A model generated the notes under the pieces. That model was not told where the DNA came from. It did not search any database and saw only the letters and a list, made by a program, of their open reading frames with translations. A stretch of DNA of 62,243 nucleotides, filler included, from Stramenopiles sp. TOSAG23-6 (Eukaryota): NCBI GenBank assembly GCA_900128565.1. It is 19 parts of 19 records of this genome, joined end to end, with 100 filler letters (N's around TTAATTAATTAA, not from the genome) between each part and the next. Parts side by side here need not be neighbours in the genome. Positions count along the whole stretch, not along the records: positions 3,302 to 6,499 come from LT637617.1; 18 more parts are not named here. One strand, given 5' to 3'. The position numbers were made by a program, and so were the translations under genes. Below are positions 1 to 62,243 of the stretch, piece by piece (positions within the stretch are counted from its first letter, which is position 1; each line of letters starts with the position of its first letter).

Positions 1-435
1 TTTTGAACGAGTTTAGCGATTGAATTACTGTATAGACTTTTGAAGTTTGATAAGAGGGGATGGCTTACTACGAGAATAGTAAAATTGGCCGCCAGATTCA
101 TGTAACGGAAAAAGACATTTTAAATTTGAAATTCGAATTCAGCAAAAAAACAAAATACGAATAGGAACTTTTTGAAGTTTTGATGAAAGCGAGAATCAGA
201 GAATCGCCAGAGAATCATGTTTTTGGAAACGTATTTATTCGAAATCGAAATGAAATTACACGAAATAATTACTTGAAAGAAAAAAAAATTCAAATCTAAA
301 TCGAAAAAAAAAATCAAAATTGACCAGTGGATCCCCGTAGCTCCCCGTCGTCCTCCTGAGTCCTTTTTTTTTTTTTTGCAAATGAAAAAAAAAAAAATTT
401 GAAATAAATTAAATAAAAAAATTATGAATAAAATC

Positions 436-585
436 ATATAAAATCATAAATAACAAATCATGTGTATTCATATAAAATCATAAATCACAAATCATATGTA
501 TTGTATCATTCATATAAAATAACAAATAACAAATCATGTGTATTCATATAAAATCACAAATCATGTGTATTGTATCATCAACTAT
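436..585. repeat. Degenerate AT-rich tandem repeat downstream of the LsmAD gene
   Basis: Recurrent ATAAAATCA..ACAAATCATGTGTATT units, about 4 imperfect copies. Confidence 0.6.
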
Positions 586-592
586 ACACGNT

Positions 593-2550
593 TTATGAAC
601 GATTCACGTTTCCACGACGTGCAGAATTTCTAGATCGAAAATTGGACCCACGAGCACCTCCAGAACGATTTGTATTACCACCACCTGATGAATGATTATT
701 AGAAGCCCTAGCCCTAAATCCAGCATCTCTGCCATTGGACCCACGAGCACCTGCAGAACGATTTGTATTACCACCACCTGATGAATGATTATTATTAGAT
801 CTTCTTCCATTATTCACATATCGACCATTATGATTATTTTGTCTACGAAAACCTCTTTGATGATTTCTTCGGTTTTGTTGTTGGCCACGTGTCATTTCCT
901 GACGACTGATTTGATCAACTTGTTGCTGACGTTGTGCTCGTTGCATATTTTGTGCAATTTGTTGACCACTTGCACCAGCAGGAAATTGTAATTGTTGTTG
1001 TCGTACAGCATCACGTGTAGCTCTATCTTGAATATAAGGCCCAGCTTTTGGTAAACCATGACGAGTAGCAAAAAAATCAACAAGATCAGCAAGAAGACGT
1101 TGCAGCTGCATACCTGAAGGAGGACGTGAACCGGGTAATGCACGATTCATACGAATATTCCAATGTGTATTCTGAAACATTTTTGACACAGGTGCTCTGA
1201 CATCAGGTGAAGGGAATCGCAACGTTTTCATTAAACCTAAAGATAATTTACTCAAAAATTTTGCCATTTGTGTTGGTGATGGTTCTCCATATATTGTGAA
1301 AAAAAATGTAAAATTTGAAAGTAGTGAATAAAAAATGTAAAATTTGAAATAAAAAATGTAAAATTTGAAAATAAAACAAAATTAAACATTAAAACAAAAT
1401 AAAAAATAAAAAAAATGAGTAAAACTAAAAAATTAGAAGACAACATAAAAGTGATTCGGAATGCAATTTTCGATGAATTTTTTTTTTTGTTTTGTTAGGT
1501 ATGAAATTTTGTATAAAAAACAATGATAAACACGTACATGAATTCGTAGTAACGACCGTACCATATTACATTGACCTGTAAGAAATTTATGAGTATTTAT
1601 TTCATCTTGTTGTGTTGCATATCGAGGTTTCTGTTGTTGCTGTTGTTGACGATTTCGCATTTCAGCAGCAGATGAGTTACTGTTTTGTTGAAGACTTTGT
1701 TGAAGATTTCGATGTTCATGCTGCATACGCAAATACTCCAATGCTTGTTCCTGTGATTGAAGATTTGATGCGACATTGTCGTTGTGTTGGTATTGTTGCT
1801 GTGAACGTTGATGGTTTTGATGATTAAATGAAGATCTGTTACCACTAGAACCATTTTGTAAATTTCCACCTCCTTTACCAGCCATAATTTGGTTTGCAAT
1901 CATCTCCGCGCGTCGTTCCATTTCAGCACTAATGTTACTTTTATCGAGCTTTGTTGTGTACTGGTCCTCGTCTACACCCCAACCGGCATTATCCACATTC
2001 TCCTGTATTTTCGTGTGTATTACATATTGTAAAAAAAAAGTGAGTACACGCAAGCAGGTAACAAAATTTGCAACACTGTAGAGTTAGTTCAACGTTGTCA
2101 TTGAGAACAAGAAAGAACAAGAAATATGTACAGTAATGCTACAAAATCATACACTATAATCTGATATACATCATTACTTATAGTTGGACATTGTATTTGT
2201 TACTTTGAATAAAATAAAGCAAGTTTTCAGTAGACTTAAACAACACATGATATTTTTTGTACGAGTGGAGCTCGGTCACATGAAGAATTAGCGTATGCTC
2301 AAAAGGGTTTACACTCCTTTACATGCACTAAAAAAACACACACACACAAAACAACACTATATAGAAAATGTTACTTATAGGGGGAAATATATACTATCAC
2401 GCATAAATACGTAAAGTTGACCCATGGTATCATTCAGCGTGCTGACAAATACACCGGTCAGATTGATAAAACAAATTAAAAACACAATTTACAACTAACA
2501 CTTACGTCATCGTTCATCACATCCCAATTTGTATCATATACGTCTCCCAT
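593..2550 (-). CDS. Ataxin-2/Pbp1-like LsmAD protein with Q-rich and RG/N-rich tail; exons 2550-2506, 2002-1538, 1288-593
   Basis: WDVMNDD|ENVDNAGWGVDEDQYTTKLDKSNISAEMERRAEMIANQI resembles the LsmAD motif. Intron 1 (2505-2003) is GTAAGT..CAG. Intron 2 (1537-1289) is GTACGT..TAT and joins RIH|GEPSPTQMAKF in frame. Confidence 0.7.
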
Positions 2551-3353
2551 TATATTACAGTTGCAAAAAATATGTAGATAGTAAAACTATTGTATGTATT
2601 TCAAACACAGAAGATTGATAAAATACACAGTAAATATGACTTCGCTTGGCGCACCAACGACGCACAGAGTCTTCTTCACTACACGACTTGACTGAGTCTG
2701 ACCGCGATGGTCGCGATGGTCTTGACACGCGTACAAAAAAAACATCAAAAAATACACGAAATATCCAAAATTTTAAAATAACTATAAAATGAAAATGTAA
2801 AAAAGACTATAGAAATGAATAATAGAATAGAGATAGTAGCTATATAGATAGTACGTAGCGTATAAGTAGTAGTTAGGCTATGACATTGTTTCACTTCAAA
2901 ATGAATAGATAAACATCACAAATAAAAAGTTTTATTTATTTCATGAAACAAAAAGTAATACAGAATTTATTAAATCACAATTTTTCAATAGCATAATAAC
3001 TAACTAGATATGCCATACATCTATAGGTTAAATTGATGGTTTTGATTGTGAAAAAAGGTCGCGTAATTCAACTGTAGTATAATAAAATATTCAGTTCAAA
3101 AGATTAAAAAGATGAGTCACAAAAATTGAAAAAAAAATTGAAAAAAAAATTGAAAAAAAAATTGAAAAAAAAATTGTTAGGTACAAAATTTACTAATAAA
3201 ANNNNNNNNNNNNNNNNNNNNNNNNNNNNNNNNNNNNNNNNNNNNTTAATTAATTAANNNNNNNNNNNNNNNNNNNNNNNNNNNNNNNNNNNNNNNNNNN
3301 NACAAAATTTCGTACGAAAAAAAAAATCGAATTTGAAAAAACATAAAACATAC

Positions 3354-4042
3354 ATTGCAGATCGTTGCCCACCGATTTTAATTTGTAAATCATGTTTTGT
3401 ACCAGTTCCGGGCGGAGTATTACATAGTACGATATCAGTTTCACTGTCAGAAATAGTACATTGTTTTGCCACTTGATATATTTCTGAGGCATTTTTGTCT
3501 CCTGCATGGGTATACAAAATTGTCACTGGATTAGATGCAACTTTAGGTCCAATATTTTTGACGCTAATCTTTATTTTTGCACTACCATCAGTTGGTATTA
3601 CTTTTGTACCAATTACACCATGAACTGTAGGCCGAAAATAACTTGTCGTGGTTCCTCCTTCGTTTGAAGAAGTATTGGCCGTTTTGTCATGAATTTTCCA
3701 AGTATGACTGTGACCTACTCCTGGTACTGTTGTACATTCAAGAGTGTATCCACTTGTTGCCTTTATAGTACAGGGAGCCGTGAATGGTCCTGCCGCCAAA
3801 CCACTTAAATTTGTGTTATAATACGTTGCATAATATTCGTGATCCTTGATAAATTCCTGGTAATCTTCACACCCTTCACAATCGACTTTGTTTGATACTC
3901 CATACATTTCAACAATTTCTCCACCTTCAACGGATAACCATCCTCTACTTCCATGATCACTAACATATAATACAATGCCATGTCCTACATGTATTGATAT
4001 CAACAATAGAATGTACAACAGATAATGCGATAAAAAAGACAT
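3354..4042 (-). CDS. Secreted or surface protein with IPT/TIG-like repeats (5' exon only)
   Basis: Hydrophobic signal peptide MSFLSHYLLYILLLISIHVGHG. Two repeats: CTTVPGVGHSHTWKI and CNTPPGTGTKHDLQIKIGGQRS. Ends at a family intron donor (3353). Confidence 0.6.
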
Positions 4043-4319
4043 TTGATCTTTTGCACAGTTTGTTTGTTTGTTTTGGTAAAAATATGGAGAGAGAGAAGAA
4101 GAAGAGAGAAGAAGAGAGAGCGAGCTCGAAATTTCGAAATTTTTCAAATTTTCATGAAATTTTCATGAAATTTTCGATGTTTTGTTTTTTCGTGTAATAA
4201 AAAAAATTGTGACCGAACATCAACTGATTCGATTAGATTCTAAGATTCATCAGATTTCAAAATTGTTAGAATTTGGTCTCCTTTCTTTCAAGAGTAAAGA
4301 TTTTTTTTAATATTTGATA

Positions 4320-6397
4320 ATGGTAGTATCATNGGAGAATGTTGAATCAATTGTACATAATGTGGTTNATAATACACAAGTAGTTGACCTTCATACTCAT
4401 TTATTNCCATTTACTCACGANGATTTATTTGTGTATGGCATTGATGAGTTATTGACATATCACTATCTCATTGCTGAGTTCTTTGCAGTTGCGTCGAATG
4501 AAATTTCCACTGAAGTGTTTTTCTCTCTGACAAAACAGAAACAAGCAGATTTGATTTGGTACAAACTGTTTATCCAGCGTTCCCCAATATCCGAGGCTTG
4601 TCTGGGCGTTTTGACAGTTCTAAAAAAGTTAGGTTTAGATACTTTCATTGTAAATCGTGATCTTCAAGGTATTCGTTCATGGTATGCAAAATTTTCACCA
4701 GAAGAATTTGAATCTTTAGTATTTACAAAAGCTAAAGTACGATATGCAGTCATGACTAATATCCCATTTGACCCAGTCGAAGCAAAACATTGGATGAACA
4801 ACAAAAAAGTTTCAAGTTATTATGTACGTTTTATTTTATTTTATTTTTTTTTTGTTTTTCGTACGAAATTTTGTACCTAACGAATTTTCAATTTTTTTTT
4901 TGAAATATTTTTCCAAAATAAACAAGTCTGCTCTGCGCGTAGATGCTTTACTTTCAGCCAATGGATGGGACACTGTCTCAAAATCGCTTGTTGCTGCTGG
5001 TTTTCCAGCATCTATTGAAGGAGCACGAGAATATTTACGATCTTGGATTAAACGAATGAACGTTTTCATTTCGATTTTTTTTTGAAATTTTTTTTTTCGT
5101 ACGAAATTTTGTACCTAACAAATTTTTTTAGATTTTTTTGAAATTTTTTTTTTATAAAAATTTTGTACCTAACAATTTTTTTTTTTATAGAAAAATTTTG
5201 AAATATTTTTTCACAATAAATATCTCCTGTATATTTGATGGCTTCGACGCCATGTGGATTTGCAACTCCTCTTCCGTACCAAAATTCCGTACCTAAAAAC
5301 CCTAACCCTAACAGCAGTGAAGAATCTCCCTCACCTCAAACACTTCTTGTTGATGTTATTATATACGTTGCTCGTGAACAAAATTTGGCTGTAGCGATGA
5401 AAATTGGCGCTGATCGATGTGTAAATCCTTGTTTGCACACAGCTGGTGATGTATATTTTCATCATGAATTTCAAATTTATTTATTTTTTTTTTTTTTATA
5501 GAAAATTTCAAATTTTTTTTTTTTTTTCAAAATTTTAAATTTTTTTAAACAATTTTCTGTTGTTTCACATTTTGTCAATATTATAGGGTGTCGAAGTCGC
5601 TGATCTTTCAATCATCAAATATTTCTGTCAAAATTTTCCAGATGTGAAATTTTTAGTCACTGTTCTATCAAGAGTAAATCAGCATCAATTAGTCGTATAT
5701 TCTCGAAAATTTCCAAATTTACATATTTGTACAATTTCATTATTCATTTTTCTTTCTTAAGTACAAAATTTCGTATGAAAAAAAAAAAATTCTTCCGTAC
5801 TGGTACCCTAACCCTAGCCCTAATTGTTCAATATCATTTATTGTGTACAATGTAATATTCTCAATGTTTTTTTCTTTTTGCTTTACTGTTAACAATTTAA
5901 TTTTTTTTTTAAATTTTTTTATGATTTTATGTACAGTATTCAATTAGGGTTAGGGTTTTATTTTTATGTATATATGAAAATTATATACGAAATTTTGTAC
6001 CTAACAATTTTTTGTTTTTTTTTCAATATATTGTTGTACACTATATATGGTTGTTGGTGGTTTTGTAACAATCCTAGTATTATTGAAGAAATCTCTAAAA
6101 TGCGAATTGAAATGTTAGGTACTGCTTTTACTGCTCAACATGGATGTTTTATTTTTTTTTTAAATTTGAAATTGAAATTGAATTTTTTTTTTTTTTTTTT
6201 TCATAGTAAATTTTGTACCTAACAATTTTTTTCTTTTTTTGGTAAAAAAAATTTTGAAATATTTTTCCAAAATACATTCTGATTCTCGTGTATTAGATCA
6301 ATTATTATATAAATGGGATCATTCGAGAACAATCATTGCAAATGCTTTGAGTATATATTATAAAAAACTTGTAAACACTGGGTGGGCATTGACTACT
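4320..6397 (+). CDS. Uronate (glucuronate) isomerase-like amidohydrolase; exons 4320-4823, 4924-5057, 5222-5450, 5587-5728, 6047-6141, 6278-6397; 3' truncated
   Basis: DLHTHL metal-binding HxH motif, GIDELLTYHYLIAE, SPISEAC, VMTNIPFD, NLHIYGCWWFCNNPS and TAQH|SDSRVLDQLLYKWDHSR. All are rebuilt by removing family introns. Confidence 0.85.
5058..5221 (+). other. Non-canonical intron GA..AT with two copies of the internal motif
   Basis: AT|GAACGTTTT...CACAATAAAT|A joins WIKRI-SPVYLMAS in frame. Confidence 0.7.
6142..6277 (+). other. Non-canonical intron GG..AT (slides within a CAT direct repeat)
   Basis: CAT|GGATGTTTT...GTACCTAAC...CCAAAATACAT|TCT restores the conserved QHSD motif. Confidence 0.85.
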
Positions 6398-6599
6398 ATA
6401 TGTTTAATTTTATTTTTTTTTGTTTTCGAAAAAAAAAAATCGATTTTTTTTTTTTTGGTAAAAAAATTTTGTACCTAACAAATTTTCAAATTTTTTTTTN
6501 NNNNNNNNNNNNNNNNNNNNNNNNNNNNNNNNNNNNNNNNNNNTTAATTAATTAANNNNNNNNNNNNNNNNNNNNNNNNNNNNNNNNNNNNNNNNNNNN

Positions 6600-9500
6600 T
6601 TTCTTTCTCTTATTTATCCGAGTATTTGTAGTATCATCTAGAAGAGCATCTTCAAGATGATTACTTCTTTTATGCATTTTAGATACCTTATTTTTATTTT
6701 TATGAGATGTTTTCCCACCATGTTTTGTTGAGGTCGAGTTCCTATTATTCTTATTTCTATGGGATCCTTTTTTTCTTTTCTTCTTTCTACCAGATTTTGA
6801 ACGCTTCACCTCACGGCCGATTAAAGCTTCCATGTTATTAAGACGAAAATTGAAATGATTCAAAGATAATCTTCGTGTATTACATGTATTTTGAAAAACT
6901 ATGTTTGAAGTTTTTAATTCGTTAGGTATGAAATTTCGTACTAAAAAAACAAATAAAATTCCTGGTGATAACGTACATAATCCAGATGCGTCATCATCAG
7001 CACCACGACAGTCCAATAAAGCCTTACAAGAATTCGTTTTTGACATTTGATTTTTTTTTTTGGTACTCTTCGAGTCATTATTTATTGGCAGATTATCAAT
7101 TTTATTAGAATGTCCAGCAATTACAAATAAACCTTCAGCAGACGACATGTATTTTGGGAAAATATTTCAATTGTTTTTTGTGAGGTACAAAATTTACTAT
7201 AAAAAAAAATCGATTTTTTTGTTTAAAAAAAAAATAAAACATACATTGACATATTTCCTTTTTGTGGTGAACTTTGAGAGCTGAGTTCAAAATGCTGGCT
7301 AGATGTAGATGTCTCCGGAAAGTTTTGAATTCTGTCACATTCCATATCATCTCCCTTTTTGTTTGAAATCTCTGTAGAATCTGTGGCTAATTCACTGTAA
7401 TTTGTATCACTTTCAGCAATTTTCTTTTCGTTGTATCTTTTTTTTTCATCACTACTATATTTTGGAAAAATATTTCAAAACTTTCTTAAAAAAAAAAATT
7501 GTTAGGTACAATATTTTTATAAAAAAAAAAATCATACAAAAAAAAATAAAACATACATATGTTGGGCTGAAGAATTACAGTCTAAGTTTGCTCGTAAAGT
7601 AATAGGTACATCGACATCTAAGTAGTTGTATAACTTTGATAATGTTTTAGGTAATTTGTTTTTAAAAATAAAAAGAGGCCATCGAGATAAAACATGTATT
7701 TTGGAAAAATATTTCAAAAAAAATCGTTAGGTACAAAATTGCGTACGAAAAAAAACTCGAATTTAAAAAAAATTAAAACATACCTCAGCTAGACTCGGCA
7801 GTTGTGTAACACCAGAATCAAGAAGAAGAGAGATGCGACCAAATAATTGTCTTATTTCCTTACGCACACTACGAGACACAGGATCTTTTGGTAATGCAAG
7901 TTCAAAGCGTAAAAGAATCTGTATTGTATACTCAATAATAGCCTCGTATGATTTTAGAGTAATAAAATTATTTTCTGTAGTACAATCCGCATTCGATTCA
8001 GGGCATTCATTTTCATTGTGTACGACTACACTTGATTTTATATCAAATATTCCAATAGGTGGATACATTTTAGCTAACTGTAAACGAGATTTGATCAAAT
8101 TCAAACGAATCCAAGTAAATATTTTTTCTCTGGGGTTTTCTATAGACAATTGTTTATTTCGTGTAATAGTTTCGATTGCATCAGGAATAGCATGTAAGAT
8201 AAAATAAGAAGGATCACTCGTATACTTTGGAGTTCCTTCCAAAATAGAACTGTCCGAAAGCAATTCTCGAAATAATTTCGACCCATTGGAAATAATCAAA
8301 TTATACTTTTCTTGAAGATCCTCAAAAATCTCTTCGATACGATCAAATTTTCCTTCATTTTTGTTTTCATTATTTACATGGATCGTTGTATCATGATTTC
8401 CTTCATTTTTGTTTTCATTATTTACATGGATCGTTGCATCATGATTGGATATGTTGATACATTTTTCACAGTTTGTATTAGGGTTAGGGTTACTCAACAT
8501 TGTCGTCGGACATTCAGACAATGTTTCATTGTATTTATTTTGTATTTCAGAATTATCTAATAAATTTTGTAAATCTTCTTCAGATGGAAAATTAGATGAG
8601 AAACATTTGATGGAGGAAGTTTTTTGATTTCCGTCAAATTTCTCTACTTTTTTATCATTTTTATTCTCCATATACATTTTCTCTAATTCATTCTGCAATT
8701 GTTGGAAACGTTCAACTTCTACATTTGGTGTACTATTAATAATATCAATAGATCCAATGATTGCACTATTTCTAATTGATTTATCTGATATTTTCGTCTG
8801 TACATTAATAGGTGTTTTCATCACAAAATCGTTATCGGAGGTATTCCTATTTGTTGTCAGGGAAGTTTCGTTTTTTAATGTGATTGGCTCAAGAGAATCT
8901 GACAATGTATCAGGTGAATCAAGTGCACTTTGTAAGGCTGTTGGAAAATGACGCGGTATATGTATTATGAAAAATATTTATTTTAGTCAAAAAACATTAT
9001 TAAGTACGAAATTTTCTACCAAAAAAAAAGTTATACCTAAGAAAAAACATACATTTGAAAAATTGAAATAAACGATGAAATAAATGATGAAAACATACAT
9101 AATGATATGTACAAGGTTTGTTTCTTGACATTGTTTTATCTATAGTAATGTCGTGTGCCGAATGAGAAGATCGTAGCGCTAAATCGTCTATTAAGTGAGG
9201 ACAAAATTGAACATTTTTACATTGACTAAACACAACTGATAGTAAGTTTTGTGGGTTTTGAGGAGATATTTTTTTGATTTTCAAGTCATCTGAATGTAAA
9301 TGTGTAACGTTAGGGTTATTCGTTGTAGTTGGTTCAATTGTATCATCACGCGACGTATCTACACGGGACACATTTGAAAAAACTAATGGAATACAATCTT
9401 TTACAAAATTCGTCTTTTTTTTTGGTGTTTTTGTTTTCACTGGTATTTGAAATTCATTTTCTTTACAAATTGCCATTGGCGATACATTCAATGCACTAGA

Positions 9501-9795
9501 TGTAGATTGAACTTCTCTTATTATTCCAATAGTATTTGATAATGGGAATAATAGCAAAGTTGTTCCTTTTCTCATGAAAGAATTAAGCTTTTGTTTTTCA
9601 TGTTTTTCATTTGTTTTTTTGTTGTTAGGGTTAGGGTTAGGGTTTGAATCTTCCTTTGAAACGTCTAGAATAGCACAGAAACCAACATGAAGCAATCGAG
9701 TGAGTAATATAGAAAGATTGCCTTTATTAGTAAAATTACCTACAGTAGAAGAATACTTTAAATATTTTTTTTCCTTTTCATTCAAAGGAGATTCA
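6600..9795 (-). CDS. Treslin/TICRR (Sld3-Treslin domain)-like replication initiation protein, multi-exon, both ends truncated
   Basis: Spliced IQILLRFELA..KEIRQLFGRISLLLD..SLAE|VLSRWPLFIFKNKLPKTLSKLYNYLDVDVP resembles, from memory, the Treslin STD region (QVFLRLE...IPKTLGNLYNSL). Basic low-complexity tail. Several family introns, e.g. 7783-7694. Confidence 0.5.
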
Positions 9796-9895
9796 NNNNN
9801 NNNNNNNNNNNNNNNNNNNNNNNNNNNNNNNNNNNNNNNTTAATTAATTAANNNNNNNNNNNNNNNNNNNNNNNNNNNNNNNNNNNNNNNNNNNN

Positions 9896-10074
9896 AAAAG
9901 AAAGTCTTAATCAAAAGAAAGTCTTAATCAAAAGAAAGTCTTAATCAAAAGAAAGTCTTAATCAAAAAGAAAGTCTTAATCAAAAGATATTCAGAATCAA
10001 AAGATATTCAGAATCAAAAGATATCCAGAATCAAAAGATATCCAGAATCAAAAGATATCCAGAATCAAAAGAAT
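9896..10074. repeat. 17-bp tandem repeat, about 10 units in three successive variants
   Basis: AAAAGAAAGTCTTAATC x5, AAAAGATATTCAGAATC x2, AAAAGATATCCAGAATC x3. Begins at the contig edge. Confidence 0.9.
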
Positions 10075-10655
10075 CCTCTAAAGAATCATCCATACACTAC
10101 TACTCTTACTACTACACTACTTCTAACAAGATCATAAAAAAGAAGTTCATGCATTTAATAGCGTGATATTTTGCATGGATCATCATCAAATATACTTGAA
10201 ATCAATCATGATGCAACGGATCATAAAAGACGATTTTTTTTCCGTTTCCTCTGACTCTTTCCACTAATTTCGTATTTGTTTTTGTATATTATCTATATTA
10301 TGTACTATAAGACTATAAGGAAGGATTTGTGTATTGCGTACAATTTAGTTGTTTTGTATATTTTTGAAATAAGACCAAACATAGGAAGAATATTAAAATG
10401 TTTTTTGGAAATAACAAAGTGTATCAAATAGAATGGCGATATTATTATGATATAAAATAAACGAATGATTTTACTATACAACTAAACAACTAAAAAACTA
10501 CAAATAACTATTATTATGATATAAAATAAACGAATGATTTTACTACAAATTTACTTACATTACATTATAGCATAAAAAGTTTAAGTAATCATTTCTTTTC
10601 TGAATATATATATATATATATTTTAATACTAAAATTTGTACCTACTATAACAAAA

Positions 10656-11393
10656 TCATTTCTTTTCTGAATATTTTGTAGCAAACAAATTTAAAATTTT
10701 AATTGTTTCATCACCAAATAATTTTTCATTTTGTTTTTTTAGTTTTTTATTCACATTTTCAATTCCATTTTTGACTAATAACTGATGTGTACTATAAATA
10801 TCTACGCGTTTTAGTTTGGACACAATTTCATTCATTGTTTGTGGCATTTTCCAAGGTGTACTACGACGTGAATTGACTTCGACAAATAATCCACATAGTG
10901 TTAGTTTTTCTATTCCTGGGTGTTGCCAACTGTCTACAGTAACAATAGAATTAGTTGAAGAATTTTGGGATAGAATCTGAATGTTTTCATTTTTCATATC
11001 CCAATGCTCGCGCAACATAATATGTATTGCACAAAGGTATTGTTCCGATGGTGGACAAATCATTGAAGGACAACCATCAACAACGTATGCACAAACTATT
11101 TTTGGTTCTTGTTCCACAAGTGCTTCCAATTCTATCAAATGATAACCGACTTCATAAGCATCCAAAAGCTTCATCTCATGAGGTGTGAGTTCAACTACAG
11201 ATCCCCGTGTAATGTTACCTGCTTTGGGACTCAATGAGGCTACTCCAGACGTTCCCCATCCAGATGATTCAAGGCAAAATACTCGTGCGTAATCATTCAC
11301 AAGGGCTTTTTTTGATGTCAACGTATCATTTTGGACACGGGCTCTTAGTTGATTTGTCCCATTGGATCCATATGAAAATAGCAATTTTCGCAT
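10656..11393 (-). CDS. Gamma-glutamylcyclotransferase (GGCT/AIG2-like) protein with C-terminal extension, intronless
   Basis: LLFSYGSN N-terminal motif, LLDAYEVGY catalytic Glu region, PPSEQYL. Confidence 0.8.
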   Translation of the reverse strand: MRKLLFSYGSNGTNQLRARVQNDTLTSKKALVNDYARVFCLESSGWGTSGVASLSPKAGNITRGSVVELTPHEMKLLDAYEVGYHLIELEALVEQEPKIVCAYVVDGCPSMICPPSEQYLCAIHIMLREHWDMKNENIQILSQNSSTNSIVTVDSWQHPGIEKLTLCGLFVEVNSRRSTPWKMPQTMNEIVSKLKRVDIYSTHQLLVKNGIENVNKKLKKQNEKLFGDETIKILNLFATKYSEKK

Positions 11394-11593
11394 TTTTGAT
11401 TCACTTTTAGTACTATATAGTCTATAATAGACAGAATAATTATGAAGTCGAATGGCAGTCGAATGTATCATTTTTTTACATTGACTGGAGATAAACCCTA
11501 ACCCTAGCTAGCACACAACACATGTCAATCTCGCGAAAGCAGTCTATTTTTTTCTCGTTATATCTCTCTAATTATTAATTATTTGACGAAAAC

Positions 11594-12019
11594 ATGGTTC
11601 GTGTACCTGGTATAACTAATCTATTGACTAATGTACTATTTCGATTACCAAAATCTCATGGTATGACTTCCCGTAGTATGGGTAGTCACATAAAAATGCC
11701 AACATACAAGTTCGATCAGGAAACAAACAATGGCCCTGATGGTCCAAAAGTATGCTACAACCCGAATACTGCTGCTGGGCGGTCAAGTCCTAATGATTTA
11801 ACTCCAGTATTGGACAATAGTGCTACCAATGTATCACCTATAGAAGACGCCTTTCGTGGATATTACCCGGGTGATGAGGGTGGCCCAAAAGATGGTGAAT
11901 TTGCAAGACATAATAGAGGTTTACGACCTCCCAAAAATGTTGATTTTACTTTAATCAGTGACAAGTTTGACACATATGTAAAAGGGGACAAATCAAAAAT
12001 CTTGAAAGGTCCAAAATAA
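11594..12019 (+). CDS. Hypothetical 141-aa protein, possible mitochondrial presequence
   Basis: Clean ORF with coding-like composition. The N-terminus is basic and lacks acidic residues. No family recognised. Confidence 0.6.
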   Translation: MVRVPGITNLLTNVLFRLPKSHGMTSRSMGSHIKMPTYKFDQETNNGPDGPKVCYNPNTAAGRSSPNDLTPVLDNSATNVSPIEDAFRGYYPGDEGGPKDGEFARHNRGLRPPKNVDFTLISDKFDTYVKGDKSKILKGPK

Positions 12020-12173
12020 AGAATAAAGCATATATAATACATTCCCATGTGATAAATAATACACTGTATACTTTATAGTATATTTTATAGTTTTACAACA
12101 ACAACAACAACAAAAATCCAACAAAAAGTCAATTTTTAATTGTTTTTTTTTAGAAATTGTTTTTACTTTTTTT

Positions 12174-13025
12174 TCATTCACCACAGTAAATTGATAAATA
12201 CACTTCACCAAATCCATAGCAATGCAACATATTATGACTACTATATTTACGTAACGTTTGTTTCCTACGAATCATTTTTATTTGTGCAACAGCCTGTTCT
12301 TCCAACGATCCCATTCGAATCCAAACAAATTCTGGAATTTCTGGATTTTCATCATTGATATCAATGAGATCAACATTTGGTGAAATACCAGGTGTTTCTT
12401 CATTACACTTTTGAAAAGGTAAATTCAATTCATCTGAAATCAACTCTACTGTTACACCGTCTTGACGCAAACCTGTCAATTTTAATATAGAATTATACGG
12501 AATTGGACTGGATACATATATTGTGAAACAATATTTCAAAATTTTTTTACATGGTTAAGTACAGAATTTCATACGAAAAAAAAAAAAAAAAATTCCAACC
12601 CTAACCCTAATTCAAATTTTGAAAATGTACATGTAAACCATCTAATTGAATACGGCTAAATTTCCCTTTGCTAGTATTTGATATTTCTGGTTCTATACCT
12701 AATGATACAGAATATTTCATATTTATTAGATTATCAGTATTATCATATAAACCATCAGCATCACCAATAACTTCAACAAATGTATTGTGAAAATTAAAAA
12801 AAAAAAAAAAAAAAAGTGTTAGGTATGAAATTTACTATAAAAATTTTATACGAATTTTTTTTTTTTTTGGAAAATGAAAATGGAAACGTACATGCACTAA
12901 GAATAGGAGAATATAAAGTTGAGTCATTAGGGTTAGGGCTATCTTCATTGTTCACATTATTTGGTATTTCTTCTGCTGTATCACCAAACAGTTCAGCAAC
13001 TCCATCTGTTGCATATAACGTCGCA
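12174..13025 (-). CDS. Hypothetical multi-exon protein, 3' part
   Basis: Three coding-like blocks separated by family introns, with internal motifs near 12555, 12818 and 13059. Confidence 0.55.
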
Positions 13026-13189
13026 AATATTGTGAAAAAATATTTCAAAAAAAAAATCGTTAGGTACGAAATTTCATACCAAAAAAAAANNNNNNNNNNN
13101 NNNNNNNNNNNNNNNNNNNNNNNNNNNNNNNNNTTAATTAATTAANNNNNNNNNNNNNNNNNNNNNNNNNNNNNNNNNNNNNNNNNNNN

Positions 13190-16100
13190 TTTCTTTCTCT
13201 TATTTATCCGAGTATTTGTAGTATCATCTAGAAGAGCATCTTCAAGATGATTACTTCTTTTATGCATTTTAGATACCTTATTTTTATTTTTATGAGATGT
13301 TTTCCCACCATGTTTTGTTGAGGTCGAGTTCCTATTATTCTTATTTCTATGGGATCCTTTTTTTCTTTTCTTCTTTCTACCAGATTTTGAACGCTTCACC
13401 TCACGGCCGATTAAAGCTTCCATGTTATTAAGACGAAAATTGAAATGATTCAAAGATAATCTTCGTGTATTACATGTATTTTGAAAAACTATGTTTGAAG
13501 TTTTTAATTCGTTAGGTATGAAATTTCGTACTAAAAAAACAAATAAAATTCCTGGTGATAACGTACATAATCCAGATGCGTCATCATCAGCACCACGACA
13601 GTCCAATAAAGCCTTACAAGAATTCGTTTTTGACATTTGATTTTTTTTTTTGGTACTCTTCGAGTCATTATTTATTGGCAGATTATCAATTTTATTAGAA
13701 TGTCCAGCAATTACAAATAAACCTTCAGCAGACGACATGTATTTTGGGAAAATATTTCAATTGTTTTTTGTGAGGTACAAAATTTACTATAAAAAAAAAT
13801 CGATTTTTTTGTTTAAAAAAAAAATAAAACATACATTGACATATTTCCTTTTTGTGGTGAACTTTGAGAGCTGAGTTCAAAATGCTGGCTAGATGTAGAT
13901 GTCTCCGGAAAGTTTTGAATTCTGTCACATTCCATATCATCTCCCTTTTTGTTTGAAATCTCTGTAGAATCTGTGGCTAATTCACTGTAATTTGTATCAC
14001 TTTCAGCAATTTTCTTTTCGTTGTATCTTTTTTTTTCATCACTACTATATTTTGGAAAAATATTTCAAAACTTTCTTAAAAAAAAAAATTGTTAGGTACA
14101 ATATTTTTATAAAAAAAAAAATCATACAAAAAAAAATAAAACATACATATGTTGGGCTGAAGAATTACAGTCTAAGTTTGCTCGTAAAGTAATAGGTACA
14201 TCGACATCTAAGTAGTTGTATAACTTTGATAATGTTTTAGGTAATTTGTTTTTAAAAATAAAAAGAGGCCATCGAGATAAAACATGTATTTTGGAAAAAT
14301 ATTTCAAAAAAAATCGTTAGGTACAAAATTGCGTACGAAAAAAAACTCGAATTTAAAAAAAATTAAAACATACCTCAGCTAGACTCGGCAGTTGTGTAAC
14401 ACCAGAATCAAGAAGAAGAGAGATGCGACCAAATAATTGTCTTATTTCCTTACGCACACTACGAGACACAGGATCTTTTGGTAATGCAAGTTCAAAGCGT
14501 AAAAGAATCTGTATTGTATACTCAATAATAGCCTCGTATGATTTTAGAGTAATAAAATTATTTTCTGTAGTACAATCCGCATTCGATTCAGGGCATTCAT
14601 TTTCATTGTGTACGACTACACTTGATTTTATATCAAATATTCCAATAGGTGGATACATTTTAGCTAACTGTAAACGAGATTTGATCAAATTCAAACGAAT
14701 CCAAGTAAATATTTTTTCTCTGGGGTTTTCTATAGACAATTGTTTATTTCGTGTAATAGTTTCGATTGCATCAGGAATAGCATGTAAGATAAAATAAGAA
14801 GGATCACTCGTATACTTTGGAGTTCCTTCCAAAATAGAACTGTCCGAAAGCAATTCTCGAAATAATTTCGACCCATTGGAAATAATCAAATTATACTTTT
14901 CTTGAAGATCCTCAAAAATCTCTTCGATACGATCAAATTTTCCTTCATTTTTGTTTTCATTATTTACATGGATCGTTGTATCATGATTTCCTTCATTTTT
15001 GTTTTCATTATTTACATGGATCGTTGCATCATGATTGGATATGTTGATACATTTTTCACAGTTTGTATTAGGGTTAGGGTTACTCAACATTGTCGTCGGA
15101 CATTCAGACAATGTTTCATTGTATTTATTTTGTATTTCAGAATTATCTAATAAATTTTGTAAATCTTCTTCAGATGGAAAATTAGATGAGAAACATTTGA
15201 TGGAGGAAGTTTTTTGATTTCCGTCAAATTTCTCTACTTTTTTATCATTTTTATTCTCCATATACATTTTCTCTAATTCATTCTGCAATTGTTGGAAACG
15301 TTCAACTTCTACATTTGGTGTACTATTAATAATATCAATAGATCCAATGATTGCACTATTTCTAATTGATTTATCTGATATTTTCGTCTGTACATTAATA
15401 GGTGTTTTCATCACAAAATCGTTATCGGAGGTATTCCTATTTGTTGTCAGGGAAGTTTCGTTTTTTAATGTGATTGGCTCAAGAGAATCTGACAATGTAT
15501 CAGGTGAATCAAGTGCACTTTGTAAGGCTGTTGGAAAATGACGCGGTATATGTATTATGAAAAATATTTATTTTAGTCAAAAAACATTATTAAGTACGAA
15601 ATTTTCTACCAAAAAAAAAGTTATACCTAAGAAAAAACATACATTTGAAAAATTGAAATAAACGATGAAATAAATGATGAAAACATACATAATGATATGT
15701 ACAAGGTTTGTTTCTTGACATTGTTTTATCTATAGTAATGTCGTGTGCCGAATGAGAAGATCGTAGCGCTAAATCGTCTATTAAGTGAGGACAAAATTGA
15801 ACATTTTTACATTGACTAAACACAACTGATAGTAAGTTTTGTGGGTTTTGAGGAGATATTTTTTTGATTTTCAAGTCATCTGAATGTAAATGTGTAACGT
15901 TAGGGTTATTCGTTGTAGTTGGTTCAATTGTATCATCACGCGACGTATCTACACGGGACACATTTGAAAAAACTAATGGAATACAATCTTTTACAAAATT
16001 CGTCTTTTTTTTTGGTGTTTTTGTTTTCACTGGTATTTGAAATTCATTTTCCTTCCAAATTGCCATTGGCGATACATTAAATGCACTAGATGTAGATTGA

Positions 16101-16379
16101 ACTTCTCTTATTATTCCAATGGTATTTGATAATGGGAATAATAGCAAAGTTGTTCCTATTCTCATGAAAGAATTAAACTTTTGTTTTTCATGTTTTTCAT
16201 TTGTTTTTTTGTTGTTAAGGTTAGGGTTTGAATCTTCCTTTGAAACGTCAAGAATAGCACAGAAACCAACATGAAGCAATCGAGTTAGTAATATAGAAAG
16301 ATTGCCTTTATTAGTAAAATTACTTACAGTAGAAGAATACTTTAAATATTTTTTTTCCTTTTCATTCAAAGGAGATTCA
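13190..16379. repeat. Second copy of contig 6600-9795 (Treslin-like gene), allelic or assembly variant
   Basis: Same ORFs offset by 6590. Visible differences cluster in the last ~350 bp: several substitutions and a 6-bp indel in a TTAGGG tract. Confidence 0.95.
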
Positions 16380-16479
16380 NNNNNNNNNNNNNNNNNNNNN
16401 NNNNNNNNNNNNNNNNNNNNNNNTTAATTAATTAANNNNNNNNNNNNNNNNNNNNNNNNNNNNNNNNNNNNNNNNNNNN

Positions 16480-16524
<45 letters not shown>

Positions 16525-16541
16525 TTTTTTTGGGAAAAAAA

Positions 16542-16585
<44 letters not shown>

Positions 16586-16589
16586 ATAC

Positions 16590-18460
16590 ATTGTAAACTT
16601 GAAGTTGCAACTGTATCTTTTGTACCAGATACTACAGTTAAAGGAGAAAACTGTATATTCCATAATAATGGCTTCCATTTTAAGGGACTCTGTGTTGTTT
16701 TAAAAAAAAAATTCAAAAATTTGTTAGGTATTTTTTTGAGTTTTTTGAGAAAAAAAAAATTTATCCAAAAAAAAAAAAAAAATATGTACAACATTTGAAA
16801 AAAAAAAACCTACAAAATATCCAATTTTACCACCCACAAAAAAAGACTTTATGAGTGAAACTATATTCGAATGTTTAAGCATTCCTACAGTCACCATATC
16901 AATAGTGCTTTTGTTGAAAATACTTAACACTAAAACTTTGAGGTCAAGTGCATTGATTGTTGCTTTTAGAACAACAGTTTTGTCCACAACGGTTGTAGAG
17001 CCTAAGTCTAAGAAAACGCCAAAATGTAATTCAATAGAAACATCTTTAAATTCTAATTGACTTTCAAAAGCTTCAGAACTTTTTGTATAGAACAAATCTG
17101 CCGTCAGAAAAGAATCTAAATTAAACACTTTAAGTTTCTTCACTGATATTATTAGATTACTCCTTTGATCATTTCGTTGTTGATCAACACCAAGCGTTAA
17201 CCTTTGTGTACCAGTCAAGAATTTAAAGAAATCAAATTTCTGAACAGTAGCACCTTGTTGAGCCGCTGGTTCTGGTTGAGCCGCTGGTTCTGGTTCATTC
17301 CTAATTAATAGTTGAGCCACTGGTTCTGGTTGAGCCGCTAGATCTGGAACCACATTTGCATTCCTAATTAATAGTTGAGGCGGATTCTCATTCTCCTCAT
17401 CTGCTGGCAAGATAGGAATGTCATTGTTAGGATCCAATTTTCCCGATGATTCAAAGACAAAACATGATTGAGCACTAGGGTTTGTAGATGAAGAGAAATC
17501 GTCACATTGCGTAAAGAGATTACGTATAATAGCGCTGATTTTGAGTTGCTCAGATTTTCCAATGGTCTCACCTAACACATCAGATATGTCTGTCGCAGTA
17601 GACTTGAGCCACTGTATTTCAATATTATACGGATCAACTGCATCGAACTGATTCTTAGCGATTAAATCGTCTTTAAAAGCAGTGACATTGTCCTCCAGTA
17701 GTGTTATATCTGGTTCTTCTGACAAACCAAAGTCAGCTTCACGACTATTCGTGTAACTTCCAAAAAATTGATCTACAGATTGCAACAATTTCTTCCCTCG
17801 TGTCATACCAAGTGGCACAAGAGTGTTGCATATAATTGAACTTAGAGGAAGAGTGTTTTGGAGAGCTCTACTGACAAGACTGAGGTCTTTTATTGAGACA
17901 TTCTTCACATGACAATGCTTCACGTTTCCTACGTCGTTTGGTAAAGACAGTTGCTCTTTAGACACCAATGATAAAGTTAAATCTACCGAAACGTTATCTA
18001 TCCCCCAAGTTGTATACGATTCCAAGATGGTTCTGGGCGCTGTTCCGCGCTCTTTAAACAACTCCAGAGTGAATGCCCCAGTGATCTTGATACTGAGGTC
18101 TCGTTCTGCCCTTCCATCAGAAATGAGCAGTCGGGAAGGGTCAATATCTAGTTGTGATAGCTTCAGATCCCTAATATGTAGTTTCTTGATATCTTTTAAT
18201 CCTGTCCAAGACATTGCAGAATCAACTGCAGAATTAACACGAGAACCAAACCACCCCCTTTCACTACTCGCGGTGGAGTCGGTGGAGTCGGTGGGGTCGG
18301 TGGAGTGTAAAGAAATAAGCGGGAACTTTACAGTGTTCAATACTTTGTTGAGATCTCCAAAAGGTTCCGAGACAACGCATTGAAGAATATAAAGGACCGA
18401 CAGTAACACAACTACATATCGTTGATGAGCAAAAGTACGCACGCGTCGGTGGAAATACAT
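16590..18460 (-). CDS. Hypothetical signal-peptide or membrane-anchored protein, 3' truncated
   Basis: Long ORF with a hydrophobic segment VVVLLSVLYILQCVVS, beta-rich segments and internal AAQPEP repeats. Ends in family introns. Confidence 0.7.
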
Positions 18461-18894
18461 CGTTTTTGAGGGACGAGAATTCCAAGCTTTGTTGCTTTTG
18501 TTTCTTTCTTGTTTCTTTTGTGTTTTTGTTACAGTTTTACACCAGTACCATAGACAAAACCAGGAAATATAGTCAGTCATTTTTGCTGAGATCATTTTAT
18601 TATTTTAAGTACGAAATTTCGTATATATACGAATTTGTGATCAACGATCAAATTCGTTTTGACAGGAACTAAAAAATGGGTACCGGGTAACATTTTGTAC
18701 GTGGGAAACCGGGTATCCGAAGAAGATATCCGTTAAAAATCAAAAACGAATCTTTTACTCTTCTGTATAAGGTGGGAAAGCTATACCCTTTATTCCAGAG
18801 ATATTCATCTATTTGACATTTGCTTTCGTTTAAAAGTTATCAAATACATTACAAAGCAGCTGAGCTGTAGTACTACCTTTATTTCAATCGTTCA

Positions 18895-19669
18895 ATGGAG
18901 GAAAAATACCGAGAAGAAGCTGATAAAGACTTTTCAGATCTTCAACTTAGTAAGGAGAGAAACTTACTTGAAAGGGCAAAAGCGCAAGAAAAAGAAATAA
19001 AGCGTGCGCTTGAAAGAGAAGTAGCTAAACTAGAACAGGATCGAGAAAAGAAATATTATGAAGATAAATTCAATAATTTGTCGACCCCCAACGTGAGTCC
19101 CACACACTCGATGGAACAATTGACGGCAAGGGACGCAAAAGAACAAGAACGACAAAATCAAATTCTGTTTCAATTGCAGAGAGAAACAGATATGTCCGAC
19201 AAAGGAATATGGAACAAAGAACCAATTCTACTGGAGTTACAGAAAGAAAGACAAAAAAATATGGACCTTTTAGAGGAACAAAGACGACTCTTAAAAGAGA
19301 GAGACAAAGAATCGCAGCTTCTATTAGAACTGAAGAGGGAGAGAAATGCCAATGTGTCCCTTTTAGAAAAAGAAAAACAATCATTATTGGAAAGACAAAA
19401 AAAGGTGATTCGTGAACAATCATTATTGGAAAGACAAAAAAAGTTGACTCGTGAAAGAGAATTAGGGATTATCAGTCAAGCAAATTATGATGAACGGGAA
19501 GCAAACCTTTTATCAGATTTGAAAACAGAAAGAGCGAAAAATACAGCCTTTGAAAATGCTTTATTGCAGAAAGACCGAGAGATTGCGAGGAGAGCAAAAG
19601 ATCAAGAACGGGAAGCAAAACTTGATTTGAAGAGAGAGAGGGACAAAAATGTAGCTTTTTTAAAAGAAG
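18895..19669 (+). CDS. Coiled-coil E/K/R-rich hypothetical protein, 3' truncated
   Basis: Open frame to the contig end with repeated LLxELxxER heptads. Confidence 0.7.
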
Positions 19670-19769
19670 NNNNNNNNNNNNNNNNNNNNNNNNNNNNNNN
19701 NNNNNNNNNNNNNTTAATTAATTAANNNNNNNNNNNNNNNNNNNNNNNNNNNNNNNNNNNNNNNNNNNN

Positions 19770-19814
<45 letters not shown>

Positions 19815-19831
19815 TTTTTTTGGGAAAAAAA

Positions 19832-19875
<44 letters not shown>

Positions 19876-22800
19876 ATACATTGTAAACTTGAAGTTGCAA
19901 CTGTATCTTTTGTACCAGATACTACAGTTAAAGGAGAAAACTGTATATTCCATAATAATGGCTTCCATTTTAAGGGACTCTGTGTTGTTTTAAAAAAAAA
20001 ATTCAAAAATTTGTTAGGTATTTTTTTGAGTTTTTTGAGAAAAAAAAAATTTATCCAAAAAAAAAAAAAAAATATGTACAACATTTGAAAAAAAAAAACC
20101 TACAAAATATCCAATTTTACCACCCACAAAAAAAGACTTTATGAGTGAAACTATATTCGAATGTTTAAGCATTCCTACAGTCACCATATCAATAGTGCTT
20201 TTGTTGAAAATACTTAACACTAAAACTTTGAGGTCAAGTGCATTGATTGTTGCTTTTAGAACAACAGTTTTGTCCACAACGGTTGTAGAGCCTAAGTCTA
20301 AGAAAACGCCAAAATGTAATTCAATAGAAACATCTTTAAATTCTAATTGACTTTCAAAAGCTTCAGAACTTTTTGTATAGAACAAATCTGCCGTCAGAAA
20401 AGAATCTAAATTAAACACTTTAAGTTTCTTCACTGATATTATTAGATTACTCCTTTGATCATTTCGTTGTTGATCAACACCAAGCGTTAACCTTTGTGTA
20501 CCAGTCAAGAATTTAAAGAAATCAAATTTCTGAACAGTAGCACCTTGTTGAGCCGCTGGTTCTGGTTGAGCCGCTGGTTCTGGTTCATTCCTAATTAATA
20601 GTTGAGCCACTGGTTCTGGTTGAGCCGCTAGATCTGGAACCACATTTGCATTCCTAATTAATAGTTGAGGCGGATTCTCATTCTCCTCATCTGCTGGCAA
20701 GATAGGAATGTCATTGTTAGGATCCAATTTTCCCGATGATTCAAAGACAAAACATGATTGAGCACTAGGGTTTGTAGATGAAGAGAAATCGTCACATTGC
20801 GTAAAGAGATTACGTATAATAGCGCTGATTTTGAGTTGCTCAGATTTTCCAATGGTCTCACCTAACACATCAGATATGTCTGTCGCAGTAGACTTGAGCC
20901 ACTGTATTTCAATATTATACGGATCAACTGCATCGAACTGATTCTTAGCGATTAAATCGTCTTTAAAAGCAGTGACATTGTCCTCCAGTAGTGTTATATC
21001 TGGTTCTTCTGACAAACCAAAGTCAGCTTCACGACTATTCGTGTAACTTCCAAAAAATTGATCTACAGATTGCAACAATTTCTTCCCTCGTGTCATACCA
21101 AGTGGCACAAGAGTGTTGCATATAATTGAACTTAGAGGAAGAGTGTTTTGGAGAGCTCTACTGACAAGACTGAGGTCTTTTATTGAGACATTCTTCACAT
21201 GACAATGCTTCACGTTTCCTACGTCGTTTGGTAAAGACAGTTGCTCTTTAGACACCAATGATAAAGTTAAATCTACCGAAACGTTATCTATCCCCCAAGT
21301 TGTATACGATTCCAAGATGGTTCTGGGCGCTGTTCCGCGCTCTTTAAACAACTCCAGAGTGAATGCCCCAGTGATCTTGATACTGAGGTCTCGTTCTGCC
21401 CTTCCATCAGAAATGAGCAGTCGGGAAGGGTCAATATCTAGTTGTGATAGCTTCAGATCCCTAATATGTAGTTTCTTGATATCTTTTAATCCTGTCCAAG
21501 ACATTGCAGAATCAACTGCAGAATTAACACGAGAACCAAACCACCCCCTTTCACTACTCGCGGTGGAGTCGGTGGAGTCGGTGGGGTCGGTGGAGTGTAA
21601 AGAAATAAGCGGGAACTTTACAGTGTTCAATACTTTGTTGAGATCTCCAAAAGGTTCCGAGACAACGCATTGAAGAATATAAAGGACCGACAGTAACACA
21701 ACTACATATCGTTGATGAGCAAAAGTACGCACGCGTCGGTGGAAATACATCGTTTTTGAGGGACGAGAATTCCAAGCTTTGTTGCTTTTGTTTCTTTCTT
21801 GTTTCTTTTGTGTTTTTGTTACAGTTTTACACCAGTACCATAGACAAAACCAGGAAATATAGTCAGTCATTTTTGCTGAGATCATTTTATTATTTTAAGT
21901 ACGAAATTTCGTATATATACGAATTTGTGATCAACGATCAAATTCGTTTTGACAGGAACTAAAAAATGGGTACCGGGTAACATTTTGTACGTGGGAAACC
22001 GGGTATCCGAAGAAGATATCCGTTAAAAATCAAAAACGAATCTTTTACTCTTCTGTATAAGGTGGGAAAGCTATACCCTTTATTCCAGAGATATTCATCT
22101 ATTTGACATTTGCTTTCGTTTAAAAGTTATCAAATACATTACAAAGCAGCTGAGCTGTAGTACTACCTTTATTTCAATCGTTCAATGGAGGAAAAATACC
22201 GAGAAGAAGCTGATAAAGACTTTTCAGATCTTCAACTTAGTAAGGAGAGAAACTTACTTGAAAGGGCAAAAGCGCAAGAAAAAGAAATAAAGCGTGCGCT
22301 TGAAAGAGAAGTAGCTAAACTAGAACAGGATCGAGAAAAGAAATATTATGAAGATAAATTCAATAATTTGTCGACCCCCAACGTGAGTCCCACACACTCG
22401 ATGGAACAATTGACGGCAAGGGACGCAAAAGAACAAGAACGACAAAATCAAATTCTGTTTCAATTGCAGAGAGAAACAGATATGTCCGACAAAGGAATAT
22501 GGAACAAAGAACCAATTCTACTGGAGTTACAGAAAGAAAGACAAAAAAATATGGACCTTTTAGAGGAACAAAGACGACTCTTAAAAGAGAGAGACAAAGA
22601 ATCGCAGCTTCTATTAGAACTGAAGAGGGAGAGAAATGCCAATGTGTCCCTTTTAGAAAAAGAAAAACAATCATTATTGGAAAGACAAAAAAAGGTGATT
22701 CGTGAACAATCATTATTGGAAAGACAAAAAAAGTTGACTCGTGAAAGAGAATTAGGGATTATCAGTCAAGCAAATTATGATGAACGGGAAGCAAACCTTT

Positions 22801-22959
22801 TATCAGATTTGAAAACAGAAAGAGCGAAAAATACAGCCTTTGAAAATGCTTTATTGCAGAAAGACCGAGAGATTGCGAGGAGAGCAAAAGATCAAGAACG
22901 GGAAGCAAAACTTGATTTGAAGAGAGAGAGGGACAAAAATGTAGCTTTTTTAAAAGAAG
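19770..22959. repeat. Duplicate of contig 16480-19669
   Basis: Identical ORF set offset by 3290 and identical ends. Confidence 0.97.
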
Positions 22960-23463
22960 NNNNNNNNNNNNNNNNNNNNNNNNNNNNNNNNNNNNNNNNN
23001 NNNTTAATTAATTAANNNNNNNNNNNNNNNNNNNNNNNNNNNNNNNNNNNNNNNNNNNNCATAGGGATAAATCATTTGGCAATATCTAGTGACAATATTT
23101 GGTTGTTGTCTATTTGAAATGGGACAAGAACTTGGACTTGTTACAACGTAGGGTGTTCTTTATTTATGCTTAGGTAGGTTATAAAATGAATTCTGGATTG
23201 TGTTATTTGAGCTTGATTCTAAATGTGCAAATGTACATTAATTAAAATTCATATTTTTAATTTTTTGCTCTTTTTCTGTTTCTGCCTTATTTTCGATTAT
23301 TTCGATTTTTTATTTCGTTTGACCGAGGAAGGACTGACTGGAAAAAAACTAACTTCTCTTTGAAACCAAGTTCATTCGATTGACACGGGAAATAGCATTG
23401 TACCGAGTATTGAAAAATATTTAGATCTTGCACGTAATTGCCTTTCAAACTGTATTGAGCAAA

Positions 23464-24276
23464 ATGGGCACCCGGAAAAACAGACGACGAAAACGTCGAA
23501 CAAAGGCCACCACTGTGCTAACCTCAATGAAAACCTGTGGGAAAAATTCAGAATTTAAAGTCACGGTGCCCCGCTCGCCTAGTGCGCGTGATCTCATCAC
23601 ACTCTACAAAGCGTGTGTGGCTGAGCTGAGGTTGGAGAATAGTCACTTACAGCAAATAGTTATAGCATCTGCCGAAAAAGCAAAGGCAGAGGTCCTTGAA
23701 AAAGCAAAAACTCATGAGCTCATCGTTGACGATCCCACTGTAACCATGCGTATTCGCGAAGCTTTGCACCTCGAATACATGCGCGTAGCAACTACGACTA
23801 CATTTGAGGAATCCTCAGTTCCACCAGAAGTTGTCGTGAATGCTATGACTCAAGCATTGACAAAAGCTCCGCTTGAGGCACTAAAACGCGACGCGATAGC
23901 ATCAGGTCTGTTAGGAAAGATTGCTGAAGTACACGAGACGTTTGTCCTTGCAGAAAGACATCTCGTTACTATTGCGGTTGAAGGCAAAGCATCCGCTTTG
24001 GCGCGGGCAAAGAGAGAAAAAATGAGGCTCCAACTTTTGGCAGAGGTTGAGGAAGAACTAAAGGAAGAGATGGCTTCGCGGAACCCTGACGAACAGGCTC
24101 TTCTCCTAAAAAAAATAGCTTTGGAAGCGCAATGTTTAGTGGATCAACTCAAGGCTAGAGCTGCCACAGGTGAAGATGTAGATTTATATGTGATGGATAT
24201 CATGCCAGTAAAGGATCAGAGACCTCTTCTGAAGATGCAAACAGTCCAAACATTCATAAAAAAATTAGCCAGATAG
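23464..24276 (+). CDS. Hypothetical helical protein with basic N-terminus, intronless
   Basis: ORF from MGTRKNRRRKRR with relatively GC-rich codon usage. No family recognised. Confidence 0.65.
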   Translation: MGTRKNRRRKRRTKATTVLTSMKTCGKNSEFKVTVPRSPSARDLITLYKACVAELRLENSHLQQIVIASAEKAKAEVLEKAKTHELIVDDPTVTMRIREALHLEYMRVATTTTFEESSVPPEVVVNAMTQALTKAPLEALKRDAIASGLLGKIAEVHETFVLAERHLVTIAVEGKASALARAKREKMRLQLLAEVEEELKEEMASRNPDEQALLLKKIALEAQCLVDQLKARAATGEDVDLYVMDIMPVKDQRPLLKMQTVQTFIKKLAR

Positions 24277-24377
24277 ACAAGATGCAAACAATCCAAACAT
24301 TCATAAAAAAATTAGCCAGATAGACAAGATGCAAACAGTCCAAACATTCATAAAAAAATTAGCCAGATAGACAAGAT
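24232..24377. repeat. 47-bp tandem repeat x3 spanning the stop codon
   Basis: AAGATGCAAACAGTCCAAACATTCATAAAAAAATTAGCCAGATAGAC at 24232, 24279 and 24326, with one mismatch. Confidence 0.92.
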
Positions 24378-24754
24378 TATTTTTGAAAGGCTTTTAAAAG
24401 ATGGAGAATGGAATGTTCAATACGTAGAAATATTTATTTGTGACTGACAGTATGACATATTTATATGTCCTCCATTTTTTTTGCATTTGGTAAAGTGATA
24501 AATTAATGTTATAAATAGAAAAAAAAAAAATTTAATTTTTGANNNNNNNNNNNNNNNNNNNNNNNNNNNNNNNNNNNNNNNNNNNNNNNNNNNNNNNNNN
24601 NNNNNNNNNNNNNNNNNNNNNNNNNNNNNNNNNNNNNNNNNNNNNNNNNNNNNNNNNNACAACAAAACTCTCGGAGACTATGTCGAAACACAATTAACTA
24701 CTACTAGTACTTGTTATGTAGAAGCATGAATCATACCCCTAATCATCATACACA

Positions 24755-25390
24755 TCAACAACAACCTGCACGTTGTTGTGGGACTTCATCATCGACAATT
24801 CTTACAGTCCTTCTTTTATTGGCTTTCGGAGCTCCCAGTTCTTCACCAAATCGTCCACTACTACTTGATTTTGTCTCCTTCTGTTTTGTCAATAATAGTT
24901 TCTTTGTCAATTCGAGAAAGATTTCTTCTAAACCTCGATTTGTCTTTGCTGAGGTTAAAATGTGAACAGCTCCAATAGATTCACAATAACTCTCTGCTTC
25001 ACTGTGGGAAACATGACGATCTTTCTCTAAATCAGCTTTATTGGCTGCAATTGCAATAGGGATACTACGGTTCATTTTTCGAAGTTCTTTTACCCAATGT
25101 TTCACTCTAGTAAAAGACTCCGCATATGTAATATCATACACCAACAAAGCACCATCTGCATCACGATAATAAATAGGACCCAGTGCGTGAAACCGCTCTT
25201 GCCCAGCTGTATCCCAAATATTGAGTACAACAGCGTCACTACCGATATTTATTGTTTTACTCAAAAATGAAGCCTGTAAAGTTGACTGCATGGCTTCGTC
25301 ATATTTTCCCTTCACAAAGCGTACTACAATTGAAGTTTTCCCAACTCTACCTTCACCAAGTAAAACCAATTTTAGCTTCTCTCTCGGCAT
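24755..25390 (-). CDS. RAB21: Rab21 small GTPase, intronless
   Basis: GEGRVGKTS, STLQASF, WDTAGQERFHALGPIYYRDA, NKADL, TSAK and a C-terminal CC prenylation motif. Confidence 0.93.
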   Translation of the reverse strand: MPREKLKLVLLGEGRVGKTSIVVRFVKGKYDEAMQSTLQASFLSKTINIGSDAVVLNIWDTAGQERFHALGPIYYRDADGALLVYDITYAESFTRVKHWVKELRKMNRSIPIAIAANKADLEKDRHVSHSEAESYCESIGAVHILTSAKTNRGLEEIFLELTKKLLLTKQKETKSSSSGRFGEELGAPKANKRRTVRIVDDEVPQQRAGCC

Positions 25391-25789
25391 TCTATACTAT
25401 CAGATTCTATCAAATTTCTCTTCAATTCTAAGTCTCTCTGACGGACTCAAAGCAAATCAGAACTGACACAACCGGAACCGGTTATGGAATATGAGAGATT
25501 GTTCGAACTTCGAACGAACCATCTTCAAAGAAATTTATCAAAAAAATGACCAGCGTATAAATAATGATACCCGGTACCTGAAGAAAAAGTCAGCATTTGC
25601 CGGTAGAAAAATAAGAAGTNNGAGGGTCAATAGTAGCTAGACAAGGTGTACTACTTGGTCAGATAATTATTAATATAGCAACTCCCTGCTATTGGTCCCG
25701 ATTGTACTGTATGTTAGTATAGATACTGTATACCTCTATTTCAGGTGAATTAATCTTATAGCAATTCTATCAGTTGCTATTTTGTTAGA

Positions 25790-26249
25790 ATGCGGCTTAT
25801 TTTTTTAATAGTAGTGATGCATTGTATCTACTTACTTAGTGGAGCAGCAGATTCTGCTAAAGTCACTGTAAAGTCTAAAAAACAGATTTCACATCAGTCG
25901 AAGGCTTTTTATCCTAAAACCAAAACAATGGTAGATGAACAACTCCAATACATTTATAAACAGATTATGCATCCTGGTAATGGAAAGATGACGTTAGAAC
26001 AAGCAAAGCAAAAGTATCAACGAATCAGTGATAAAATAAAGAACTTCTGGGAAGACGCAGAAATTGATATGTATGGTTCGGCGGCTTATGGACTTTATGT
26101 ACCTGGCATTTCAGATATTGATCTTGTTATTACACGGTTTAATCACATGGGTCAACGAATGGATGTATACGATCTTTCTATGCTTGAAAATTTGCGAGAT
26201 TATCTTTCTCGTGAAATATGTCAAAAAGACTACATTAAAATTACTATAA
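25790..26249 (+). CDS. Pol-beta-superfamily nucleotidyltransferase (Trf4/TUTase-like) with N-terminal hydrophobic leader, 3' truncated
   Basis: MYGSAAYGLYVPGISDIDLVI matches the hGS..DxD catalytic signature. Confidence 0.75.
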
Positions 26250-26405
26250 NNNNNNNNNNNNNNNNNNNNNNNNNNNNNNNNNNNNNNNNNNNNTTAATTA
26301 ATTAANNNNNNNNNNNNNNNNNNNNNNNNNNNNNNNNNNNNNNNNNNNNGGTACAAAATTTCGTACGAAAAAAAAAATTGGAATTTGAAAAAAAATAAAA
26401 CATAC

Positions 26406-27122
26406 ATTTTCTCACGTTCTTTTCGTTTTTCTAATGTTCTTGTTTTTCCTCGCATTACCCTTGATGCGGTTAATGTACCGTTGTTATCTCGACCTAAACT
26501 TCGGTGTGAAGCATTCATGTATTATGAAAAATATTTTCTTTTGTGAAATTTGTTAGGTACGGAATTGTTTTTACGAAAAAAAAAATACAAATATGAAATT
26601 CAAATTGAAAATGTACATGTCTTTGTGCTCGTCAAGTTTTTCACGAACTTTTGAATCAATCGTTTGATAATCAGTGAGCTCATTCAGCTCAGTATTCATT
26701 GCCTGACGTATTGCTAGAGTTGCGGTTGGTCTAGCAAATGGAGGTGGTGCTGGTTTCTTTGAACGAACGGGTTTCTTTTTCAATTCACGCTGTGTTAAAT
26801 AAGTATAGACTTTACTAAGAAAAGGAACAACATACCCTTCTTTGCTGTACACAAGACCATTGACTTCTTCCTCGGAAAGGTCAAATTCTCTTTTACTGAA
26901 ATATCTTTGAAGCATCTCCCAATTATCTTTGCGTGCCTTCATCGAAATACCATTGTCATATGAGTGCATTTGCACATTACGAGCGTCATATCTCGAAAAT
27001 ATTTCAGCGACAAGAAAACCATTTGAAAAGTCTCGTTTGACATTCTTGACGGAATATGCAAGGTCAAGACTTTGAATCCAGCGGAGAATTTCCCTTGGTA
27101 AACGGTCGTCATTTCTAGACAT
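26406..27122 (-). CDS. SPATA4/SPEF1-like calponin-homology (CH_2) flagellar protein, 3' truncated
   Basis: LPREILRWIQSLDLAYSVKNVKRDFSNGFLVAEIFSRY..KDNW. A GT..AT intron at 26616-26517 joins in frame. Confidence 0.85.
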
Positions 27123-27385
27123 TATGATTTGCAGAAATGCGAGTAGTTATTTCGGGATTGAAATCTGTCTCTCTTTTCTGTCTAAATAGAACTATTATAC
27201 GTAGTACTTTTGTGTCGTACTATAAGTAAATAAGTAACGTCATTTTTTGTGTAACTGCCGGCCGGTCATCATGACTGGCATTAGATTACAGACATGTCCA
27301 AAAAAAACTCTCAGAAAATGATAATAACTAAAAGAGATATCATAGAATGTATACGTTGCGATGAAGAAAATTATTAAGAATTAGG

Positions 27386-27868
27386 ATGAACGAAAGAAGC
27401 ACACAAGTTCGAGAGCTTCAAAATCTCACCATAAACTTTCATACCAGTCTCAAACTGTTAGCTAGTAATAACGGTGAGAGACTAAATTTGAATGAAGAAG
27501 CTCTATTTCGTGCAATTACGAAAGTTTTGAAAGCTAACTTTTCTTGGCAAGAAAAGAAAAAGATGTTTTTGCAAACTACATTGAAGTTTTTACCATTAGA
27601 AGGAAACTGTAAATTGCGCCGTCAAATCTTTCAAGAATATCACTTATTTTGGTCTTCTTTGACTAAACATCAATCATTTTATGAAGCACAGACTAGACGA
27701 AAATCAGTATTAGAGAAGTTATTTCAAAAATATCCTTTTTCATATTCAAAAGAAGCAGAATTTAACAACGAACCTTTTGATGTTCGAAAGACTTTAAACG
27801 CTTCAAATGAAAAAATTGTTGAGGGAAATGTTTATATGCGTGCTACAAAAATTCCACCAAATATATGA
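27386..27868 (+). CDS. Hypothetical 160-aa protein
   Basis: ORF only, divergent from the CH-domain gene. Confidence 0.4.
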   Translation: MNERSTQVRELQNLTINFHTSLKLLASNNGERLNLNEEALFRAITKVLKANFSWQEKKKMFLQTTLKFLPLEGNCKLRRQIFQEYHLFWSSLTKHQSFYEAQTRRKSVLEKLFQKYPFSYSKEAEFNNEPFDVRKTLNASNEKIVEGNVYMRATKIPPNI

Positions 27869-28247
27869 TACCACTTTTACAATATGTATTGTGAATTTTT
27901 TTTTTTTGTTAAAAATAATCGTTAGGTACAAAATTTCGTACGAAAAAAAAACCAAAAGCAAAAAAAGACACCACGGCTTAAGAGATACTACAAGATAATT
28001 AACAATTAGTTCAAATTTGAGTGACTCACTTCAATTTCTTGAAAAAAAGTTTTGAAAGATTGTAACATTAAATTTACCTAATGATATATATTTGGTGTTT
28101 TGTGTCATAATATATCATCAATGATACTTGACAATTAGATTACACTTTTATGACTTTATTTTTTCTATTTATTATTAAATTTAAGCAAGTCACATACTAT
28201 CAAAAATGGATTGGATGGAAAGATAAAACATTGATTTTCATAGTTTT

Positions 28248-29335
28248 TCATATAAAATACTTTGAGCTTGCTAAATTTGCAGCTAAAATTGCGGTCCTTA
28301 CTTCACTATCTCTCAAATCTAACCCACTAAAACTCAATTTTCTAGGGTTATGCGTAGAATCAGAAAAAGGATGTATTTTGGAAAAATATTTGAAAAAAAA
28401 AAACTAAAATTTGTTAGGTACAAATTTTCGTACGAAAAATAAATTAAAAATTGAAAAAACATACATATTCTTTACTATTTACATCATTATTTGCAGGATG
28501 GAATCCAACATTTCGTGTGACACTGATATAATTCCATCTGTAATCTTTTATTCGTTTTAATGCAAGATTGGAGTACATCTGTGCTAAACCCTCCGGGGCA
28601 CCTGCACTCATGGATTATGAAAAAATATTTCGAAAAAAAATCTTTAGGTACAACATTTCGTACGAAAAAAAAAATTAAAATTTTGAAATTCATGATGAAA
28701 AAATAAACGTACATTGCTGCAGCTTTCCCAGCATTATATAATCGTCTGGAGTCAGTAATTCCACTGGAGTGTATTTCCTGCATAATAGATGTATTATGAA
28801 AAAGTATTTTACAATCAAATTTTTCGTTAGGTACAAAATTTTTAAGTAAAAAATATAAATTCGAAATTCAAAATTTTCAACTAAAAAAAAATAAATTCGA
28901 AATTCAATTTTGAACACATACATAAAGTCAAAATATCCCAATTAGGATTCGACTTATCACAACTTTTTTCATCAGCGGTTGATTCTACATTTTGATTATT
29001 CATAAAGGCAAATACCGGGGTTTTAGTTAATTTTTTCGTACGATATTTCAAGATGACTTTCTTCATGTGTTGTGAAAAAATATATATTTTTTTTTTTTTT
29101 TTGGTTTAAAAAAAATATATATTTTTTTTTTTTTTTGGTTTAAAAAAAATCGTTAGGTACAAAATTTCGTACGAAAACAAAATATTAATATTTACAATTT
29201 AATTTTGAAAATGTACATTCCTGCTCGAAATATTTTCCAGCCATCAGATCTCATTGAATACTTTCTTAAAAGTTGCCGATGTTTTGGACAAGCAGTGTAT
29301 CTACGGAAAAGGTCTTGAAATCCAAATATATAGTA
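28248..29335 (-). CDS. Hypothetical multi-exon protein, 3' part
   Basis: Five short coding blocks separated by family introns. The junction AAA-M-SAGAPEGLAQ is in frame. Confidence 0.5.
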
Positions 29336-29709
29336 AACAAATATGTTTTTAAGACTTTGTATAAAATTCGTTAGTCCTAAAATTTTCATAGTAAAAAATT
29401 AATGTTGAAATTGAAAATTAAAAAAAAATAAAAAAAAATGTTCGTCTTTGGTCGTTACGTACAAAATGTGGTACAAAAAAAGTAATAAATTTCAAATTGA
29501 AATGAATGATGAAAACGTGAAAAAAAAAAACGTTTGGANNNNNNNNNNNNNNNNNNNNNNNNNNNNNNNNNNNNNNNNNNNNTTAATTAATTAANNNNNN
29601 NNNNNNNNNNNNNNNNNNNNNNNNNNNNNNNNNNNNNNTAGGTACAAAATTTCGTACGAAAAAAAAATTCGATTTTTTTTTTACCGAAAAAAAAAAAAAT
29701 AAAACATAC

Positions 29710-30835
29710 ATTTCAAAGTCTTTTGATTGAATATAATGAGATTGAAATATAGGATAATAATTCAGCATACTTTTTACTGCGGCATTGAAAGATAAGCAAC
29801 ATGCTTCATGGCAATTCGATATCTCTTGTGAAAAATCACGAAATAATAATGAAAGTATACCAACTCCAGTTTTAGCTAGTAAACAAAGTTCATGATTACC
29901 CTGGCCTATTGGTAGTTCAACAATTTTCTCCAAAATTTTCAAAACAGTAGGGATAAAATTCTTCACAATTTCGATATATATTGAACCATTCGTGGTTGAA
30001 CGCATGTCTTGTGAAAAATATTTCAAAAACAAATCTAAAAAAAATTGTTAGGTACAAAATTTCGTATAAAAAACGTTAGGTACAAAATTTCGTATGAAAA
30101 ACGTATATATCCTGTAGATGTTCAAGACATCTTTTGACTAAAGTGAGAGCTCGGACATGTGTTAGATGACTAAAGACTTTTGTGCCCTCCTCCAGAACCC
30201 ACAGAGACTGAGATACGTATTGTGAAAAATATTTTCAATTCGAAATTCGTTAGGTATGGATTTTCGTACGATAAAAAGTACATTCGAAATTCAATTTTGA
30301 AAACGCACATGAATCGCGGGAAAAGTTCAGCTACAAGAGTATCAGGCACGTCTGAAACCAAAATGCACATACATGAAAGAGCACCTTCTGCTTGACTAGA
30401 ATTTAAATTGTCAGCTTTTTGAATAAGCCCAAATAGACCATCCATGAGCTCGGGCCATTCTTCAGGCCAGTCATTCGAGGCAATCAAGGCAATGCAAACT
30501 GCTGATGCAGTTCTGATTTTGCCACTGGTGTCACTCAAGCCACATGGAATACGCACACGAATGTACGCCTTCTCATCTGCGAGGATAACACGTTCACAAG
30601 CTGTAATTGGTTTCCATCTAGCTTCACAAAGCTGCCTCAGAATGACGCCAGATAATTGCCTCAGTGCAAGGCGAATGCCATTTGTAACTAAGATATCGAC
30701 GAGAGTTCTGGCAAAACCATCAATATTTTTAAAAGATTCTATTGCTTGCTCTGCAGACTGTCGCGTTGTAAGGTCAGGGGATAGAGTTCCTTCTAACACC
30801 CGAAGGGCTTGCATTTGTTGTCCCTCTGTCACCAT
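29710..30835 (-). CDS. IPO9: Importin-9-like karyopherin, 5' part
   Basis: IBN_N-like RQSAEQAI..LRQLSGVILRQLCEARW and IRTASAVCIALIASNDWPEEWPEL. Introns 30308-30215 (GT..GT) and 30106-30004 (AT..AT) keep the frame open. Confidence 0.8.
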
Positions 30836-31100
30836 AATGACAAATGATAACAACCCAAACAAAACTCCTTAGAAATTATGAGAAATTATTATAGACAGAC
30901 GTCGTGTTGTTCAACATCATCAAACCCGTGTTGCGACACATCACCGATCAGAGGTCAGAAATTCAGAATTTCAATTTAAATTTAGAGTCAGCGGCTGCAC
31001 CGGCCTATACATGGTATCCAAATTTTTACGGGACTACATTACTAGTTGACCAGTACGACGTAGTAAAATTTTTGTAGTTGCTTTCCATTCGCGAGTAAAA

Positions 31101-32240
31101 ATGCCAAACATAATATTTGCACCACTTTGCATCATTCTATGCCTTCTCATGAGTGATGTTTCCGCCATGAACCAAGACTTTCATAAATTGATAAAAGCAG
31201 CAACAGATGGGAAAGTCAACCGAGTAAAAGAAATGTTGGATAGAGAAATTTCGCCTAACGTTGCTAACAGTTTTGGTATCACACCCCTCATGGAAGCTGC
31301 TCACAATGGACATGTGTCAGTTGTTAATTTGCTCTTAAAGAGAGGTGCACGAGTTGACGATTTAAGCAATGGCGGAGAAACAGCCGTTTTCGCTGCCGCA
31401 TCTGAAGGCCACACTGATGTTGTGAAGGAGTTGATCCAAGCAGAAGCTGACCTAAATAATACTCCAGTGCCTGTATTAGTAGAGGCGGCAACCCAACAAC
31501 ACACAGGTGTGGTTAGAGCTCTTTTAGATGCAGGTGTATCGGTTGACGCTACTACCAACTTTGGTAGCACCGCAGTAATGGAAGTTGCTCATCGTGGGTA
31601 TAAGGAAATGCTTGAACTTTTATTGAATGAACCAACGGCAAATATTGATTTCAAAAACAAAAACGGGGCCACAGCACTCATGGGAGCGGCTTTAAAAGGA
31701 CACATTAATGTTGTTAAATCATTGATTGACAGAAAAGCTTCCATCAACTTGACAAATATTGAAGAACTATCAGCACTTTCTGTTGCAGTAAAAAGTAGAC
31801 ACACAAAAGTAATTGAATACTTGATAGAAAAAGGTGCCTCGGTGGATTCATTGAGTGCTCCGCTTATGGAGTTGTTACTTGATGGAGAACCACAGATACA
31901 ATATGTTGATGATATCTTACAAAGATACATTCAAAACTCCGGAATTGAACAATTGAAATGGCATGCACCTTTGTTATTACCGGTATGGTGGCCTTGGCAC
32001 AAGTATCTGGTGGAGCAACCAAGATTGAACACACTACGCACACACCAACGATTGACGCTTGCCAAAATGATGGTGGAAGATCGAGACGTAGGTGAAAGAT
32101 TGCAACAATCTCTGGTTACGATGTCAAAAAGACGCGAACAGAGGAAAAATCCGCAAATTTTGTCCTTCTTAAATGGCAATGATGATATAATCCCATTGAG
32201 CAAGCACATGACTTTGTCTGAACCAGAAACAGAACCCTAA
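31101..32240 (+). CDS. Ankyrin-repeat protein with signal peptide, intronless
   Basis: About 7 ANK repeats (GITPLMEAAHNGH, GETAVFAAASEGH, GATALMGAALKGH). Leader MPNIIFAPLCIILCLLMSDVSA. Confidence 0.9.
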   Translation: MPNIIFAPLCIILCLLMSDVSAMNQDFHKLIKAATDGKVNRVKEMLDREISPNVANSFGITPLMEAAHNGHVSVVNLLLKRGARVDDLSNGGETAVFAAASEGHTDVVKELIQAEADLNNTPVPVLVEAATQQHTGVVRALLDAGVSVDATTNFGSTAVMEVAHRGYKEMLELLLNEPTANIDFKNKNGATALMGAALKGHINVVKSLIDRKASINLTNIEELSALSVAVKSRHTKVIEYLIEKGASVDSLSAPLMELLLDGEPQIQYVDDILQRYIQNSGIEQLKWHAPLLLPVWWPWHKYLVEQPRLNTLRTHQRLTLAKMMVEDRDVGERLQQSLVTMSKRREQRKNPQILSFLNGNDDIIPLSKHMTLSEPETEP

Positions 32241-32466
32241 ATATTTGAAATTGTTTATTATGAACATATTCTCTGAAATCGTTCAAGTAATAAATCTTAT
32301 TTTATCTCATACTTGCTATTCCATTATCAAATAAACAGTCAAGTTTCAATCGGTTATGTCAAGCCTAACTTACTACGGAATTTCAATGTACTAAAAAACA
32401 AATGAAATCGAAATAGTAAAATAAAAGAAAAAGGTGTAAGCAAAATCGGCTTAATTTATCATTTAT

Positions 32467-32765
32467 TCATATGGGTGACTCATCTGCAATGTTCCAGTCT
32501 GGCGTTCTTGGTTCTTTTGCCAGTCTTTTACATCTATCGAGCAGCATCTTTGCAGCCAAGTCAGTTCCTGTGTACTGAAATTTTACAAAATCTTCAACAT
32601 AATTCATTGCCAATACTTCTTCAAATAAAGCTGCTGCTTCACTGAATTGCCCATCAGCATATAGAGTCATTCCCCGATTATGTGTATCTACCAGAATTTT
32701 ATCTTGCTTTGATGCATCTTTATTTCGGCATATAACATTATATACTGCAGTTGGCGCCTTCTTAT
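32467..32765 (-). CDS. Last exon of a probable class III adenylate/guanylate cyclase (helical C-terminal extension)
   Basis: KKAPTAVYNV..GMTLYADGQFSEAAALF..LLDRCKRLAKEPRTPDWN resembles the tail that follows many class III cyclase domains. The catalytic core is not in the contig. Confidence 0.45.
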
Positions 32766-32990
32766 CTGGTAATTAATGGCAATGGCAAGCAGTGGATGGA
32801 AAATGCGATGTCTAATTGTATTGNNNNNNNNNNNNNNNNNNNNNNNNNNNNNNNNNNNNNNNNNNNNTTAATTAATTAANNNNNNNNNNNNNNNNNNNNN
32901 NNNNNNNNNNNNNNNNNNNNNNNTACGAAATTTTGTACCTAACAAAACAAATTACAAAAAAATTTTAAAAAATATTTTTTCACAATGCAT

Positions 32991-33625
32991 ACACTGATTT
33001 GTTCAGTTCTTGTACAAGTCTACTTAATATTTTTTACTTATTTGCATTTCTATCATCCAGAAAAATTTGCAAATCGTACAACATGGATCCTTCTTTTTTT
33101 TGTAGATTTTTTCTTTTTTGGTTACAGTATATATTGTGCTTTTGCTTTATCCAGCAGAGAATTTGGTATGTTAATGTTCAACTTTTTTTCAATTTCAAAT
33201 TTATTTTTCGTACGAAATTTTGTACCTAACAAAAAAATGAAAAAATATTTTTTCACAATATAGGTACTTGGATCATAGAATCAGATAATGGACAAAGTGT
33301 AGATTCTCAGAAAGAAAAGTATACTGCAGCAAGTGTTCTTATTTGGGGTGCTACTATTACAGCGCTTCATATATTATTACATACCATTGCTATGCTTGGT
33401 TGGTGTATGCCCAATGGAATCAATAATTTAAATTTGTCAAATGGAGAAGAAAAAAATACGAAAAAAAATGAAAAAACTGAGAACAAACACGGGAAAAAGA
33501 AACATGCAAATAAGTCTGATGCGCAAGAAGTTGGACAAAGTGATACATCAAACAAAACAAGTTCAAAAACTTCAGGAGGTAGGTCTGGGAAATCTAAAGA
33601 TTCTTATTTTAGTCAACAAGCATGA
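32991..33625 (+). CDS. Multi-pass membrane protein, 3' part
   Basis: Three hydrophobic segments. Family-type intron 33166-33263 has canonical GT..AG ends and joins REFG-TWIIES. Confidence 0.6.
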
Positions 33626-33915
33626 TTCATTCCATTGGTTGTTTATTTTTTAATCAATAAAAAAAAGTCTAAAAAATAAAAATTTATATACATTAAATGT
33701 AAAACATACTCCACATTTTTTAATTACAACCCATTGAAAAAAAGTCTAAAAAAGCAAAATACTCTATATTTTTTAATTACAACCCATTGAAATGGTAAAA
33801 CTTGTTAAGAATATTGCAGATGTTTATTTGACTTCTGAAAAATACAAAGACACGATAAAACATCCACAAATGAGCCAACTTTAGTTTTTTATCAATGATT
33901 TCACCATCCACATTT

Positions 33916-35601
33916 TTATTTACCGCCAGTTGTAGACGATTTGGATTCCTCAGGAGTCGATAATTTAGTTTCTACAACAGGTGGTGGAGTTATGACTGCT
34001 GTACCAACATCATCTACGACAGCAATTTCATCGTGCGTGATGGTACCTACAATAGGTGTAAGAGTCGTAATAGGAGTAATGGCTGCCGCTGATGAATTTG
34101 ATGCTGACGCTGTTGTTGATGCCATTTCAATTGCAGGCTGGCTTGTAGAAACAGTTGAACAAGTAAGACATCCAAAAAGACTGCTTAGAAAGGAACGCTT
34201 TTTTGGAGCAGGAGGTTTTGGGTTCATACCATCTGGTATCACATCTTCAATTTGATTAAGTTCCAAGGATTCTGGCAATGCAGGCGGTGGTGGCGTTGAT
34301 GGTGCACTTTGCTTCCTTTCAGGGCTCGGTTGCGACGGTATCGGAAGCGGAACTTCATCATCATTTGTTGAGGATTGTGGTGGCGTTGATGGTGCACTTT
34401 GCTTCCTTTCAGGGCTCGGTCGCGACGGTATCGGAGGCAGAACTTCATCATCATTTGTTGAGGAATGTGGTGGCGTTGGTGGTGCACTTTGCTTCCTTTC
34501 TAGGCTAGGTCGCGGCGGTATCGGAGGCAGAATTTCATCATCATTTGTTGAGGATTGTATTGTTGTTCGTGTTGCAGATGGTATTACTTCATGCCTTTGT
34601 AATGGTTGTGCACGTTCTGGTTGTGTTGCTGGATGTATTTGCTGCGAAATTTGTTGAGCTTGAAGGCTTGATCGTTGCGCTCTTTGTCCTGCAGTTGCTG
34701 CTTTCATTGGCTTCATACGTCGTGATGATGTTGCTGGAGGCACTGGCGGAAGTTGTTGAGCTTGGTAGCTTGGCTGTAGTGTTACTGCGGGTGGGTTTGC
34801 TTGCATTGGCTGTGTTCGTGCTGATGCTGACACTGATTGAAATTGCTGCGTAGATTGCTCACTTGAAGTCCTTGAAGTTTTGATTGTGCGACTGTTGTCT
34901 GACGGTGTTGCTCGAAATCGTTTTATACGTCTTGGTTCTGTTGCTTTGGTCATTTTCTTTTTCAAAAAACTGAACGACGGTAAAAAACGTCGAACTCCGG
35001 ATGCCTCCGTTTCTTTTTCCATTTGTTGTCGAGCTGCTTCTTTTTCCATTTGTTGTCGAGCTGCTTCTTCTTGTAATCGTATTCTTTTGTTCATGTCCTC
35101 GATTGCGTTAGCAGCTTGATTTGATTGTAGATGTGCGTGTTCAGCTGCATCCATTGCGATTTGCGCAGCAGTGGCAATCGTTTTTACAGGGTCTTCCATT
35201 CCCATAAGTTCGCGAAACTTCTTCTCTCGTCGCTCTTCCTGTAACATTCCGTTGTATTCTTCTTCTTTTTCCTGCTTCTTTTTAAGGAGCTCTTCTCGTC
35301 GCTTCTGTTTAAAGAACTCTTTAGCTGCCCACCGTGCAAGATTCACCACACTCTCTTCTGATACATATAATGATTTTATACCGTTTTCTTTAGTAATAAC
35401 GATAACATCTTTACGAATCCCAACTTTCCGAACGGTCTCAACTTTCCCACAAGCCTTACCAATACACAATATACCGGACTCTCCGTCTTGGCGTGATTTT
35501 GCAGCCTTACGGTGCATTTCCTGAGTCGAATTAACTGATTCACCAGCATTACTACTTGCTCCTGCAATTGCGATAGCACTTAGTATGAGTAAGAGGCGCA
35601 T
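33916..35601 (-). CDS. Secreted low-complexity Pro/Gln/Thr-rich protein, intronless
   Basis: Signal peptide MRLLLILSAIAIAGA, a coiled coil and Pro-rich repeats. Confidence 0.8.
   Translation of the reverse strand: MRLLLILSAIAIAGASSNAGESVNSTQEMHRKAAKSRQDGESGILCIGKACGKVETVRKVGIRKDVIVITKENGIKSLYVSEESVVNLARWAAKEFFKQKRREELLKKKQEKEEEYNGMLQEERREKKFRELMGMEDPVKTIATAAQIAMDAAEHAHLQSNQAANAIEDMNKRIRLQEEAARQQMEKEAARQQMEKETEASGVRRFLPSFSFLKKKMTKATEPRRIKRFRATPSDNSRTIKTSRTSSEQSTQQFQSVSASARTQPMQANPPAVTLQPSYQAQQLPPVPPATSSRRMKPMKAATAGQRAQRSSLQAQQISQQIHPATQPERAQPLQRHEVIPSATRTTIQSSTNDDEILPPIPPRPSLERKQSAPPTPPHSSTNDDEVLPPIPSRPSPERKQSAPSTPPQSSTNDDEVPLPIPSQPSPERKQSAPSTPPPPALPESLELNQIEDVIPDGMNPKPPAPKKRSFLSSLFGCLTCSTVSTSQPAIEMASTTASASNSSAAAITPITTLTPIVGTITHDEIAVVDDVGTAVITPPPVVETKLSTPEESKSSTTGGK
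34286..34556. repeat. 90-bp coding tandem repeat x3 (SSTNDDExLPPIPxRPSxERKQSAPxTPPx)
   Basis: TCATCATCATTTGTTGAGGA recurs at a 90-bp period (about 34355, 34445, 34535). Confidence 0.9.
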
Positions 35602-36272
35602 AGTACTTGATTGAGTTACTGAATTATACGAAAGTCTTTAGATGCGCACTGAAACTTGATGTGGCCACTTCTGTCAAGATTTCGATCGGGGCCGGCTCGT
35701 ATAGAACGGCAGGTCAGCTGACCAATTATTTAGGTATGAAATTCTCTATGAAACAAAAGGCAAGTTCCTGACAACGGTTTTGCGCGCACTGGCTCTATTG
35801 CTGGAGGAACTACGTACAGTACTACTATACATAGTACGGCATACTACTAAGGAAATTCGGAAATAATTTAATTTTTGTTGTACAGATACTTCCACTCCAG
35901 TCACACCACTTTAGATAAAAGAAGTCTAAAAAAGAAAAAATGTTCATTTTTTTTATTTGTTTCACGAAGAGATTGAATGAGAAAATAATCTCGCAAAAAA
36001 AGAAAGAATATTGTAGTAGACCAACTGAATAAAGTGTTATTCGCTGACAACATACTAATATAATGACCTCATTATTGTCCAAAATGTGGCCAAAATTCAT
36101 TATTCTTGNNNNNNNNNNNNNNNNNNNNNNNNNNNNNNNNNNNNNNNNNNNNTTAATTAATTAANNNNNNNNNNNNNNNNNNNNNNNNNNNNNNNNNNNN
36201 NNNNNNNNAATTTGTTAGGTACAAAATTTCGTACGNAAAAAAAAATCNANTTTNAAAAAAAAAAAATCATAC

Positions 36273-38163
36273 ATTGTCGAGCTGAAATTGCCCCAGAGGA
36301 AAGGAAATATTGTATAGGCTTCCATGCAGTAAGATATTCATCATTTTTATCTTTTTGAATATCTTTTTGGATATCTTTTTTGTTTTCAATTTGGTACAGA
36401 GATAAAAAATATATACAACGCTCTACAATTGCAACAACAGAAAGTTGAGAAAATCCAGATTTTGAGTAATGTTTGCGTTTTTTAGTGCCTTCTTGCCCAA
36501 CAGTCTCAGATTTACGTTTTTTTTTTGGAGATTTCTCAGAAATTGTAAGAAGTTGTGTACATTTGAAAAAACCATTGACAAATGTATTGTGAAGAATATT
36601 TTTTTTTTTTTTTGTAAAATAAAAAATCGTTAGGTACAAAATTTCGTATGAAAATAAAATAAAATCGAAATTGGTAAAAAATTGAAATGAAGACATACAT
36701 GATTCAACAGTTTTCGTCTTTTTGTTATCCACTAAATTAGATACAACTGTAACAACATTTGAATGTTCATGTAAAATGAAAGCCTCCTGATCATCAGAAG
36801 AATCCCGAGAAGGACGAAGACGTTCAGAACGTTCAGAATTGTTTATTTTTGCAAAATGAGAGGCCTCTTTCGCACGAATTCCCAAAACATCTGCCAAATT
36901 CAACGATTTACAAGAAGTGATATTCTGAAACGCAATGTAGTATTGATTGCTTTTTTTACGTTGATAACTCAACGCAACACATGAGCCATCATGTGAAGCA
37001 ATAGGAAAGAATATATTCACATTACCATTTTGTTTTTCATTAAATGCATTTTCGCTGTTTTGTTCAACAACTGCACCATATTTCACATCCCATATTGCAA
37101 ATGTACACGTTTTCGAAAAATTGACAAGGAAAGCTAAATTTGGCTTGACACTAATAATATTCATATTATTTGCTATTTCTGCATCAACTTCGTCAATTTG
37201 GCGCACAAAGGCAATGCGAGTAGGTGAAGAATACCATTTCAAAGTCGTTGACGTTTGAAATTGATGTACTTGCCAGATAACAGATAAAATATTTTTTTCA
37301 TTTTTGCAGATCCACATCAGAGAAACTCGATGAAGCATTTTATGAACCGCAGATGATACACATTTAATTGCATTAATAGGTGCCTGAATATTGTGCTTTG
37401 CACAAAGACAAATTTTTGCTTGATTTTGTTTTCCCATCGATTTGTTTTTATCAACAGTCTGTTCTGTTGTTTTGCGACTCATTTTTCGTATTTTATTTTT
37501 TATTTGTGGTAAAGTAAGCTCAAACGTAAGAAGTACCGCATCATGACATGGTTTATTAGTATCATGAGTATTCTTTTTGTTCTTTTTTTTGGGAATATTG
37601 GTAGAAGCTTGGTTAACTGAGGCCACTAGAAAAAGACCGATTGAGGAATTTTTCAAAGTATTTTCAGCTTCAGACGAAAGTGTATCCATGAATACATCTG
37701 TAGTCATAATACTTTTAATATTTTTTACACCAGATTCACATGATGTAATCTCTTCCATTGTGAAAGCGCTTAAAAGAGACACCGAACCCGTTTTAAATAC
37801 GATAATAATATAATCACCGAGTAAAGAGTTCGTCACAATTTGGTGAATGTTGTATTGAAAACGTTTTTCTTTTAACTGACTCAAACTTTTATCAGACTCA
37901 CCCCAAGAACATATGACTTTACTATCACCCTTCACTGCAAAAAAACGCTTGGAATTACTATGATGAACAGCACTGCCAATAAGAGAGTGGCCACGGAAGG
38001 ACCAACTACAGAGGCATCCATTCCTGTTGTTTGCTTCATGAACTGCAACTTGAGACTCTGAAGTCACAATCAAATTAGACCGGCCTTTAGCATTCAAAGT
38101 CCATGCGAAGCCTGAGAGTCCTGAAAGCGCATGTGTAAGCTGCTGTGGTAAAGTGAGATACAT
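36273..38163 (-). CDS. Probable beta-propeller protein, possibly NOL11/Utp8-like, 3' truncated
   Basis: Long ORF with WD-like strands (CSWSF, ICSWGE, AIWDVKYG) and Lys-rich patches. Contains a stop-free 117-nt intron at 36698-36582. The family call is tentative. Confidence 0.4.
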
Positions 38164-38596
38164 TTATACTATACTATATTATACTCGGTTGAATTCTACG
38201 GGAGGAGTTGTTCATTCACTCAACTTTGCAAGGTAGTGTGGTGGGATTGTGCTGACTTCATGGATAAATATTTTTATTCTAAAAAAATACCAGATTTCGT
38301 GTTTTTTACTTGTATGGAAAAATACCAGCTGCGTTACACTTTTATTCAGTTACGTACTACTAGTTATATACTCTGTAGTATATAGACTTGTGTGCATATT
38401 GGTACCTAGTATATAGGGTGTACTGTGCAGTATAAATTCACCTACTGGAACACTGTAAAAGGTCTATTACGACCCACTAGATTATACAGAATATGAAATT
38501 GTATATTGTACTCGTAGCTTATTAGCAAGTTTAGTATTTTCAATAGAAGAAAATATTCCTTGAATAAGCGACATCTAAAAAGAAAGAAGAAATACT

Positions 38597-39390
38597 ATGT
38601 CAGATGCAGCTGAGTGGGCTGCAAAACGCCGTGCAGCAATAGAGAGGGCAAACAAAATGCGCCAAGAACGTCTTGAAGGCACCAATCAAGCGAAGAAATT
38701 ATCATTCAAGCCGAAAATAAATGCTGCACCCAAATGGCCTTCTGGAGTTAGTCGTCCTACAAGATCCCGGCAAAGAGCTCGAGCGAGTTCAGATACGACT
38801 GATCTACAAAGAGGAAGTAGAGGAAGTATGAATGGATTATCCTCAAGCGCAAGTCAGCGCAGAAGAAAACTTGTTTCAACAAATGAAGATTTTGGAGGTG
38901 GTCTCGGTGAAATTATGAAAAAAAGATCATTTTCAAAAACTGGAAAAGCGAGATATGGCAATAGCAAAGCGTATGAAACGAGGGTAGATGGTGATGGGTT
39001 AGAAAGTATTCAACAAAGAAGTGTAGAAGCACGTGCTAGGCAACGTGAATTTGCAAAAAATACTCAAAATTTGCAGAATGGGGATAATAAAACAGGGATT
39101 TTGTCATCTAAAACTGAAACTGGTGTTTTGAAAAATATTCGTCTTAGTGAATACGCGAGTTCTCGCTCTGATCGTTCTGGTTTACAACAACCAATAACTC
39201 AAACAACAAAGTTGAGATCTTGGGAGGTCGGAAGGAATGCTATTGTAAGCAACACGGTTGATGTGAGCGAAAGAAATTTATCTGGACAAAACCATCAGCA
39301 ACAGCAATATAATAATAACAGACAAATTCATCATCAGCAACAATACAATAATAGCAGACAAACTCAACAGTATCAACAGCAGCAACAATA
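38597..39390 (+). CDS. Hypothetical basic, disordered, Q-rich protein, 5' part
   Basis: Open frame from MSDAAEWAAKRRAAIERA to the contig end. Confidence 0.7.
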
Positions 39391-39490
39391 NNNNNNNNNN
39401 NNNNNNNNNNNNNNNNNNNNNNNNNNNNNNNNNNTTAATTAATTAANNNNNNNNNNNNNNNNNNNNNNNNNNNNNNNNNNNNNNNNNNNN

Positions 39491-41750
39491 ACTGTCATTT
39501 TTTTCTTTACAAGTGGATTATGCATTGATGTATTCAACAAAATTGATGTATTGTGAAAAAATATTTTTTTTTTAGCAAAAAAAATCGTTAGGTATGCAAT
39601 TTCATACGAAAATAAAATGTATGTAAAAAAATCAATTTTAAAAACGTACATGTCTCAGACACAGTTTCACAGAAAGAAACACAAGGATCTGCAACTTTAA
39701 TTTCTACTTCTGAAAATAGACATCGAAGATCATACATGATTGAATCTGCATGAAGTTCACCAGTACTATATATTACGTGTTCTCCAGATTCCTCAACTTT
39801 TGTATGAGCTAATGGGTAACTTTTATTAACATTTCGAAGACCTTCAAGCATTTTTGGTAACTCCGATGGACGCAACGGTTCCACTGCAATTTTAACAACC
39901 GAAATTGTATCAAATACCAGAGGTTTGAAAATGGCAAGAGCTTCGCTTTCACCTGAGGGTACATCTCCAGATGTAGATGAATATGTATTAGCATCAAGAG
40001 AACATACTGTTGCTGTTTTCATGATACTAGCATCAATTCCTTCGAGCATGACTAAATTACCAGCAATGGCTCGAGAAATATTAACTCTATATCGTCCTTG
40101 CATAACAGCAACAGATGTTACTCGACAGGTAACGCAATCTTCTTCATCGTATTCTGAATAACCTTCGCCAAGGACAGATACATTTTGTGCTGGGCTTAAA
40201 GTCCCCGAAAATAAACGCCCAAAAGCTCCAAATGTTTTACCATCCGGGGAAGGAAACATTTTTACTACATTAAACATTACAGGAGCATCAGATTTACATT
40301 GTTTCATAGCAAGGGAAAGAGCTGAGTCTTGTGATCCAGAATATACTCGAGAGACTTTAGTAGGAGCTCCAGTTTTAGGAGTTGGCAAATGATTTGTAAC
40401 CATGCTTACAATTCCTTCGACACGGTGTTTTTGACCAAAAAAACGTGACATGACAATCTTAATTAATGGAGCAGGATCCATTCGTAGTTCTGTTTTTTTT
40501 ACTTTTATATGCAATTCTGATAATGTTTTAGCAAGCTCATCCTCATGTTCACCTAATACTTGCGAATACACCTTATACAGTGGTTCTAATATAAACTCCA
40601 CAAAAGTTCGTTTCATGCTGCTATTCGCCCGAGTTTTAGAAAATTGTCGAGTTTCTGCATCGAAAAATATGTCACCCCAAAGCCTTCGTGCAAAAGCTGT
40701 GGCATCAACATTTCCATGCCATCGACTATAATGTTCCGCAAATGATAATAAAGTGAAACTCCATCCATCAGTACTTGAAGTGAACGCGACATTTCCTAAT
40801 TCAGGTGAAACTCTCGCCGTGGACGAATTAGTACTATTACCCAAAGAAAATGTTGCGAGTATATTATTGACTTCTTGAATGACGTGACATATTTTATGAA
40901 AGGCATCAGTCGGTGGTAATCTTAACTCAGTAATGAGACGATCCATTTTAGACAAAACTAAAGTAATCGGTATTCCTGCTTGACACACATGTTTTAAAAG
41001 TCTCTCTGTTTGCAGCATCACACCTTCAACGACATCTACTACAACAATACAACCATCCGCAGCTCGTAATGACGCTGTTACTTCACCAGAAAAATTTGGA
41101 TGCCCAGGTGTGTCAATAACGTTGAGTAAGAAGTGCTTGCCTCTGATGTCAGGCAGGACTACAGTTATAGGGCAAGCTTTTAAACTTATACCGCGTTCCT
41201 GTTCATCTTTACGAGTATCTGTATAGCGCCTTTGACCATGTAATGGCCACGATTCTTTGTGGGTTTGTTCAATAAGTAAATCCAAAAGACTAGTTTTCCC
41301 GTGGTGTAAGTGACCAACAACAGCAATATTACGAATGAGTGAAGTTGTTTCCATCAAAGTCGTCATGAACTCAAGTGAATAATTAAGCTCTGGAACTTCT
41401 TTCTCCAAAACTGAAAATACTTTGGCTTTGACAGGTTTGATTATTGGCTCTGTAATTGGTTGCGTATCCTCGTCTTCAACACGAGTCTCGGCGTCTGGAT
41501 ATACTTCACTTGCATCTGGATAGTATTGTTTGTCTTCTTGAAGCACGATCTGCTGCCCAGCAGCGGCAGCATTGGTTGCTGCTGCTGCAGAAACATCACC
41601 TAACAGTGCCAATTCATCCCCCTCTGCATCACCACCAGATTCTGGTCCAGATTCGGAATCAGAGCTTTCAGAATCGAACGCTTCTGAGTCAGACCCCGAA
41701 AGTTCAGGGCCAATGTAATTCCCAAACTCGTCATAAAGTTCTTCGTCCAT
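39491..41750 (-). CDS. EFTUD2: U5 snRNP 116 kDa GTPase (Snu114), 3' truncated
   Basis: MDEELYDEFGNYIGPEL, IVLQEDKQYYP, GHLHHGKT, DTPGHPNF, AVEPLRPSELPKMLEGLR, KVEESGEH. First family intron at 39649-39546. Confidence 0.97.
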
Positions 41751-42101
41751 ATCGATAGAGACACTAGATTAGCACTTTAATAAATTAATACAAGCCTTTC
41801 TTATATTCCAATCTTTCTTCAACAATTTCTCACAACTAAACGTAACTCAATGGGTTGTACACTGAATAGGGTTCTTCGATAAGGAGCGGACTACCTTTTT
41901 TGTTACGTACTATTGCGGGTCTTGCATGGAGAACGTGCTCTCGACGACCTCGACTCTCTCTCGCGAGTTCATTCAATTCCAATTTTTTTTTTTTACCTAG
42001 GCTAGACGGGCAGTTTTGTTCCTTGGAATGAATTGAAATAATTTCAAAGGTTCAAAAAAAAAATTGAAAAAATTTAGACAGCCCTGGCTAAACGCTACAC
42101 A

Positions 42102-42667
42102 ATGCATTATTTCTCAAAATTTCATGGGGGAGATGTACCTAAAAGTTTTAATATTGATACTTTTGCGGCCATAGTTGCCGTATGTGTGGCTCTTCCTTAT
42201 AGTGTATTTCTTCGAGGTGATTGGTTTTTCTTATCAACTTGGGATGACGACGCCAACTTCTTAGAAAATGATGTAATTCTTGGACTTAGTTTTAGCCACA
42301 TTTGGTCTANNNNNNNNNNNNNNNNNNNNNNNNNNNNNNNNNNNNNNNNNNNNNNNNNNNNNNNNNNNNNNNNNNNNNNNNNNNNNNNNNNAGATGCCTT
42401 GGGTGTTGGAAGTGCAAGTCACTCAAGATCTGTTCGTCTCGCTTCTCTAATGATCCATATTGTTTCAGCTGTGCTATTATATTTACTTGTATTGCGTTTA
42501 TTATCTCGGATTTGCAATACAACGTACAGTATTAAAAGGGAAAATTCAGCTGTTGAAGCAATGTTGAATCGATGTCATCAATACAGACTACAAATTGCGA
42601 GTATGCTTGCTTCTATTCTATGGGGCATTCATCCAATCAACGCGGAAGTTGTTTCATGGCCATCAGC
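42102..42667 (+). CDS. TMTC/GT-C-type membrane glycosyltransferase, 5' part
   Basis: Transmembrane helix followed by WDDDANFLEN (acidic DD motif), later HIVSAVLLYLL and WGIHPINAEVVSW. Confidence 0.75.
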
Positions 42668-42767
42668 NNNNNNNNNNNNNNNNNNNNNNNNNNNNNNNNN
42701 NNNNNNNNNNNTTAATTAATTAANNNNNNNNNNNNNNNNNNNNNNNNNNNNNNNNNNNNNNNNNNNN

Positions 42768-44312
42768 TTTTTTTTTTTTTTTTTCAAAGGAATTTTTTTC
42801 CCTAACTTTTTTTTTTTTTTTTTACTAACCAAAAAAAAAAAAAATTAATATTTTTCCAAATTACATCCAGTTTTATTATCTACACTGACTAATGAAGAAA
42901 AAGCTTATATAGATTTGACAATAACTAAAAAAACTAAAAAAACTAAAAAAAACAAAAATTCTACATCTGATGATAGCCCTAACCCTAACAAAAAATCTAC
43001 AAATTCCAAAAATTCCAAAAAACGAAAATCTAAAGATTTATCTAAAGAAATATCAACAGAATCGATTATACCCAACCCTAACCCTAATTCACCAAAAAAG
43101 AAGAAAAAAAAATCACCAAAAAAAAAACACGAAAAATTAACAAAATTGTTTCAAGCAGTACAAAATATTATGCACAATTGTCAAAAACATGAAAAAATAT
43201 TTTTTTCCTTTTACTCAAAACAATTAAAACCATTTGTATCTCAGCATGTGTTATCAAAATTACCAAAATTAACTGACCTTGAAAGAAGTTTTATTTGTAT
43301 GTAGTCAAACATTCAAAACATTTCAAAAAATAATTTCATACGAAATTTTTGTACCTAACCAAAAAAACCAAAAAAATTTAAATTTTTTTTTTTTTCATAC
43401 GAAATTTTGTACCTAACATTTAAAAAAAAATATATAATTAAAGCAGCACAGATGATAACTTATTTGATCCCGGGACACCATCATCTGTTGTTCAACCAAT
43501 CGGGATTGGAAATGTATCTAAAAAGCTAACTCTTTATACTCATCAATTAAAAGGGTTTGAATGGTTATTGTACATGTTTGATAGAGGTATGCATCCAATT
43601 CTTGCGGATGAGATGGGTCTAGGGAAAACCATCCAAACAATTACATGCATGTTTTATTTTTTTCAAATTTTTTATCTACATTTTTTTTTTTTTTGGTAAA
43701 AAAATTTTGTACCTAACAGAAAAAATCAAAAAAAATATTTTTTCACAATTACATTTATTGCTTCATTAAAATTAGATAGAAAGTTACCAGGTACTTTTCT
43801 AATAATAGTTCCACTCAGCGTTATTTCGAATTGGATGATCGAAATCCAACGATGGTGTCCCACATTACGTGCAGTTCGACTTCATGTACGTTTTTGTATT
43901 TCAATTTTTTTTTTTTAAATTTAAAAAAAAAAAAAAAAAAAAAATTTTCAAATAATTTTTTTTTCCCAAAAAAAAAATGTACCTAACAAAATTTAATTCT
44001 TTTTTTTTTTTTTTTTTTCACACAATAAATACCTATGAAAAAACAGAGAGGGACCGCATTCGTGATAGTATCATTCAAGATATGAATGAATTAGATATTG
44101 TTGTTACAACGTATGAAACTGTGAAAGGAAAAGATATGATATCTAGTCTTATTCATCAAACAACTTGGCTTGGTGTTGTGTTGGATGAGGCACATCGCAT
44201 AAAAAATGAAAAAAGTAAAACATCAGTGGTTTTGTCACACATCAAAGCATGTATAAAGATATTATTAACTGGAACTCCATTACAAAATAACATGTATGTT
44301 TTACATTATACC

Positions 44313-44344
<32 letters not shown>

Positions 44345-44362
44345 TTTAAAAAATTTTTTAAA

Positions 44363-44394
<32 letters not shown>

Positions 44395-45939
44395 GGTATA
44401 ATGTAAAACATACATGTTATTTTGTAATGGAGTTCCAGTTAATAATATCTTTATACATGCTTTGATGTGTGACAAAACCACTGATGTTTTACTTTTTTCA
44501 TTTTTTATGCGATGTGCCTCATCCAACACAACACCAAGCCAAGTTGTTTGATGAATAAGACTAGATATCATATCTTTTCCTTTCACAGTTTCATACGTTG
44601 TAACAACAATATCTAATTCATTCATATCTTGAATGATACTATCACGAATGCGGTCCCTCTCTGTTTTTTCATAGGTATTTATTGTGTGAAAAAAAAAAAA
44701 AAAAAAAGAATTAAATTTTGTTAGGTACATTTTTTTTTTGGGAAAAAAAAATTATTTGAAAATTTTTTTTTTTTTTTTTTTTTTAAATTTAAAAAAAAAA
44801 AATTGAAATACAAAAACGTACATGAAGTCGAACTGCACGTAATGTGGGACACCATCGTTGGATTTCGATCATCCAATTCGAAATAACGCTGAGTGGAACT
44901 ATTATTAGAAAAGTACCTGGTAACTTTCTATCTAATTTTAATGAAGCAATAAATGTAATTGTGAAAAAATATTTTTTTTGATTTTTTCTGTTAGGTACAA
45001 AATTTTTTTACCAAAAAAAAAAAAAATGTAGATAAAAAATTTGAAAAAAATAAAACATGCATGTAATTGTTTGGATGGTTTTCCCTAGACCCATCTCATC
45101 CGCAAGAATTGGATGCATACCTCTATCAAACATGTACAATAACCATTCAAACCCTTTTAATTGATGAGTATAAAGAGTTAGCTTTTTAGATACATTTCCA
45201 ATCCCGATTGGTTGAACAACAGATGATGGTGTCCCGGGATCAAATAAGTTATCATCTGTGCTGCTTTAATTATATATTTTTTTTTAAATGTTAGGTACAA
45301 AATTTCGTATGAAAAAAAAAAAAATTTAAATTTTTTTGGTTTTTTTGGTTAGGTACAAAAATTTCGTATGAAATTATTTTTTGAAATGTTTTGAATGTTT
45401 GACTACATACAAATAAAACTTCTTTCAAGGTCAGTTAATTTTGGTAATTTTGATAACACATGCTGAGATACAAATGGTTTTAATTGTTTTGAGTAAAAGG
45501 AAAAAAATATTTTTTCATGTTTTTGACAATTGTGCATAATATTTTGTACTGCTTGAAACAATTTTGTTAATTTTTCGTGTTTTTTTTTTGGTGATTTTTT
45601 TTTCTTCTTTTTTGGTGAATTAGGGTTAGGGTTGGGTATAATCGATTCTGTTGATATTTCTTTAGATAAATCTTTAGATTTTCGTTTTTTGGAATTTTTG
45701 GAATTTGTAGATTTTTTGTTAGGGTTAGGGCTATCATCAGATGTAGAATTTTTGTTTTTTTTAGTTTTTTTAGTTTTTTTAGTTATTGTCAAATCTATAT
45801 AAGCTTTTTCTTCATTAGTCAGTGTAGATAATAAAACTGGATGTAATTTGGAAAAATATTAATTTTTTTTTTTTTTGGTTAGTAAAAAAAAAAAAAAAAA
45901 GTTAGGGAAAAAAATTCCTTTGAAAAAAAAAAAAAAAAA
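42768..45939. repeat. Whole-contig perfect inverted duplication centred at 44353/44354
   Basis: Identical ORFs on both strands (43977-44465 + and 44242-44730 -; 42915-43304 + and 45403-45792 -). Confidence 0.96.
42868..44293 (+). CDS. SNF2-family chromatin-remodelling ATPase fragment
   Basis: ILADEMGLGKTIQT, IVPLSVISNW, VVTTYE, VLDEAHRIKN, LLTGTPLQNN. Introns 43647-43754 (GC..AT) and 43886-44030 (GT..AT). Confidence 0.92.
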
Positions 45940-46126
45940 NNNNNNNNNNNNNNNNNNNNNNNNNNNNNNNNNNNNNNNNNNNNTTAATTAATTAANNNNN
46001 NNNNNNNNNNNNNNNNNNNNNNNNNNNNNNNNNNNNNNNTTTTTTCAATTTCGAATTTATTTTCGTACGAAATTTTGTACCTAACGATTTTTTTCATTTA
46101 AAAAAAAATATTTTTCCAAAATACAT

Positions 46127-48756
46127 GGAATAATGTCATCAGAATTAGTAATGATGTAAACCAGGCTGCTGATGCGGCGATATCGGCAGCTCGTTGGAAA
46201 TATGAGCAATGTAAAGATAAAACACAAATATCTTTAGAAAAAGTTATTGAAAACACAAATAAACGGAATAAATATAGAGAAATGGAATGTACAGATAAAA
46301 AACTTCGTCGATTAGAAAAATTAAAAGGTGGAATTTCTGCTGCTGTATTAGCCTCACGAAATATTAAATATCCACAATATCCATACACTTCAATATTGGA
46401 CCCTAAAAAGAAATCAAATTTTGATGCATTGAAAAATGATGAATGTCCTCTGTGGCTTGGTGTAGTTTTGTGTAATATGTATTTTGCACACCACATACTT
46501 TCTTATATAGATCAACCCAATGTAGCTGCTGTGAATCGTTCATGTGCGTTTTCATCATTCATTTCAAACGTTATTGTTTTTCATAGAAAATTCTGTACCT
46601 AACAATTATTTTTACTAAAAACAATATTTTTTCACAATACATGGCATGCTATTTTAAACTTACACAAATTAAAAGCTCCACCACCACCTGCAGATTGTGA
46701 AATACCTCTTTTGTTTTATGTGCGTTTACACATATTTTTAAATGAAACTGTACATGTTGAAAATGACATTGAAGATGGCATTGTAATGGATCAAAATGAT
46801 ATAAGAGCTGTTGGGTTACGTTCTGTCAATACTTTATTAGATTGTGGTGCTCATATTCATGATGCAGAGTCTGCACTTGGTAATGAATGGTCAACATCTT
46901 CAAAAATACAAACAAGGCGAGATTCATTTACTGATTTTAATGCTCAAAGCACACCAGGAGAAAATTTTGCATGTGGGATGAAAAAACGAGGAAAAACGAT
47001 ATATACATCTCTGGCTTCTGGTCCAACTCCTCTCTCAGCATTACAAGTATCTGCGTATTATGGAAATAGACATCTTGTAGAAATTCTTTCCCTTCGTAGT
47101 GGTCAATCTTCAGATGTTCGATTATGTTCTGCTTATACATGGTTGCACAGGGGTCATTTACCCAATTTTTCAGCAAAAACCCTAAACAAATCAAAATCAA
47201 ATAGTAATGGTGAAAAATTGCGTAATGATGCGGATGCTACAGTAGATCGGTTTTGGAAACAAGAAATGGCAAAACTAAAAAGTCAGGGCCTATTTCAGCT
47301 ATTACCTAAATGTGATTTTAGAAAATCTGTACAAATGGCAAGATACTGTAGAAAGAAAAATTCATTAGATATCATTTCCATTATTCAAAATATGTTGGTT
47401 ACAAATGAAAACAATGCGAAACAATGGTTAAAAGATGAAAAGGTGACTTTGTTTAACATCAAACGTAAAGAAATGCATTCAAAAACTGAATATTTAGTTG
47501 CTAAAGCGAGAATGAAAGAAGCTTCTGAAATGGCTCTCATTGCTTCGAATTTTGCCTCAGAACAAGTAATCAAAGCTAAAACCCAAGTAAAACATGCTGT
47601 TGAAGTAGCCGAAGCTTCCAAAGCTGCCGATGAACTTTTTTCATTATTGGATGCCACTGAATTAAATAGTAAATCGAATTCTAGTAAGAAGAAGAAGAAG
47701 AAGAAAAAAAAAAAGAAAAGGTGTAAAAATAATGATAATACTTGTATTTTTCAAAAAAATGTAACCCCAACAAATGAAGAAGAAGCTTTAAAACAAGTAT
47801 CCGAAGTTTCTATTAGAAAAACTATCGATCTTGAAAATATGGAAAAAAATCGTGAAAAAAAAGAAGAATTGCGTAAAGTAGAAGAAGAGAAAATAAAACA
47901 AAGACGAGCAATAAAGGAAGCGAAACAGAAAGACAAAAAAGCTCGAAGGAAACTGATAAAAACTATTATTGGGATGTGGCCTGTTGTGGTTGAAAATGAT
48001 TTGAAAGAGAAAACAAATTTATTATCAACAGAAGAATTTACAGAACTTGTGCAGCGTGGGGATCTTCATGAAATTCGGAGTTTTGTACTTGGTAAAGATG
48101 TTGCCGAAGCATTACGCGATGTAGAACATTTAAAGATGAAAGAAAAATCTAAAAATGAAATGAATATCAATACATCTAAAACAAAAGATGAAGTTGAAAA
48201 AATAGAATCTGTAGAATCATTGGCTTTACGACAAGCAATTCAAGAAGTAGACCGCTTAAAAAAAGAAGCTGCTGCAGTTGCTGTTGCTGCTGAAGAAGAA
48301 GTGGCGCGAATTCGTGCTGATGCAAATACTAGGGTTGATTCTCAAGTAAAGGCTAAATTGCAAGCTTTGGAAGAGGAAATGGCAAATCTTCGAGCAGTAC
48401 ATCAACAGGAAAGAGTTAGCCCAAAATTTCAAAGAGCTAGTCCAACGTTTCATCAAGTACCATCGCAGTATGCTTTCGTACCAAATTTAGTACCAACTCA
48501 ATATCCAGCCAACATTGGTTTTGTCCCACTTGGTATGCCACCCGCTCCAATACATTATGGATATCCACCTATCTCACCTGTTGATTTTCAATTTGAGAAG
48601 ACAGATAATATAAAAGTCGGTGGAAACTTCTGTATAGGACCAGGATCGTTTTACTATCATGCCCTAGGTCCAAATGCTATACCAACAGCAGCGAACCTAC
48701 CTCCTGACTTTAAAGCTAGAAATTCGCTGTATCATCATAACAACAATGTTGGATGA
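46127..48756 (+). CDS. Large hypothetical protein, 3' part, with an ankyrin-like motif, poly-K, coiled coil and Pro-rich tail
   Basis: SALQVSAYYGNRHLVEIL is ankyrin-like. Upstream exons are delimited by family introns (motifs near 46078 and 46596). Confidence 0.7.
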
Positions 48757-49019
48757 TTGCATCATAAATGATATTTCCAGTGGTATGCTTTCTATTCCCC
48801 TTATTTGTAATAATTACAAATGTGTATTCTATTTGAAATTAAAGAAATCGTTAAATTTATTTACTATTATTTCTTACTCTTTTTCATTTAGTGTTAGGTT
48901 ACCCAGTACAATCCTCTAGGAGGTACACTTGCTGAAATCTTTCACATTCATTTCGATTTCAATTTCAAAGTTCATTAATAGTTACCTCAGTATGACTAAA
49001 ATATGTAATGCAAAATATT

Positions 49020-49140
49020 ATGTAGAATGTAATGTAAAATGTAATGTAAAATGTAATGTAAAATATAATGTAAAATGCAATGTAAAATGTAATGCAAAAA
49101 TATAATTGTAAAATGTAATGTAAATGTAAAATGAAATGCA
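49020..49140. repeat. AATGT/AAAATGT microsatellite
   Basis: Repeating TGTAATGTAAAA units. Confidence 0.8.
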
Positions 49141-49151
49141 AAAAAATAAAA

Positions 49152-49204
49152 GACGGCGCAGAATCGAACTGCGTTGTAAAACTACTCCAGTAGCATCTTA
49201 TGAA
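49152..49204 (-). tRNA. Possible 3' half of a tRNA or tRNA-like Pol III gene, cut by the contig end
   Basis: Minus strand CGCAG-TTCGATT-CTGCG forms a 5-bp T-arm with a B-box-like loop. It is preceded by a CTACT..AGTAG hairpin and followed by a T run. The 5' half is missing. Confidence 0.35.
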
Positions 49205-49808
49205 NNNNNNNNNNNNNNNNNNNNNNNNNNNNNNNNNNNNNNNNNNNNTTAATTAATTAANNNNNNNNNNNNNNNNNNNNNNNNNNNNNNNNNNNNNNNN
49301 NNNNATGCAGCGAACGAGAATCGAAACAACCACCTTTGATTCTTGATGTTTTTTGATGGGGCATCAAAGTCTTATTTGTTTTAACACGAAATTTTGATGT
49401 GACTTTATTTGTTTCAGCCTTGGTATGCGTTGAGGGTACCGTAGTACGTGGACGTGGACGTCGTGGTCCTGTCTGTTCGTGTTGATGTTGACACATCATC
49501 TCTCACGAGTGGTACCTTATCCGAGTACGAGTCAATAAAAAAAAAAATTTCGATTTGGATTTCTTCATTTCGTGTTTTATAAAATTAAATTTTAGCAAAA
49601 TTAAATTTATCTCAAAAATCAAATGTTTCAAAAAATCCCAAAATCATCAATAGTAGGTCCTGGTTACAACGCCGGCCTTGAAAAGAGAACTGATACTGAT
49701 CAACAGCATCGCTCTCTTGAAGTGTATTCCCATTAAATATAAACGACTCGTGATCAGAAACTCGATAAGCAAAGAATCATAAAACATAATTCCAATATAT
49801 AGTGGGAA

Positions 49809-52416
49809 ATGGGGCTTCATTCAGATCCTGAGACTTCTGTTCGCGTTGCACTCCGCGTTCGACCGATGATCGGACAAGAAAAAGTAAATCGTTGCCAAGC
49901 CTGCATAAAGTGTGTAGAAGGAAAGCCACAGGTTATCATGGGTAAAGACAGAGGTTATACGTTTGATTATGTATTTAGCCCTGATACAGGATATCAAAAA
50001 GAAGTATATGATAAGACTGTGCAACCACTAATAGACGCTTGCTTTGCCGGTTTTAACAGCACTGTTGTAGCATATGGACAGACTGGGTCAGGGAAGACGT
50101 ATACTATGGGTAGCGAATGCAAAAGTGTTTATTTAGATGACGAAGTCGGTATCATTCCACGTGCAATTGCCGCACTCTTTGACCTTATTGCATTGGCAAA
50201 GCAAGAAAATGATGCGGCNCAATTTCTTATTCGCGTATCTTTCATGGAGTTATATGGGGACTCTTTACGTGACCTATCCCCTTCGAGGAAACGAAACAAT
50301 ACTGTACAAATACGTGAATGCAATGGTGAATTGATTACTATTGGATGTGACGAGTGTATCGTGTCATCACCAGCAGATACATTGGCTTTCCTTGAACATG
50401 GTTTGATGCTTCGGACAACCGCCAGTACTTTGATGAACCATGTATGTTTTACTTTTTTTCAATTTTGTCTATAAATATTTTTTCGTACGAAATTTCGTAC
50501 CTAACAAATTGTACAAAAAAAAATATCTTTCACAATACATACTTCGAGTCGTTCACACGCAATTTTTACTATATTTTTGGAACAAGACTTGGGCAAAGAA
50601 ATGCGTAAATCTAAATTCCATTTCGTTGATCTCGCTGGATCTGAAAGAGCAAAGCGAACAGGCGCAGTAGGCTTACGTTTGAAAGAAAGCATGTATGTTT
50701 TATTTTTTTTTCAATTTCGAATTTTTTTTTCATACGAAATTATTTTTCTTGAAATATTTTTCCAAAATACATTAACATCAATTCTGGATTATTAGCTTTA
50801 GGTAATGTTGTATGTTTTATGATGAATAATTTTAAAAAAAAAACATACCAAATTTTGTACCTAACGATTTTTTAAACCAAAAAAACAAAACTTTTTACAT
50901 TATATATATCAGCACTCGGTGACGATAAAAAACGAGGGCGCGTGCATATTCCTTATAGAGATTCAAAACTTACTAGATTACTTCAAGATTCGCTTGGTGG
51001 AAATAGCCGAACTTGTGTAATAGCGTGCGTATGTTTTTAAAATTATTTTTTTTACCTACAATTTTTTTTTCGTACGAAATTTTTTACCTAATATTTTTTT
51101 TTATATGTCTCACAATACATGTTTCACCCGCTGACATTAATTTTGAAGAAACATTAAGTACTTTGAAATATGCTAATCGTGCACGAAATATTAAAAACCG
51201 ACCCGTGAAGAATAAGTGTAAATCCTCCGAAATCAATTCTTTGAAACGTCAAATTGCAGAATTGAAAAAAACAATGGATGACACTCTAAAAAATAACGGA
51301 AAGGATAATAGTACATGTACGTTTTCATTCGTTTAAAAAAAATGTTAGGTACAAAATTTCGTATGAAAANAATTTCAGATCTTAATATTTTTTTTCAAAA
51401 CATTTCAATTTTTATTGACAAATTTCACTTGTAAAACATATTTTTTTACAATACATGTAATGACACGAAATCTAGTGAAATGACGATGACTCTATTAAAG
51501 GTGGCGAAGGCTGAAATTAAACGTTTGCGTGTTTGTTTTCATCATGAATTTCAAATTTATTTATTTCATATGAAATGTTGTAGGTAACATTTTTATTTAT
51601 TTTTTTCCAAAAATATTGTATCTAACAATTTCGTTGTAAACATTTTTTTACAATACATGTGGAGAACAAGACACTTTCTGCTGAATTAGCAAAATGCAGA
51701 ATTCGTGCACANAATATCGAAGATAATGATGAAAATTATTATAAANGTGAAANTCATTTATTAAAACCAAATCTCAGTAAAAGATCATCAACTGGGCACA
51801 AAAGTGATAAAAATATCATAACAATGAAATCAAATGGTTCAAAAAAAATAAATAATTTTAGTAAGACCATTGTGAATTGTCAATCTAAAAATTTCAAAAA
51901 AAATGAAAATCATCAAAAAGATGTGGAGAGAAAATCCAATATTGACGTAGTAGTGCAAGAACTTGAAAAGAATCTAAAAGAAAAAGAAAATCTTATGACA
52001 GAATTAGAAAGAAGATCAAGAAAATATGAAAGTTTGAAAAAAGAATATAGGGAAAAGATGTATGTTTTCAAAATTAATTTTTTTTTTTTTTTTGTACGTT
52101 TTTTCGTACGTAATGATTTTTTTTTCAAAATTAATTTTTTAATCTCAATTTTTTTGTACCTTACAAAAACAATTTTATCTCAATTTTTTTTTCGTACAAA
52201 ACTTCTTACCTACCAATTCTGTTTTTGAGTGTCTATTTCATATACATTTTCAAAATTGATTTTTTTATCTCAATTATTTTACTACAAAATTCTGTACCTA
52301 ACGAACTTGGAATGTAAAATATCTTTCTGTACTCTATGCAACATATGGACCACCAAATCCAAGTTGCAATGAAAGAACGGGATACTTTATTATATGAACT
52401 TTCTCAAATGGAGCAT
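49809..52416 (+). CDS. Kinesin-4-type motor (KIF4/KIF21/KIF27-like), 3' truncated
   Basis: [118 protein letters not shown]. Confidence 0.93.
50442..50540 (+). other. Non-canonical GT..AT intron, family type specimen
   Basis: 99 nt, contains an in-frame stop and no AG dinucleotide. Removal restores kinesin switch [10 protein letters not shown]. Confidence 0.92.
50810..50905 (+). other. Non-canonical GT..AT intron with a register-informative junction
   Basis: GTT|GTATGTTTT..CATTATAT|ATA restores GNVISAL. A 2-nt upstream shift would give GNDISAL. Confidence 0.88.
51029..51120 (+). other. Non-canonical GT..AT intron
   Basis: TGC|GTATGTTTTT..CACAATACAT|GTT restores IACVSPAD. Confidence 0.9.
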
Positions 52417-52749
52417 GTATGTTTTATTTTTTTTTTAACAAAAAAATCGAATTTATTTTTCGTACGAANNNNNNNNNNNNNNNNNNNNNNNNNNNNNNNN
52501 NNNNNNNNNNNNTTAATTAATTAANNNNNNNNNNNNNNNNNNNNNNNNNNNNNNNNNNNNNNNNNNNNAAATGATTTTGAATATGATCCAGACAATGACT
52601 ATGATGATTTAGGAAAATTTTGCTCAATGGATTTTTTCATTATTAATTTTTTTTTTTTTTTTTTTTTTGGTTTTCAAGAAAAAATTAAAAAAAAAAAAAT
52701 TGGAATTTGAAATTTGAAATTTGAAATTTGAAATTGAAATGAAACATAC

Positions 52750-54278
52750 ATTGATCGTGTACACGTAAAATGACGTCATTTTGATGTTCAACTTGACCGA
52801 CAATCATTGCAATTGGTTCATTACTTCCTTCAACCATATTCACATTATTTGTTTCTGTTGTGACAATTTCTGTTGTGACTTTCATAGTATCTTGGTTTTG
52901 TTTCTTTACTAGTGGATGTGTAAATAAACTGTGATTTCGTGTTCTATAGGCTCTCATACGAAATTCACCATTTCTTGTTGGAAGTAACGTTTCAGCCACA
53001 AACACGAAATCTGCTTTTTTATTTTTTATTTTTTTTGTTTTTTTTATTTTTTTTATTTTTTGTTTTTTTTTTATTTCTTTTGTTTTTGTACCAAAATTTG
53101 TACTTTTTTTCATTGTTGAAAGAATTTGTCTCTCAAATACTTTATTTGTACTATTTGATATAAATGTAGGATTTTGTGACAAAACTGCTCGTAAAGCATT
53201 AGGAACTGCAGAATACGAAGCTAAAAGTGAAACTGCCTCCCAGACTGAAAATGGTGGAATCAATCCTGTAGGGTTAGGGTTAGCAAAAAAATGTCCAAAA
53301 TTTTCTTTGTTCATTTGTGTATAGTTTTTCAAAGCTGATGAATTCATCATATCATCTATATAATCCATATATTGTGAAAAAAATGTATATTTGTTTTTTT
53401 GTAAGTACAAAAATTTGAAAAAAAATTTTGAAAAAAAAATTTTGAAAAAAAATTTTGAAAAAAAAATTAAAATGTTTGTTAGGTACAAAATTTCGTATGA
53501 AAAAAAAAAAAGATTTTTTTTTTTTAACGTACATGCTCAGAGGAAGAACAACAAGTTCAGCAGAATATCCACAAAAAAAATCATTTGTTGTATCATTATG
53601 TTGACCCCCTACAGTACTTTTTATAGTTACACAACTTATTTTTTTGGTCATCTTTTCCAAATATTGAGCATGTGTGTCTGATGGCATACATTCGCTTGAT
53701 GTTTGTTTCGAATTTTGTTTTGAATTTTGGTTAGTTTGGTTAGTTGTGTTTCTGTTCAAAACATGTGTGTCTGATGGGATACATTCGCTTGATGTTTGAT
53801 TCGAATTTTGGTTAGTTTGGTTATTTTGGTTAGTTTGGTTAGTTTGGTTCATTGTGTTTCTGTTCAAATGAGATTCTTCTTCGTCTTGTGTAGTCTCGCA
53901 CAGTGTAAAATATAACGGCCGAATGGTCAATAAATTCCAAAATGGTTTGCCATCTTTACGATAATTCAAAATCACCACACGTACAGGTTGTGGGGGATTT
54001 TGGGATAAAGCTTTTCTGATGGTTGCTTTTGTAGTAGCGTCTGTATGTTCACCTTGTAGAAAGTTACATTTAGTGTTCATCACTTCACTTTTTTTATAAC
54101 CAGTAAAAGTAGAAAACTCATCATTTACATAAATTATATTTTCTTTTGAATCTGTGATGACACGAAGTATAGGAAGGTCTACTGGAATTGATTGTATTGA
54201 AGAGCTCCCTGAATAATTACAACAACTATCTAAGCAGAACATATTTTTTTGTGTGCGCGTTGAAACACAAGTTGTCAT
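52750..54278 (-). CDS. LOV (PAS) domain - GTP cyclohydrolase II (RibA-like) fusion; exons 54278-53533 and 53366-52750; 3' truncated
   Basis: LOV: IIYVNDEFSTFTGYKKSEVMNTKCNFLQGEHTD..ILNYRKDGKPFWNLLTIRP. GCH II: AETLLPTRNGEFRMRAYR..EPIAMIVG..VILRVHDQC. The GT..AT intron 53532-53367 joins AGC AT|G GAT in frame. Confidence 0.8.
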
Positions 54279-54852
54279 CTTTTGGTTTTACGTGTTTTTT
54301 AAAACAATGCAATTCCCGTATCAAAAACAAAACAGATACGTCTAAAAGATACAAAGAATGCTAATAAAAACTACTCTTGAGTACAAATGCAGTACCGAGG
54401 ATTAATATATCGAATACTAGTATAAAAAATAAAGAACACTTTTGCTTCTCTACTTTTACCGAAAATTGAACGTTGACACAACAACAACGACACAACGTTT
54501 GTGTGCTTCGGCTTTTTCATGTCAGGCAGATTTTTTTTTGATTTTTTTTTGATATTTCGTGTTTTTCAGTTGATCCAACAATTTCGAAATTTCGAAAGTA
54601 TAAAAAAAAATAAAAAAAAAAAATTATAGTACCTTTATTTTCATAATGTACTACAAATTTGCATTATCAATGTTTTATCTCCAATACTCCAATACACATT
54701 CATTACATTGTATATTCAATACCATCTAGAGTACGATTTTTATTTTTTTTGTTTTGTCAAGTATGAAAATGTCGTACAAAAAAAAAATTAATGTAGAAAT
54801 TTTTCATCAAAATGTAAAATGTAAAATGTAAAATTTTCCATACTAAAAACAA

Positions 54853-55601
54853 TTAATTATTGAATGAGAAATTGGGTGGAGATTGTCCCCCTGCAAGATT
54901 GAATGAAAAAGTATCTTTGTTTTCTGATTTTGATTGATTTTTTGTTGTTCCAAAAATTGAGGAATTTCCAAAGGAAGGCTTCCATTCAGGCGAACCTGCT
55001 CCAAATGCACTTGTTGAATTATTTTCAGACGAACCTGCTCCAAATGCACTTGTTGAATTATTTCCAAATGAAGGCGTAAACGAAGATCCACCACCACCAA
55101 AAGCACCAACAGATGCAAATGGATTTGGTTCCTTTGGTTCTTTTGTAACACTTGCATCACTTGGCACGGCAGCAGCAGCAGCGGCGAATCCGAATGAGGA
55201 TGACGAAGATGAAGATTTCGTGTTTTTTACAGGTGTTTTTGTGTCAGTTGTATTTTTTTTTGTATCAAAATTAAAATTTCCTTCAATAATTTGTGCACAA
55301 GAACCAGACTGAGCAACAAATACTAAATCTCTTGCATTATTATTATACATTTTTGAAAAATATGTGAAAGAAAAAAAAAATTTTGTTAATTTTTTTTTTT
55401 TTTTTTTTTTTTTTGGTTAGGGATAAAATTTTGTATGAAAACTAAAAAAAAAAAAAAAAAAAATCAAACGAATTTTTAGAATAATGAAAACATACAGTTA
55501 AAGAATTCATATCATATTTTGCATAATAATCATTCTTGACATCACTCATGAAGTTTTCTACAGATTTCGTGTTATCAAGTAAAGCAATGACGCAACCTCC
55601 C
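54853..55601 (-). CDS. 3' part of a protein with an FG-repeat-like tail (nucleoporin-like)
   Basis: SFGF, NPF, AFGGG, SFGNN, AFGAG x2, SFGNSSIFG and FSF motifs. Upstream exons are bounded by family introns. Confidence 0.45.
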
Positions 55602-55887
55602 TATATATTTTGAAAATATTTCAAAAAAAATTAATTTTTGTTAGGTACAAAATTTCGTATGAAAAAAAAATAAATTCGAAATTCGAAAAAAAAAAAAATT
55701 GTTAGGAAAACAATTTCGTACCAAAAAANNNNNNNNNNNNNNNNNNNNNNNNNNNNNNNNNNNNNNNNNNNNTTAATTAATTAANNNNNNNNNNNNNNNN
55801 NNNNNNNNNNNNNNNNNNNNNNNNNNNNAAATTTTGTACCTAACAAATTTTTTTAGATTTTTTTTGAAATATTTTTCCAAAATGCAT

Positions 55888-56260
55888 GCCATCCAAAGAG
55901 ACTATAGGAGAATACGATTCCATGCCATGTGACCCTGTCCACAACCAAGAACGTTCTGAATGGGTCTTGCGGTGGTTACGCATAGCAGAGCTCATTGAAA
56001 AAGAGTCAAAACATGCAAAGCTTGTGTATGTAACATTACCATTTCCTCGGTCATGGATGAAACCTTCAAATTGGTTAGGATTCGTAGATATGTATGTTAG
56101 GGTTATCACGATTTTTTTTTTTTTTTTTTGTAGTAAATTTTGTACCTAACAAAAATAATTTTTAAATATTTTTTTACAATATATGTTATCCAAGAATATC
56201 AAGGGATCGGTTGTTTTTGTAAGAGGAAATGGTCGGGATTGTACGATTAATGTTGTATAA
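55888..56260 (+). CDS. SLC12 cation-chloride cotransporter C-terminus
   Basis: LIEKESKHAKLVYVTLPFP..FVDM|LSKNIKGSVVFVRGNG. GT..AT intron at 56092-56184. Confidence 0.75.
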
Positions 56261-56430
56261 ATCTGATTTATCTATTATTTGTAGTTTTTACATAAATATT
56301 TTGGTATTTTGTTTATTTTTCAAAAAATATCAAATGTATTCCAAAGTAAAAATAAAAATTTTAAAAATTAGATTTTTTTTGTTTTTATTTTTATTTTATT
56401 TTGGTGTGAAATGTACGATAAAAATAATGT

Positions 56431-57634
56431 TCATATAACATTTTCACTCACCTCTTGAGATTTTGCAATTGCAATGACTGGATTTTGTTGTTGAAATGGT
56501 GTTCTTTTACCATCCTCTTTAATTTCTATACTTTTATTTGATAAATCATTTACATCATTCGTATTGATGTCTGATTGTGTTGTACTAAAAGAATTTCTAA
56601 CTTTTGAAGAAAAATCATCCAAATGGGCTGCAATGTGGTGACTTCGAACTCCCGCCGAGTGGCTAAAAACAAGTATCAATGTAACTAAGGTCAAAATGCC
56701 TAGGAAGCTACCAAATAAAACAACGGTCACGTCATTTATCAAATGTCCATTATTTTTATCGACTCGCTTTTTTAACCATACAAGTAACACATGTATTTTG
56801 GAAAAATATTTCAAAATTTTTTTACCAAAAAAAAAAAAAAAATTTGTTAGGTACAAAATTTTTTTGAAAAAAAAAAATCGATTTTTTTTTTTTTCGGTTA
56901 AAAAAAAAAAAAAAAATAAAACATACATATACTAGAACTAGACAGAGTAAAGGTAAAACACCAAATAATAATCCTTTTTGATATTGTTTACAACGAATTT
57001 GACTTGCAGAATTATTAAATTCTTCAGAAGCATTTTTGATCTCCTTTGATTTTTCAAGTATGCTCTGTAATTTATTACCTCGGACGAGAAGTACATGTAT
57101 TTTGGAAAAATAGTTGAAAAAAATCTAAAAAAAAATGTTAGGTACAAAATTTCGTATGAAAAAAAAATCATACAAAAAAAAAATAATAAAACATACATCA
57201 ACACTATCTTTGATTGTTCGTTTCAAGTCTTGTAACTTGTCCTTCACTCGTAAGGCTACATGTTTGTCTACCGCAGAGTTCCAATACAACACAGCTTGTT
57301 TCATATCTCTTTTAGCTGCATCTCTACCCCTATTTTCGCCGTCGATGATTGCTCGTGCGTCTTCTAAATATGAATAAATGTAGCCTAATTTTTCTGGTTT
57401 GAATGACTCACAAATACAAGCGTAAATCATGCCGTTGCACGGGTCTGCATAAATGGCTAGTAATAAGTCTGTTGTTTTACCAGGTAATATACATGATACT
57501 TTACTTCCTGCTTGTGGTAATTGCACCTGCTCCAGCAAATCCGCTGTAACTATGGGTGCTTCATGTCCATCTATTGTCACACATTCTCGAACGTGTACAT
57601 GATTAGCGTACACGGCATTCACAATACTAGCCAT
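56431..57634 (-). CDS. Longin R-SNARE (VAMP7-like) with two hydrophobic segments; exons 57634-57197, 57094-56927, 56790-56431
   Basis: Longin-like N-terminus (MIYACIC). SNARE motif VKDKLQDLKRTIKDSVD|VLLVRGNKL has the zero-layer Arg. Both introns are GT..AT. Confidence 0.7.
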
Positions 57635-58092
57635 TGTTGGTTCTACAGATAAAAAATGTAATCCTTCGACTTAAATATGGGAAAATAGCAACAGTGTTTA
57701 ATTAAGCACTGGTGTAAGGTAGATAATATGTTGAAGAAATAAATTATAGTTACACAAAAAATATATATACTACAGCTTACGAAAAAAAAAAAAACGTTTC
57801 TCAACGGCCGTATTGATTGGAATATTAAGTTACCCGGAACCCTTATTATTGCAACACGTGTCGTGTATTATTATGTATTATTATCAGAACAGAACCCTTG
57901 ACAGAACGTTCTACACTACTAGTAGTAGTATACGAACGAAGACGACACACTGTATTCACACCAAGAGTTGACAAAGAATAAAGCATTTCTCTAGTGATAC
58001 GATTAATATAGTGACCAAAAGATTATAATATTGTTGATTCTAGAAGTTATTTCTACAGGTGGGAAGTCACACCTGCCTGATTTGTGGTGAAT

Positions 58093-58873
58093 ATGACGAT
58101 ATTTCGATTCGTTAGTTACCGTGTCGGTACATATGCTGGAACTATCGCTGCAGCTTTTCCAAAAACTAATACGATATGTATGCGTCGTTCATTGACGACA
58201 TCATCAAGAGTGTGTTATAGCAATGCTTCAAAAGGCAAGACATCACCTGCCGGTGTAGTAGTCGAAGAGTCAAGTTCTTCCAACCTTGCTGTTGAAGAAG
58301 AGACACTTATATCAGAATTAGTGAAAAAGACTAGGGGCAGGGATACTACAGTGAAGGATGTTACACGCGAGATTCAAGGTGCTGCAGCTCGATTAGAGTC
58401 TGAGCTTTTAGCTGAAACACATAAAAAATCTATAAAACCAGTGTACAAGGGAGTGAAAGGAGCATCTGCTAGATTAGAAGCAAAACTTTTAGCGGAGGAA
58501 CCAGAAAGCTCCATTGATGCGGTTATTGCAAAAAAGAAACGTCCAGACGCACCAGTGATGAAGCAAATGAAAACAATGACACAAGAAGAAGCGCGATTAT
58601 CAATGCAAATGGCCCGCCTGCAAGAAAATGCTACATCATCTAACTCTTCTAATACTTTGCCTAACCCTAACCCTAATACTTTGCAAATTTCAAAAACTGC
58701 AAAACCTGAAGTACATTTGGATTCCCTCACAAAAAACGATAATAAAAAAGTTGCCTTAAAATTAGCCGTCGAAAATGCTGCTCAAAGTTCTGCACCTCAT
58801 TGGGTACAGAGTATATATTCAGCTCCACGAGTCATTTTTAATGGAATTCTGGCTGGTCCTAGCCAATGGCGTA
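58093..58873 (+). CDS. Probable mitochondrion-targeted protein, first exon
   Basis: R/S/T-rich, acid-free presequence (..MRRSLTTSSRVCYS). Ends at a family donor. No domain recognised. Confidence 0.6.
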
Positions 58874-59186
58874 TGTATGTTTTATTTTTTTTTTTAAACC
58901 GAAAAAAAAAAAAATCGATTTTTTTTTCGTACGAAATTTTGTTCCTAACAATTTTTTTTTTTTTTTTTAAATATTTTTCCAAAATANNNNNNNNNNNNNN
59001 NNNNNNNNNNNNNNNNNNNNNNNNNNNNNNTTAATTAATTAANNNNNNNNNNNNNNNNNNNNNNNNNNNNNNNNNNNNNNNNNNNNAAAAAATTAAAATT
59101 TTACTACGAAAAAAAAAGTTTTTTTAGGTAAAAATTTTACTACGAAAAAAAAAAAAAAAAAATATAGTTTTTTTTTTAAAACATAC

Positions 59187-60276
59187 TTGGATAGTTTTGG
59201 GTATGCTGCAAGATATTCTTTTGGAAAACCAGGAGCTGGATCTTGCCAAAATCCACAACGAAAAAAATTCAGTAGACAGAAAAAGTATACATCACCAAGA
59301 GTCATTATTTATTTTTGGAAAATATTTTCAAAAATTTAAAAAAAAATTGTTAGGTACAAAATTTCGTACGAAAAAAAAATTTGTAAAAAAATAAATTTGA
59401 AATTGATCAAAAAAATGGAATTGAAATTTCGTATGAAAATGAAAACAACGAAAACAAACGTATCTCCACAAAGAAATTTGTCACCGCATGCAGCTTCAAT
59501 TTTTTTGAAATATTCAGTACATGCACCTCCTTCAACAAATAATGCAGCTCGTGCTGCTGATTTTTCGTTTGCGTCAGTGATACTAAACGTTGACCGGAGT
59601 TTAGAAAGAACATCATCTCTACTCTTTGTGAAAATGGGTCAAAAACAAAAAAAATCGTTAGGTACAAAATTTCGTACGAAAAAAAAATAAATTTGAAATT
59701 CATGATGAAACAACGTACAACACGTCAATCATTTCATCCACTTGAAACGCCTTGTAAAAACTATACACAAGATGTCAAATATACAACAAATCAATACAAA
59801 ATCAAATAATAAATAGTATCATATTGTTAGTTACGGTATAGCAAATACATGGATCTGAAGGGTAGAGTGTTGATTTTCCGTCCAAGCTTACAAATTTTCC
59901 AAAATAGCGACACATTGCCTTACTCTGAGTCAATTGAATTCCATTGTCCTGTTGAAGAAATGGCATTTGACCCCATTTTGACAATTTTTTCAAGTCGCCA
60001 TTTTTCCATTCACCATGTAATGTAAATAATATTGTAAGGATACTTGAAATGAATACGTAATGGAGTACATATTGATCTGTTGAGTGTACAATTGAAGTAA
60101 ACATTGTAATATTGAATGCACAAAAGAGTAAATACAAAACCAACACGATTGTCTTCAAAGTCAAACTCTCCAAGTTGAAGCAATAAACGAACTGGTTCAG
60201 CCATTGCTGGGATTCCAAAATAGAAAAGCTTCATNTTGCCTTCTGGGCGCTGTGCTTGAGCAGCAGTGAGACTCAT
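59187..60276 (-). CDS. Glutathione S-transferase (sigma-like), multi-exon, 3' truncated
   Basis: KLFYFGIPAMAEPVRLLL..FEDNRV, KWGQMPFL, LTQSKAMCRYFGK, LYPSDP, AFQVDEMID, TLGDVYFFC. Confidence 0.88.
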
Positions 60277-60503
60277 TTTTTATTTGCTTTTATACTTTCA
60301 AGAGAGTATAGCCAATCTTACCTTTGTGTGTTTGTTTTACTTTTGACCACACAAAATTTTATGAAAAACAAAAAGGAAAAAGGAAAAGGTGACGTCATCG
60401 ATCATCGTCATCCAATTTAAATTTGCTACCTTTTAAACCTACCTATGTCAGGCACATTAGTGTCTTTTTTTGTGTTTTGCATTGTTAAAAGAAATGAAAA
60501 CAA

Positions 60504-62243
60504 ATGAAAAGTTTATACACAAATAATATGTTCTTTCCTGTGTTGTTCATCAGTGTATTACTTACAAGTCATTTAAGGCATATCTATTGTGCACAAAATG
60601 TGTCGTACAAACATCAAGCTAGAGAAATGCACTCTTCAGTGGCTACACGTTTGACAACTTCCCCTTGGGCTCAAAATGGACGTTCTCCGCAAAANACGTC
60701 ATCTGGTTTGATTCCTGTCGCACATAACTCGTTTATTATTCATCAATACGTAGACCCAACCAAAGAAGTGACTACTGCTATTATTGGTACCGGAGATCTC
60801 ATTTACTTTACTGAATCTGTACATGGAATTGTGTATTGTATTCGTGCAAGTGATCGAAACATTGAATGGACTACTCATCTTGANCACTCTGTGTATTCAA
60901 CACCCGCACTAAGCACTGATGGTACATTGTACATTGCGTCAANCAATGGNATNTATGCCTTGGATAGTCTTAATGGAGAGGTACAATGGAGATACACTGG
61001 ATGTCCAAATGCAGGATTGTCTAGTCCAACAATTGGAAATGATGGTACAATATTTTGTGGATGTCNAGATGGAACNTTTCACGCAATTTCCNCAGCAGGN
61101 GAGACATTATGGACATATTCAACGAAAGCCAGTATTGACTCTTCACCAGCTCTGTCACTNAATGGTCAATTCGTATATTTTGGTAGTAATGATATGAATT
61201 TTTATTGTATTAATATATTCAATGGGGAAGAAATATGGATATTTCGTGGAAATGCTCAAATTGCCTCTTCGCCATCTCTATCTCTTGATGGTGAAACTAT
61301 TTTTTTTGGTACCGATGATAAGAAAATGTATGCTCTTAGTGCAAAGAATGGAAAAATACAATGGATCTTTCAAACAAATGGCGCAATGTCGACCTCATTT
61401 GCATTAAGTCCTAAAGGNGATGTAATATATAGTGGATGTACGTTATCGTTATAGATATCAATTTAAAAAAAAAAAATTGAAATTTTTTTTTCAATTTTTT
61501 TTTTTTCATTTTTTTTTCAATTTTTTTTCCGATTTTTTTTCTAACAATTTTTTTTTTTAAATATTTTTTTACACAATATGTTCTCATGGATTTTTATATG
61601 CAATTTTTGTATCAACTGGAAAAGCAAAATGGATTCACAAGGCTGGTGTGCCTCTATACGCACCAACAACTGCATTTCNTTCTGACGTTTCTAACCCTAA
61701 CCCTAACCCTACTAAAAAATTTCAAAAAACTAAAAAAATTCAAAAAATTCAAAATCAATATGTTATTTTTTATGGTTCAGATTCATTGTTTACTGCAATT
61801 TCATCAATTGATGGAAGTGTATTATATTCAATACAACAAGGTAATGCATCACATGTCGGTACATCAATTGATGCAAATGGTCAAATTCATTATGTATGTT
61901 TTACTTTTTTTTTCAATTTGTGTTTTTTTAGTCTAAAGTTTTTTTTCGTACGAAATTTTGTACCTAACAATTTTTAATTTTTTTTTTTGAAATATTTTTC
62001 CAAAATAAATGGAGCTATGTCGATTGGGCTTACCGCTGGCCACGTGGCATCTGCAATACATCAATCAAAATTATTTCAATTTTCAAATCAAGATCAAAAA
62101 GCAAATATATTACTTTCAAATATATGTGATTTGAAAACAATTTCTGGAGAATCAAAAATAATAAAAACTTCTTCTGTTGATGAAAATAAAATTTCAGATA
62201 GAGAAACAACAGAAGCAGCAGCAGAAACAGAAAGACAACAAAG
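60504..62243 (+). CDS. Secreted PQQ/BamB-like beta-propeller repeat protein, 3' truncated
   Basis: Signal peptide and repeats SSPALSxDGxxxYFGSxDxxxYAL..GxxxW. Family introns near 61440 and 61895. Confidence 0.85.

Follow-up and report, generated by a model that had tools for sequence, protein, structure and literature searches.

The window analysed here is a stretch of 62,243 nt of AT-rich DNA from Stramenopiles sp. TOSAG23-6 (GCA_900128565.1), consisting of 19 record parts joined together, one of which is LT637617.1. It is gene-dense and built of 3-kb contigs. The host, an uncultured marine protist, has its best named relatives among the stramenopiles, and its genes are read in the standard code. 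We delimited 42 complete introns by conceptual splicing, using open reading frames throughout and, at five junctions, protein collinearity as well. Most statistics were obtained on 41 introns, one (30215..30308, minus strand) having been added later. The introns are 64-278 nt long (median 106), with a G+C content of about 18%. A single pair of near-identical contigs was present (6600-9795 and 13190-16379), showing nine substitutions and one 6-nt indel, none of them in introns. No transcript-level proof of intron removal was found in the protein databases.

A kinesin gene on the plus strand contains introns 1 to 7. Intron 1 (50442..50540) and intron 2 (50693..50772) both run from GT to AT with a CAT repeat, and interrupt the protein at MNH/TSSRSH and KESI/NINSG respectively (the slash marks the splice junction). 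Intron 3 (50810..50905) follows an exon ending in GTT, at LGNV/ISALGD, and intron 4 (51029..51120) an exon ending in TGC, at IAC/VSPAD; AT precedes neither of them. Intron 5 (51317..51456, GTACGT..ACAT) encloses an inverted copy of the family core described below, on the minus strand (51323-51402, 42.9 bits). Intron 6 (51531..51658, GTTTGT..ACAT) follows an exon ending in CGT and carries the exact 26-nt segment TTTCATCATGAATTTCAAATTTATTT. Intron 7 (52060..52337) is 278 nt long, runs from GT to AT (CTAT), contains repeated core modules and lies at EKM/QHMD. The junctions of introns 1, 2, 3, 4 and 7 are collinear with P0001, the kinesin of a relative. A near-length protein search returned only P0241, a relative of 67% identity whose ORF departs from the kinesin alignment after ELYGEEL and which is uninformative on the intron family.

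An SNF2-like gene, also on the plus strand, has an intron with an AG end and two tandem core modules after exon TT (43297..43443), one with GCATGT..TTACAT ends (43647..43754) and one with GTACGT..AAAT ends after exon CAT (43886..44030). The second of these is flanked by a 10-nt direct repeat, ACAATTACAT, the exon copy of which codes for the end of GKTIQTIT. On the minus strand, the gene for U5-116K (EFTUD2) is interrupted at 39546..39649 (GTACGT..ACAT, with an ACAT repeat). The public gene model P0121 for this gene, the only public model compared, reads through the intron; it also excises five exon pieces, one of which overlaps the matched EFG_III domain.

The intron first noted, at 6142..6277 on the plus strand, is 136 nt long, in phase 0, and reads GGATGTTTTA...TTCCAAAATACAT, with the core TTCATAGTAAATTTTGTACCTAAC at 6200-6223 and an nhmmer score of 79.6 bits. 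The exon before it and the intron itself both end in ACAT, giving a 4-nt direct repeat. Just upstream of its ORF lies a family copy at 5968..6031 (GTATAT..ATAT), probably a 5′-UTR intron. Further plus-strand introns occur after exon AT at 4824..4923 (GTACGT..., with two in-frame candidates for an uncertain 3′ end, AC at 4923 and AG at 4926), 5451..5586 (GTATAT..ATAG, an AG end, with the exact 26-nt segment), 61438..61579 (GTACGT..ATAT) and 61894..62010 (GTATGT..AAAT). The intron at 5058..5221 (GAACGT..AAAT) has a non-GT donor after exon AAT, and two tandem core modules. Direct repeats flank 46544..46642 (GTGCGT..ACAT, repeat CAT) and 56092..56184 (GTATGTTAGGG..ATAT, repeat ATAT), and 33166..33263 is a full family member with an AG end (CACAATATAG) after exon TG.

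The remaining introns are on the minus strand. Those with GTATGT..ACAT ends follow exon AT at 7147..7244 (second copy 13737-13834), 8960..9098 (second copy 15550-15688), 28371..28464, 28789..28921, 57095..57196 and 56791..56926, the last being 82% identical end to end with 6142-6277. The same ends are found with a CAT repeat at 36582..36698, and with no repeat after exon GAG at 7694..7783 (second copy 14284-14373). GTACGT..ACAT introns lie at 6884..6976 (exon end AT; second copy 13474-13566) and 12780..12891 (CAT repeat), and GTACAT..ACAT introns at 26517..26616 (ACAT repeat) and 29065..29216 (exon end AT). Exon AT also precedes GTACGT..ATAT introns at 1289..1537 and 53367..53532, a GTACAT..ATAT intron with an internal TTAGGGTTAGGG tract at 12516..12630, and a GTACGT..CCAT intron at 28610..28712. 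The family member at 7455..7556 (second copy 14045-14146) requires an AG end to keep the frame although its exon ends in AT. At 30004..30106 the intron starts with ATACGT (A at +1) after exon AT, ends in ACAT and has two tandem core modules; at 30215..30308 (GTGCGT..ACGT, exon end CAT) only the GT end leaves the frame open to the next donor. Finally, 59307..59459 (GTTTGT..AAAT) follows exon AC with no repeat, and 59624..59718 (GTACGT..AAAG, an AG end) follows exon TT and contains the exact 26-nt segment.

The introns share a common architecture. The donor consensus is (Y)AT/GTAYGTTTT, followed by a long internal module, TTCGTACGAAATTTTGTACCTAAC, and a fixed 3′ module, ...ATATTTTTC[CA][AC]AATAYAT/. 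Within the internal module, TACCTAAC is branch-site-like, with a median distance of 40 nt to the 3′ end; a T-rich tract is also present, and both are spaced from the 3′ end as is usual. The build is spliceosomal, and we infer that the spliceosome removes these introns.

The preliminary description had counted, by eye, an upstream exon ending in AT at 22 of 28 donors, and this feature is borne out. AT precedes the donor in 34/42 introns (33/41 in the first catalogue) and in 10/12 further donors belonging to introns that run off a contig end or have no secure 3′ end, giving 44/54 in total. This is far above chance, since AT precedes 88 of 776 exonic GT sites (11.3%, in 14,969 nt of exon; binomial p = 2.4e-24 against 33/41). 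The 3′ ends of the 42 introns are AT in 35, AG in 5, GT in 1 and probably AC in 1. As members ending in AG, GT and AT are otherwise alike, one family tolerates variation in the last intron base. GT is the 5′ dinucleotide of 38/42; each of the four non-GT donors follows exon AT, a number too small to test compensation. Exon 2 begins with G in 22/41. Exon AT shows a weak association with AT, as opposed to AG, at the intron end (30/5 and 2/3, Fisher p 0.046). In its longer form, YAT precedes the donor in 26/42 introns and closes the intron in 31/42. The longer direct repeats reported earlier were found where they had been placed (ACAT at 6142, CAT at 50442 and 50693, ACAATTACAT at 43647), and the three junctions described as non-repeating (7694-7783, 50810-50905 and 51029-51120) were confirmed, their left repeats measuring 0, 1 and 0 nt.

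The predicted register of removal is GT...AT, with five junctions fixed by protein collinearity, and not AT...AC, because two of the fixed junctions, LGNV/ISALGD and IAC/VSPAD, have no preceding AT. That of kinesin intron 3 permits only GT..AT (or a 1-nt slide to TG..TA) and excludes AT..AC. A register shifted by 4 nt, /GTTTTA...ATAC/, was rejected; it would insert two residues inside MN..SSRSH and GKTIQTI.F.

Similarity between the introns extends well beyond their ends. In an all-against-all blastn comparison, 41/41 introns had partners, on average 30.9 of them, compared with 0.4-0.6 for five shuffled query sets. The 24-nt core occurs 35 times with at most 3 mismatches (0 expected by chance), and three genes each carry an exact copy of a 26-nt segment for which no role in splicing is apparent (0 expected). 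Across a distance of some 90 nt, variants at the two ends are linked, an A at +10 tending to occur together with an A at -8 (10/4/4/24, Fisher p 4e-4); this indicates two subfamilies. Pairwise identity is mostly 68-87%, with end-to-end alignments at 70-87%, and at this divergence the family would not obviously be young. Rearrangement at the DNA level is seen in the inverted core inside 51317-51456 and in the tandem core modules of three introns. These sequence comparisons make it very probable that the introns are copies of one repeated sequence, related by common descent, and not mere carriers of shared splice signals.

A search with nhmmer gave 61 strong non-duplicate matches. Orientation was scored for 47 of these: 46 lie on the same strand in catalogued introns, interrupting ORFs, and one is antisense inside an intron. 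The other 14 are cut by contig ends or lie outside the catalogue. Eight matches are cut by contig ends, at 58875..58986 (plus strand, 77.1 bits), 6400-6498, 13028-13092, 29638-29709, 36208-36270, 42768-42866, 46041-46126 and 55827-55887, from which it appears that the assembly breaks at the repeat. None of the 61 is clearly a free-standing copy of the family. A weak copy on the minus strand (5735-5792, 30 bits) lies between two plus-strand genes, and may be the intron of a minus-strand transcript.

The partners of every intron, the core copies, the 26-nt triplicate and the linked end variants together support an introner-like origin by multiplication. Thus the part of the earlier proposal that predicted a single sequence family, as expected of an introner-like expansion, holds, whereas its more specific form, a GTAT..ATAC transposon with an AT target-site duplication, is not supported. 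Across introns, AT matches between exon end and intron end, with no locus-specific matching position beside it: 16 matches were found at -3 (13.1 expected, p 0.18) and 33 at -1 (31.9 expected), and none at exon-2 positions. A 3-nt (YAT) target duplication was rejected, only 16/41 introns matching at -3. A duplication longer than 2 bp is rejected, and one of 2 bp is indistinguishable from a site preference or a splice-signal consensus. In the accessible part of Gozashti et al. 2022, a repeat pattern with no locus-specific position counts as ambiguous for target-site duplication. The 10-nt repeat at 43647 exceeds what shuffled pairings give (p 0.023).

The ends of the element gave a similar picture. 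Exact reverse complementarity of the form ATGTAT...ATACAT, proposed previously, is a property of the consensus, and is seen in only 9/41 individual introns (11/41 for GTAT...ATAC). At 6142-6277, the intron cited for it, the start is GGATGT and the ends are not exact complements. Terminal inverted repeats of at least 6 nt were not found among the 41 introns; the inverted ends span 4 nt, or 6 with the flanking AT. The two ends of an intron complemented each other no better than ends taken from different introns (sum 68, expected 69), with no compensatory variation. A hairpin or end-pairing model was rejected on RNA folds of 10 introns, for which z ranged from -3.4 to +0.9 and only two values were below -3; in these 10, a 4-bp end helix formed in some minimum-energy folds only, and no extended terminal helix was seen. 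No transposase domain was detected with Pfam in 43 ORFs of the window.

We somewhat favour the reading in which the family spread by insertional multiplication and AT is the mark of the insertion site. An introner-like element would have spread through numerous genes by copying into their (Y)AT^G sites, a process that most likely took place on DNA and not through an RNA intermediate. The AT before the donor could then be a 2-bp duplication; alternatively, the element may have inserted between A and T, in which register its ends would be TGTAY...RTACA. AT would now double as a signal read by the spliceosome at both intron ends (YAT/GT...YAT/). As to the nature of the element, a DNA transposon that made a genuine 2-bp duplication of AT is possible, if rather doubtful. 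We consider it unlikely, and advance it only tentatively, that virtually all introns of this protist belong to a single introner family, which came with long splice signals of its own and took its 3′ AT from the insertion site, and to which the spliceosome has since been retuned (T at exon -1, a TACCTAAC branch, and A followed by T or G at the 3′ end).

The same ends can be read as splice signals with no mobility at all. Exon AT would then be the exonic part of an altered 5′ consensus, comparable with AG in MAG/GT, and a modified U1 or U5 would recognise it; intron AT would be the 3′ site of the lineage, and old introns would look alike through the long signals of a divergent spliceosome. YAT/GTAYGT...YAT/G(T) is indeed MAG/GT...YAG/G(T) with T in place of G at both -1 positions, and the frequent G at the start of exon 2 (22/41) agrees with this. 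The confinement of the match across introns to AT, the sense orientation and genic position of the clear family copies, and the non-GT donors, which all follow exon AT as compensation predicts (4/4, too few to weigh), point the same way. However, identity reaches segments with no plausible signal role (the exact 26-nt triplicate, and 70-87% end to end), the linkage of 5′ and 3′ variants points to master copies and not to selection site by site, and an inverted core and tandem modules are not expected of signal selection. As an account of how the introns came to be alike, it is improbable; it can hold for the present-day role of AT even if the introns arose by insertion.

Multiplication could also have proceeded by an RNA route, excised introns reverse-splicing into (Y)AT/G of other transcripts and then being copied back. 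No target-site duplication would be made, and AT would be the preferred context of the ligated exons. All ORF-interrupting copies are sense and no clear free-standing copy was seen, there is neither a locus-specific duplication nor a real terminal inverted repeat, and the window holds no transposase. There are also ascomycete introner families that lack target-site duplications and terminal inverted repeats, as far as the accessible part of Gozashti et al. 2022 describes them. Against this, the inverted core in 51317-51456 and the weak minus-strand copy at 5735-5792 are easier to obtain at the DNA level, and the 10-nt repeat at 43647 is left unexplained. The sense bias would also be expected of DNA elements in a compact genome, where unspliceable insertions are lost. 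We regard this route as distinctly improbable.

An AT...AC class, with true register /ATGTAYGT...ATAC/ using the repeated AT and the A(+1)/C(-1) pairing, hardly merits belief. The register had been described as formally possible at many junctions; this stands for the 34/42 with exon AT, where the mRNA is the same, and fails at the 8/42 with none, two of which are fixed by collinearity. At 50810 it would change the conserved LGNVISALGD to LGNDI..., and at 51029 it would break IAC/VSPAD. Minor-type introns have the A(+1)/C(-1) pairing and a branch motif about 10-26 nt from the 3′ end; the 5′ end here is not ATATCC-like, and the branch-like motif lies at a median of 40 nt. Removal of the segments from a somatic genome, as for the internal eliminated sequences of ciliates, which are short AT-rich segments with short terminal repeats and inverted ends, the assembly being the unprocessed form, has a negligible probability: the short, AT-rich, precisely bounded segments with their short terminal repeats and inverted ends fit, but the standard code, the GTAYGT donor, the TACCTAAC branch-like motif and T-rich tract at the usual distance, and the stramenopile affinity of the host do not, and nothing suggests two forms of the genome.

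In the literature searched, neither the phrase 'GT-AT introns' nor a description of such introns was found. Of two genome papers on MAST lineages, the accessible text of PMC5778133 describes no unusual introns ('splice' and 'canonical' are absent from it, and 'intron' occurs twice, one of these in the gene prediction section), and the words 'intron' and 'splice' are absent from PMC12614181. Those introner survey pipelines that depend on annotation and accept only AG or AC as 3′ sites unless there is RNA-seq support would miss a GT...AT family of this kind. Gene finders limited to GT-AG mis-annotate the TOSAG23-6 genome, and the numbers of genes and of 'pseudogenes' reported for such assemblies may be distorted. 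If the introns arose by insertion, an invading element would have changed splicing rules from GT...AG to GT...AT genome-wide, and co-evolution of splice signals with snRNAs or U2AF would become directly testable. Co-evolved signals would predict a U2 branch-binding site fitting UACCUAAC, a U1 5′ end pairing with U at exon -1, and an altered or duplicated U2AF1. Rfam and tRNA scans of the window gave no match, and hence no snRNA for such a test. Were the whole complement to belong to one family, a mobile element would have rewritten the splicing code of a lineage in nature, and the public gene models of this assembly would so far have missed it.

Among known systems, U12-type introns have the 5′ sequence /RTATCCTT and the branch motif TCCTTAAC near the 3′ end. 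They resemble the present introns in that most junctions formally allow an AT-AC reading. The comparison fails on the 5′ motif, on the branch distance and at the junctions with no AT repeat, and membership was rejected on the donor GTAYGTTTT and the position of TACCTAAC. Huff et al. are said to have identified, in 2016, the introners of Micromonas and Aureococcus as short DNA transposons that create introns. In the accessible part of Gozashti et al. 2022, introners have 3-9 bp duplications with locus-specific positions and/or terminal inverted repeats of at least 6 nt, and GY..AG ends. To judge from that part, those of Micromonas, Aureococcus and dinoflagellates share with the present family many similar introns in unrelated genes of an aquatic protist, and the proposed logic of seamless removal, in which one splice site comes with the element and the other from the duplicated target. 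They differ in that the repeat here is an invariant 2 nt, the inverted ends are of 4-6 nt and mostly imperfect, and the 3′ site is AT. The introner elements of Amoebophrya (Farhat et al. 2021) and the nonconventional introns of euglenids, as characterised in the accessible text, have end-pairing inverted repeats of 8-20 nt and very variable terminal dinucleotides; non-canonical boundaries, short direct repeats across exon/intron borders and complementary intron ends are common to both, whereas the present introns show no such helix in folds and have stereotyped ends. The introner-like elements of ascomycetes are alike in being regular-looking introns with a genic and sense bias and no clear target-site duplications or terminal inverted repeats, and unlike in having GT..AG ends, with reverse splicing proposed for them (Gozashti et al. 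2022, accessible part).

The closest parallel to the GT...AT family, as far as the accessible text of the sources goes, is provided by the non-canonical introns of the tunicate Fritillaria borealis, which fall into AG/AC and AG/AT classes and for which a MITE-like origin has been proposed (PMC13326754, PMC11282704, PMC7789003). The main classes there have non-GT 5′ ends and there are many end classes, whereas here GT is kept (38/42), only the 3′ end is unusual, and one dominant pair prevails with far more uniform ends. The present introns can be recognised as a single sequence family whose interior is conserved over a long stretch, and their host is a protist, not an animal. Species-specific positions and splicing have been demonstrated in Fritillaria; the junctions described here are predicted. 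In both, a whole intron population lies outside GT/AG and AT is among the intron ends, and the YAY triplet often found in Fritillaria directly in front of the 5′ site and closing the intron as its last three bases (in the accessible parts of the same three papers) is matched here by YAT at the same two places. If insertion is the true mode of spread, the stramenopile family would stand as an independent counterpart of the Fritillaria introns in a remote eukaryotic lineage.

Reading frames on both strands are interrupted in a very stereotyped way. We catalogued 41 unique complete introns, each leaving at least 15 open codons on either side after conceptual removal, and added a 42nd at 30308–30215. 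The introns were found through family-derived motifs, and introns of other types in poorly conserved genes could escape this search. They are 64–278 nt long (median 106), with a mean G+C content of 18%, and begin with the donor consensus GTAYGTTTT (G40 T38 A38 Y41 G36 T41 T36 T34 T35 among 41). The motif TACYTMAY was present in 36 of 42 introns, mostly within a longer module, TTCGTACGAAATTTTGTACCTAAC, and the median distance between its putative branch A and the intron's 3′ end is 40 nt; the final eleven bases approximate to YCAMAATAYAT. Among the 42 introns, the 5′ terminal dinucleotide was GT in 38 and GA, GG, GC and AT in one each, and the 3′ dinucleotide was AT in 35, AG in five, GT in one and AC, uncertainly, in one. 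The AC case is the intron whose 3′ end may lie at 4923 or at 4926; intron 5968–6031, in a UTR, is uncertain as well. Two neighbouring introns of an importin-like gene on the minus strand deviate from GT..AT in different ways: the intron at 30004–30106 starts with ATACGT and that at 30215–30308 ends with ACGT, and in each the frame is kept solely by these ends. Judging by such junctions, splicing here seems to permit other bases at +1 and −2.

All junctions were assigned by conceptual splicing. The kinesin gene at 49809–52468 (plus strand) is 62% identical across exon 1 to P0001, the kinesin protein of a relative, and tblastn of P0001 against the window was collinear over five interruptions (MNH/TSSRSH, KESI/NINSG, LGNV/ISALGD, IAC/VSPAD and EKM/QHMD). 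The exons preceding introns 50810–50905 and 51029–51120 end in GTT and TGC respectively, without the AT repeat, and the removed segment is here solely GT...AT or a 1–2-nt slide (TG..TA, TA..TG or AT..GT). The AT..AC register, which the preliminary description had considered formally possible, fits only junctions with the AT repeat; it would put D for V in LGNVI and was rejected at junctions lacking the repeat. Also rejected was a register shifted by 4 nt (/GTTTTA...ATAC/), which would insert two residues into conserved loops. GT...AT is the one register fitting every junction.

The genes lie on 19 short contigs (3,157–3,201 nt each) of AT-rich DNA, with 24–43% G+C per 2 kb, and fit the standard genetic code. 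The contigs are ordered by length in a window of 62,243 nt from a fragmented assembly, separated by linkers in which a 12-nt spacer is enclosed by N runs. Pfam domains in the ORFs comprised a kinesin motor, an SNF2-related helicase, the U5 116-kDa protein (EFTUD2) and a Rab-like GTPase, with further matches to an importin-beta N-terminus, ankyrin repeats, a CH_2 domain and a PAS domain, all from ordinary eukaryotic genes. No transposase-like domain was detected by Pfam among the 43 ORFs of the window. The EFTUD2 protein has its best named relatives among stramenopiles, oomycetes and ochrophytes alike. Its top match, P0121 (eukprot:GSMAST32.ASY1.ANO1.1389.1), is identical to the window ORF bar five gaps, and is therefore a gene model of the same contig. 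This public model lacks five in-frame stretches of what is an uninterrupted ORF, one of them (approximately residues 643–693) overlapping the Pfam EFG_III match at 624–682. It also runs through a real GT..AT intron at 39649–39546 (minus strand), its C-terminus, ...CTFLKLIFLHTFYFRMKLHT, being intron sequence (region 39546–41768). Gene finding forced to GT-AG seems to mis-annotate this genome.

The proposal that the introns form one sequence family was borne out by all-versus-all blastn, in which all 41 found partners (mean 30.9), frequently in end-to-end alignments at 68–87% identity; with shuffled queries (five sets), the mean number of partners was 0.37–0.63. A 24-nt core occurred in 35 copies at up to 3 mismatches, duplicated contigs included (0 expected, 100 shuffles), and three introns on three contigs shared an exactly matching 26-nt stretch close to the 5′ end that has no obvious part in splicing (0 expected). 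Variants at the two ends are linked: 5′ GTATGTTTTA pairs with 3′ CCAAAATACAT, and GTAYGTTTTC with CA[CT]AATACAT. A at +10 and A at −8 were associated (10/4/4/24, Fisher p 4e-4, only indicative as the pair was picked post hoc), and the best permutation p among 132 position pairs was 0.0005. A profile built from 26 introns gave 61 strong matches (at least 40 bits, duplicates removed), of which 46 lay on the same strand within catalogued introns, eight were cut by contig ends, six were uncatalogued candidates, counted irrespective of flanking-ORF orientation, and one was an antisense core within intron 51317–51456. Members ending in AG (such as 33166–33263 and 7455–7556) or GT are otherwise ordinary. 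In the three conserved genes with followable exon order, all interruptions found were family members: seven complete introns, five fixed by collinearity, and one partial in the kinesin gene; three complete and one partial in the SNF2-like gene, checked by the order of Pfam matches only; and one in EFTUD2.

Two tandem core modules (at 5096–5173, 30047–30098 and 43336–43417) were present in each of three introns, and several degenerate copies in intron 52060–52337. Most cores hold a perfect 12-nt palindrome, TTTCGTACGAAA (4858–4869, for example), and two GTAC sites 8 nt apart directly upstream of the branch-like TACCTAAC. This arrangement is odd for a mere branch region and could be a protein-binding site. 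At least eight contig ends fall within family copies, so this repeat breaks the assembly. Contigs 16480–19669 and 19770–22959 are identical (assembly redundancy); contig 42768–45939 is its own reverse complement, a perfect palindrome centred at about 44294–44413 inside a family intron; and contigs 6600–9795 and 13190–16379 differ by nine substitutions and one 6-nt indel. Introns on duplicated contigs were entered once in counts.

Other repeats were also observed. Telomere-like (TTAGGG)2–3 tracts gave 9 + 9 matches when 1 mismatch was allowed and duplicated contigs were counted (5300, 5806, 5944, 8478, 9625–9642, 11496, 12599, 12927, 42977, 43076, 58659 and 61695). They sit in coding exons (as NPNPN or LGLGLG), in introns 12516–12630 and 56092–56184, and in intergenic DNA; in the near-identical contigs, one exonic tract is unequal in length by a single unit (9625–9642 versus 16215–16226). 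At 5805–5955, between two plus-strand genes, two telomere-like tracts in inverted orientation (CCCTAACCCTAGCCCTAATTG ... CAATTAGGGTTAGGG) surround about 110 nt of AT-rich DNA, with weak minus-strand family-like copies (5735–5792, and a 3′-end-like motif ending at 5836). Either a further small mobile element or a short transcript from the minus strand may account for this region. A short tandem array at 49027–49113 (minus strand), with a 12-nt unit resembling ATTTTACATTAC, lies downstream of a long ORF and scores as repeated acceptor-like motifs.

As the preliminary description had noted, exons typically end in AT before the donor: 33 of 41 introns, or 34 of 42 with the added intron, against 88 of 776 GT sites (11.3%) in 14,969 nt of long exons (binomial p 2.4e-24). 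AT also precedes 10 of 12 extra donors with incomplete introns, giving 44 of 54 overall. C or T occupies exon position −3 in 30 of 41 and intron-end position −3 in 34 of 41, so the repeat is better described as YAT with a degenerate first base. Longer repeats reported previously were found again (ACAT at 6142, CAT at 50442 and 50693, and ACAATTACAT at 43647). The usual splice pattern is MAG/GT...YAG/G, and YAT/GT...YAT/G differs from it in carrying T instead of G at the two −1 positions. However it arose, the exon AT is now probably also part of the 5′ signal.

We compared per-position matches of 5′ and 3′ junctions within introns with shuffled pairings, a test set out by Gozashti et al. (2022). 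No locus-specific match was found beside the AT, with 16 matches at −3 against 13.1 expected (p 0.18; 41 introns); there were 33 at −1 (31.9 expected) and 21 at exon-2 +1 (21.7 expected). Repeats of at least 3 nt occurred in 13 introns (10.4 expected) and of at least 4 nt in six (4.1 expected), the single 10-nt repeat at 43647 being the only one above shuffles (p 0.023). These counts, lacking a locus-specific match flanking the AT, therefore rule out a target-site duplication of 3 nt or more. A 2-bp AT duplication, insertion, between the A and the T, of an element beginning with T and ending with A, and a splice-signal consensus cannot be told apart, and match patterns confined to across-intron comparisons are termed ‘ambiguous’ in the Gozashti et al. 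(2022) scheme. AT-ending introns followed an exon AT somewhat more often than AG-ending ones did (30/5 versus 2/3, Fisher p 0.046), which speaks weakly for the repeat being real. The ends ATGTAT...ATACAT, described earlier as exact reverse complements, are so in the consensus and in only 9 of 41 individual introns; intron 6142–6277 (plus strand) has the ACAT repeat and starts with GGATGT, its ends not being exact complements. Perfect GTAT...ATAC ends were present in 11 of 41. End partners did not co-vary (A is constant at −6 although +4 varies between T and C, and G at +1 although −3 varies among C, T and A), and summed complementarity was 68 against 69 expected from shuffled pairings. Ten introns folded as RNA gave z-scores of 0.92, −1.09, −1.16, −0.24, 0.10, −3.13, −0.32, −1.11, −3.36 and 0.66, with no consistent structure or end-joining helix. 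The defining transposon features tested were not found or are ambiguous.

Common descent of these introns is well supported. Independent selection for long splice signals accounts neither for non-signal segments that match exactly nor for the linkage between end variants, the inverted core or the tandem core modules. Spread by an RNA route is possible. We tentatively prefer spread via a DNA element; most described introner families carry DNA-type signatures (Gozashti et al., 2022), and the rearrangements here are DNA-like.

The literature searched, papers on this lineage among it, yielded no report of introns of the GT...AT class, nor any mention that this lineage has unusual introns. A 2025 introner survey, by its own account, admitted 3′ sites of the types AG and AC and dropped mainly non-canonical families unless transcript or RNA-seq alignments backed them, so a GT...AT family could have been missed. 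For introners of Micromonas, Aureococcus and dinoflagellates, the published model is recruitment of a splice site from the duplicated target; these differ from the present introns in their longer, locus-specific duplications and GY..AG ends. Amoebophrya introner elements are reported to have 8–20-nt inverted and 3–5-nt direct repeats. The nearest parallel is Fritillaria borealis, whose non-canonical introns are described as occupying species-specific positions and are thought to originate from MITEs (PMC11282704).

Follow-up and report, generated by a model that had tools for sequence, protein, structure and literature searches.

What is the 26-nt sequence TTTTCGTACGAAATTTTGTACCTAAC at positions 4856–4881, and how is the intron around it bounded? 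An earlier note had described it as a long conserved motif internal to introns, and had read it either as an extended branch element recognized by a variant U2 snRNA or a novel factor, or as the core of an introner transposon. The window, by which we mean the whole 62,243-nt stretch analyzed here, is a string of contigs of about 3.2 kb, and its host is an uncultured marine stramenopile labelled MAST-3. We consider it likely that the motif is the core within a short repeat that occurs in many copies and forms introns, an introner with MITE features, whose copies each bring their own splicing signals and are removed as GT-AT introns.

The repeat family around the motif

The motif is abundant in the window. 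A scan of both strands with up to three mismatches returned 34 matches, against 0.00 expected from 100 shuffles, and 43 matches were found at up to four mismatches. Three of the 34 lie in duplicate contigs, leaving 31 unique; the near-duplicate contigs 3 and 5 carry identical introns. TACCTAAC, taken alone, has 55 exact matches where 0.84 would be expected. The motif does not stand alone but forms the central segment of an intron-long repeat of about 100 nt. This repeat opens with GTAYGTTTT and a variable stretch rich in T, continues with the 26-nt motif and a spacer, and closes with (GAAATATTTTT)C-CA(A/C)AATACAT. Seventeen full copies align end to end, and the profile built from these 17 gives 86 matches at E<1 in 62 kb and 59 at E<=0.01 in unique contigs. 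The median length of the repeat is 103 nt. The similarity covers the full intron up to, and not into, the exons of unrelated host genes, among them kinesin, SNF2, EFTUD2 and importin-beta, and it includes CAATTTCGAATTT and GAAATATTTTT blocks that have no obvious signal role.

The copy that raised the question is built as follows:

4824..4923, plus strand: the 100-nt intron holding the motif, GTACGT...CCAAAATAAAC, with a family-equivalent 3' end in AC; profile boundaries keep the frame (134 and 53 open codons up- and downstream)
4856..4881, plus strand: exact copy of the 26-nt core (motif scan)
4874..4881, plus strand: TACCTAAC, a likely branch site judging by its CTAAC core, 43 nt from the intron end
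4903..4923, plus strand: 3' block, in which TTCCAAAATAAAC, the 3' terminus of the family, comes after the AAATATTT palindrome (family alignment)

This intron has an alternative acceptor, an in-frame AG 3 nt further on (4925–4926).

Nearly all introns that can be detected in the window belong to the family. Our catalogue comprises the 37 unique copies that split open reading frames. The 59 profile matches (E<=0.01, duplicate contigs left out) divide into 36 lying sense in catalogued introns, 1 lying antisense, 14 cut by contig ends and 8 others. Among the 34 introns that carry the motif, 31 have the A of TACCTAAC 29–56 nt before their end, the remaining distances being 88, 112 and 206 nt. The earlier description of several dozen copies, nearly always sense to the host gene and some tens of nucleotides upstream of the 3' boundary, is thus borne out by the 34 motif matches, the 36 to 1 orientation count and these distances.

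Its description of conserved, apparently selected blocks separated by poorly conserved homopolymers stands in part. In the family alignment, the AAATTTTGTACCTAAC half of the motif is near-invariant, and the best-kept columns are AAATTTTGTACCTAAC and both termini, so selection on the branch-like half and the two ends fits; the CGTACG palindromic half, in contrast, is variable (CATACG, TATAGT and others) and decays. Likewise, the spacer from motif to acceptor is indeed a poorly conserved homopolymer, whereas the region from the 5' end to the motif has recognizable family blocks. A second palindrome was said to abut the acceptor. It is present (as GAAATATTTTT in the intron at 4824–4923) but weaker than claimed, with AAAATATTTT exact in 6/37 introns and the 8-mer AAATATTT in 20/37, and it lies about a dozen nucleotides before the boundary.

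The TACCTAAC half, the best-kept part of the motif, is probably the branch site. We take its CTAAC core to fit the ordinary branch consensus, and the sequence does not demand a variant U2. A search of the window for snRNAs (Rfam) gave no match.

Could the whole architecture then be a set of long, rigid splicing signals, with no mobile element at all? Such signals would comprise an extended branch element with an altered U2 or a new factor and a 3' motif with an altered U2AF, and would have converged or been kept. The conservation of TACCTAAC and the two termini over the palindromic half fits this, as do a degenerate 5'-UTR intron that still has TACCTAAC and an architecture common to nearly all introns in the window. 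However, the similarity reaches the blocks without an obvious signal role, and the family falls into two subfamilies, in which a 5' variant (A at base 10) is linked with the 3' variant CCAAAA as opposed to CA[CT]AA (counts 9/2 vs 3/21; Fisher p=1.4e-4). This linkage extends over about 90 nt with, by our reading of the pairing, no compensating base pairs. The assembly is also broken by the copies, contigs ending inside 14 of the profile matches, and an AT closes the upstream exon in 30/37 copies, for which we know of no requirement in U1 pairing. Three of the 37 introns (8960–9098, 50693–50772 and 51317–51456) lack a sense TACCTAAC at up to one mismatch, yet all three still keep the reading frame. 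Finally, three copies or fragments depart from the pattern: one core is antisense (in kinesin intron 5, listed below), and two lie outside coding introns:

27884..27968, minus strand: copy in the 3' UTR or intergenic space where two reading frames converge, with core and 3' end intact and without the family 5' end
5756..5788, minus strand: 33-nt core fragment between two plus-strand genes, opposite to both, beside TTAGGG-like repeats

Taken with these observations, rigid signals alone are a very unlikely explanation.

Boundaries and 3' ends of the introns

The earlier note had assumed an ordinary AG acceptor, and here the catalogue contradicts it: 32/37 introns end in AT, and only three are GT-AG. 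Of all the traits of these introns, the 3' ends other than AG are the most unusual, and the earlier note overlooked them. The terminal classes are GT-AT (28), GT-AG (3) and one each of GT-AC, GT-GT, GA-AT, GG-AT, GC-AT and AT-AT, so that GT starts 33/37 introns; the last three bases are CAT, TAT or AAT in 32/37. All phases are used (15/9/13). The introns that we discuss individually are:

5058..5221, plus strand: family intron with a duplicated core, GA-AT; frame kept (86 and 92 open codons)
6142..6277, plus strand: family intron GGATGT...ACAT (GG-AT), from the catalogue
7694..7783, minus strand: family intron, GT-AT; upstream exon ends GAG, without AT (398 and 53 open codons)
30215..30308, minus strand: intron of an importin-beta-like gene with the family-equivalent end ACGT, last two bases GT (profile boundaries)
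33166..33263, plus strand: family intron ending AG (ATAG), one of the three GT-AG copies
39546..39649, minus strand: GT-AT intron of the gene for EFTUD2/Snu114, left unspliced in the public gene model
43647..43754, plus strand: intron of an SNF2-type ATPase gene, GCATGT...TACAT (GC-AT); profile 1-36 then 40-84, a split codon and two residues separating the two parts
43886..44030, plus strand: intron of the SNF2-type gene, GT-AT, ends AAAT (SNF2 profile)
50442..50540, plus strand: kinesin intron 1, GT-AT; Pfam Kinesin profile 1-196 then 198-251
50693..50772, plus strand: kinesin intron 2, GT-AT, 80 nt; TACCTAAC half of the motif deleted
50810..50905, plus strand: kinesin intron 3, GT-AT, ends TATAT; upstream exon ends GTT
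51029..51120, plus strand: kinesin intron 4, GT-AT; exon ends TGC, no AG past the branch-like motif, profile 266-303 then 304-327
51317..51456, plus strand: kinesin intron 5, GT-AT; ends sense, 26-nt core antisense (51324-51377, minus strand)
51531..51658, plus strand: kinesin intron 6, GTTTGT...ACAT; core degenerate (TATCTAAC)

The intron at 30215–30308 has an alternative acceptor, an in-frame AG 9 nt downstream.

Reading frames agree with these boundaries. Of the 17 copies testable with boundaries taken from only the repeat profile, 16 joined the longest upstream and downstream frames; moving the acceptor by +1 or +2 nt kept the frame in 1/18 and 0/18, respectively. Because the donor was picked with the help of the reading frame in 19/37 catalogue entries, the 17 profile-defined copies alone form the unbiased test. 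AG is absent between the branch-like motif and the 3' end in 24/34 introns, and in the five introns with an in-frame internal AG, its use would keep a piece of the element in the coding sequence. Copies with an upstream-exon AT can equally be read in the register AT...AC or AT...AT, and the GT start is fixed only by the seven introns without it. One of these is the intron at 7694–7783, where the missing AT forces the GT...AT register to within 1 nt. Kinesin intron 4 is the cleanest GT-AT case.

Protein profiles agree as well. Pfam profile positions are continuous across six introns, running through 1-196, 198-251, a 12-aa exon, 266-303 and 304-327 for Kinesin and through 1-36, 40-84 and 101-168 for SNF2. 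The EFTUD2 junction aligns with homologues without gaps; the public EFTUD2 gene model of this genome reads through one family intron and invents gaps elsewhere. Judged by frames and protein profiles, the introns appear to end in AT and not in the near-universal AG.

Proposed spread and removal of the copies

The proposed mechanism assigns every signal to the element itself. Each copy would bring a 5' site, GTAYGT, a branch site within TACCTAAC followed by a T run, and a 3' terminus, CA(A/C)AATACAT. The excised segment would begin exactly with the G of GTAYGT and finish with the T of ...ACAT, a non-canonical GT-AT intron, and removal would restore the frame, leaving one copy of the flanking AT. 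The AT at both borders (YAT/G, the slash marking the border) would most simply be a 2-bp target-site duplication. The short inverted repeats, (AT)GTAT...ATAC(AT), could in addition close the intron in a helix of 6–7 bp.

The inverted ends extend over 6–7 bp and are imperfect beyond that; MFE folding closes the terminal helix in 20/34 copies, and the copies fold barely better than shuffled sequence (mean z -0.67). Exon 1 ends CAT 15 times and TAT 10 times, and the intron ends CAT 23 times and TAT 5 times (n=37). AT matches are not commoner within one intron than between introns, a test without power because both border ATs are near-invariant, and a shared consensus would be indistinguishable from the border repeat. 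A longer target duplication of 4–6 bp (CATG or ATGTAT) was considered and rejected, as exon 2 starts GT in only about 11/37 introns (counted by eye). Neither a transposase nor an autonomous copy was found within the window.

The family is also abundant in independent DNA. In seawater DNA contigs, of which 4,292 from run X3 were aligned, summed depth reached ~44,700 and ~17,200 on intron bins versus ~7 and ~4 on exons, a thousands-fold excess; as a measure of copy number, summed contig depth is rough and may include other organisms. Independent DNA contigs that run from exon into intron are X3 record 3 and X4 records 11 and 13. This pile-up, together with the whole-intron similarity, the linked subfamilies, the short, imperfect inverted ends, the border AT and the contig breaks, supports the second of the earlier proposals, the core of an introner transposon.

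We infer that the family spread by DNA transposition. Alternatively, excised introns of the same family could have inserted into other transcripts by reverse splicing and then returned to DNA through reverse transcription and recombination. Sense copies outnumber antisense ones 36 to 1 within coding introns, which fits that route, but this bias would arise equally from selection against antisense copies that cannot be spliced. Exon flanks resemble intron ends (exon 1 ends YAT), which would fit insertion guided by base pairing; the first bases of exon 2 are G, T, A and T in 19, 19, 17 and 22 of 37 copies, set against 17/33/33.5/33% in base composition. However, AT stands on both sides although reverse splicing would not create a duplication, a fragment of opposite orientation lies between genes, and the target consensus is close to a palindrome, like the targets of transposases. 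On this balance, we regard reverse splicing as unlikely.

From the frames and signals, we prefer the reading that the copies are spliced from the RNA by a spliceosome able to use AT at the 3' end. Excision might also bypass the ordinary spliceosome: either the RNA would be cut at the foot of the terminal helix under the guidance of its structure, a mechanism suggested for the nonconventional introns of euglenids, or the elements would be removed from the DNA; we think such a bypass quite unlikely. The variety of terminal dinucleotides (5' GA, GG, GC and AT; 3' AC, GT and AG), with a cut that stays in frame relative to the repeat, speaks for it, as do the direct repeats at both borders and the palindrome (C)ATGTAT/ATACAT(G) that ends and flanks form, paired in those 20 of 34 folds. 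Against it, the stability of this helix is marginal, and the copies place a CTAAC branch motif, a T run and a strong 5' site like that of yeast at normal spliceosomal distances. In addition, the elements are kept in independent bulk DNA contigs, no joint exactly skipping one intron occurs among the joints listed, and the borders are unlike the TA...TA of ciliate eliminated sequences.

Transcript collections were searched too. On 49305–51711, metatranscriptome runs X8 and X9 left the kinesin exons uncovered, and the sole piece crossing a border (X8 record 18) is unspliced. The small share of words that these two runs have in common with the window stems from the intron repeat itself. Among transcript-derived protein fragments across the EFTUD2 junction, there was no near-identical one, the best match having 59% identity. 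In JGI metagenome contigs, a 24-mer of the motif had 0 matches and a 19-mer had three, which lie in unrelated contexts and which we take for chance matches; viral contigs gave 0 matches to the motif.

Known systems and wider meaning

U12 introns have the 5' site [AG]TATCCTT and the branch site TCCTTAAC 10–20 nt from the 3' end. With a register shift of 2 nt, an AT...AC reading is possible for about half of the copies, and the octamer loosely resembles TCCTTAAC. We rejected a U12 type, as the 5' consensus here is GTATGTTTT and the branch-like motif lies 29–56 nt from the end. Ciliate internal eliminated sequences (IES) were rejected as well, since the borders here are AT/G...AT/, not TA at both, and independent seawater DNA contigs contain the introns.

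The published systems are compared here as described in the accessible parts of the cited papers. Introners are intron-generating, MITE-like elements of Micromonas, Aureococcus, dinoflagellates and fungi, and are described there as typical of aquatic protists (PMC11282704, PMC9860276, PMC12130899). As in the present family, introns of unrelated genes are alike up to the exon border and bring splice signals of their own; the published elements also have short inverted ends and flanking duplications, to which the 6–7 bp inverted ends and the border AT here may correspond. By those accounts, the present family differs in its dominant 3' end, AT, and in having both splice sites inside the element except for the 2-nt AT. 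According to the accessible text of two introner surveys (PMC9860276, PMC12130899), only AG and AC were accepted as 3' sites in family curation, so a family like the present one would probably have been discarded or missed. In the main texts that we searched, introners are not mentioned together with MAST-3, MAST-4, Nanomonadea or Incisomonas.

Two further systems share the non-canonical borders. Amoebophrya, a genus of parasitic dinoflagellates, has more than 60% non-canonical introns, multi-copy and with TSDs of 3–5 nt and TIRs, in the part of the review available to us (PMC11282704). The likeness lies in non-canonical, repeated introns. Its lineage is another one, however, its borders are described as variable whereas one GT-AT class dominates here, and U1 snRNA is reported absent there while the 5' site here looks U1/U6-like. 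The same source, in its available part, describes euglenid nonconventional introns with non-canonical borders, pairing ends that join exons and TSD-like junction repeats (PMC11282704). Non-canonical borders and pairing ends (20/34 folds) also occur here, and the border AT may correspond to the TSD-like repeats, but the euglenid introns, as described there, are without a polypyrimidine tract or spliceosomal 5' site and leave as circles. A euglenid type was rejected, as the copies here have GTAYGT, CTAAC and T runs.

In the MITE-derived introns of Fritillaria, a genus of larvacean tunicates, AT is given as the commonest 3' end (44% in F. pellucida, 34% in F. borealis), and a YAY triplet stands just upstream of the 5' site and also forms the last three intron bases, according to the accessible text (PMC13326754). 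The present introns follow this pattern: exons end YAT in 25/37 and introns in 28/37, the majority (32/37, by frames and protein profiles) end in AT, and a uridine-rich tract is kept in both. The differences are that the Fritillaria host is an animal and not a stramenopile, that 5' ends in F. borealis are mostly non-GT (AG/AC, AG/AT) whereas GT starts 33/37 introns here, and that introns are diverse there while one family dominates here. Fritillaria is also described in the accessible text as having a duplicated U2AF. Given the 3' AT and the YAY triplets, we weighed Fritillaria as the host itself and rejected it, since an identical protein bears the label GSMAST32 and oomycetes and other stramenopiles are among the next-best relatives.

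A bolder reading, which may hold but which we advance tentatively, is that one mobile family created or replaced nearly all introns, with a spliceosome that routinely uses a 3' AT and tolerates 5' GA, GG and GC, as a protist convergence with Fritillaria tunicates. The cut positions would then be set by the terminal palindrome and not by the terminal dinucleotides, and a copy could persist with an inverted core because its ends are symmetric.

As the public EFTUD2 model reads through a family intron, systematic errors are likely in protein sets of the host lineage and of any other lineage that has similar introns. If RNA confirms the GT-AT junctions, this would be, as far as our searches show, the first protist in which a single non-AG introner family makes up the bulk of introns. 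It would offer a second independent system, beside Fritillaria, for how a spliceosome accepts a 3' AT, and one in which to ask whether transposon invasion drives that acceptance.

The motif and its repeat family

The earlier note had singled out a 26-nt conserved intron-internal sequence (the motif), with a palindromic half, CGTACG, and a branch-like half, TACCTAAC. The motif proved to be real, with 34 matches at ≤3 mismatches where none were expected and a reference copy at 4856-4881; TACCTAAC alone has 55 exact matches in the window against 0.84 expected. When the flanks of all motif copies were compared, similarity continued beyond the motif, and 17 complete copies were alignable from first base to last. 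In their alignment, the repeat family reads, 5' to 3', GTAYGTTTT; a T-rich stretch that often contains CAATTTCGAATTT; the 26-nt motif itself; (G/A)ATTTTTT as a short spacer; in many copies GAAATATTTTT; and the terminus C-CA(A/C)AATACAT. The profile derived from the 17 copies gave 86 matches at E<1 in the window. With duplicate contigs removed and at E≤0.01, there were 59 matches, comprising 36 sense in catalogued introns, 1 antisense, 14 cut by contig ends, and 8 other. The catalogue holds 37 unique introns (4,350 nt in total), combining profile-defined copies with copies whose donor was placed using the reading frame. In the kinesin gene, every traceable intron is a family member or a degenerate member. 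Judged by similarity that runs over whole introns, the family is introner-like, an introner being a mobile element that creates introns, and the motif is its core; this supports the reading of the motif as an introner transposon core.

Over the 37 copies, conservation is highest in the columns of AAATTTTGTACCTAAC and TTTTC-CA-AATACAT and next highest in the 5' GTAYGTTTT; far less stable is the CGTACG palindrome, with CATACG as a frequent variant. This pattern is consistent with older members retaining only the parts that removal needs: a 5' site, a branch region plus T run, and a 3' terminus. Of the two motif halves, TACCTAAC probably serves as the branch site. Its CTAAC core matches the ordinary branch consensus, and the variant U2 snRNA proposed as the alternative reader of the motif is therefore not required. 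The three introns without a sense TACCTAAC still keep the frame.

A further degenerate member, at 16690-16789 (-), lies directly upstream of a likely start codon, retains TACCTAAC and has the 3' end ACAG; it is probably a 5'-UTR intron.

Probable GT-AT intron boundaries

In family copies, the exon is immediately preceded by ...ACAT, ...ATAT or ...AAAT. Boundaries were tested in the 18 copies covered end to end by the profile, with ends taken from the profile alone and no frame information, the test being whether the longest open frames on either side of the intron form one continuous frame. The frame was kept in 16 of the 18. Of the two exceptions, one runs into Ns, and in the other an inner GTATGT was picked, the true donor 46 nt upstream also being frame-keeping. 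Shifting the acceptor by +1 nt left 1/18 copies consistent, and by +2 nt, 0/18.

Protein profiles agree with these boundaries. Successive exons cover Pfam Kinesin model positions 1-196, 198-251, (a 12-residue exon), 266-303, and 304-327, and SNF2 model positions 1-36, 40-84, and 101-168; the EFTUD2 junction aligns with homologues with zero residues missing. The cleanest case is the intron at 51029-51120, where the upstream exon ends in TGC, no AG follows the branch-like motif, and Kinesin profile positions 303 and 304 abut.

Across the catalogue (n=37), terminal dinucleotides are GT-AT in 28 introns, GT-AG in 3, and GT-AC, GT-GT, GA-AT, GG-AT, GC-AT, and AT-AT in one each. Intron length has a median of 103 nt (range 80-249), and phases are distributed 15/9/13. 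Among the 34 motif-carrying introns, 31 have the A of TACCTAAC at a distance of 29-56 nt from the intron end, 24 have no AG between the branch-like motif and the end, and five contain an in-frame internal AG. An exon ending in AT also permits the register AT...AC; in the seven introns without an upstream AT, the GT start is fixed. Supported by frames and protein profiles, the putative GT-AT boundary class is a more striking feature than the motif.

Six family copies carry changed terminal dinucleotides:

5058, 5' end GA: reading frame kept at the family-equivalent cut position
6142, 5' end GG: reading frame kept at the family-equivalent cut position
30106, 5' end AT: reading frame kept at the family-equivalent cut position
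43647, 5' end GC: reading frame kept at the family-equivalent cut position
4923, 3' end AC: frame kept; alternative acceptor, an in-frame AG 3 nt downstream
30215, 3' end GT: frame kept; alternative acceptor, an in-frame AG 9 nt downstream

Since the frame is kept although the dinucleotides are changed, it may not be the dinucleotides that set the cut sites but position within a terminal structure or within the flanking motifs.

Probable mobility and removal

The exon flanks have a preferred context. In 30/37 introns the upstream exon has AT as its last two bases, and in 25/37 it has YAT as its last three (CAT 15, TAT 10), with an overall tendency towards (A)(T)(A/T)YAT. The last three intron bases are CAT in 23, TAT in 5, and AAT in 4 of the 37. 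Downstream, the first exon base is G in 19/37, against 17% G in non-intron sequence, and positions 1-4 lean to G-T-A-T (19, 19, 17, and 22 of 37). From these preferences, the insertion context approximates the palindrome ATAC-AT-GTAT centred on AT, which mirrors the element's own ends. The simplest reading would be that an element with ends GTAT...ATAC duplicates 2 bp, AT, on insertion into a palindromic target, a reading statistically inseparable from a shared consensus.

Two subfamilies can be distinguished: base-10 A occurs mostly with the end CCAAAATACAT, and base-10 C/T mostly with CA[CT]AATACAT (9/2 vs 3/21, p=1.4e-4). Because the distinguishing positions show no mutual compensation in the terminal helix, this linkage of 5' and 3' variants suggests that the subfamilies were copied from separate source copies. 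The 14 matches cut by contig ends are as expected of a repeat at which short-read assemblies break. Kinesin intron 5 has sense ends and an antisense core, and tandem core duplications are found in several introns (5058-5221, 30004-30106, 43297-43443, and 52060 onward). One copy and one core fragment lie outside coding introns:

27884-27968: family copy between two convergent reading frames, without the family 5' end
5756-5788: 33-nt core fragment between two genes, in orientation opposite to the genes

In two seawater DNA runs, summed contig depth (from 4,292 and 1,702 contigs; not a copy number) was ~44,700 and ~17,200 in intron bins against ~7 and ~4 in neighbouring exons. The intron family is thus very abundant in seawater DNA. 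The motif was absent from JGI metagenome contigs and viral contigs.

With respect to removal, exon AT plus GTAT would pair with the intron-terminal ATACAT, often with C(-3) pairing to the first exon G. The MFE fold contains this terminal helix in 20/34 copies, and overall folding is barely above shuffles (mean z -0.67). We favour removal by the spliceosome, since the copies combine a yeast-like 5' site with a branch motif and a T run; the retention of the introns in independent bulk DNA was counted on the same side. Two metatranscriptome runs gave zero cover on the kinesin exons, and their sole border-crossing piece is unspliced. A search for transcript-derived protein fragments of the host found none.

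The same runs gave the intron family a summed depth of ~4,400-8,500 (623 and 699 contigs) in bins 50439-50519, 50682-50762, 51006-51086, and 51330-51410. Possible sources of this signal are DNA carry-over, unspliced RNA, and stable excised introns.

Host, annotation and known systems

The window of 62,243 nt consists of 19 contigs, ~3.2 kb each and in descending size order, which are joined by linkers of the form N44-TTAATTAATTAA-N44, a six-frame stop (first at 3202-3301, then every ~3.29 kb). Contig 5 (13190-16379) has 99.5% identity with contig 3, contig 7 (19770-22959) is an exact duplicate of contig 6, and contig 14 (42768-45939) is a perfect inverted palindrome that looks like an amplification chimera. 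GC content is 31%. The window carries eukaryotic genes (kinesin, EFTUD2/Snu114, SNF2 ATPase, importin-beta, Rab, ankyrin, and a sperm-flagellar CH-domain protein). A EukProt protein with the label 'GSMAST32...' shares 612/613 aligned residues with the EFTUD2 exon, the next relatives, oomycetes among them, reach ≤59% identity, and window sequence is present in seawater metagenomes. These sequence matches identify the host as an uncultured marine stramenopile with the MAST-3 label.

For the EFTUD2/Snu114 gene at 39546-41768 (-), the public protein P0083 is identical to the window exon except for four internal gaps, which are gene-finder introns placed inside the open exon, and its C-terminal 20 residues, which are read-through of the GT-AT intron 39546-39649. 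Family introns therefore went unrecognised in that annotation.

At ≤1 mismatch, the window contains 22 copies of the interstitial telomere-like (TTAGGG)2 against 0.08 expected, with sites at 706, 5300, 5806-5823, 5944, 8478, 9625-9642, 12599, 12927, 42977, 43076, 53268, 58659-58676, and 61695-61712. Several fall within reading frames, in-frame as CCCTAACCCTAA; others lie in introns 12516-12630 and 56092-56184 (between 5' site and core motif) or adjoin the core fragment 5756-5788. A single TTAGGG unit, at 9624-9629, distinguishes contig 3 from contig 5.

A literature search pairing 'introner' with MAST terms found no paper. The accessible text of the MAST genome papers PMC5778133, PMC8163842, and PMC12614181 has no discussion of intron structure or splice sites, 'intron' occurring only in two methods sentences of PMC5778133. 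Two large introner surveys (PMC9860276, PMC12130899) leave MAST and stramenopiles unnamed in the main text, and their supplementary species tables may bear on the point; the accepted 3' sites in PMC12130899, as its main text gives them, are AG and AC only. Introners with terminal inverted repeats and target-site duplications are well documented from Micromonas, a pelagophyte stramenopile, dinoflagellates, and fungi (PMC11282704), and non-canonical MITE-derived introns occur in Amoebophrya (PMC11282704) and in Fritillaria, two species of which have AT as their most frequent 3' end, with a YAY triplet at both borders (PMC13326754). The present family joins the introner theme with that of the non-canonical MITE-derived introns of Fritillaria and Amoebophrya, and differs from the known systems in belonging to a different supergroup, in keeping GT at the 5' end, and in forming one dominant family.

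Follow-up and report, generated by a model that had tools for sequence, protein, structure and literature searches.

The uronate-isomerase-like gene carried by a 62,243-nucleotide stretch of DNA from Stramenopiles sp. TOSAG23-6 (GCA_900128565.1; the whole stretch is hereafter called the window) is interrupted by introns that do not all start with GT, which raises the question of the rule by which they are removed. To our knowledge, the GT-AG rule is near-universal and its wholesale breakers are few: Fritillaria, Amoebophrya, the euglenids and the hemistasiids. A first-pass annotation had proposed that the 5' dinucleotide is relaxed here (GT, GC, GA, GG, AT) with +3..+8 AYGTTT retained, and that the constraints on both intron termini were lost together. 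The six donor strings on which this proposal rested were all correctly placed (GAACGT at 5058, GGATGT at 6142 and ATATGT at 6398; GCATGT at 43647 on the plus strand; ATACGT at 30106 and GTGCGT at 30308 on the minus strand), the GTGCGT intron does end in GT (...ACGT at 30215), and AYGTTT is perfect at +3..+8 in all five non-GT donors. The window consists of 19 short contigs from an AT-rich eukaryote, the ends of which often fall inside the intron repeat described below, and the assembly has amplification artefacts (one palindromic contig and near-duplicate contigs).

We found 40 complete introns in the window, each a copy of one template of about 80 to 320 nt with the layout exon-AT/GTAYGTTTT ... 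CGTACGAAATTTTGTACCTAAC ... ATATTTTTYCAMAATA-NAT/ (slashes mark the cuts). Its three long conserved blocks are the 5' block, exon AT/GTAYGTTTT, the branch block, CGTACGAAATTTTGTACCTAAC, and the 3' block, ATATTTTTYCAMAATA, which precedes N-A-T. An alignment of 28 of them yielded the consensus nnnAT/GTATGTTTT..TACGAAATTTTGTACCTAAC..AAATATTTTTTCACAATACAT/, with three to four conserved blocks, so that the introns are alike over their length, as introners are. The search was motif-driven, and introns outside this family would therefore have been missed. The family motifs are in large excess in the window: 55 matches to TACCTAAC (0.84 expected), 36 to the 3' block ATATTTTTYCAMAAT (0.84 expected) and 15 to AATTTCRAATTTAT (1.06 expected). 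Thirty of 36 introns contain the word CTAAC, which lies 33 to 56 nt from the intron end in 26 of these 30, and a T-run precedes the 3' block, a branch word and pyrimidine run of the kind found in U2-type introns. The other six lack CTAAC, and the branch block therefore cannot be an absolute requirement. Beyond the introns themselves, the only pieces of the template seen were antisense fragments inside two introns. Scans of metagenome and viral collections with a 19-mer of the branch block gave no viral contig and three unrelated metagenome contigs, 22-mers taken from the 3' block and from the branch block had no match in prokaryote genomes, and a 20-mer search gave a single match, to an unrelated AT-rich viral contig.

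When the introns were cut at the motif-defined ends, the flanking frames were kept in 39 of 40 cases (35 of 36 in the curated set, binomial p = 5e-16 against an expectation of 1/3, and all four added introns); the exception is the intron at 15642-15550. With selection on the motif only, all 23 introns cut at the template ends joined the best flanking frames. The introns lie in sense orientation relative to the flanking ORFs in 35 of 36 cases, and the kinesin, uronate isomerase and SNF2 genes align to their homologues without gaps once the introns are removed. The kinesin gene, freed of its six introns (Table 1), has a stop-free translation of 424 aa that aligns with P0121 throughout the motor domain without gaps; a model ending each intron at the first AG breaks the frame and scores 653 against 1100. 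An AT start at 59463 was dropped, the donor being GTTTGT at 59459 in a GST-like frame; this frame was judged by eye, the automatic frame pick disagreed with it, and the intron was excluded from all counts.

Table 1. Coordinates in the window of the genes and introns discussed; slides are the equal shifts of both intron ends that leave the mRNA unchanged.
Feature	Position	Strand	Ends and length	Remarks
Uronate-isomerase-like gene, BH0493 type, exons 1-6	4311..6397	+		Exon ends 4823, 5057, 5450, 5728, 6141, 6397
Isomerase intron 1	4824..4923	+	GTACGT...AAAC, 100 nt	In frame; K of ..YYK/SALRVD fits P0002 and P0012
Isomerase intron 2	5058..5221	+	GAACGT...AAAT, 164 nt	Doubled branch module; in frame; slides 3 nt
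Isomerase intron 3	5451..5586	+	GTATAT...ATAG (GT-AG), 136 nt	No CTAAC; TAGD/GVEVAD continuous
Isomerase intron 4	5729..6046	+	GTACAA...ATAT, 318 nt	In frame; NLHI-Y-GCWWF agrees with homologues
Isomerase intron 5	6142..6277	+	GGATGT...ACAT, 136 nt	QH/SD exact; slides 4 nt (ACAT)
Isomerase intron 6	6398..6499	+	ATATGT...	Contig ends after branch module; donor from motif register alone, acceptor beyond contig
Importin-9-like intron	30004..30106	-	ATACGT...ACAT, 103 nt	Doubled branch module; in frame; slides 2 nt
Importin-9-like intron	30215..30308	-	GTGCGT...ACGT, 94 nt	In frame; GT start
EFTUD2/Snu114 (U5 snRNP GTPase) exon, predicted	39591..41768	-		Pfam PF16004 (E 9.8e-33) and PF00009
SNF2 gene intron	43647..43754	+	GCATGT...ACAT, 108 nt	In frame; slides 10 nt
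Kinesin, six register-control introns	50442..51658	+	All GT...AT	Motif-defined ends: 50442-50540, 50693-50772, 50810-50905, 51029-51120, 51317-51456, 51531-51658

The isomerase gene carries three of the five non-GT donors. PDB 2q08_A matches exons 1, 3, 4, 5 and 6; a PDB search with exon 2 by itself returned nothing, and none of the six exons taken singly gave a Pfam match. The spliced translation of 374 aa is stop-free, shows no gap at any junction when aligned with P0002 and P0012 and is about 60% identical to P0002, with no frameshift, and the motif-defined ends scored best against seven of eight references. At intron 1, an AG located 3 nt downstream scored lower in seven of the eight, and the intron 3 junction is continuous with 2q08_A residues 274/275 and with P0002. 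Other registers of intron 4 yield an identical protein, and the registers first considered for it (options D and R) were dropped in favour of that in Table 1. Intron 4 also contains telomere-like repeats and a branch module in antisense orientation. The public CDS P0001, labelled MAST-type, is identical to exon 1, and in this public model canonical sites were forced on the gene, with junk from introns 1 and 2 read as protein. A diplonemid origin, considered at first, was abandoned in view of the P0001 label. No transcript-derived protein was found across the junctions, the exon 2 search matching only P0001.

Complete introns with non-GT starts number four of 40, with one further truncated case, and they might be thought to use the second GT of the donor (+5/+6 of NNAYGT), the 3' site being displaced by the same amount, in which case all the introns would start with GT. 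A GT is indeed found at +5/+6 in every family donor. At 5058, the motif-defined ends give the junction peptide KRISPVYLMAS, of the same length as DKINPVYLMAS, a length shared with two homologues, but the model shifted by +4/+4 (GT at 5062 ... CT) fits equally well (+3 over GA...AT, with four homologues). At 30106, the motif-defined ends score 469 against 458 to 467 for variants displaced by up to 3 nt either way (closest homologue, P0241), and a wider scan was non-discriminating, with one GT-start model scoring +1; omission of the 36-codon exon between the two importin-9-like introns lowers the score from 469 to 393. However, the GT-start model that fares best within 15 nt of 6142 costs 44 score units and destroys the conserved S-D, and no GT-AG model exists there. 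The QH/SD junction matches PDB 2q08_A residues 353/354, P0002 and P0012 exactly, so the first-pass annotation was right to regard GGATGT as fixed by the QHSD motif, and this GG is the only non-GT donor that homology pins. Furthermore, a second-GT model requires the 3' site to leave the shared register by 4 nt and breaks the frame if that site stays put, and the donors it would create, GTTTTC and GTTTTA, are poor fits to the family word. We therefore consider the use of a cryptic GT to be improbable. For the GC donor at 43647, residue numbering runs on across the junction in the SNF2h chains 6ne3_W (52/53/54) and 8v4y_W (217/218/219).

The ends of the 40 introns are GT-AT in 28 cases, GT-AG in six, GT-AC and GT-GT in one each, and GA-AT, GG-AT, GC-AT and AT-AT in one each. 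At the 5' side, 36 introns thus have the GT of U2-type introns and one has GC, with GA, GG and AT outside that pattern; at the 3' side, only six have AG, against 32 with AT, one with AC and one with GT. The 3' end is the larger anomaly. In this respect the first-pass annotation is borne out in part: 34 of 40 introns of the family do not end in AG, and for 26 of these 34 no GT..AG pair that would keep the frame lies within 15 nt (for eight, one does). The six GT-AG members are in the same alignment register as the rest. With respect to GTAYGTTT, 17 of 36 donors have no deviation, 18 have one and a single donor has two, distributed as one at +1, three at +2, three at +3, five at +5, one at +6, three at +7 and four at +8. 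Positions +1 and +2 take four of these 20 deviations and are not more variable than +3..+8, so that GT behaves as any other position of an eight-base donor consensus. The complete non-GT donors are all perfect at +3..+8 (4/4), against 17 of 32 GT donors.

These counts bear on the proposal that the spliceosome core itself is altered, the contact between the first and last G having become dispensable, with both termini free and only the U6-type pairing of +4..+6 kept. The last base is T in 33 of 40 introns and G in only six, four of 40 starts are not GT, and +6 T (35/36) and +5 G (31/36) are well conserved. Group II introns have a boundary consensus resembling GUAYG...AY, with AY at the 3' end, and the GUAYG...AY of the introns described here is like it. 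However, +1 G and -2 A are each retained in 39 of 40 introns and +2 T in 37 of 40, so the terminal constraints are not lost; position -1 has switched to a new fixed letter rather than become free. Position +5 deviates more often than +2 (five against three of 36), and none of +3, +5, +7 and +8 is better conserved than +1/+2, which does not bear out a special relaxation of the first two bases. The claim of a relaxed dinucleotide holds only insofar as non-GT donors are real; they are few, and there is no general loss. No covariation can be seen between the first and last bases, the pairs being (G,T) in 31, (G,G) in three, (G,C) in one and (A,T) in one of 36 introns, although a single A-start is too few to judge it by. 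In Fritillaria, the one precedent that has been studied, the snRNA motifs are strictly conserved, and what has changed is the U2AF paralogues and the m6A methylation of snRNA (PMC13326754). We consider an altered core unlikely.

The exact register of cleavage is a separate matter. Since the exon flank repeats the last intron bases, the four complete non-GT introns can slide without change to the mRNA; equal shifts of both ends preserve the frame, and homology seldom tells them apart. Of the 40 introns, 30 follow an exon that ends in AT, against a dinucleotide background of 9.7%, and in these GT..AT and AT..AC consequently yield identical mRNAs. The true ends might then be 2 nt upstream, at AT...AC (or AT...AA, AT...AT), in which case the non-GT introns would belong to an ordinary A-start class with an A/C first-last pair. 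The four non-GT introns, all of which slide by at least 2 nt, would become one AT..AA and three AT..AC introns, and PMC13326754 describes A-C and G-G as isosteric terminal pairs. The AT flank also accompanies the AT intron end: it is found in 28 of 34 AT-ending introns, which thereby carry an AT/AT direct repeat of always the same two bases, against two of six AG-ending introns (p = 0.026). A target duplication of 3 nt was rejected, the third base matching in about 11 of 26 cases, about as its frequencies predict. Against a slid register, in three kinesin introns not flanked by AT, a slide of -2 replaces the conserved V, C and R with D, Y and H, at a cost of -7, -11 and -5 against P0121; moreover, the six GT-AG members fit the unslid register, and the slide would move the conserved GTAYGT to +3..+8, off the scissile bond. 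An AG flank, from which a slide to an AG start would be possible, was found in only one of 40 introns. We consider the slid register distinctly unlikely; the mRNA is mostly identical between registers, so RNA-seq cannot decide the slide.

The non-GT donors are clustered, three of five, including the truncated one, being found in one gene (Fisher p = 0.022). This clustering, together with the palindromic and near-duplicate contigs, might suggest sequencing or amplification errors, or a dying isomerase copy with unspliced introns. However, to put four or five wrong letters among some 80 donor bases the error rate would have to reach several percent, whereas the 374-codon frame of the isomerase is clean; the changes are confined to one position per donor, and the other two cases lie in the SNF2 and importin genes, with intact frames. 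Artefact or decay is therefore very improbable.

We also weighed removal by something other than the major spliceosome, as euglenid-type nonconventional introns held by end pairing, as U12-type introns or as elements cut out of the DNA itself. There is complementarity between the intron ends, exon -2..+4 pairing with -6..-1 in 82.7% of cells, and a 2-nt direct repeat is present at the borders, as described above. However, RNAalifold yielded no conserved pairs, and the end helix is without covariation, 185 of 500 shuffles scoring equally high. U12-type introns tolerate non-AG ends, but their consensus comprises the 5' word RTATCCTT and the branch word TCCTTAAC 10 to 20 nt from the 3' end; the 5' word here is GTAYGT, and CTAAC lies at least 33 nt from the 3' end. 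The sense orientation of 35 of 36 introns is not what random insertion of DNA would produce. Euglenid-type introns have variable borders, a +4..+6/-8..-6 pairing and a stable structure that joins their ends (PMC4770533); the borders here are conserved, and +5 G against -7 A excludes that pairing. Taken together, we regard removal outside the major spliceosome as highly unlikely.

We think it probable, instead, that these are spliceosomal introns resembling the U2 type and derived from one introner-like template, with a 5' site recognized as an eight-base word in which one mismatch is tolerated and a 3' site placed by the 3' block. All the introns found in the window would then belong to one introner-like family, with the 5' cut just ahead of the G of GTAYGTTT and the 3' cut three bases beyond AATA, this exact register being presumed within the bases that can slide. 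The 5' word would be read presumably by U1 and then U6, and any single mismatch in it, at +1 and +2 included, would be tolerated; GA, GG, GC and AT starts would thus be expected with the remainder of the word perfect. At the 3' site, the A at -2 would be retained with U in place of G at -1, and the site would apparently be set, as by a ruler, by its distance from the 3' block and not by the first AG. If this word model holds, the 5' end of U1 should be complementary to AU/GUAYGUUU and U2 should fit UACCUAAC. The window shows one component of the spliceosome, a predicted Snu114. No snRNA was found in it, an Rfam search over the whole window returning no family; there were no tRNAs in the whole window, and the Pfam and Rfam searches gave nothing bearing on Prp8, U2AF or the snRNAs.

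Yeast introns have the strong consensus words GTATGT and TACTAAC and end in YAG; they are few and unrelated in sequence. The introns studied here share with them an extended, near-invariant GTAYGT at the 5' end and the branch word TAC(C)TAAC, but end in NAT, are dense (40 in the window) and are alike throughout. A parallel in the breadth of the break (most introns escaping GT/AG, with non-AG 3' ends and removal thought to be of U2 type) is the larvacean Fritillaria, for which PMC13326754 reports fewer than 10% GT/AG introns in F. borealis, conserved core snRNA motifs and a proposed introner or transposon origin. However, Fritillaria is a chordate with diverse ends, of the AG-A(N) type according to PMC7789003, whereas in this protist, with its long conserved internal blocks, the ends are uniform (GT-AT in 28 of 40, GT in 36 of 40) and AG-A(N) termini were not found. 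The introners of Amoebophrya, according to PMC7789003, are likewise repeated introns of a marine protist with short direct repeats at the borders, complementary ends and borders that cannot be placed exactly. They differ in having no clear terminal signature, inverted-repeat hairpins of 8 to 20 nt and many families, in contrast to the single family, canonical-looking 5' and branch signals, about six complementary bases and lack of predicted structure here.

Introners in general, as described in PMC9860276, resemble our family in that many introns of one genome are alike over their full length, with hints of target-site duplications and terminal inverted repeats and sense insertion into coding exons. 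Their splice sites are canonical, as stated for Aureococcus in PMC7789003, which quotes the Micromonas and Aureococcus cases, whereas 34 of our 40 introns are not GT-AG. The words 'MAST' and 'stramenopile' are absent from the main text of PMC9860276. The nonconventional introns of euglenids and hemistasiid diplonemids (PMC12621601, PMC4770533) are also mostly non-GT-AG introns of marine flagellates, with short direct repeats and ends able to pair, but they depend on secondary structure, having neither conserved borders nor complementarity to U1. The introns of the window have strongly conserved borders, an equally conserved yeast-like 5' word and no predicted structure.

Our literature search, over main texts, found no published description of such introns in this group. 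Three genomics papers on the group are silent on introns and splice sites in their main texts: 'splic' occurs zero times in that of PMC5778133, and 'intron' zero times in those of PMC12614181 and PMC8163842. Among 16 sequencing runs, the share of sequence words was 0.52, 0.31 and 0.15 in three small DNA runs of 'organism A' and 0.05 to 0.14 in seawater metagenomes and metatranscriptomes, values that are not evidence of expression or habitat.

Judged from the DNA alone, the non-GT starts and the mostly AT 3' ends look like a bending of the basic splicing rule, one that appears to have misled a public gene model. The system would differ from all four lineages known to break the rule in that it breaks the rule in one uniform way (GT-AT), retains textbook 5' and branch words and has introns that are all alike, and it would therefore constitute a clean natural experiment on how the second-step site is chosen without an AG and on how much variation +1/+2 can bear in an otherwise perfect 5' word. 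Because the public CDS reads intron as protein, the proteomes of the group obtained with GT-AG gene callers are probably damaged, as probably is the comparative and metatranscriptomic work relying on them. It is quite possible, although we stop a little short of calling it probable, that a free-living marine stramenopile lineage has reset its splicing rule genome-wide, to mostly GU...AU introns from one introner-like template with a telomere-unit branch word, in which the 3' cut is measured from a block, the last base is U and GU is unprivileged. If so, single GA, GG, GC and AU starts would still be spliced.

The window is not a single locus: it consists of 19 contigs of ~3.2 kb, with GC contents of 24–43%, separated by 18 linkers (N...TTAATTAATTAA...N), and the eukaryotic genes present include kinesin, SNF2, Rab, importin, ankyrin, a CH-domain flagellar protein and Snu114/EFTUD2. 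Contigs 6600–9795 and 13190–16379 are near-duplicates, contigs 16480–19669 and 19770–22959 look identical, and contig 42768–45939 is a perfect palindrome: its two ends are reverse complements of each other and its motif matches are mirrored. Palindromic contigs are typical of amplified single-cell DNA.

The first-pass annotation had listed six intron donors (5058, 6142, 6398, 30106, 30308 and 43647) with relaxed terminal dinucleotides. All six strings were found exactly at these positions, and each is the start of one copy of a repeated template. In an alignment of 28 introns, this template reads exon ..AT | GTAYGTTTT, a T-rich spacer often including AATTTCRAATTTAT, CGTACGAAATTTTGTACCTAAC, a second spacer, (G)AAATATTTTTYCAMAATA, N-A-T and the exon. 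The template words were strongly enriched in the window, with 55 occurrences of TACCTAAC (0.84 expected), 36 of ATATTTTTYCAMAAT (0.84 expected) and 15 of AATTTCRAATTTAT (1.06 expected). Defining the intron as running from the G of GTAYGTTT through the T of N-A-T (rule A), we obtained 40 complete introns, located by means of the family motifs themselves: 28 GT-AT, six GT-AG, and one each of GT-AC, GT-GT, GA-AT, GG-AT, GC-AT and AT-AT. Position +1 is G in 39/40 and +2 is T in 37/40, with A at −2 in 39/40 and T, G or C at −1 in 33, 6 and 1, respectively. It is thus the 3' end that departs strikingly, and the 5' departure is the smaller one. In 26 of the 34 non-GT-AG introns, no GT..AG pair within 15 nt would give an in-frame model free of stops.

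Individual copies vary (see the table). CTAAC is wholly absent from 6/36 family introns; in one of these, an 80-nt kinesin intron, the whole TACCTAAC word is gone, yet intron removal is required for KES|ININ. The tandem and antisense branch blocks suggest nested insertion or recombination between copies. Telomere-like (CCCTAA)2–3 repeats occur within introns and, in frame, within exons, where they encode NPNPN; the branch word CCTAAC corresponds to one telomere unit.

Variant copies of the intron family and telomere-like repeats in the window
Feature	Positions	Strand
Intron without CTAAC (kinesin)	50693–50772	+
Intron without CTAAC	5451–5586	
Intron without CTAAC	51029–51120	
Intron without CTAAC	12516–12630	
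Intron without CTAAC	13737–13834	
Intron without CTAAC	15550–15642	−
Branch block twice in tandem	intron 5058–5221	
Branch block twice in tandem	intron 30004–30106	
Antisense branch-block copy inside intron	5729–6046	
Antisense branch-block copy inside intron	51317–51456	
Telomere-like repeat	5300–5312	
Telomere-like repeat	5807–5824	
Telomere-like repeat	5945–5956	
Telomere-like repeat	58658–58679	
Telomere-like repeat	61693–61711	

Reading frames and homology both agree with rule A. It connected the best frames on the two sides in 23/23 introns selected only on motif quality and flanking ORF length, was in frame for 35/36 curated introns (p 5e-16 against one third) and for all four additional introns found later, and 35/36 introns lie in sense orientation relative to the flanking ORFs. 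The sole family member out of frame with the longest flanking ORFs, 15550–15642, could belong to an untranslated region, or a neighbouring frame may have been chosen wrongly. Removal of six rule-A introns from the kinesin gene gave 424 aa with no stop, aligning without gaps to the database protein P0121 through MNH|TSSRSH, KES|ININ, GNV|ISALGD and IAC|VSPA, whereas first-AG acceptors broke the frame (score 653 vs 1100 for rule A). The SNF2 junction is continuous in residue numbering in two solved SNF2h chains (6ne3_W and 8v4y_W). For the importin-9-like gene, compared with its closest homologue (P0241, 46% identity), rule A scored 469 and variants of ±3 nt scored 458–467, the score falling to 393 if the small exon was skipped.

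The gene at 4311–6397 (+) encodes a BH0493-type uronate isomerase, with a spliced product of 374 aa lacking stops; its five junctions are all gap-free against two database proteins, P0002 and P0012, and rule A was the best model with 7/8 references. A public CDS (P0001, 'GSMAST32.ASY1.ANO1.404.1 assembled CDS'; 302 aa, 4311–5650, +), whose label files the organism among the marine stramenopiles (MAST), is 100% identical to exon 1, but translates intron sequence after exons 1 and 2 (..SSYYVRFILFYFFFSALRVD.., ..KRMNVFFFEIFFLKFFF..) and leaves out the opening stretch of exon 3; this gene model seems to have been constrained to canonical splice sites. Exon 3 carries an 11-residue insertion relative to P0002 that looks like an exonised branch-block piece plus telomere-like repeats. 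Many eukaryotic isomerase relatives of ~900–1100 aa are fused to mannitol-dehydrogenase domains (PF01232, PF08125), whereas this gene and P0002 are apparently unfused. Non-GT donors account for 3/6 in the isomerase gene (4311–6499, +) and 2/31 in the rest of the window (Fisher p 0.022); decay of the gene is unlikely, since its reading frame is intact.

The 5' relaxation itself was confirmed, and non-GT donors do keep AYGTTT, which is perfect in 4/4 as against 17/32 GT donors (Fisher p 0.07, including the truncated donor). However, the description of a lost terminal constraint is not supported, because +1 and +2 deviate like other positions. Among 36 curated donors, deviations from GTAYGTTT numbered one at +1, three each at +2, +3 and +7, five at +5, one at +6 and four at +8, with none in 17 donors, one in 18 and two in a single donor. 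Thus, GT is much less fixed here than in ordinary genomes, yet is not singled out, and behaves like the remaining positions of an eight-base word with one mismatch allowed. Only four complete introns are non-GT. Donor 6142 (GG) is firm on alignment grounds: exon 5 ends at residue 353 of the PDB chain 2q08_A and exon 6 begins at 354, and any GT-start model within 15 nt destroys a conserved Ser-Asp, with a score loss of at least 44. The same check for a cryptic GT had the opposite outcome at 5058 (GA), where the product length is as in homologues, but a GT at 5062 with an acceptor 4 nt later fits equally well (+3); the GA start is favoured by the family register only. Donor 43647 (GC) gives a product of correct length, 30106 (AT) is in frame with registers indistinguishable by homology, and at 6398 (AT) the sequence ends before the acceptor.

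Since exon and intron mostly share a (C)AT ending, their boundaries can slide by 2–4 nt (10 nt at 43647) and still yield the same mRNA; GT..AT, TG..CA and AT..AC are therefore identical in RNA. The six GT-AG members occupy the rule-A register, which favours the unslid cut, as do three kinesin introns without an AT flank, in which shifting the ends by −2 changes conserved V, C and R and gives a lower score. A third point for the unslid cut is that GTAYGT, which resembles the yeast 5' splice-site consensus, would after a slide lie two bases from the cleavage point. The last two exon bases are AT in 30/40 introns (dinucleotide background 9.7%) and the first exon base downstream is G in 18/36, which gives CAT|G at both junctions. 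AT flanks go together with AT intron ends (28/34, vs 2/6 for AG-ending introns; p 0.026). This association could stem from duplication of a 2-nt target, from a protosplice preference or from some introns using the slid ends.

Exon −2 to +4 pairs with intron −6 to −1 in 82.7% of cells, but 185/500 shuffles reached this value, and the complementarity is therefore a property of two consensus words (TIR-like) rather than evidence for selected pairing. RNAalifold predicted no consensus structure for the family, which sets it apart from the nonconventional introns of euglenids and hemistasiids, as these are presented in the available parts of the reports (PMC4770533, PMC12621601). We consider it probable that the introns are spliceosomal and belong to a single introner-like family, recognised by words, with a mismatch-tolerant 5' word and a placed 3' site. 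Recognition would depend on long words at the branch and the 5' end, a single mismatch being tolerated at any position of the 5' word, and the 3' site would be set three bases past AATA, A occupying −2 and U occupying −1. The family, frames, orientation and homology were observed directly; all that the model says of snRNAs and proteins we infer, and no snRNAs were found within the window. The first-pass interpretation, which took retained U6-type pairing together with relaxed termini to indicate an altered spliceosome active site, was supported only in part, the observation itself being confirmed. Such an alteration seems unlikely: in Fritillaria, according to the portion of the study available, the core is conserved and the change is carried by U2AF paralogues and snRNA methylation (PMC13326754).

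Wholesale non-GT-AG splicing is described, in the available parts of the respective papers, for Fritillaria (PMC13326754), Amoebophrya (PMC7789003), and euglenids and hemistasiid diplonemids (PMC12621601, PMC4770533), and introners are described across many lineages (PMC9860276). None of these systems, as covered by those parts, has a uniform GT-AT class in which the GTAYGT and CTAAC words remain intact. The main texts of marine stramenopile genomics papers (PMC5778133, PMC12614181, PMC8163842) make no mention of splice sites or introns, and literature searches, which did not cover supplements, found no description of such introns. Judging by P0001, where canonical sites seem to be imposed and intron sequence is read as protein, the feature appears to have gone unrecognised. 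The 5' relaxation by itself is modest; combined with AT 3' ends and an intron complement derived from a single template, it would surprise a splicing specialist.

Follow-up and report, generated by a model that had tools for sequence, protein, structure and literature searches.

Likely introner-like introns ending mostly in AT in the genes of a MAST-3-like stramenopile

The window and its kinesin gene

The window, by which we mean the whole stretch of 62,243 nt analysed here, is made up of 19 short contigs with N linkers between them; two contigs duplicate others, which leaves 17 unique ones. The assembly carries amplification artefacts, with one palindromic contig besides the duplicates. A Snu114/EFTUD2 gene is present as a 726-codon open frame, and its best match in a search was labelled MAST-3-like, with stramenopiles among the next named matches. 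On this one available label, the host of the AT-ending introns described below is probably a MAST-3 stramenopile. A diplonemid origin was weighed since single-cell marine diplonemids have been reported with non-canonical introns (PMC12621601), and was dropped because of the EFTUD2 matches.

One contig carries a kinesin-4-like gene whose conserved, otherwise open exons are interrupted at eight positions or more (Table 1). A first-pass annotation had singled out four consecutive segments of this gene as introns reading GT...AT, and both their positions and their sequences hold. The absence of any AG, which it had claimed for the first two, extends to all four. The ending ATAYAT that it ascribed to the whole set is found in introns 1, 2 and 4 (...AATACAT), whereas intron 3 ends in ...CATTATAT. 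When P0121, a 62%-identical homologue, was used in tblastn, the matches left gaps of exactly 33 codons at intron 1 and 32 codons at intron 3, and abutted at introns 2 and 4. Exon 3 contributes 13 residues, split codon included, which occupy the Pfam positions between 251 and 266. Judged by these alignments, it is confirmed that splicing out introns 1-4 makes the exons consecutive, without gap or overlap, in both the Pfam Kinesin profile and P0121, as the claim of a rebuilt conserved protein required. Further downstream, 51465-51530 in exon 6 aligns with P0121 residues 389-410, and residue 496 spans 52060 and 52336 across intron 7. A search for transcript-derived proteins of the same organism that would cross the kinesin junctions, with exon 1 against longer proteins and with exon 2 against proteins of near lengths, yielded only relatives of at most 71% identity.

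Table 1. Kinesin exons and introns, and other introns of the window. Pfam positions in the kinesin rows refer to the PF00225 profile after intron removal.
Feature	Positions	Strand	Details
Kinesin-4-like exon 1	49803..50441	+	open from 49803; Pfam Kinesin 1-196; P0121 residues 4 onward; partial RNA cover by X10 record 1 and X11 record 3
Kinesin intron 1	50442..50540	+	99 nt, GTATGTTTT...CACAATACAT, no AG; permitted termini CA..TA, AT..AC, TG..CA, GT..AT
Kinesin exon 2	50541..50692	+	Pfam 198-251
Kinesin intron 2	50693..50772	+	80 nt, GTATGTTTT...CCAAAATACAT, no AG, no CTAAC box
Kinesin exon 3	50773..50809	+	37 nt; 13 residues aligned to P0121
Kinesin intron 3	50810..50905	+	96 nt, GTATGTTTT...CATTATAT, no AG; permitted termini TG..TA or GT..AT only
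Kinesin exon 4	50906..51028	+	Pfam 266-303
Kinesin intron 4	51029..51120	+	92 nt, GTATGTTTT...CACAATACAT, no AG; permitted termini GT..AT, TA..TG, AT..GT
Kinesin exon 5	51121..51316	+	Pfam 304-327; P0121 317-368
Kinesin intron 5	51317..51456	+	140 nt, GTACGTTTT...TACAATACAT; core box antisense; 8-nt repeat TACATGTA at both ends; junction in RNA
Kinesin intron 6	51531..51658	+	128 nt, GTTTGTTTT...TACAATACAT; frame test
Kinesin intron 7	52060..52337	+	278 nt, GTATGTTTTC...GTACTCTAT; several partial element copies inside; permitted termini AT..CT, TG..TA, GT..AT, TA..TG
Kinesin intron 8	52417..52468	+	5' part only; contig ends within element
Family intron	4824..4923	+	GTACG...CCAAAATAAAC; AC in family register; end uncertain by whole codons
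Family intron, GA 5' end	5058..5221	+	...CACAATAAAT
Related intron ending AG	5451..5586	+	GTATATTTTC...ATTATAG
Family intron, GG 5' end	6142..6277	+	...CCAAAATACAT; AT..AC also possible
Family intron ending AG	33166..33263	+	CACAATATAG
Family intron, GC..AT	43647..43754	+	SNF2-type gene, palindromic contig; frame test
Family intron, GT..AT	43886..44030	+	SNF2-type gene; frame test
Family intron	46544..46642	+	GTGCG...CACAATACAT; joined open frames 147 and 703 codons
Family intron, GT..AT	56092..56184	+	TACAATATAT; frame test not decisive
Family intron, GT..AT	61894..62010	+	CCAAAATAAAT; frame test tied
Family intron	59307..59459	-	GTTTG...AAAAATAAAT; unshiftable boundary, GT..AT only
Family intron, GT..AT	57095..57196	-	possible alternative: in-frame AG 30 nt upstream of end
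Family intron, GT..AT	56791..56926	-	frame test
Family intron	53367..53532	-	GTACG...CACAATATAT; joined open frames 251 and 226 codons
Family intron, GT..AT	39546..39649	-	follows the EFTUD2/Snu114 open frame
Family intron, GT..AT	36582..36698	-	joined open frames 488 and 124 codons
Family intron, AT 5' end	30004..30106	-	AT..AT, or AT..AC two bases left
Family intron, GT..AT	29065..29216	-	CACAACACAT
Family intron, GT..AT	28789..28921	-	frame test
Family intron, GT..AT	28371..28464	-	possible alternative: in-frame AG 33 nt upstream
Family intron	26517..26616	-	GTACA...CATAATACAT; frame test
Family intron, GT..AT	15550..15688	-	joined open frames 230 and 398 codons; duplicate 8960-9098
Family intron, GT..AT	14284..14373	-	exon ends GAG; duplicate 7694-7783
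Family intron ending AG	14045..14146	-	CCAAAATATAG; unshiftable boundary; duplicate 7455-7556
Family intron, GT..AT	13737..13834	-	frame test; duplicate 7147-7244
Family intron, GT..AT	13474..13566	-	duplicate 6884-6976; possible alternatives: two in-frame AGs, at 15 nt and at 57 nt upstream
Family intron, GT..AT	12780..12891	-	frame test
Family intron, GT..AT	12516..12630	-	CACAATATAT

Intron ends, reading frames and RNA

Almost every spliceosomal intron ends in AG. We curated 31 introns in the window and allowed every boundary shift that yields an identical mRNA; boundaries were ambiguous by 1-8 nt in 27 of them. Even so, AG was possible as the 3' end in 3/31 only, so that this hallmark of U2-type introns fails in 28/31 under any equivalent boundary. 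GT..AT fits 25/31, and AT..AC fits 16/31. Read in the family register, 27/31 end in AT, one in AC and three in AG (5451-5586, 33166-33263 and 14146-14045), the first two of these three being the rare AG-enders at the same register to which the first-pass annotation had drawn attention; further AT-enders comprise one at locus L001, on a metagenome contig, and four in the window. Both ends are variable, the 5' end being also GA, GG, GC or AT and the 3' end also AC and possibly GT.

The reading frames point the same way. Of the 26 curated family introns that were frame-tested, 21 had a joined open frame that was clearly longest in the GT..A[T/G] register (P = 9e-7 for at least 21/26, with chance at 1/3), and in the remaining five (50810, 56092, 61894, 59459 and 39649) this register was tied (two) or slightly lower (three). 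All 26 are in sense orientation to their open frames. No frame-preserving AG occurs in 15 of the 28 non-AG introns between 30 nt inside the intron and 60 nt into the next exon, and a stop-free in-frame AG lies upstream in three AT-enders. When Pfam was run on intron flanks, a shared family was found for the SNF2 pair only and for none of four other pairs; junctions outside the kinesin and SNF2 genes are defined by open frames only. The flanks of 43886..44030 are roughly consecutive in PF00176 (upstream 34-84, downstream 101-168, with 17 leading residues unaligned). Taken together, frame test, Pfam, P0121 and boundary shifts show that most of the GT...AT segments are unable to end in AG and that their removal restores frames and conserved protein sequence, and they support the view that the segments are real introns.

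In RNA, compared over 49305-51711, record 11 of the poly(A) metatranscriptome run X13 (216 nt, 0 mismatches) joins 51311|51452 exactly, across kinesin intron 5, and AG occurs in none of the nine possible cut positions. This is the sole junction among the matches listed, none of which bridges kinesin introns 1-4; a lack of cover in that list carries no weight against them. Evidence from RNA is thin: besides this one non-AG junction, unspliced copies are found in the RNA libraries. In X9, 623 contigs match, and their summed depth of up to 8521 on intron segments as compared with 0-8 on exons speaks for the repeat family described below; record 13 of this run goes unspliced from kinesin exon 1 into intron 1. 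Record 2 of X10 and records 7-10 of X13 are element copies, and in X10 record 2 and several of the X13 copies the loose ends carry the flanks of other loci. These unspliced copies may represent pre-mRNA, DNA carry-over or real retention, which are indistinguishable here, and the contig joining 51311|51452 could be DNA from a strain that lacks the insertion. As the mRNA is identical under the GT..AT and AT..AC registers, junction reads cannot separate the two.

A repeat family with its own splice signals

Twenty copies taken from unrelated genes have a median pairwise identity of 67% and a maximum of 89%, as against 44-45% for shuffled sequences. The exact 9-nt core GTACCTAAC occurs 47 times, among 58 loose matches, in 62 kb, and the density is about one copy per 1.3 kb, with copies of about 80-170 nt that are sometimes nested. 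By our own tally over the window, copies or partial copies lie on 16/17 unique contigs, and in several contigs the end falls inside a copy. When metagenome contigs were scanned for a 20-nt pattern from the core, a single locus, L001, was found. That the introns belong to one repeat family had been overlooked at first pass. The ends of the element are short inverted repeats, (AT)GTAT(G)TTTT on the 5' side and AAAATAC(AT) on the 3' side, and a direct repeat spans the boundaries (AT in 24/31, YAT in 20/31, up to 8 nt in one copy). We infer that this AT/YAT repeat is a target-site duplication.

Signals and flanks were counted over 31 introns, namely 30 from the window and the L001 copy. Of these, 29/31 begin with GT, with GTATGT or GTACGT in most copies and GTATGTTT as the family consensus; GTATGT is the optimal U2-type 5' site, suited to U1 and U6, as in yeast. 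The upstream exon ends in AT in 24/31 (background 8.6%, P = 4e-20) and in CAT or TAT in 20/31, and the downstream exon starts with G in 16/31 (P = 7e-5). Most introns end in CAT or TAT, and the 3' A(C/T/A)AT is conserved. In most copies the CTAAC branch-like box GTACCTAAC, followed by T runs, is found 29-56 nt before the end; it is not essential, since kinesin intron 2 lacks it. The AT that is used is never the first one past the box (3-12 ATs lie between, one copy with a loose branch pattern beside its 3' end being left out), and something besides the dinucleotide must therefore act. The extended 3' motif may define the 3' splice site, as the first-pass annotation had proposed. Alternatively, because all derive from one repeated element, the conservation of TTTTC(C/A)A(A/C)AATAYAT in these introns may be a mark of recent shared ancestry and not of constraint on function.

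We consider it likely that the segments are copies of an introner-like (MITE-like) non-autonomous family spliced GT...AT in a MAST-3-like stramenopile, probably by the major (U2-type) spliceosome. Such a family would have spread among the genes of an AT-rich marine eukaryote, each copy bringing its own splice signals: a yeast-like U2-type 5' site GTAYGTTTT, U-rich tracts, in most copies the branch-like box TTTTGTACCTAAC, whose presumed branch A lies about 29-56 nt before the end, and a 3' end conserved as TTTTC(C/A)A(A/C)AATA(C/T/A)AT. The RNA would be cut directly before GT and directly after the terminal AT. The last two or three bases of the upstream exon (YAT) would recur as the last two or three of the intron, so that taking out the element plus one repeat copy would restore the coding sequence, a logic also seen in introners that co-opt a target-site duplication. 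The major spliceosome would presumably remove the copies by tolerating U in place of G as the last base, and the extended motif, or a factor bound to it, would pick the 3' site.

It is unlikely, though less so than the readings that follow, that these are U12-type introns of the minor spliceosome which a transposon has multiplied, a route proposed for Physarum. That spliceosome accepts varied ends, GT-AT and a first base of A or G included; both ends vary in the AT-ending family, and its 3' motif TTCCAAAAT (-13 to -5) bears a loose likeness to the U12 branch motif TTCCTTAAC, sought as TTCCTT[G/A]AC near the 3' end. However, the U12-diagnostic CC at +5/+6 is GT here, so that the U12 5' motif is absent. 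In most copies the best branch-like box (TACCTAAC, CTAAC) is 29-56 nt away from the end; U12 branch sites are not known to lie so far from it. An Rfam search of the 62-kb window gave no match and no snRNA, the window being too small for this to count against minor snRNAs, and it holds no U2AF gene.

The study of Physarum polycephalum (bioRxiv 10.1101/2020.10.12.336362) describes a mass creation of U12-type introns by a proposed transposon with inverted ends and a 2-nt direct repeat (TA), a layout that resembles the present family. The consensus GTATGTTT agrees at 6/8 positions with the U12 5' motif [G/A]TATCCTT and at 7/8 with the Physarum variant GTATCTTT, and GT-AT is among the non-canonical ends of that species (bioRxiv 10.1101/2020.10.12.336362). 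There, however, GT-AT makes up 17% of non-canonical U12-type introns, themselves a 0.8% class, whereas it is the rule here, and Physarum has C at +5 and its branch A 9-12 nt from the 3' end, in contrast to G at +5 and the more distant box in our family (bioRxiv 10.1101/2020.10.12.336362). For the stramenopile Blastocystis, minor introns are described in the hundreds, 77% being AT-AC (bioRxiv 10.1101/2022.09.24.509304); AT..AC fits 16/31 of the present introns but is impossible in 15/31.

More improbable still is that the copies belong with the 'nonconventional' introns known from euglenids, hemistasiids or Amoebophrya, their removal being guided by pairing of their ends and possibly spliceosome-free. 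Those are likewise repeated introns of marine protists, with inverted ends, non-GT-AG termini and boundaries overlapped by direct repeats of 3-5 nt, a layout like the one observed here, where the end dinucleotides also vary (Amoebophrya introners, PMC7789003; diplonemids, PMC12621601). In minimum-energy folds of six copies GUAU pairs with AUAC in three, forming a 4-bp end helix. The folds are nevertheless weak (-4 to -12 kcal/mol, with five of six z-scores between +0.1 and -1.2), short of a stable structure joining the ends, and the end pairing of only about 4-7 bp compares with inverted repeats of 8-20 nt, or strong pairing, in the known cases (PMC7789003; PMC12621601). There is no compensating change either: GTAC variants retain the partner A, and the base opposite G1 is C, A or T. 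In these sources, nonconventional introns are described as lacking preferred end dinucleotides, canonical 5' sites or a CTAAC box, in contrast to the uniform GT..AT, the canonical GT in 29/31 and the GTAYGT and CTAAC of most copies here (PMC7789003; PMC12621601).

We regard as equally improbable a mixture of classes, in which AT-preceded copies would be cut AT..AC, a few GT..AG and the rest irregularly. AT..AC is a known compatible terminal pair; it would fit 16/31 introns and give the GG variant 6142-6277 canonical ends, and the upstream exon ends in AT in 24/31. Such a mixture would need two or three cut registers on one conserved element. The seven copies without an upstream AT still have the same element ends, 59459-59307 permits GT..AT only, and kinesin introns 3 and 4 rule out AT..AC. 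In addition, to our knowledge no known 5' consensus matches the 5' site ATGTATGT which AT..AC cutting would use.

Least probable is that the segments are lost or missing at the level of DNA rather than RNA (as ciliate-like internal eliminated sequences or insertion polymorphisms), or that they are never removed, the genes being broken or the assembly faulty. In favour, the single joined contig could come from an insert-free allele, RNA libraries contain unspliced copies and the assembly has a palindromic contig and duplicates. Against this, 26/26 frame-tested copies lie in sense with spliceosomal signals, neither of which DNA excision requires, at least eight positions of one conserved kinesin are interrupted between exons that are otherwise open and conserved, and sequencing error is ruled out because the same pattern occurs in more than 30 places. 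DNA runs of another study contain 0.23-0.34 of the contig's sampled words, which may also speak against it.

Known systems and meaning

The GT...AT family most plausibly read as introner-like shares much with introners of Micromonas, Aureococcus, Symbiodinium and Florenciella, which are high-copy, short, similar introns in unrelated genes, with short inverted ends, a direct repeat at the boundary and their own splice signals, AT-richer than exons, and whose removal gives back the original coding length (PMC9860276, PMC12130899). It differs in that the families described there are GT/GC/GA...AG, whereas the usual 3' end here is AT. In the 2025 introner survey, families whose sites were mainly non-canonical were hand-checked, and those without transcript support were discarded (PMC12130899).

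The first-pass annotation held that bulk exceptions in other lineages have different signatures, which applies only in part to Fritillaria. The Fritillaria report describes introns that abandon GT-AG in bulk, many of them with AT or AC at the end, U-rich tracts in most intron classes, and a large AG/AT class in which a YAY triplet both precedes the 5' site and makes up the final three bases of the intron, the same repeat logic as YAT|GT...YAT| here (PMC13326754). Fritillaria introns mostly start with AG, however, and have many end classes, whereas here the 5' end is GT in 29/31 and only the last base departs; moreover, Fritillaria is an animal with duplicated U2AF subunits and our organism is a protist (PMC13326754). 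Introner transposons with weak splice sites have been named as one possible origin of divergent sites (PMC13326754).

Our literature searches on MAST-3, uncultured stramenopiles and Incisomonas turned up no description of a GT...AT intron family, supplementary splice-site tables lying outside the search, and no such lineage among the matches listed for GT-AT or transposable non-canonical introns. The few lineages that break the AG rule in bulk (Fritillaria, Amoebophrya, euglenids and some diplonemids) show many mixed end types or have 5' sites that are altered too. In the present family the change seems confined to the last base; it is uniform and is carried by a young repeated element with otherwise ideal signals.

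The one existing gene model compared, P0001, lacks five open-frame blocks, two of them bounded by GT..AG within the open reading frame, and continues into the GT..AT intron. Gene finders that require GT-AG will mis-model such genomes, and published gene counts and functional profiles may therefore be distorted.

More tentatively, and leaning slightly against it, we suggest that in an abundant lineage of marine heterotrophic stramenopiles the 3' dinucleotide of the major spliceosome may have moved from AG to AU for most introns, driven by a transposon burst whose AT (YAT) target-site duplication forms the last intron bases. If this is true, U at -1 must be acceptable to the lineage's step-2 active site and to its U2AF-type factors, and with 5' and branch sites that stay textbook it would be the cleanest natural split of 3'-end recognition from the remaining splice code. 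Such a lineage would offer a simple natural system for 3'-end choice and for the reshaping of a splice code by a transposon.

A family of repeated introns in a MAST-3-like genome

The AT-ending introns are copies of one repeat family, a kinship that the first-pass annotation had not seen. Twenty of them, 80-125 nt long and taken from unrelated genes, have a median pairwise identity of 67% (maximum 89%), as compared with 44-45% in five shuffle controls (maxima 0.58-0.61). A 9-nt core, GTACCTAAC, usually found within TTTTCGTACGAAATTTTGTACCTAAC, has 58 loose matches, duplicates counted, and 47 of these are exact. The family has a density of about one copy per 1.3 kb, and several contigs break off inside a copy, as expected where an assembler meets a high-copy repeat.

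The consensus consists of an exonic (Y)AT followed by the intron start GTAYGTTTT, a T-rich stretch, the palindrome TTTCGTACGAAA, TTTTGTACCTAAC, T runs and the intron end GAAATATTTTTC(C/A)A(A/C)AATA(C/T/A)AT, after which the next exon begins with (G). GUAUGUUU, UACCUAAC and the 3' motif would be the candidate partners for snRNA pairing. An Rfam search of the window gave zero matches. Flanks were counted for 30 window introns and one copy on the metagenome contig L001 (31 in all). The upstream exon ends in AT in 24 of them (background 8.6%) and in CAT or TAT in 20 (background 3.6%), and 16 downstream exons open with G (background 19.7%). Most copies carry a branch-like A 29-56 nt from the intron end. 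Several ATs come after this A before the one that is used, so that the first AT is passed over; an AG lies between the branch-like A and the used end in seven copies, one of which is an AG-ender.

Telomere-like repeats were noticed in or beside elements, once in frame in an apparent exon (PKNPNPNSS). They may be captured telomeric repeats or mark another element family, one whose ends bear TTAGGG. A 57-nt unit is repeated three times in tandem on L001 (see table).

Linkers N44-TTAATTAATTAA-N44 separate the 19 contigs that make up the window, each roughly 3.2 kb long; measured per 2 kb, GC ranges from 24% to 43%. No base differs between contigs 16480-19669 and 19770-22959, and 6600-9795 is 99.5% identical to 13190-16379 (9 mismatches and 2 gaps); these pairs may be assembly duplicates or alleles, and no difference in intron presence or absence was found between the members of either. 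Contig 42768-45939 is its own perfect reverse complement (3172/3172 bases), as expected of a chimera from whole-genome amplification, and half of it is unique sequence. The organism reads as a marine MAST-3-like stramenopile, mainly from the MAST-3-like source label of one database protein, P0001. This protein is the closest match to the EFTUD2/Snu114 open frame (612 of 613 aligned residues identical), and the second-best match is 59% identical. The first-pass annotation had proposed EFTUD2 and Rab21 for phylogenetic placement; EFTUD2 provides this label, and the matches at 47-54% identity include many stramenopiles together with plants and animals at similar identity. The kinesin contig sequence is present in small DNA runs, seawater metagenomes and metatranscriptomes.

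Boundaries of the introns

In the kinesin-4-like gene, the sequences and coordinates of the four introns first noted are borne out by the sequence, and the absence of AG remarked for the first two extends to all four. Their common ends hold in part: all four start with GTATGTTTT and three finish with AATACAT, but the third finishes with CATTATAT. Translated singly, the exons match positions 1-196, 198-251, 266-303 and 304-327 of the Pfam Kinesin profile, exon 3 (37 nt) supplying the 13 residues between the blocks 198-251 and 266-303. Aligned by tblastn, the homologue P0121 (62% identical) is interrupted by exactly 33 codons at intron 1 and 32 at intron 3, and its matches adjoin each other at introns 2 and 4. 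In total, no fewer than eight family-type introns lie in the gene. Intron 5, which has the RNA support described below, holds the family core in antisense between sense-type ends, which suggests nested or rearranged copies. Upstream of the gene, tandem 12-nt units look like the family's 3' end motif.

Coordinates of introns, end variants, gene models and repeats (window positions, or L001 where stated)
Feature	Position	Strand	Remark
Kinesin intron 1	50442-50540	+	
Kinesin intron 2	50693-50772	+	
Kinesin intron 3	50810-50905	+	
Kinesin intron 4	51029-51120	+	
Kinesin intron 5	51317-51456		family type
Antisense core, intron 5	51340-51365		GTTAGGTACAAAATTTCGTATG
Further kinesin intron	51531-51658		family type
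Kinesin intron 7	52060-52337		end CTCTAT; P0121 alignment
Truncated kinesin copy	from 52417		
Tandem 12-nt units	49027-49063	-	TTTACATTACAT
SNF2 intron	43886-44030		flanks roughly consecutive in PF00176
5' variant	5058		GA
5' variant	6142		GG
5' variant	43647		GC
5' variant	30106	-	AT
5' variant	6403		AT; contig end
3' variant	4923		AC
3' variant	30215	-	possible ACGT
EFTUD2 open frame	39588-41768	-	726 codons
Block omitted in P0001	41635-41582	-	GT..AG bounds inside ORF
Block omitted in P0001	39841-39689	-	GT..AG bounds inside ORF
Intron read through in P0001	39649-39546	-	GT..AT
TTAGGG/CCCTAA repeat	5300-5320		
TTAGGG/CCCTAA repeat	5800-5960		
TTAGGG/CCCTAA repeat	56092-56110		
TTAGGG/CCCTAA repeat	~12600	-	
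TTAGGG/CCCTAA repeat	L001 ~2298-2340		
57-nt unit, three in tandem	L001 1863-2030		GAATGGGTTTGTTTGTATACTTCAAGGTAATAAAC...

In a curated set of 26 introns, duplicates left out, whose two ends carry the family motifs, we compared the 3' registers by how long an open frame each allows through the junction. The family register (GT..A[T/G]) was clearly best in 21 (P = 9e-7; chance 1/3), and in the remaining five it was tied (two) or slightly lower (three). Four additional window copies pass the same test, with ends GC..AT, AT..AT and, twice, GT..AT. When every mRNA-neutral shift was allowed for 31 window introns, GT..AT was a possible end pair in 25, AT..AC in 16 and GT..AG in 3, and the 3' dinucleotide could be AT in 27 and AG in 3. 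The copy on L001, the sole locus that the core motif picked out in a scan of metagenome contigs, is an additional AT-ender. Alternative AG sites were sought among the 28 non-AG introns, from 30 nt inside the intron to 60 nt into the next exon: 15 have no frame-keeping AG, three have one upstream that is in frame and stop-free, and ten have one only downstream, the use of which would delete codons. The first-pass observation of introns ending in AT is confirmed, and in most copies the end is truly other than AG. Of the two copies starting with AT, neither visibly ends in AC when read in the family register, and one is cut off by the end of its contig.

RNA matches and an annotated gene model

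Four RNA runs were compared with the kinesin region (49305-51711). Record 11 of run X13, an assembled contig (poly(A), 216 nt, 0 mismatches), joins 51158-51311 to 51452-51513 with 140 nt absent. The presence of TACATGTA at both ends of this gap makes nine cut positions equivalent; GT..AT and AT..AC are among them, and none gives an AG end. An RNA check of the kinesin junctions, as originally suggested, has yielded one non-AG junction (51311/51452), the sole one among the matches listed; the four introns first named are unbridged among them. In principle, the joined contig could be DNA of an insert-free allele. Exon 1 continues into intron 1 in record 13 of run X9, and element copies also occur in record 2 of run X10 and records 7-10 of X13; loose ends with flanks from other loci (X10 record 2 and several X13 copies) indicate that those copies are unspliced. 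They could represent pre-mRNA, DNA carry-over or true retention. In X9, a metatranscriptome run, 623 contigs lie almost wholly on intron segments, with a summed depth of at most 8521 as compared with 0-8 on exons; possible sources are DNA in the library, abundant unspliced RNA or introns that persist after excision. RNA support for GT...AT splicing is thin.

P0001 is a gene model that was built on the sequence studied here; its annotated CDS lacks five in-frame EFTUD2 blocks (10, 13, 15, 18 and 51 residues) and reads through a GT..AT intron until a stop. A pipeline bound to GT-AG appears to have missed a real intron and invented false ones.

Proposed removal of the element and comparison with known systems

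We consider it probable that a transposon-like intron family is spliced at GT...AT in this MAST-3-like stramenopile. An introner-like non-autonomous element would bring its own U tracts and branch box along with a strong 5' site of U2 type, and its removal from RNA at GT...AT would take the element together with a single (Y)AT repeat out of the message. The sense-only orientation, the conserved spliceosomal signals, the restored frames and the one RNA junction argue for removal at the RNA level and of spliceosome type. The major spliceosome would be the presumed agent, the (Y)AT repeat may be a target-site duplication, and the 3' site could be chosen by the extended 3' motif or by a factor bound there. 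In yeast and human spliceosome structures, the first and last G of an intron pair with each other, and the A before the last G pairs with the branch A, so that a terminal U would need some change in this lineage.

A Physarum-like spread of U12-type introns by a transposon is unlikely: in the accessible text on Physarum, GT-AT introns are known and the variant 5' motif differs from ours by one base, but the family lacks CC at +5/+6 and its best branch box is too distant from the intron end. Nonconventional removal guided by structure seems improbable. Direct and inverted repeats do exist, the 5' GTAT(G)TTTT being an inverted repeat of the 3' AAAATAC, but the ends pair weakly and the 5' site is canonical; folds of -4 to -12 kcal/mol have z-scores of +0.1 to -1.2 in five of six introns, and no compensating changes in the end pairing were found among family variants. 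We would likewise give little weight to a mixture of AT..AC and GT..AT registers: 16 of the 31 introns allow AT..AC and the other 15 rule it out. DNA-level loss, or segments that are never removed, is very improbable given orientation and conservation.

In the accessible parts of introner surveys, families are GT/GC/GA...AG, and one survey dropped mainly non-canonical families unless transcript-confirmed (PMC9860276, PMC12130899). According to the portions available, 95% of Fritillaria introns are non-GT/AG (AG/AC 18%, AG/AT 16%), a YAY triplet precedes the 5' site and recurs at the intron's other end, and the non-AG ends are bound by U2AF paralogues that have diverged (PMC13326754); the YAY repeat logic is like that of our family, whereas the 5' end is unlike. 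Amoebophrya and hemistasiid diplonemids are described, in the passages at hand, as having no preferred dinucleotide and strong end pairing (PMC7789003, PMC12621601). The words 'splice' and 'canonical' are absent from the main text of one paper on single-cell genomes of MAST (PMC5778133), and the family is undescribed in the literature covered on MAST-3, Incisomonas, GT-AT, introners and non-canonical introns, with subscription journals mostly and supplements wholly outside this scope. The GT...AT family is best read as a novel version of introners and of bulk non-canonical splicing.
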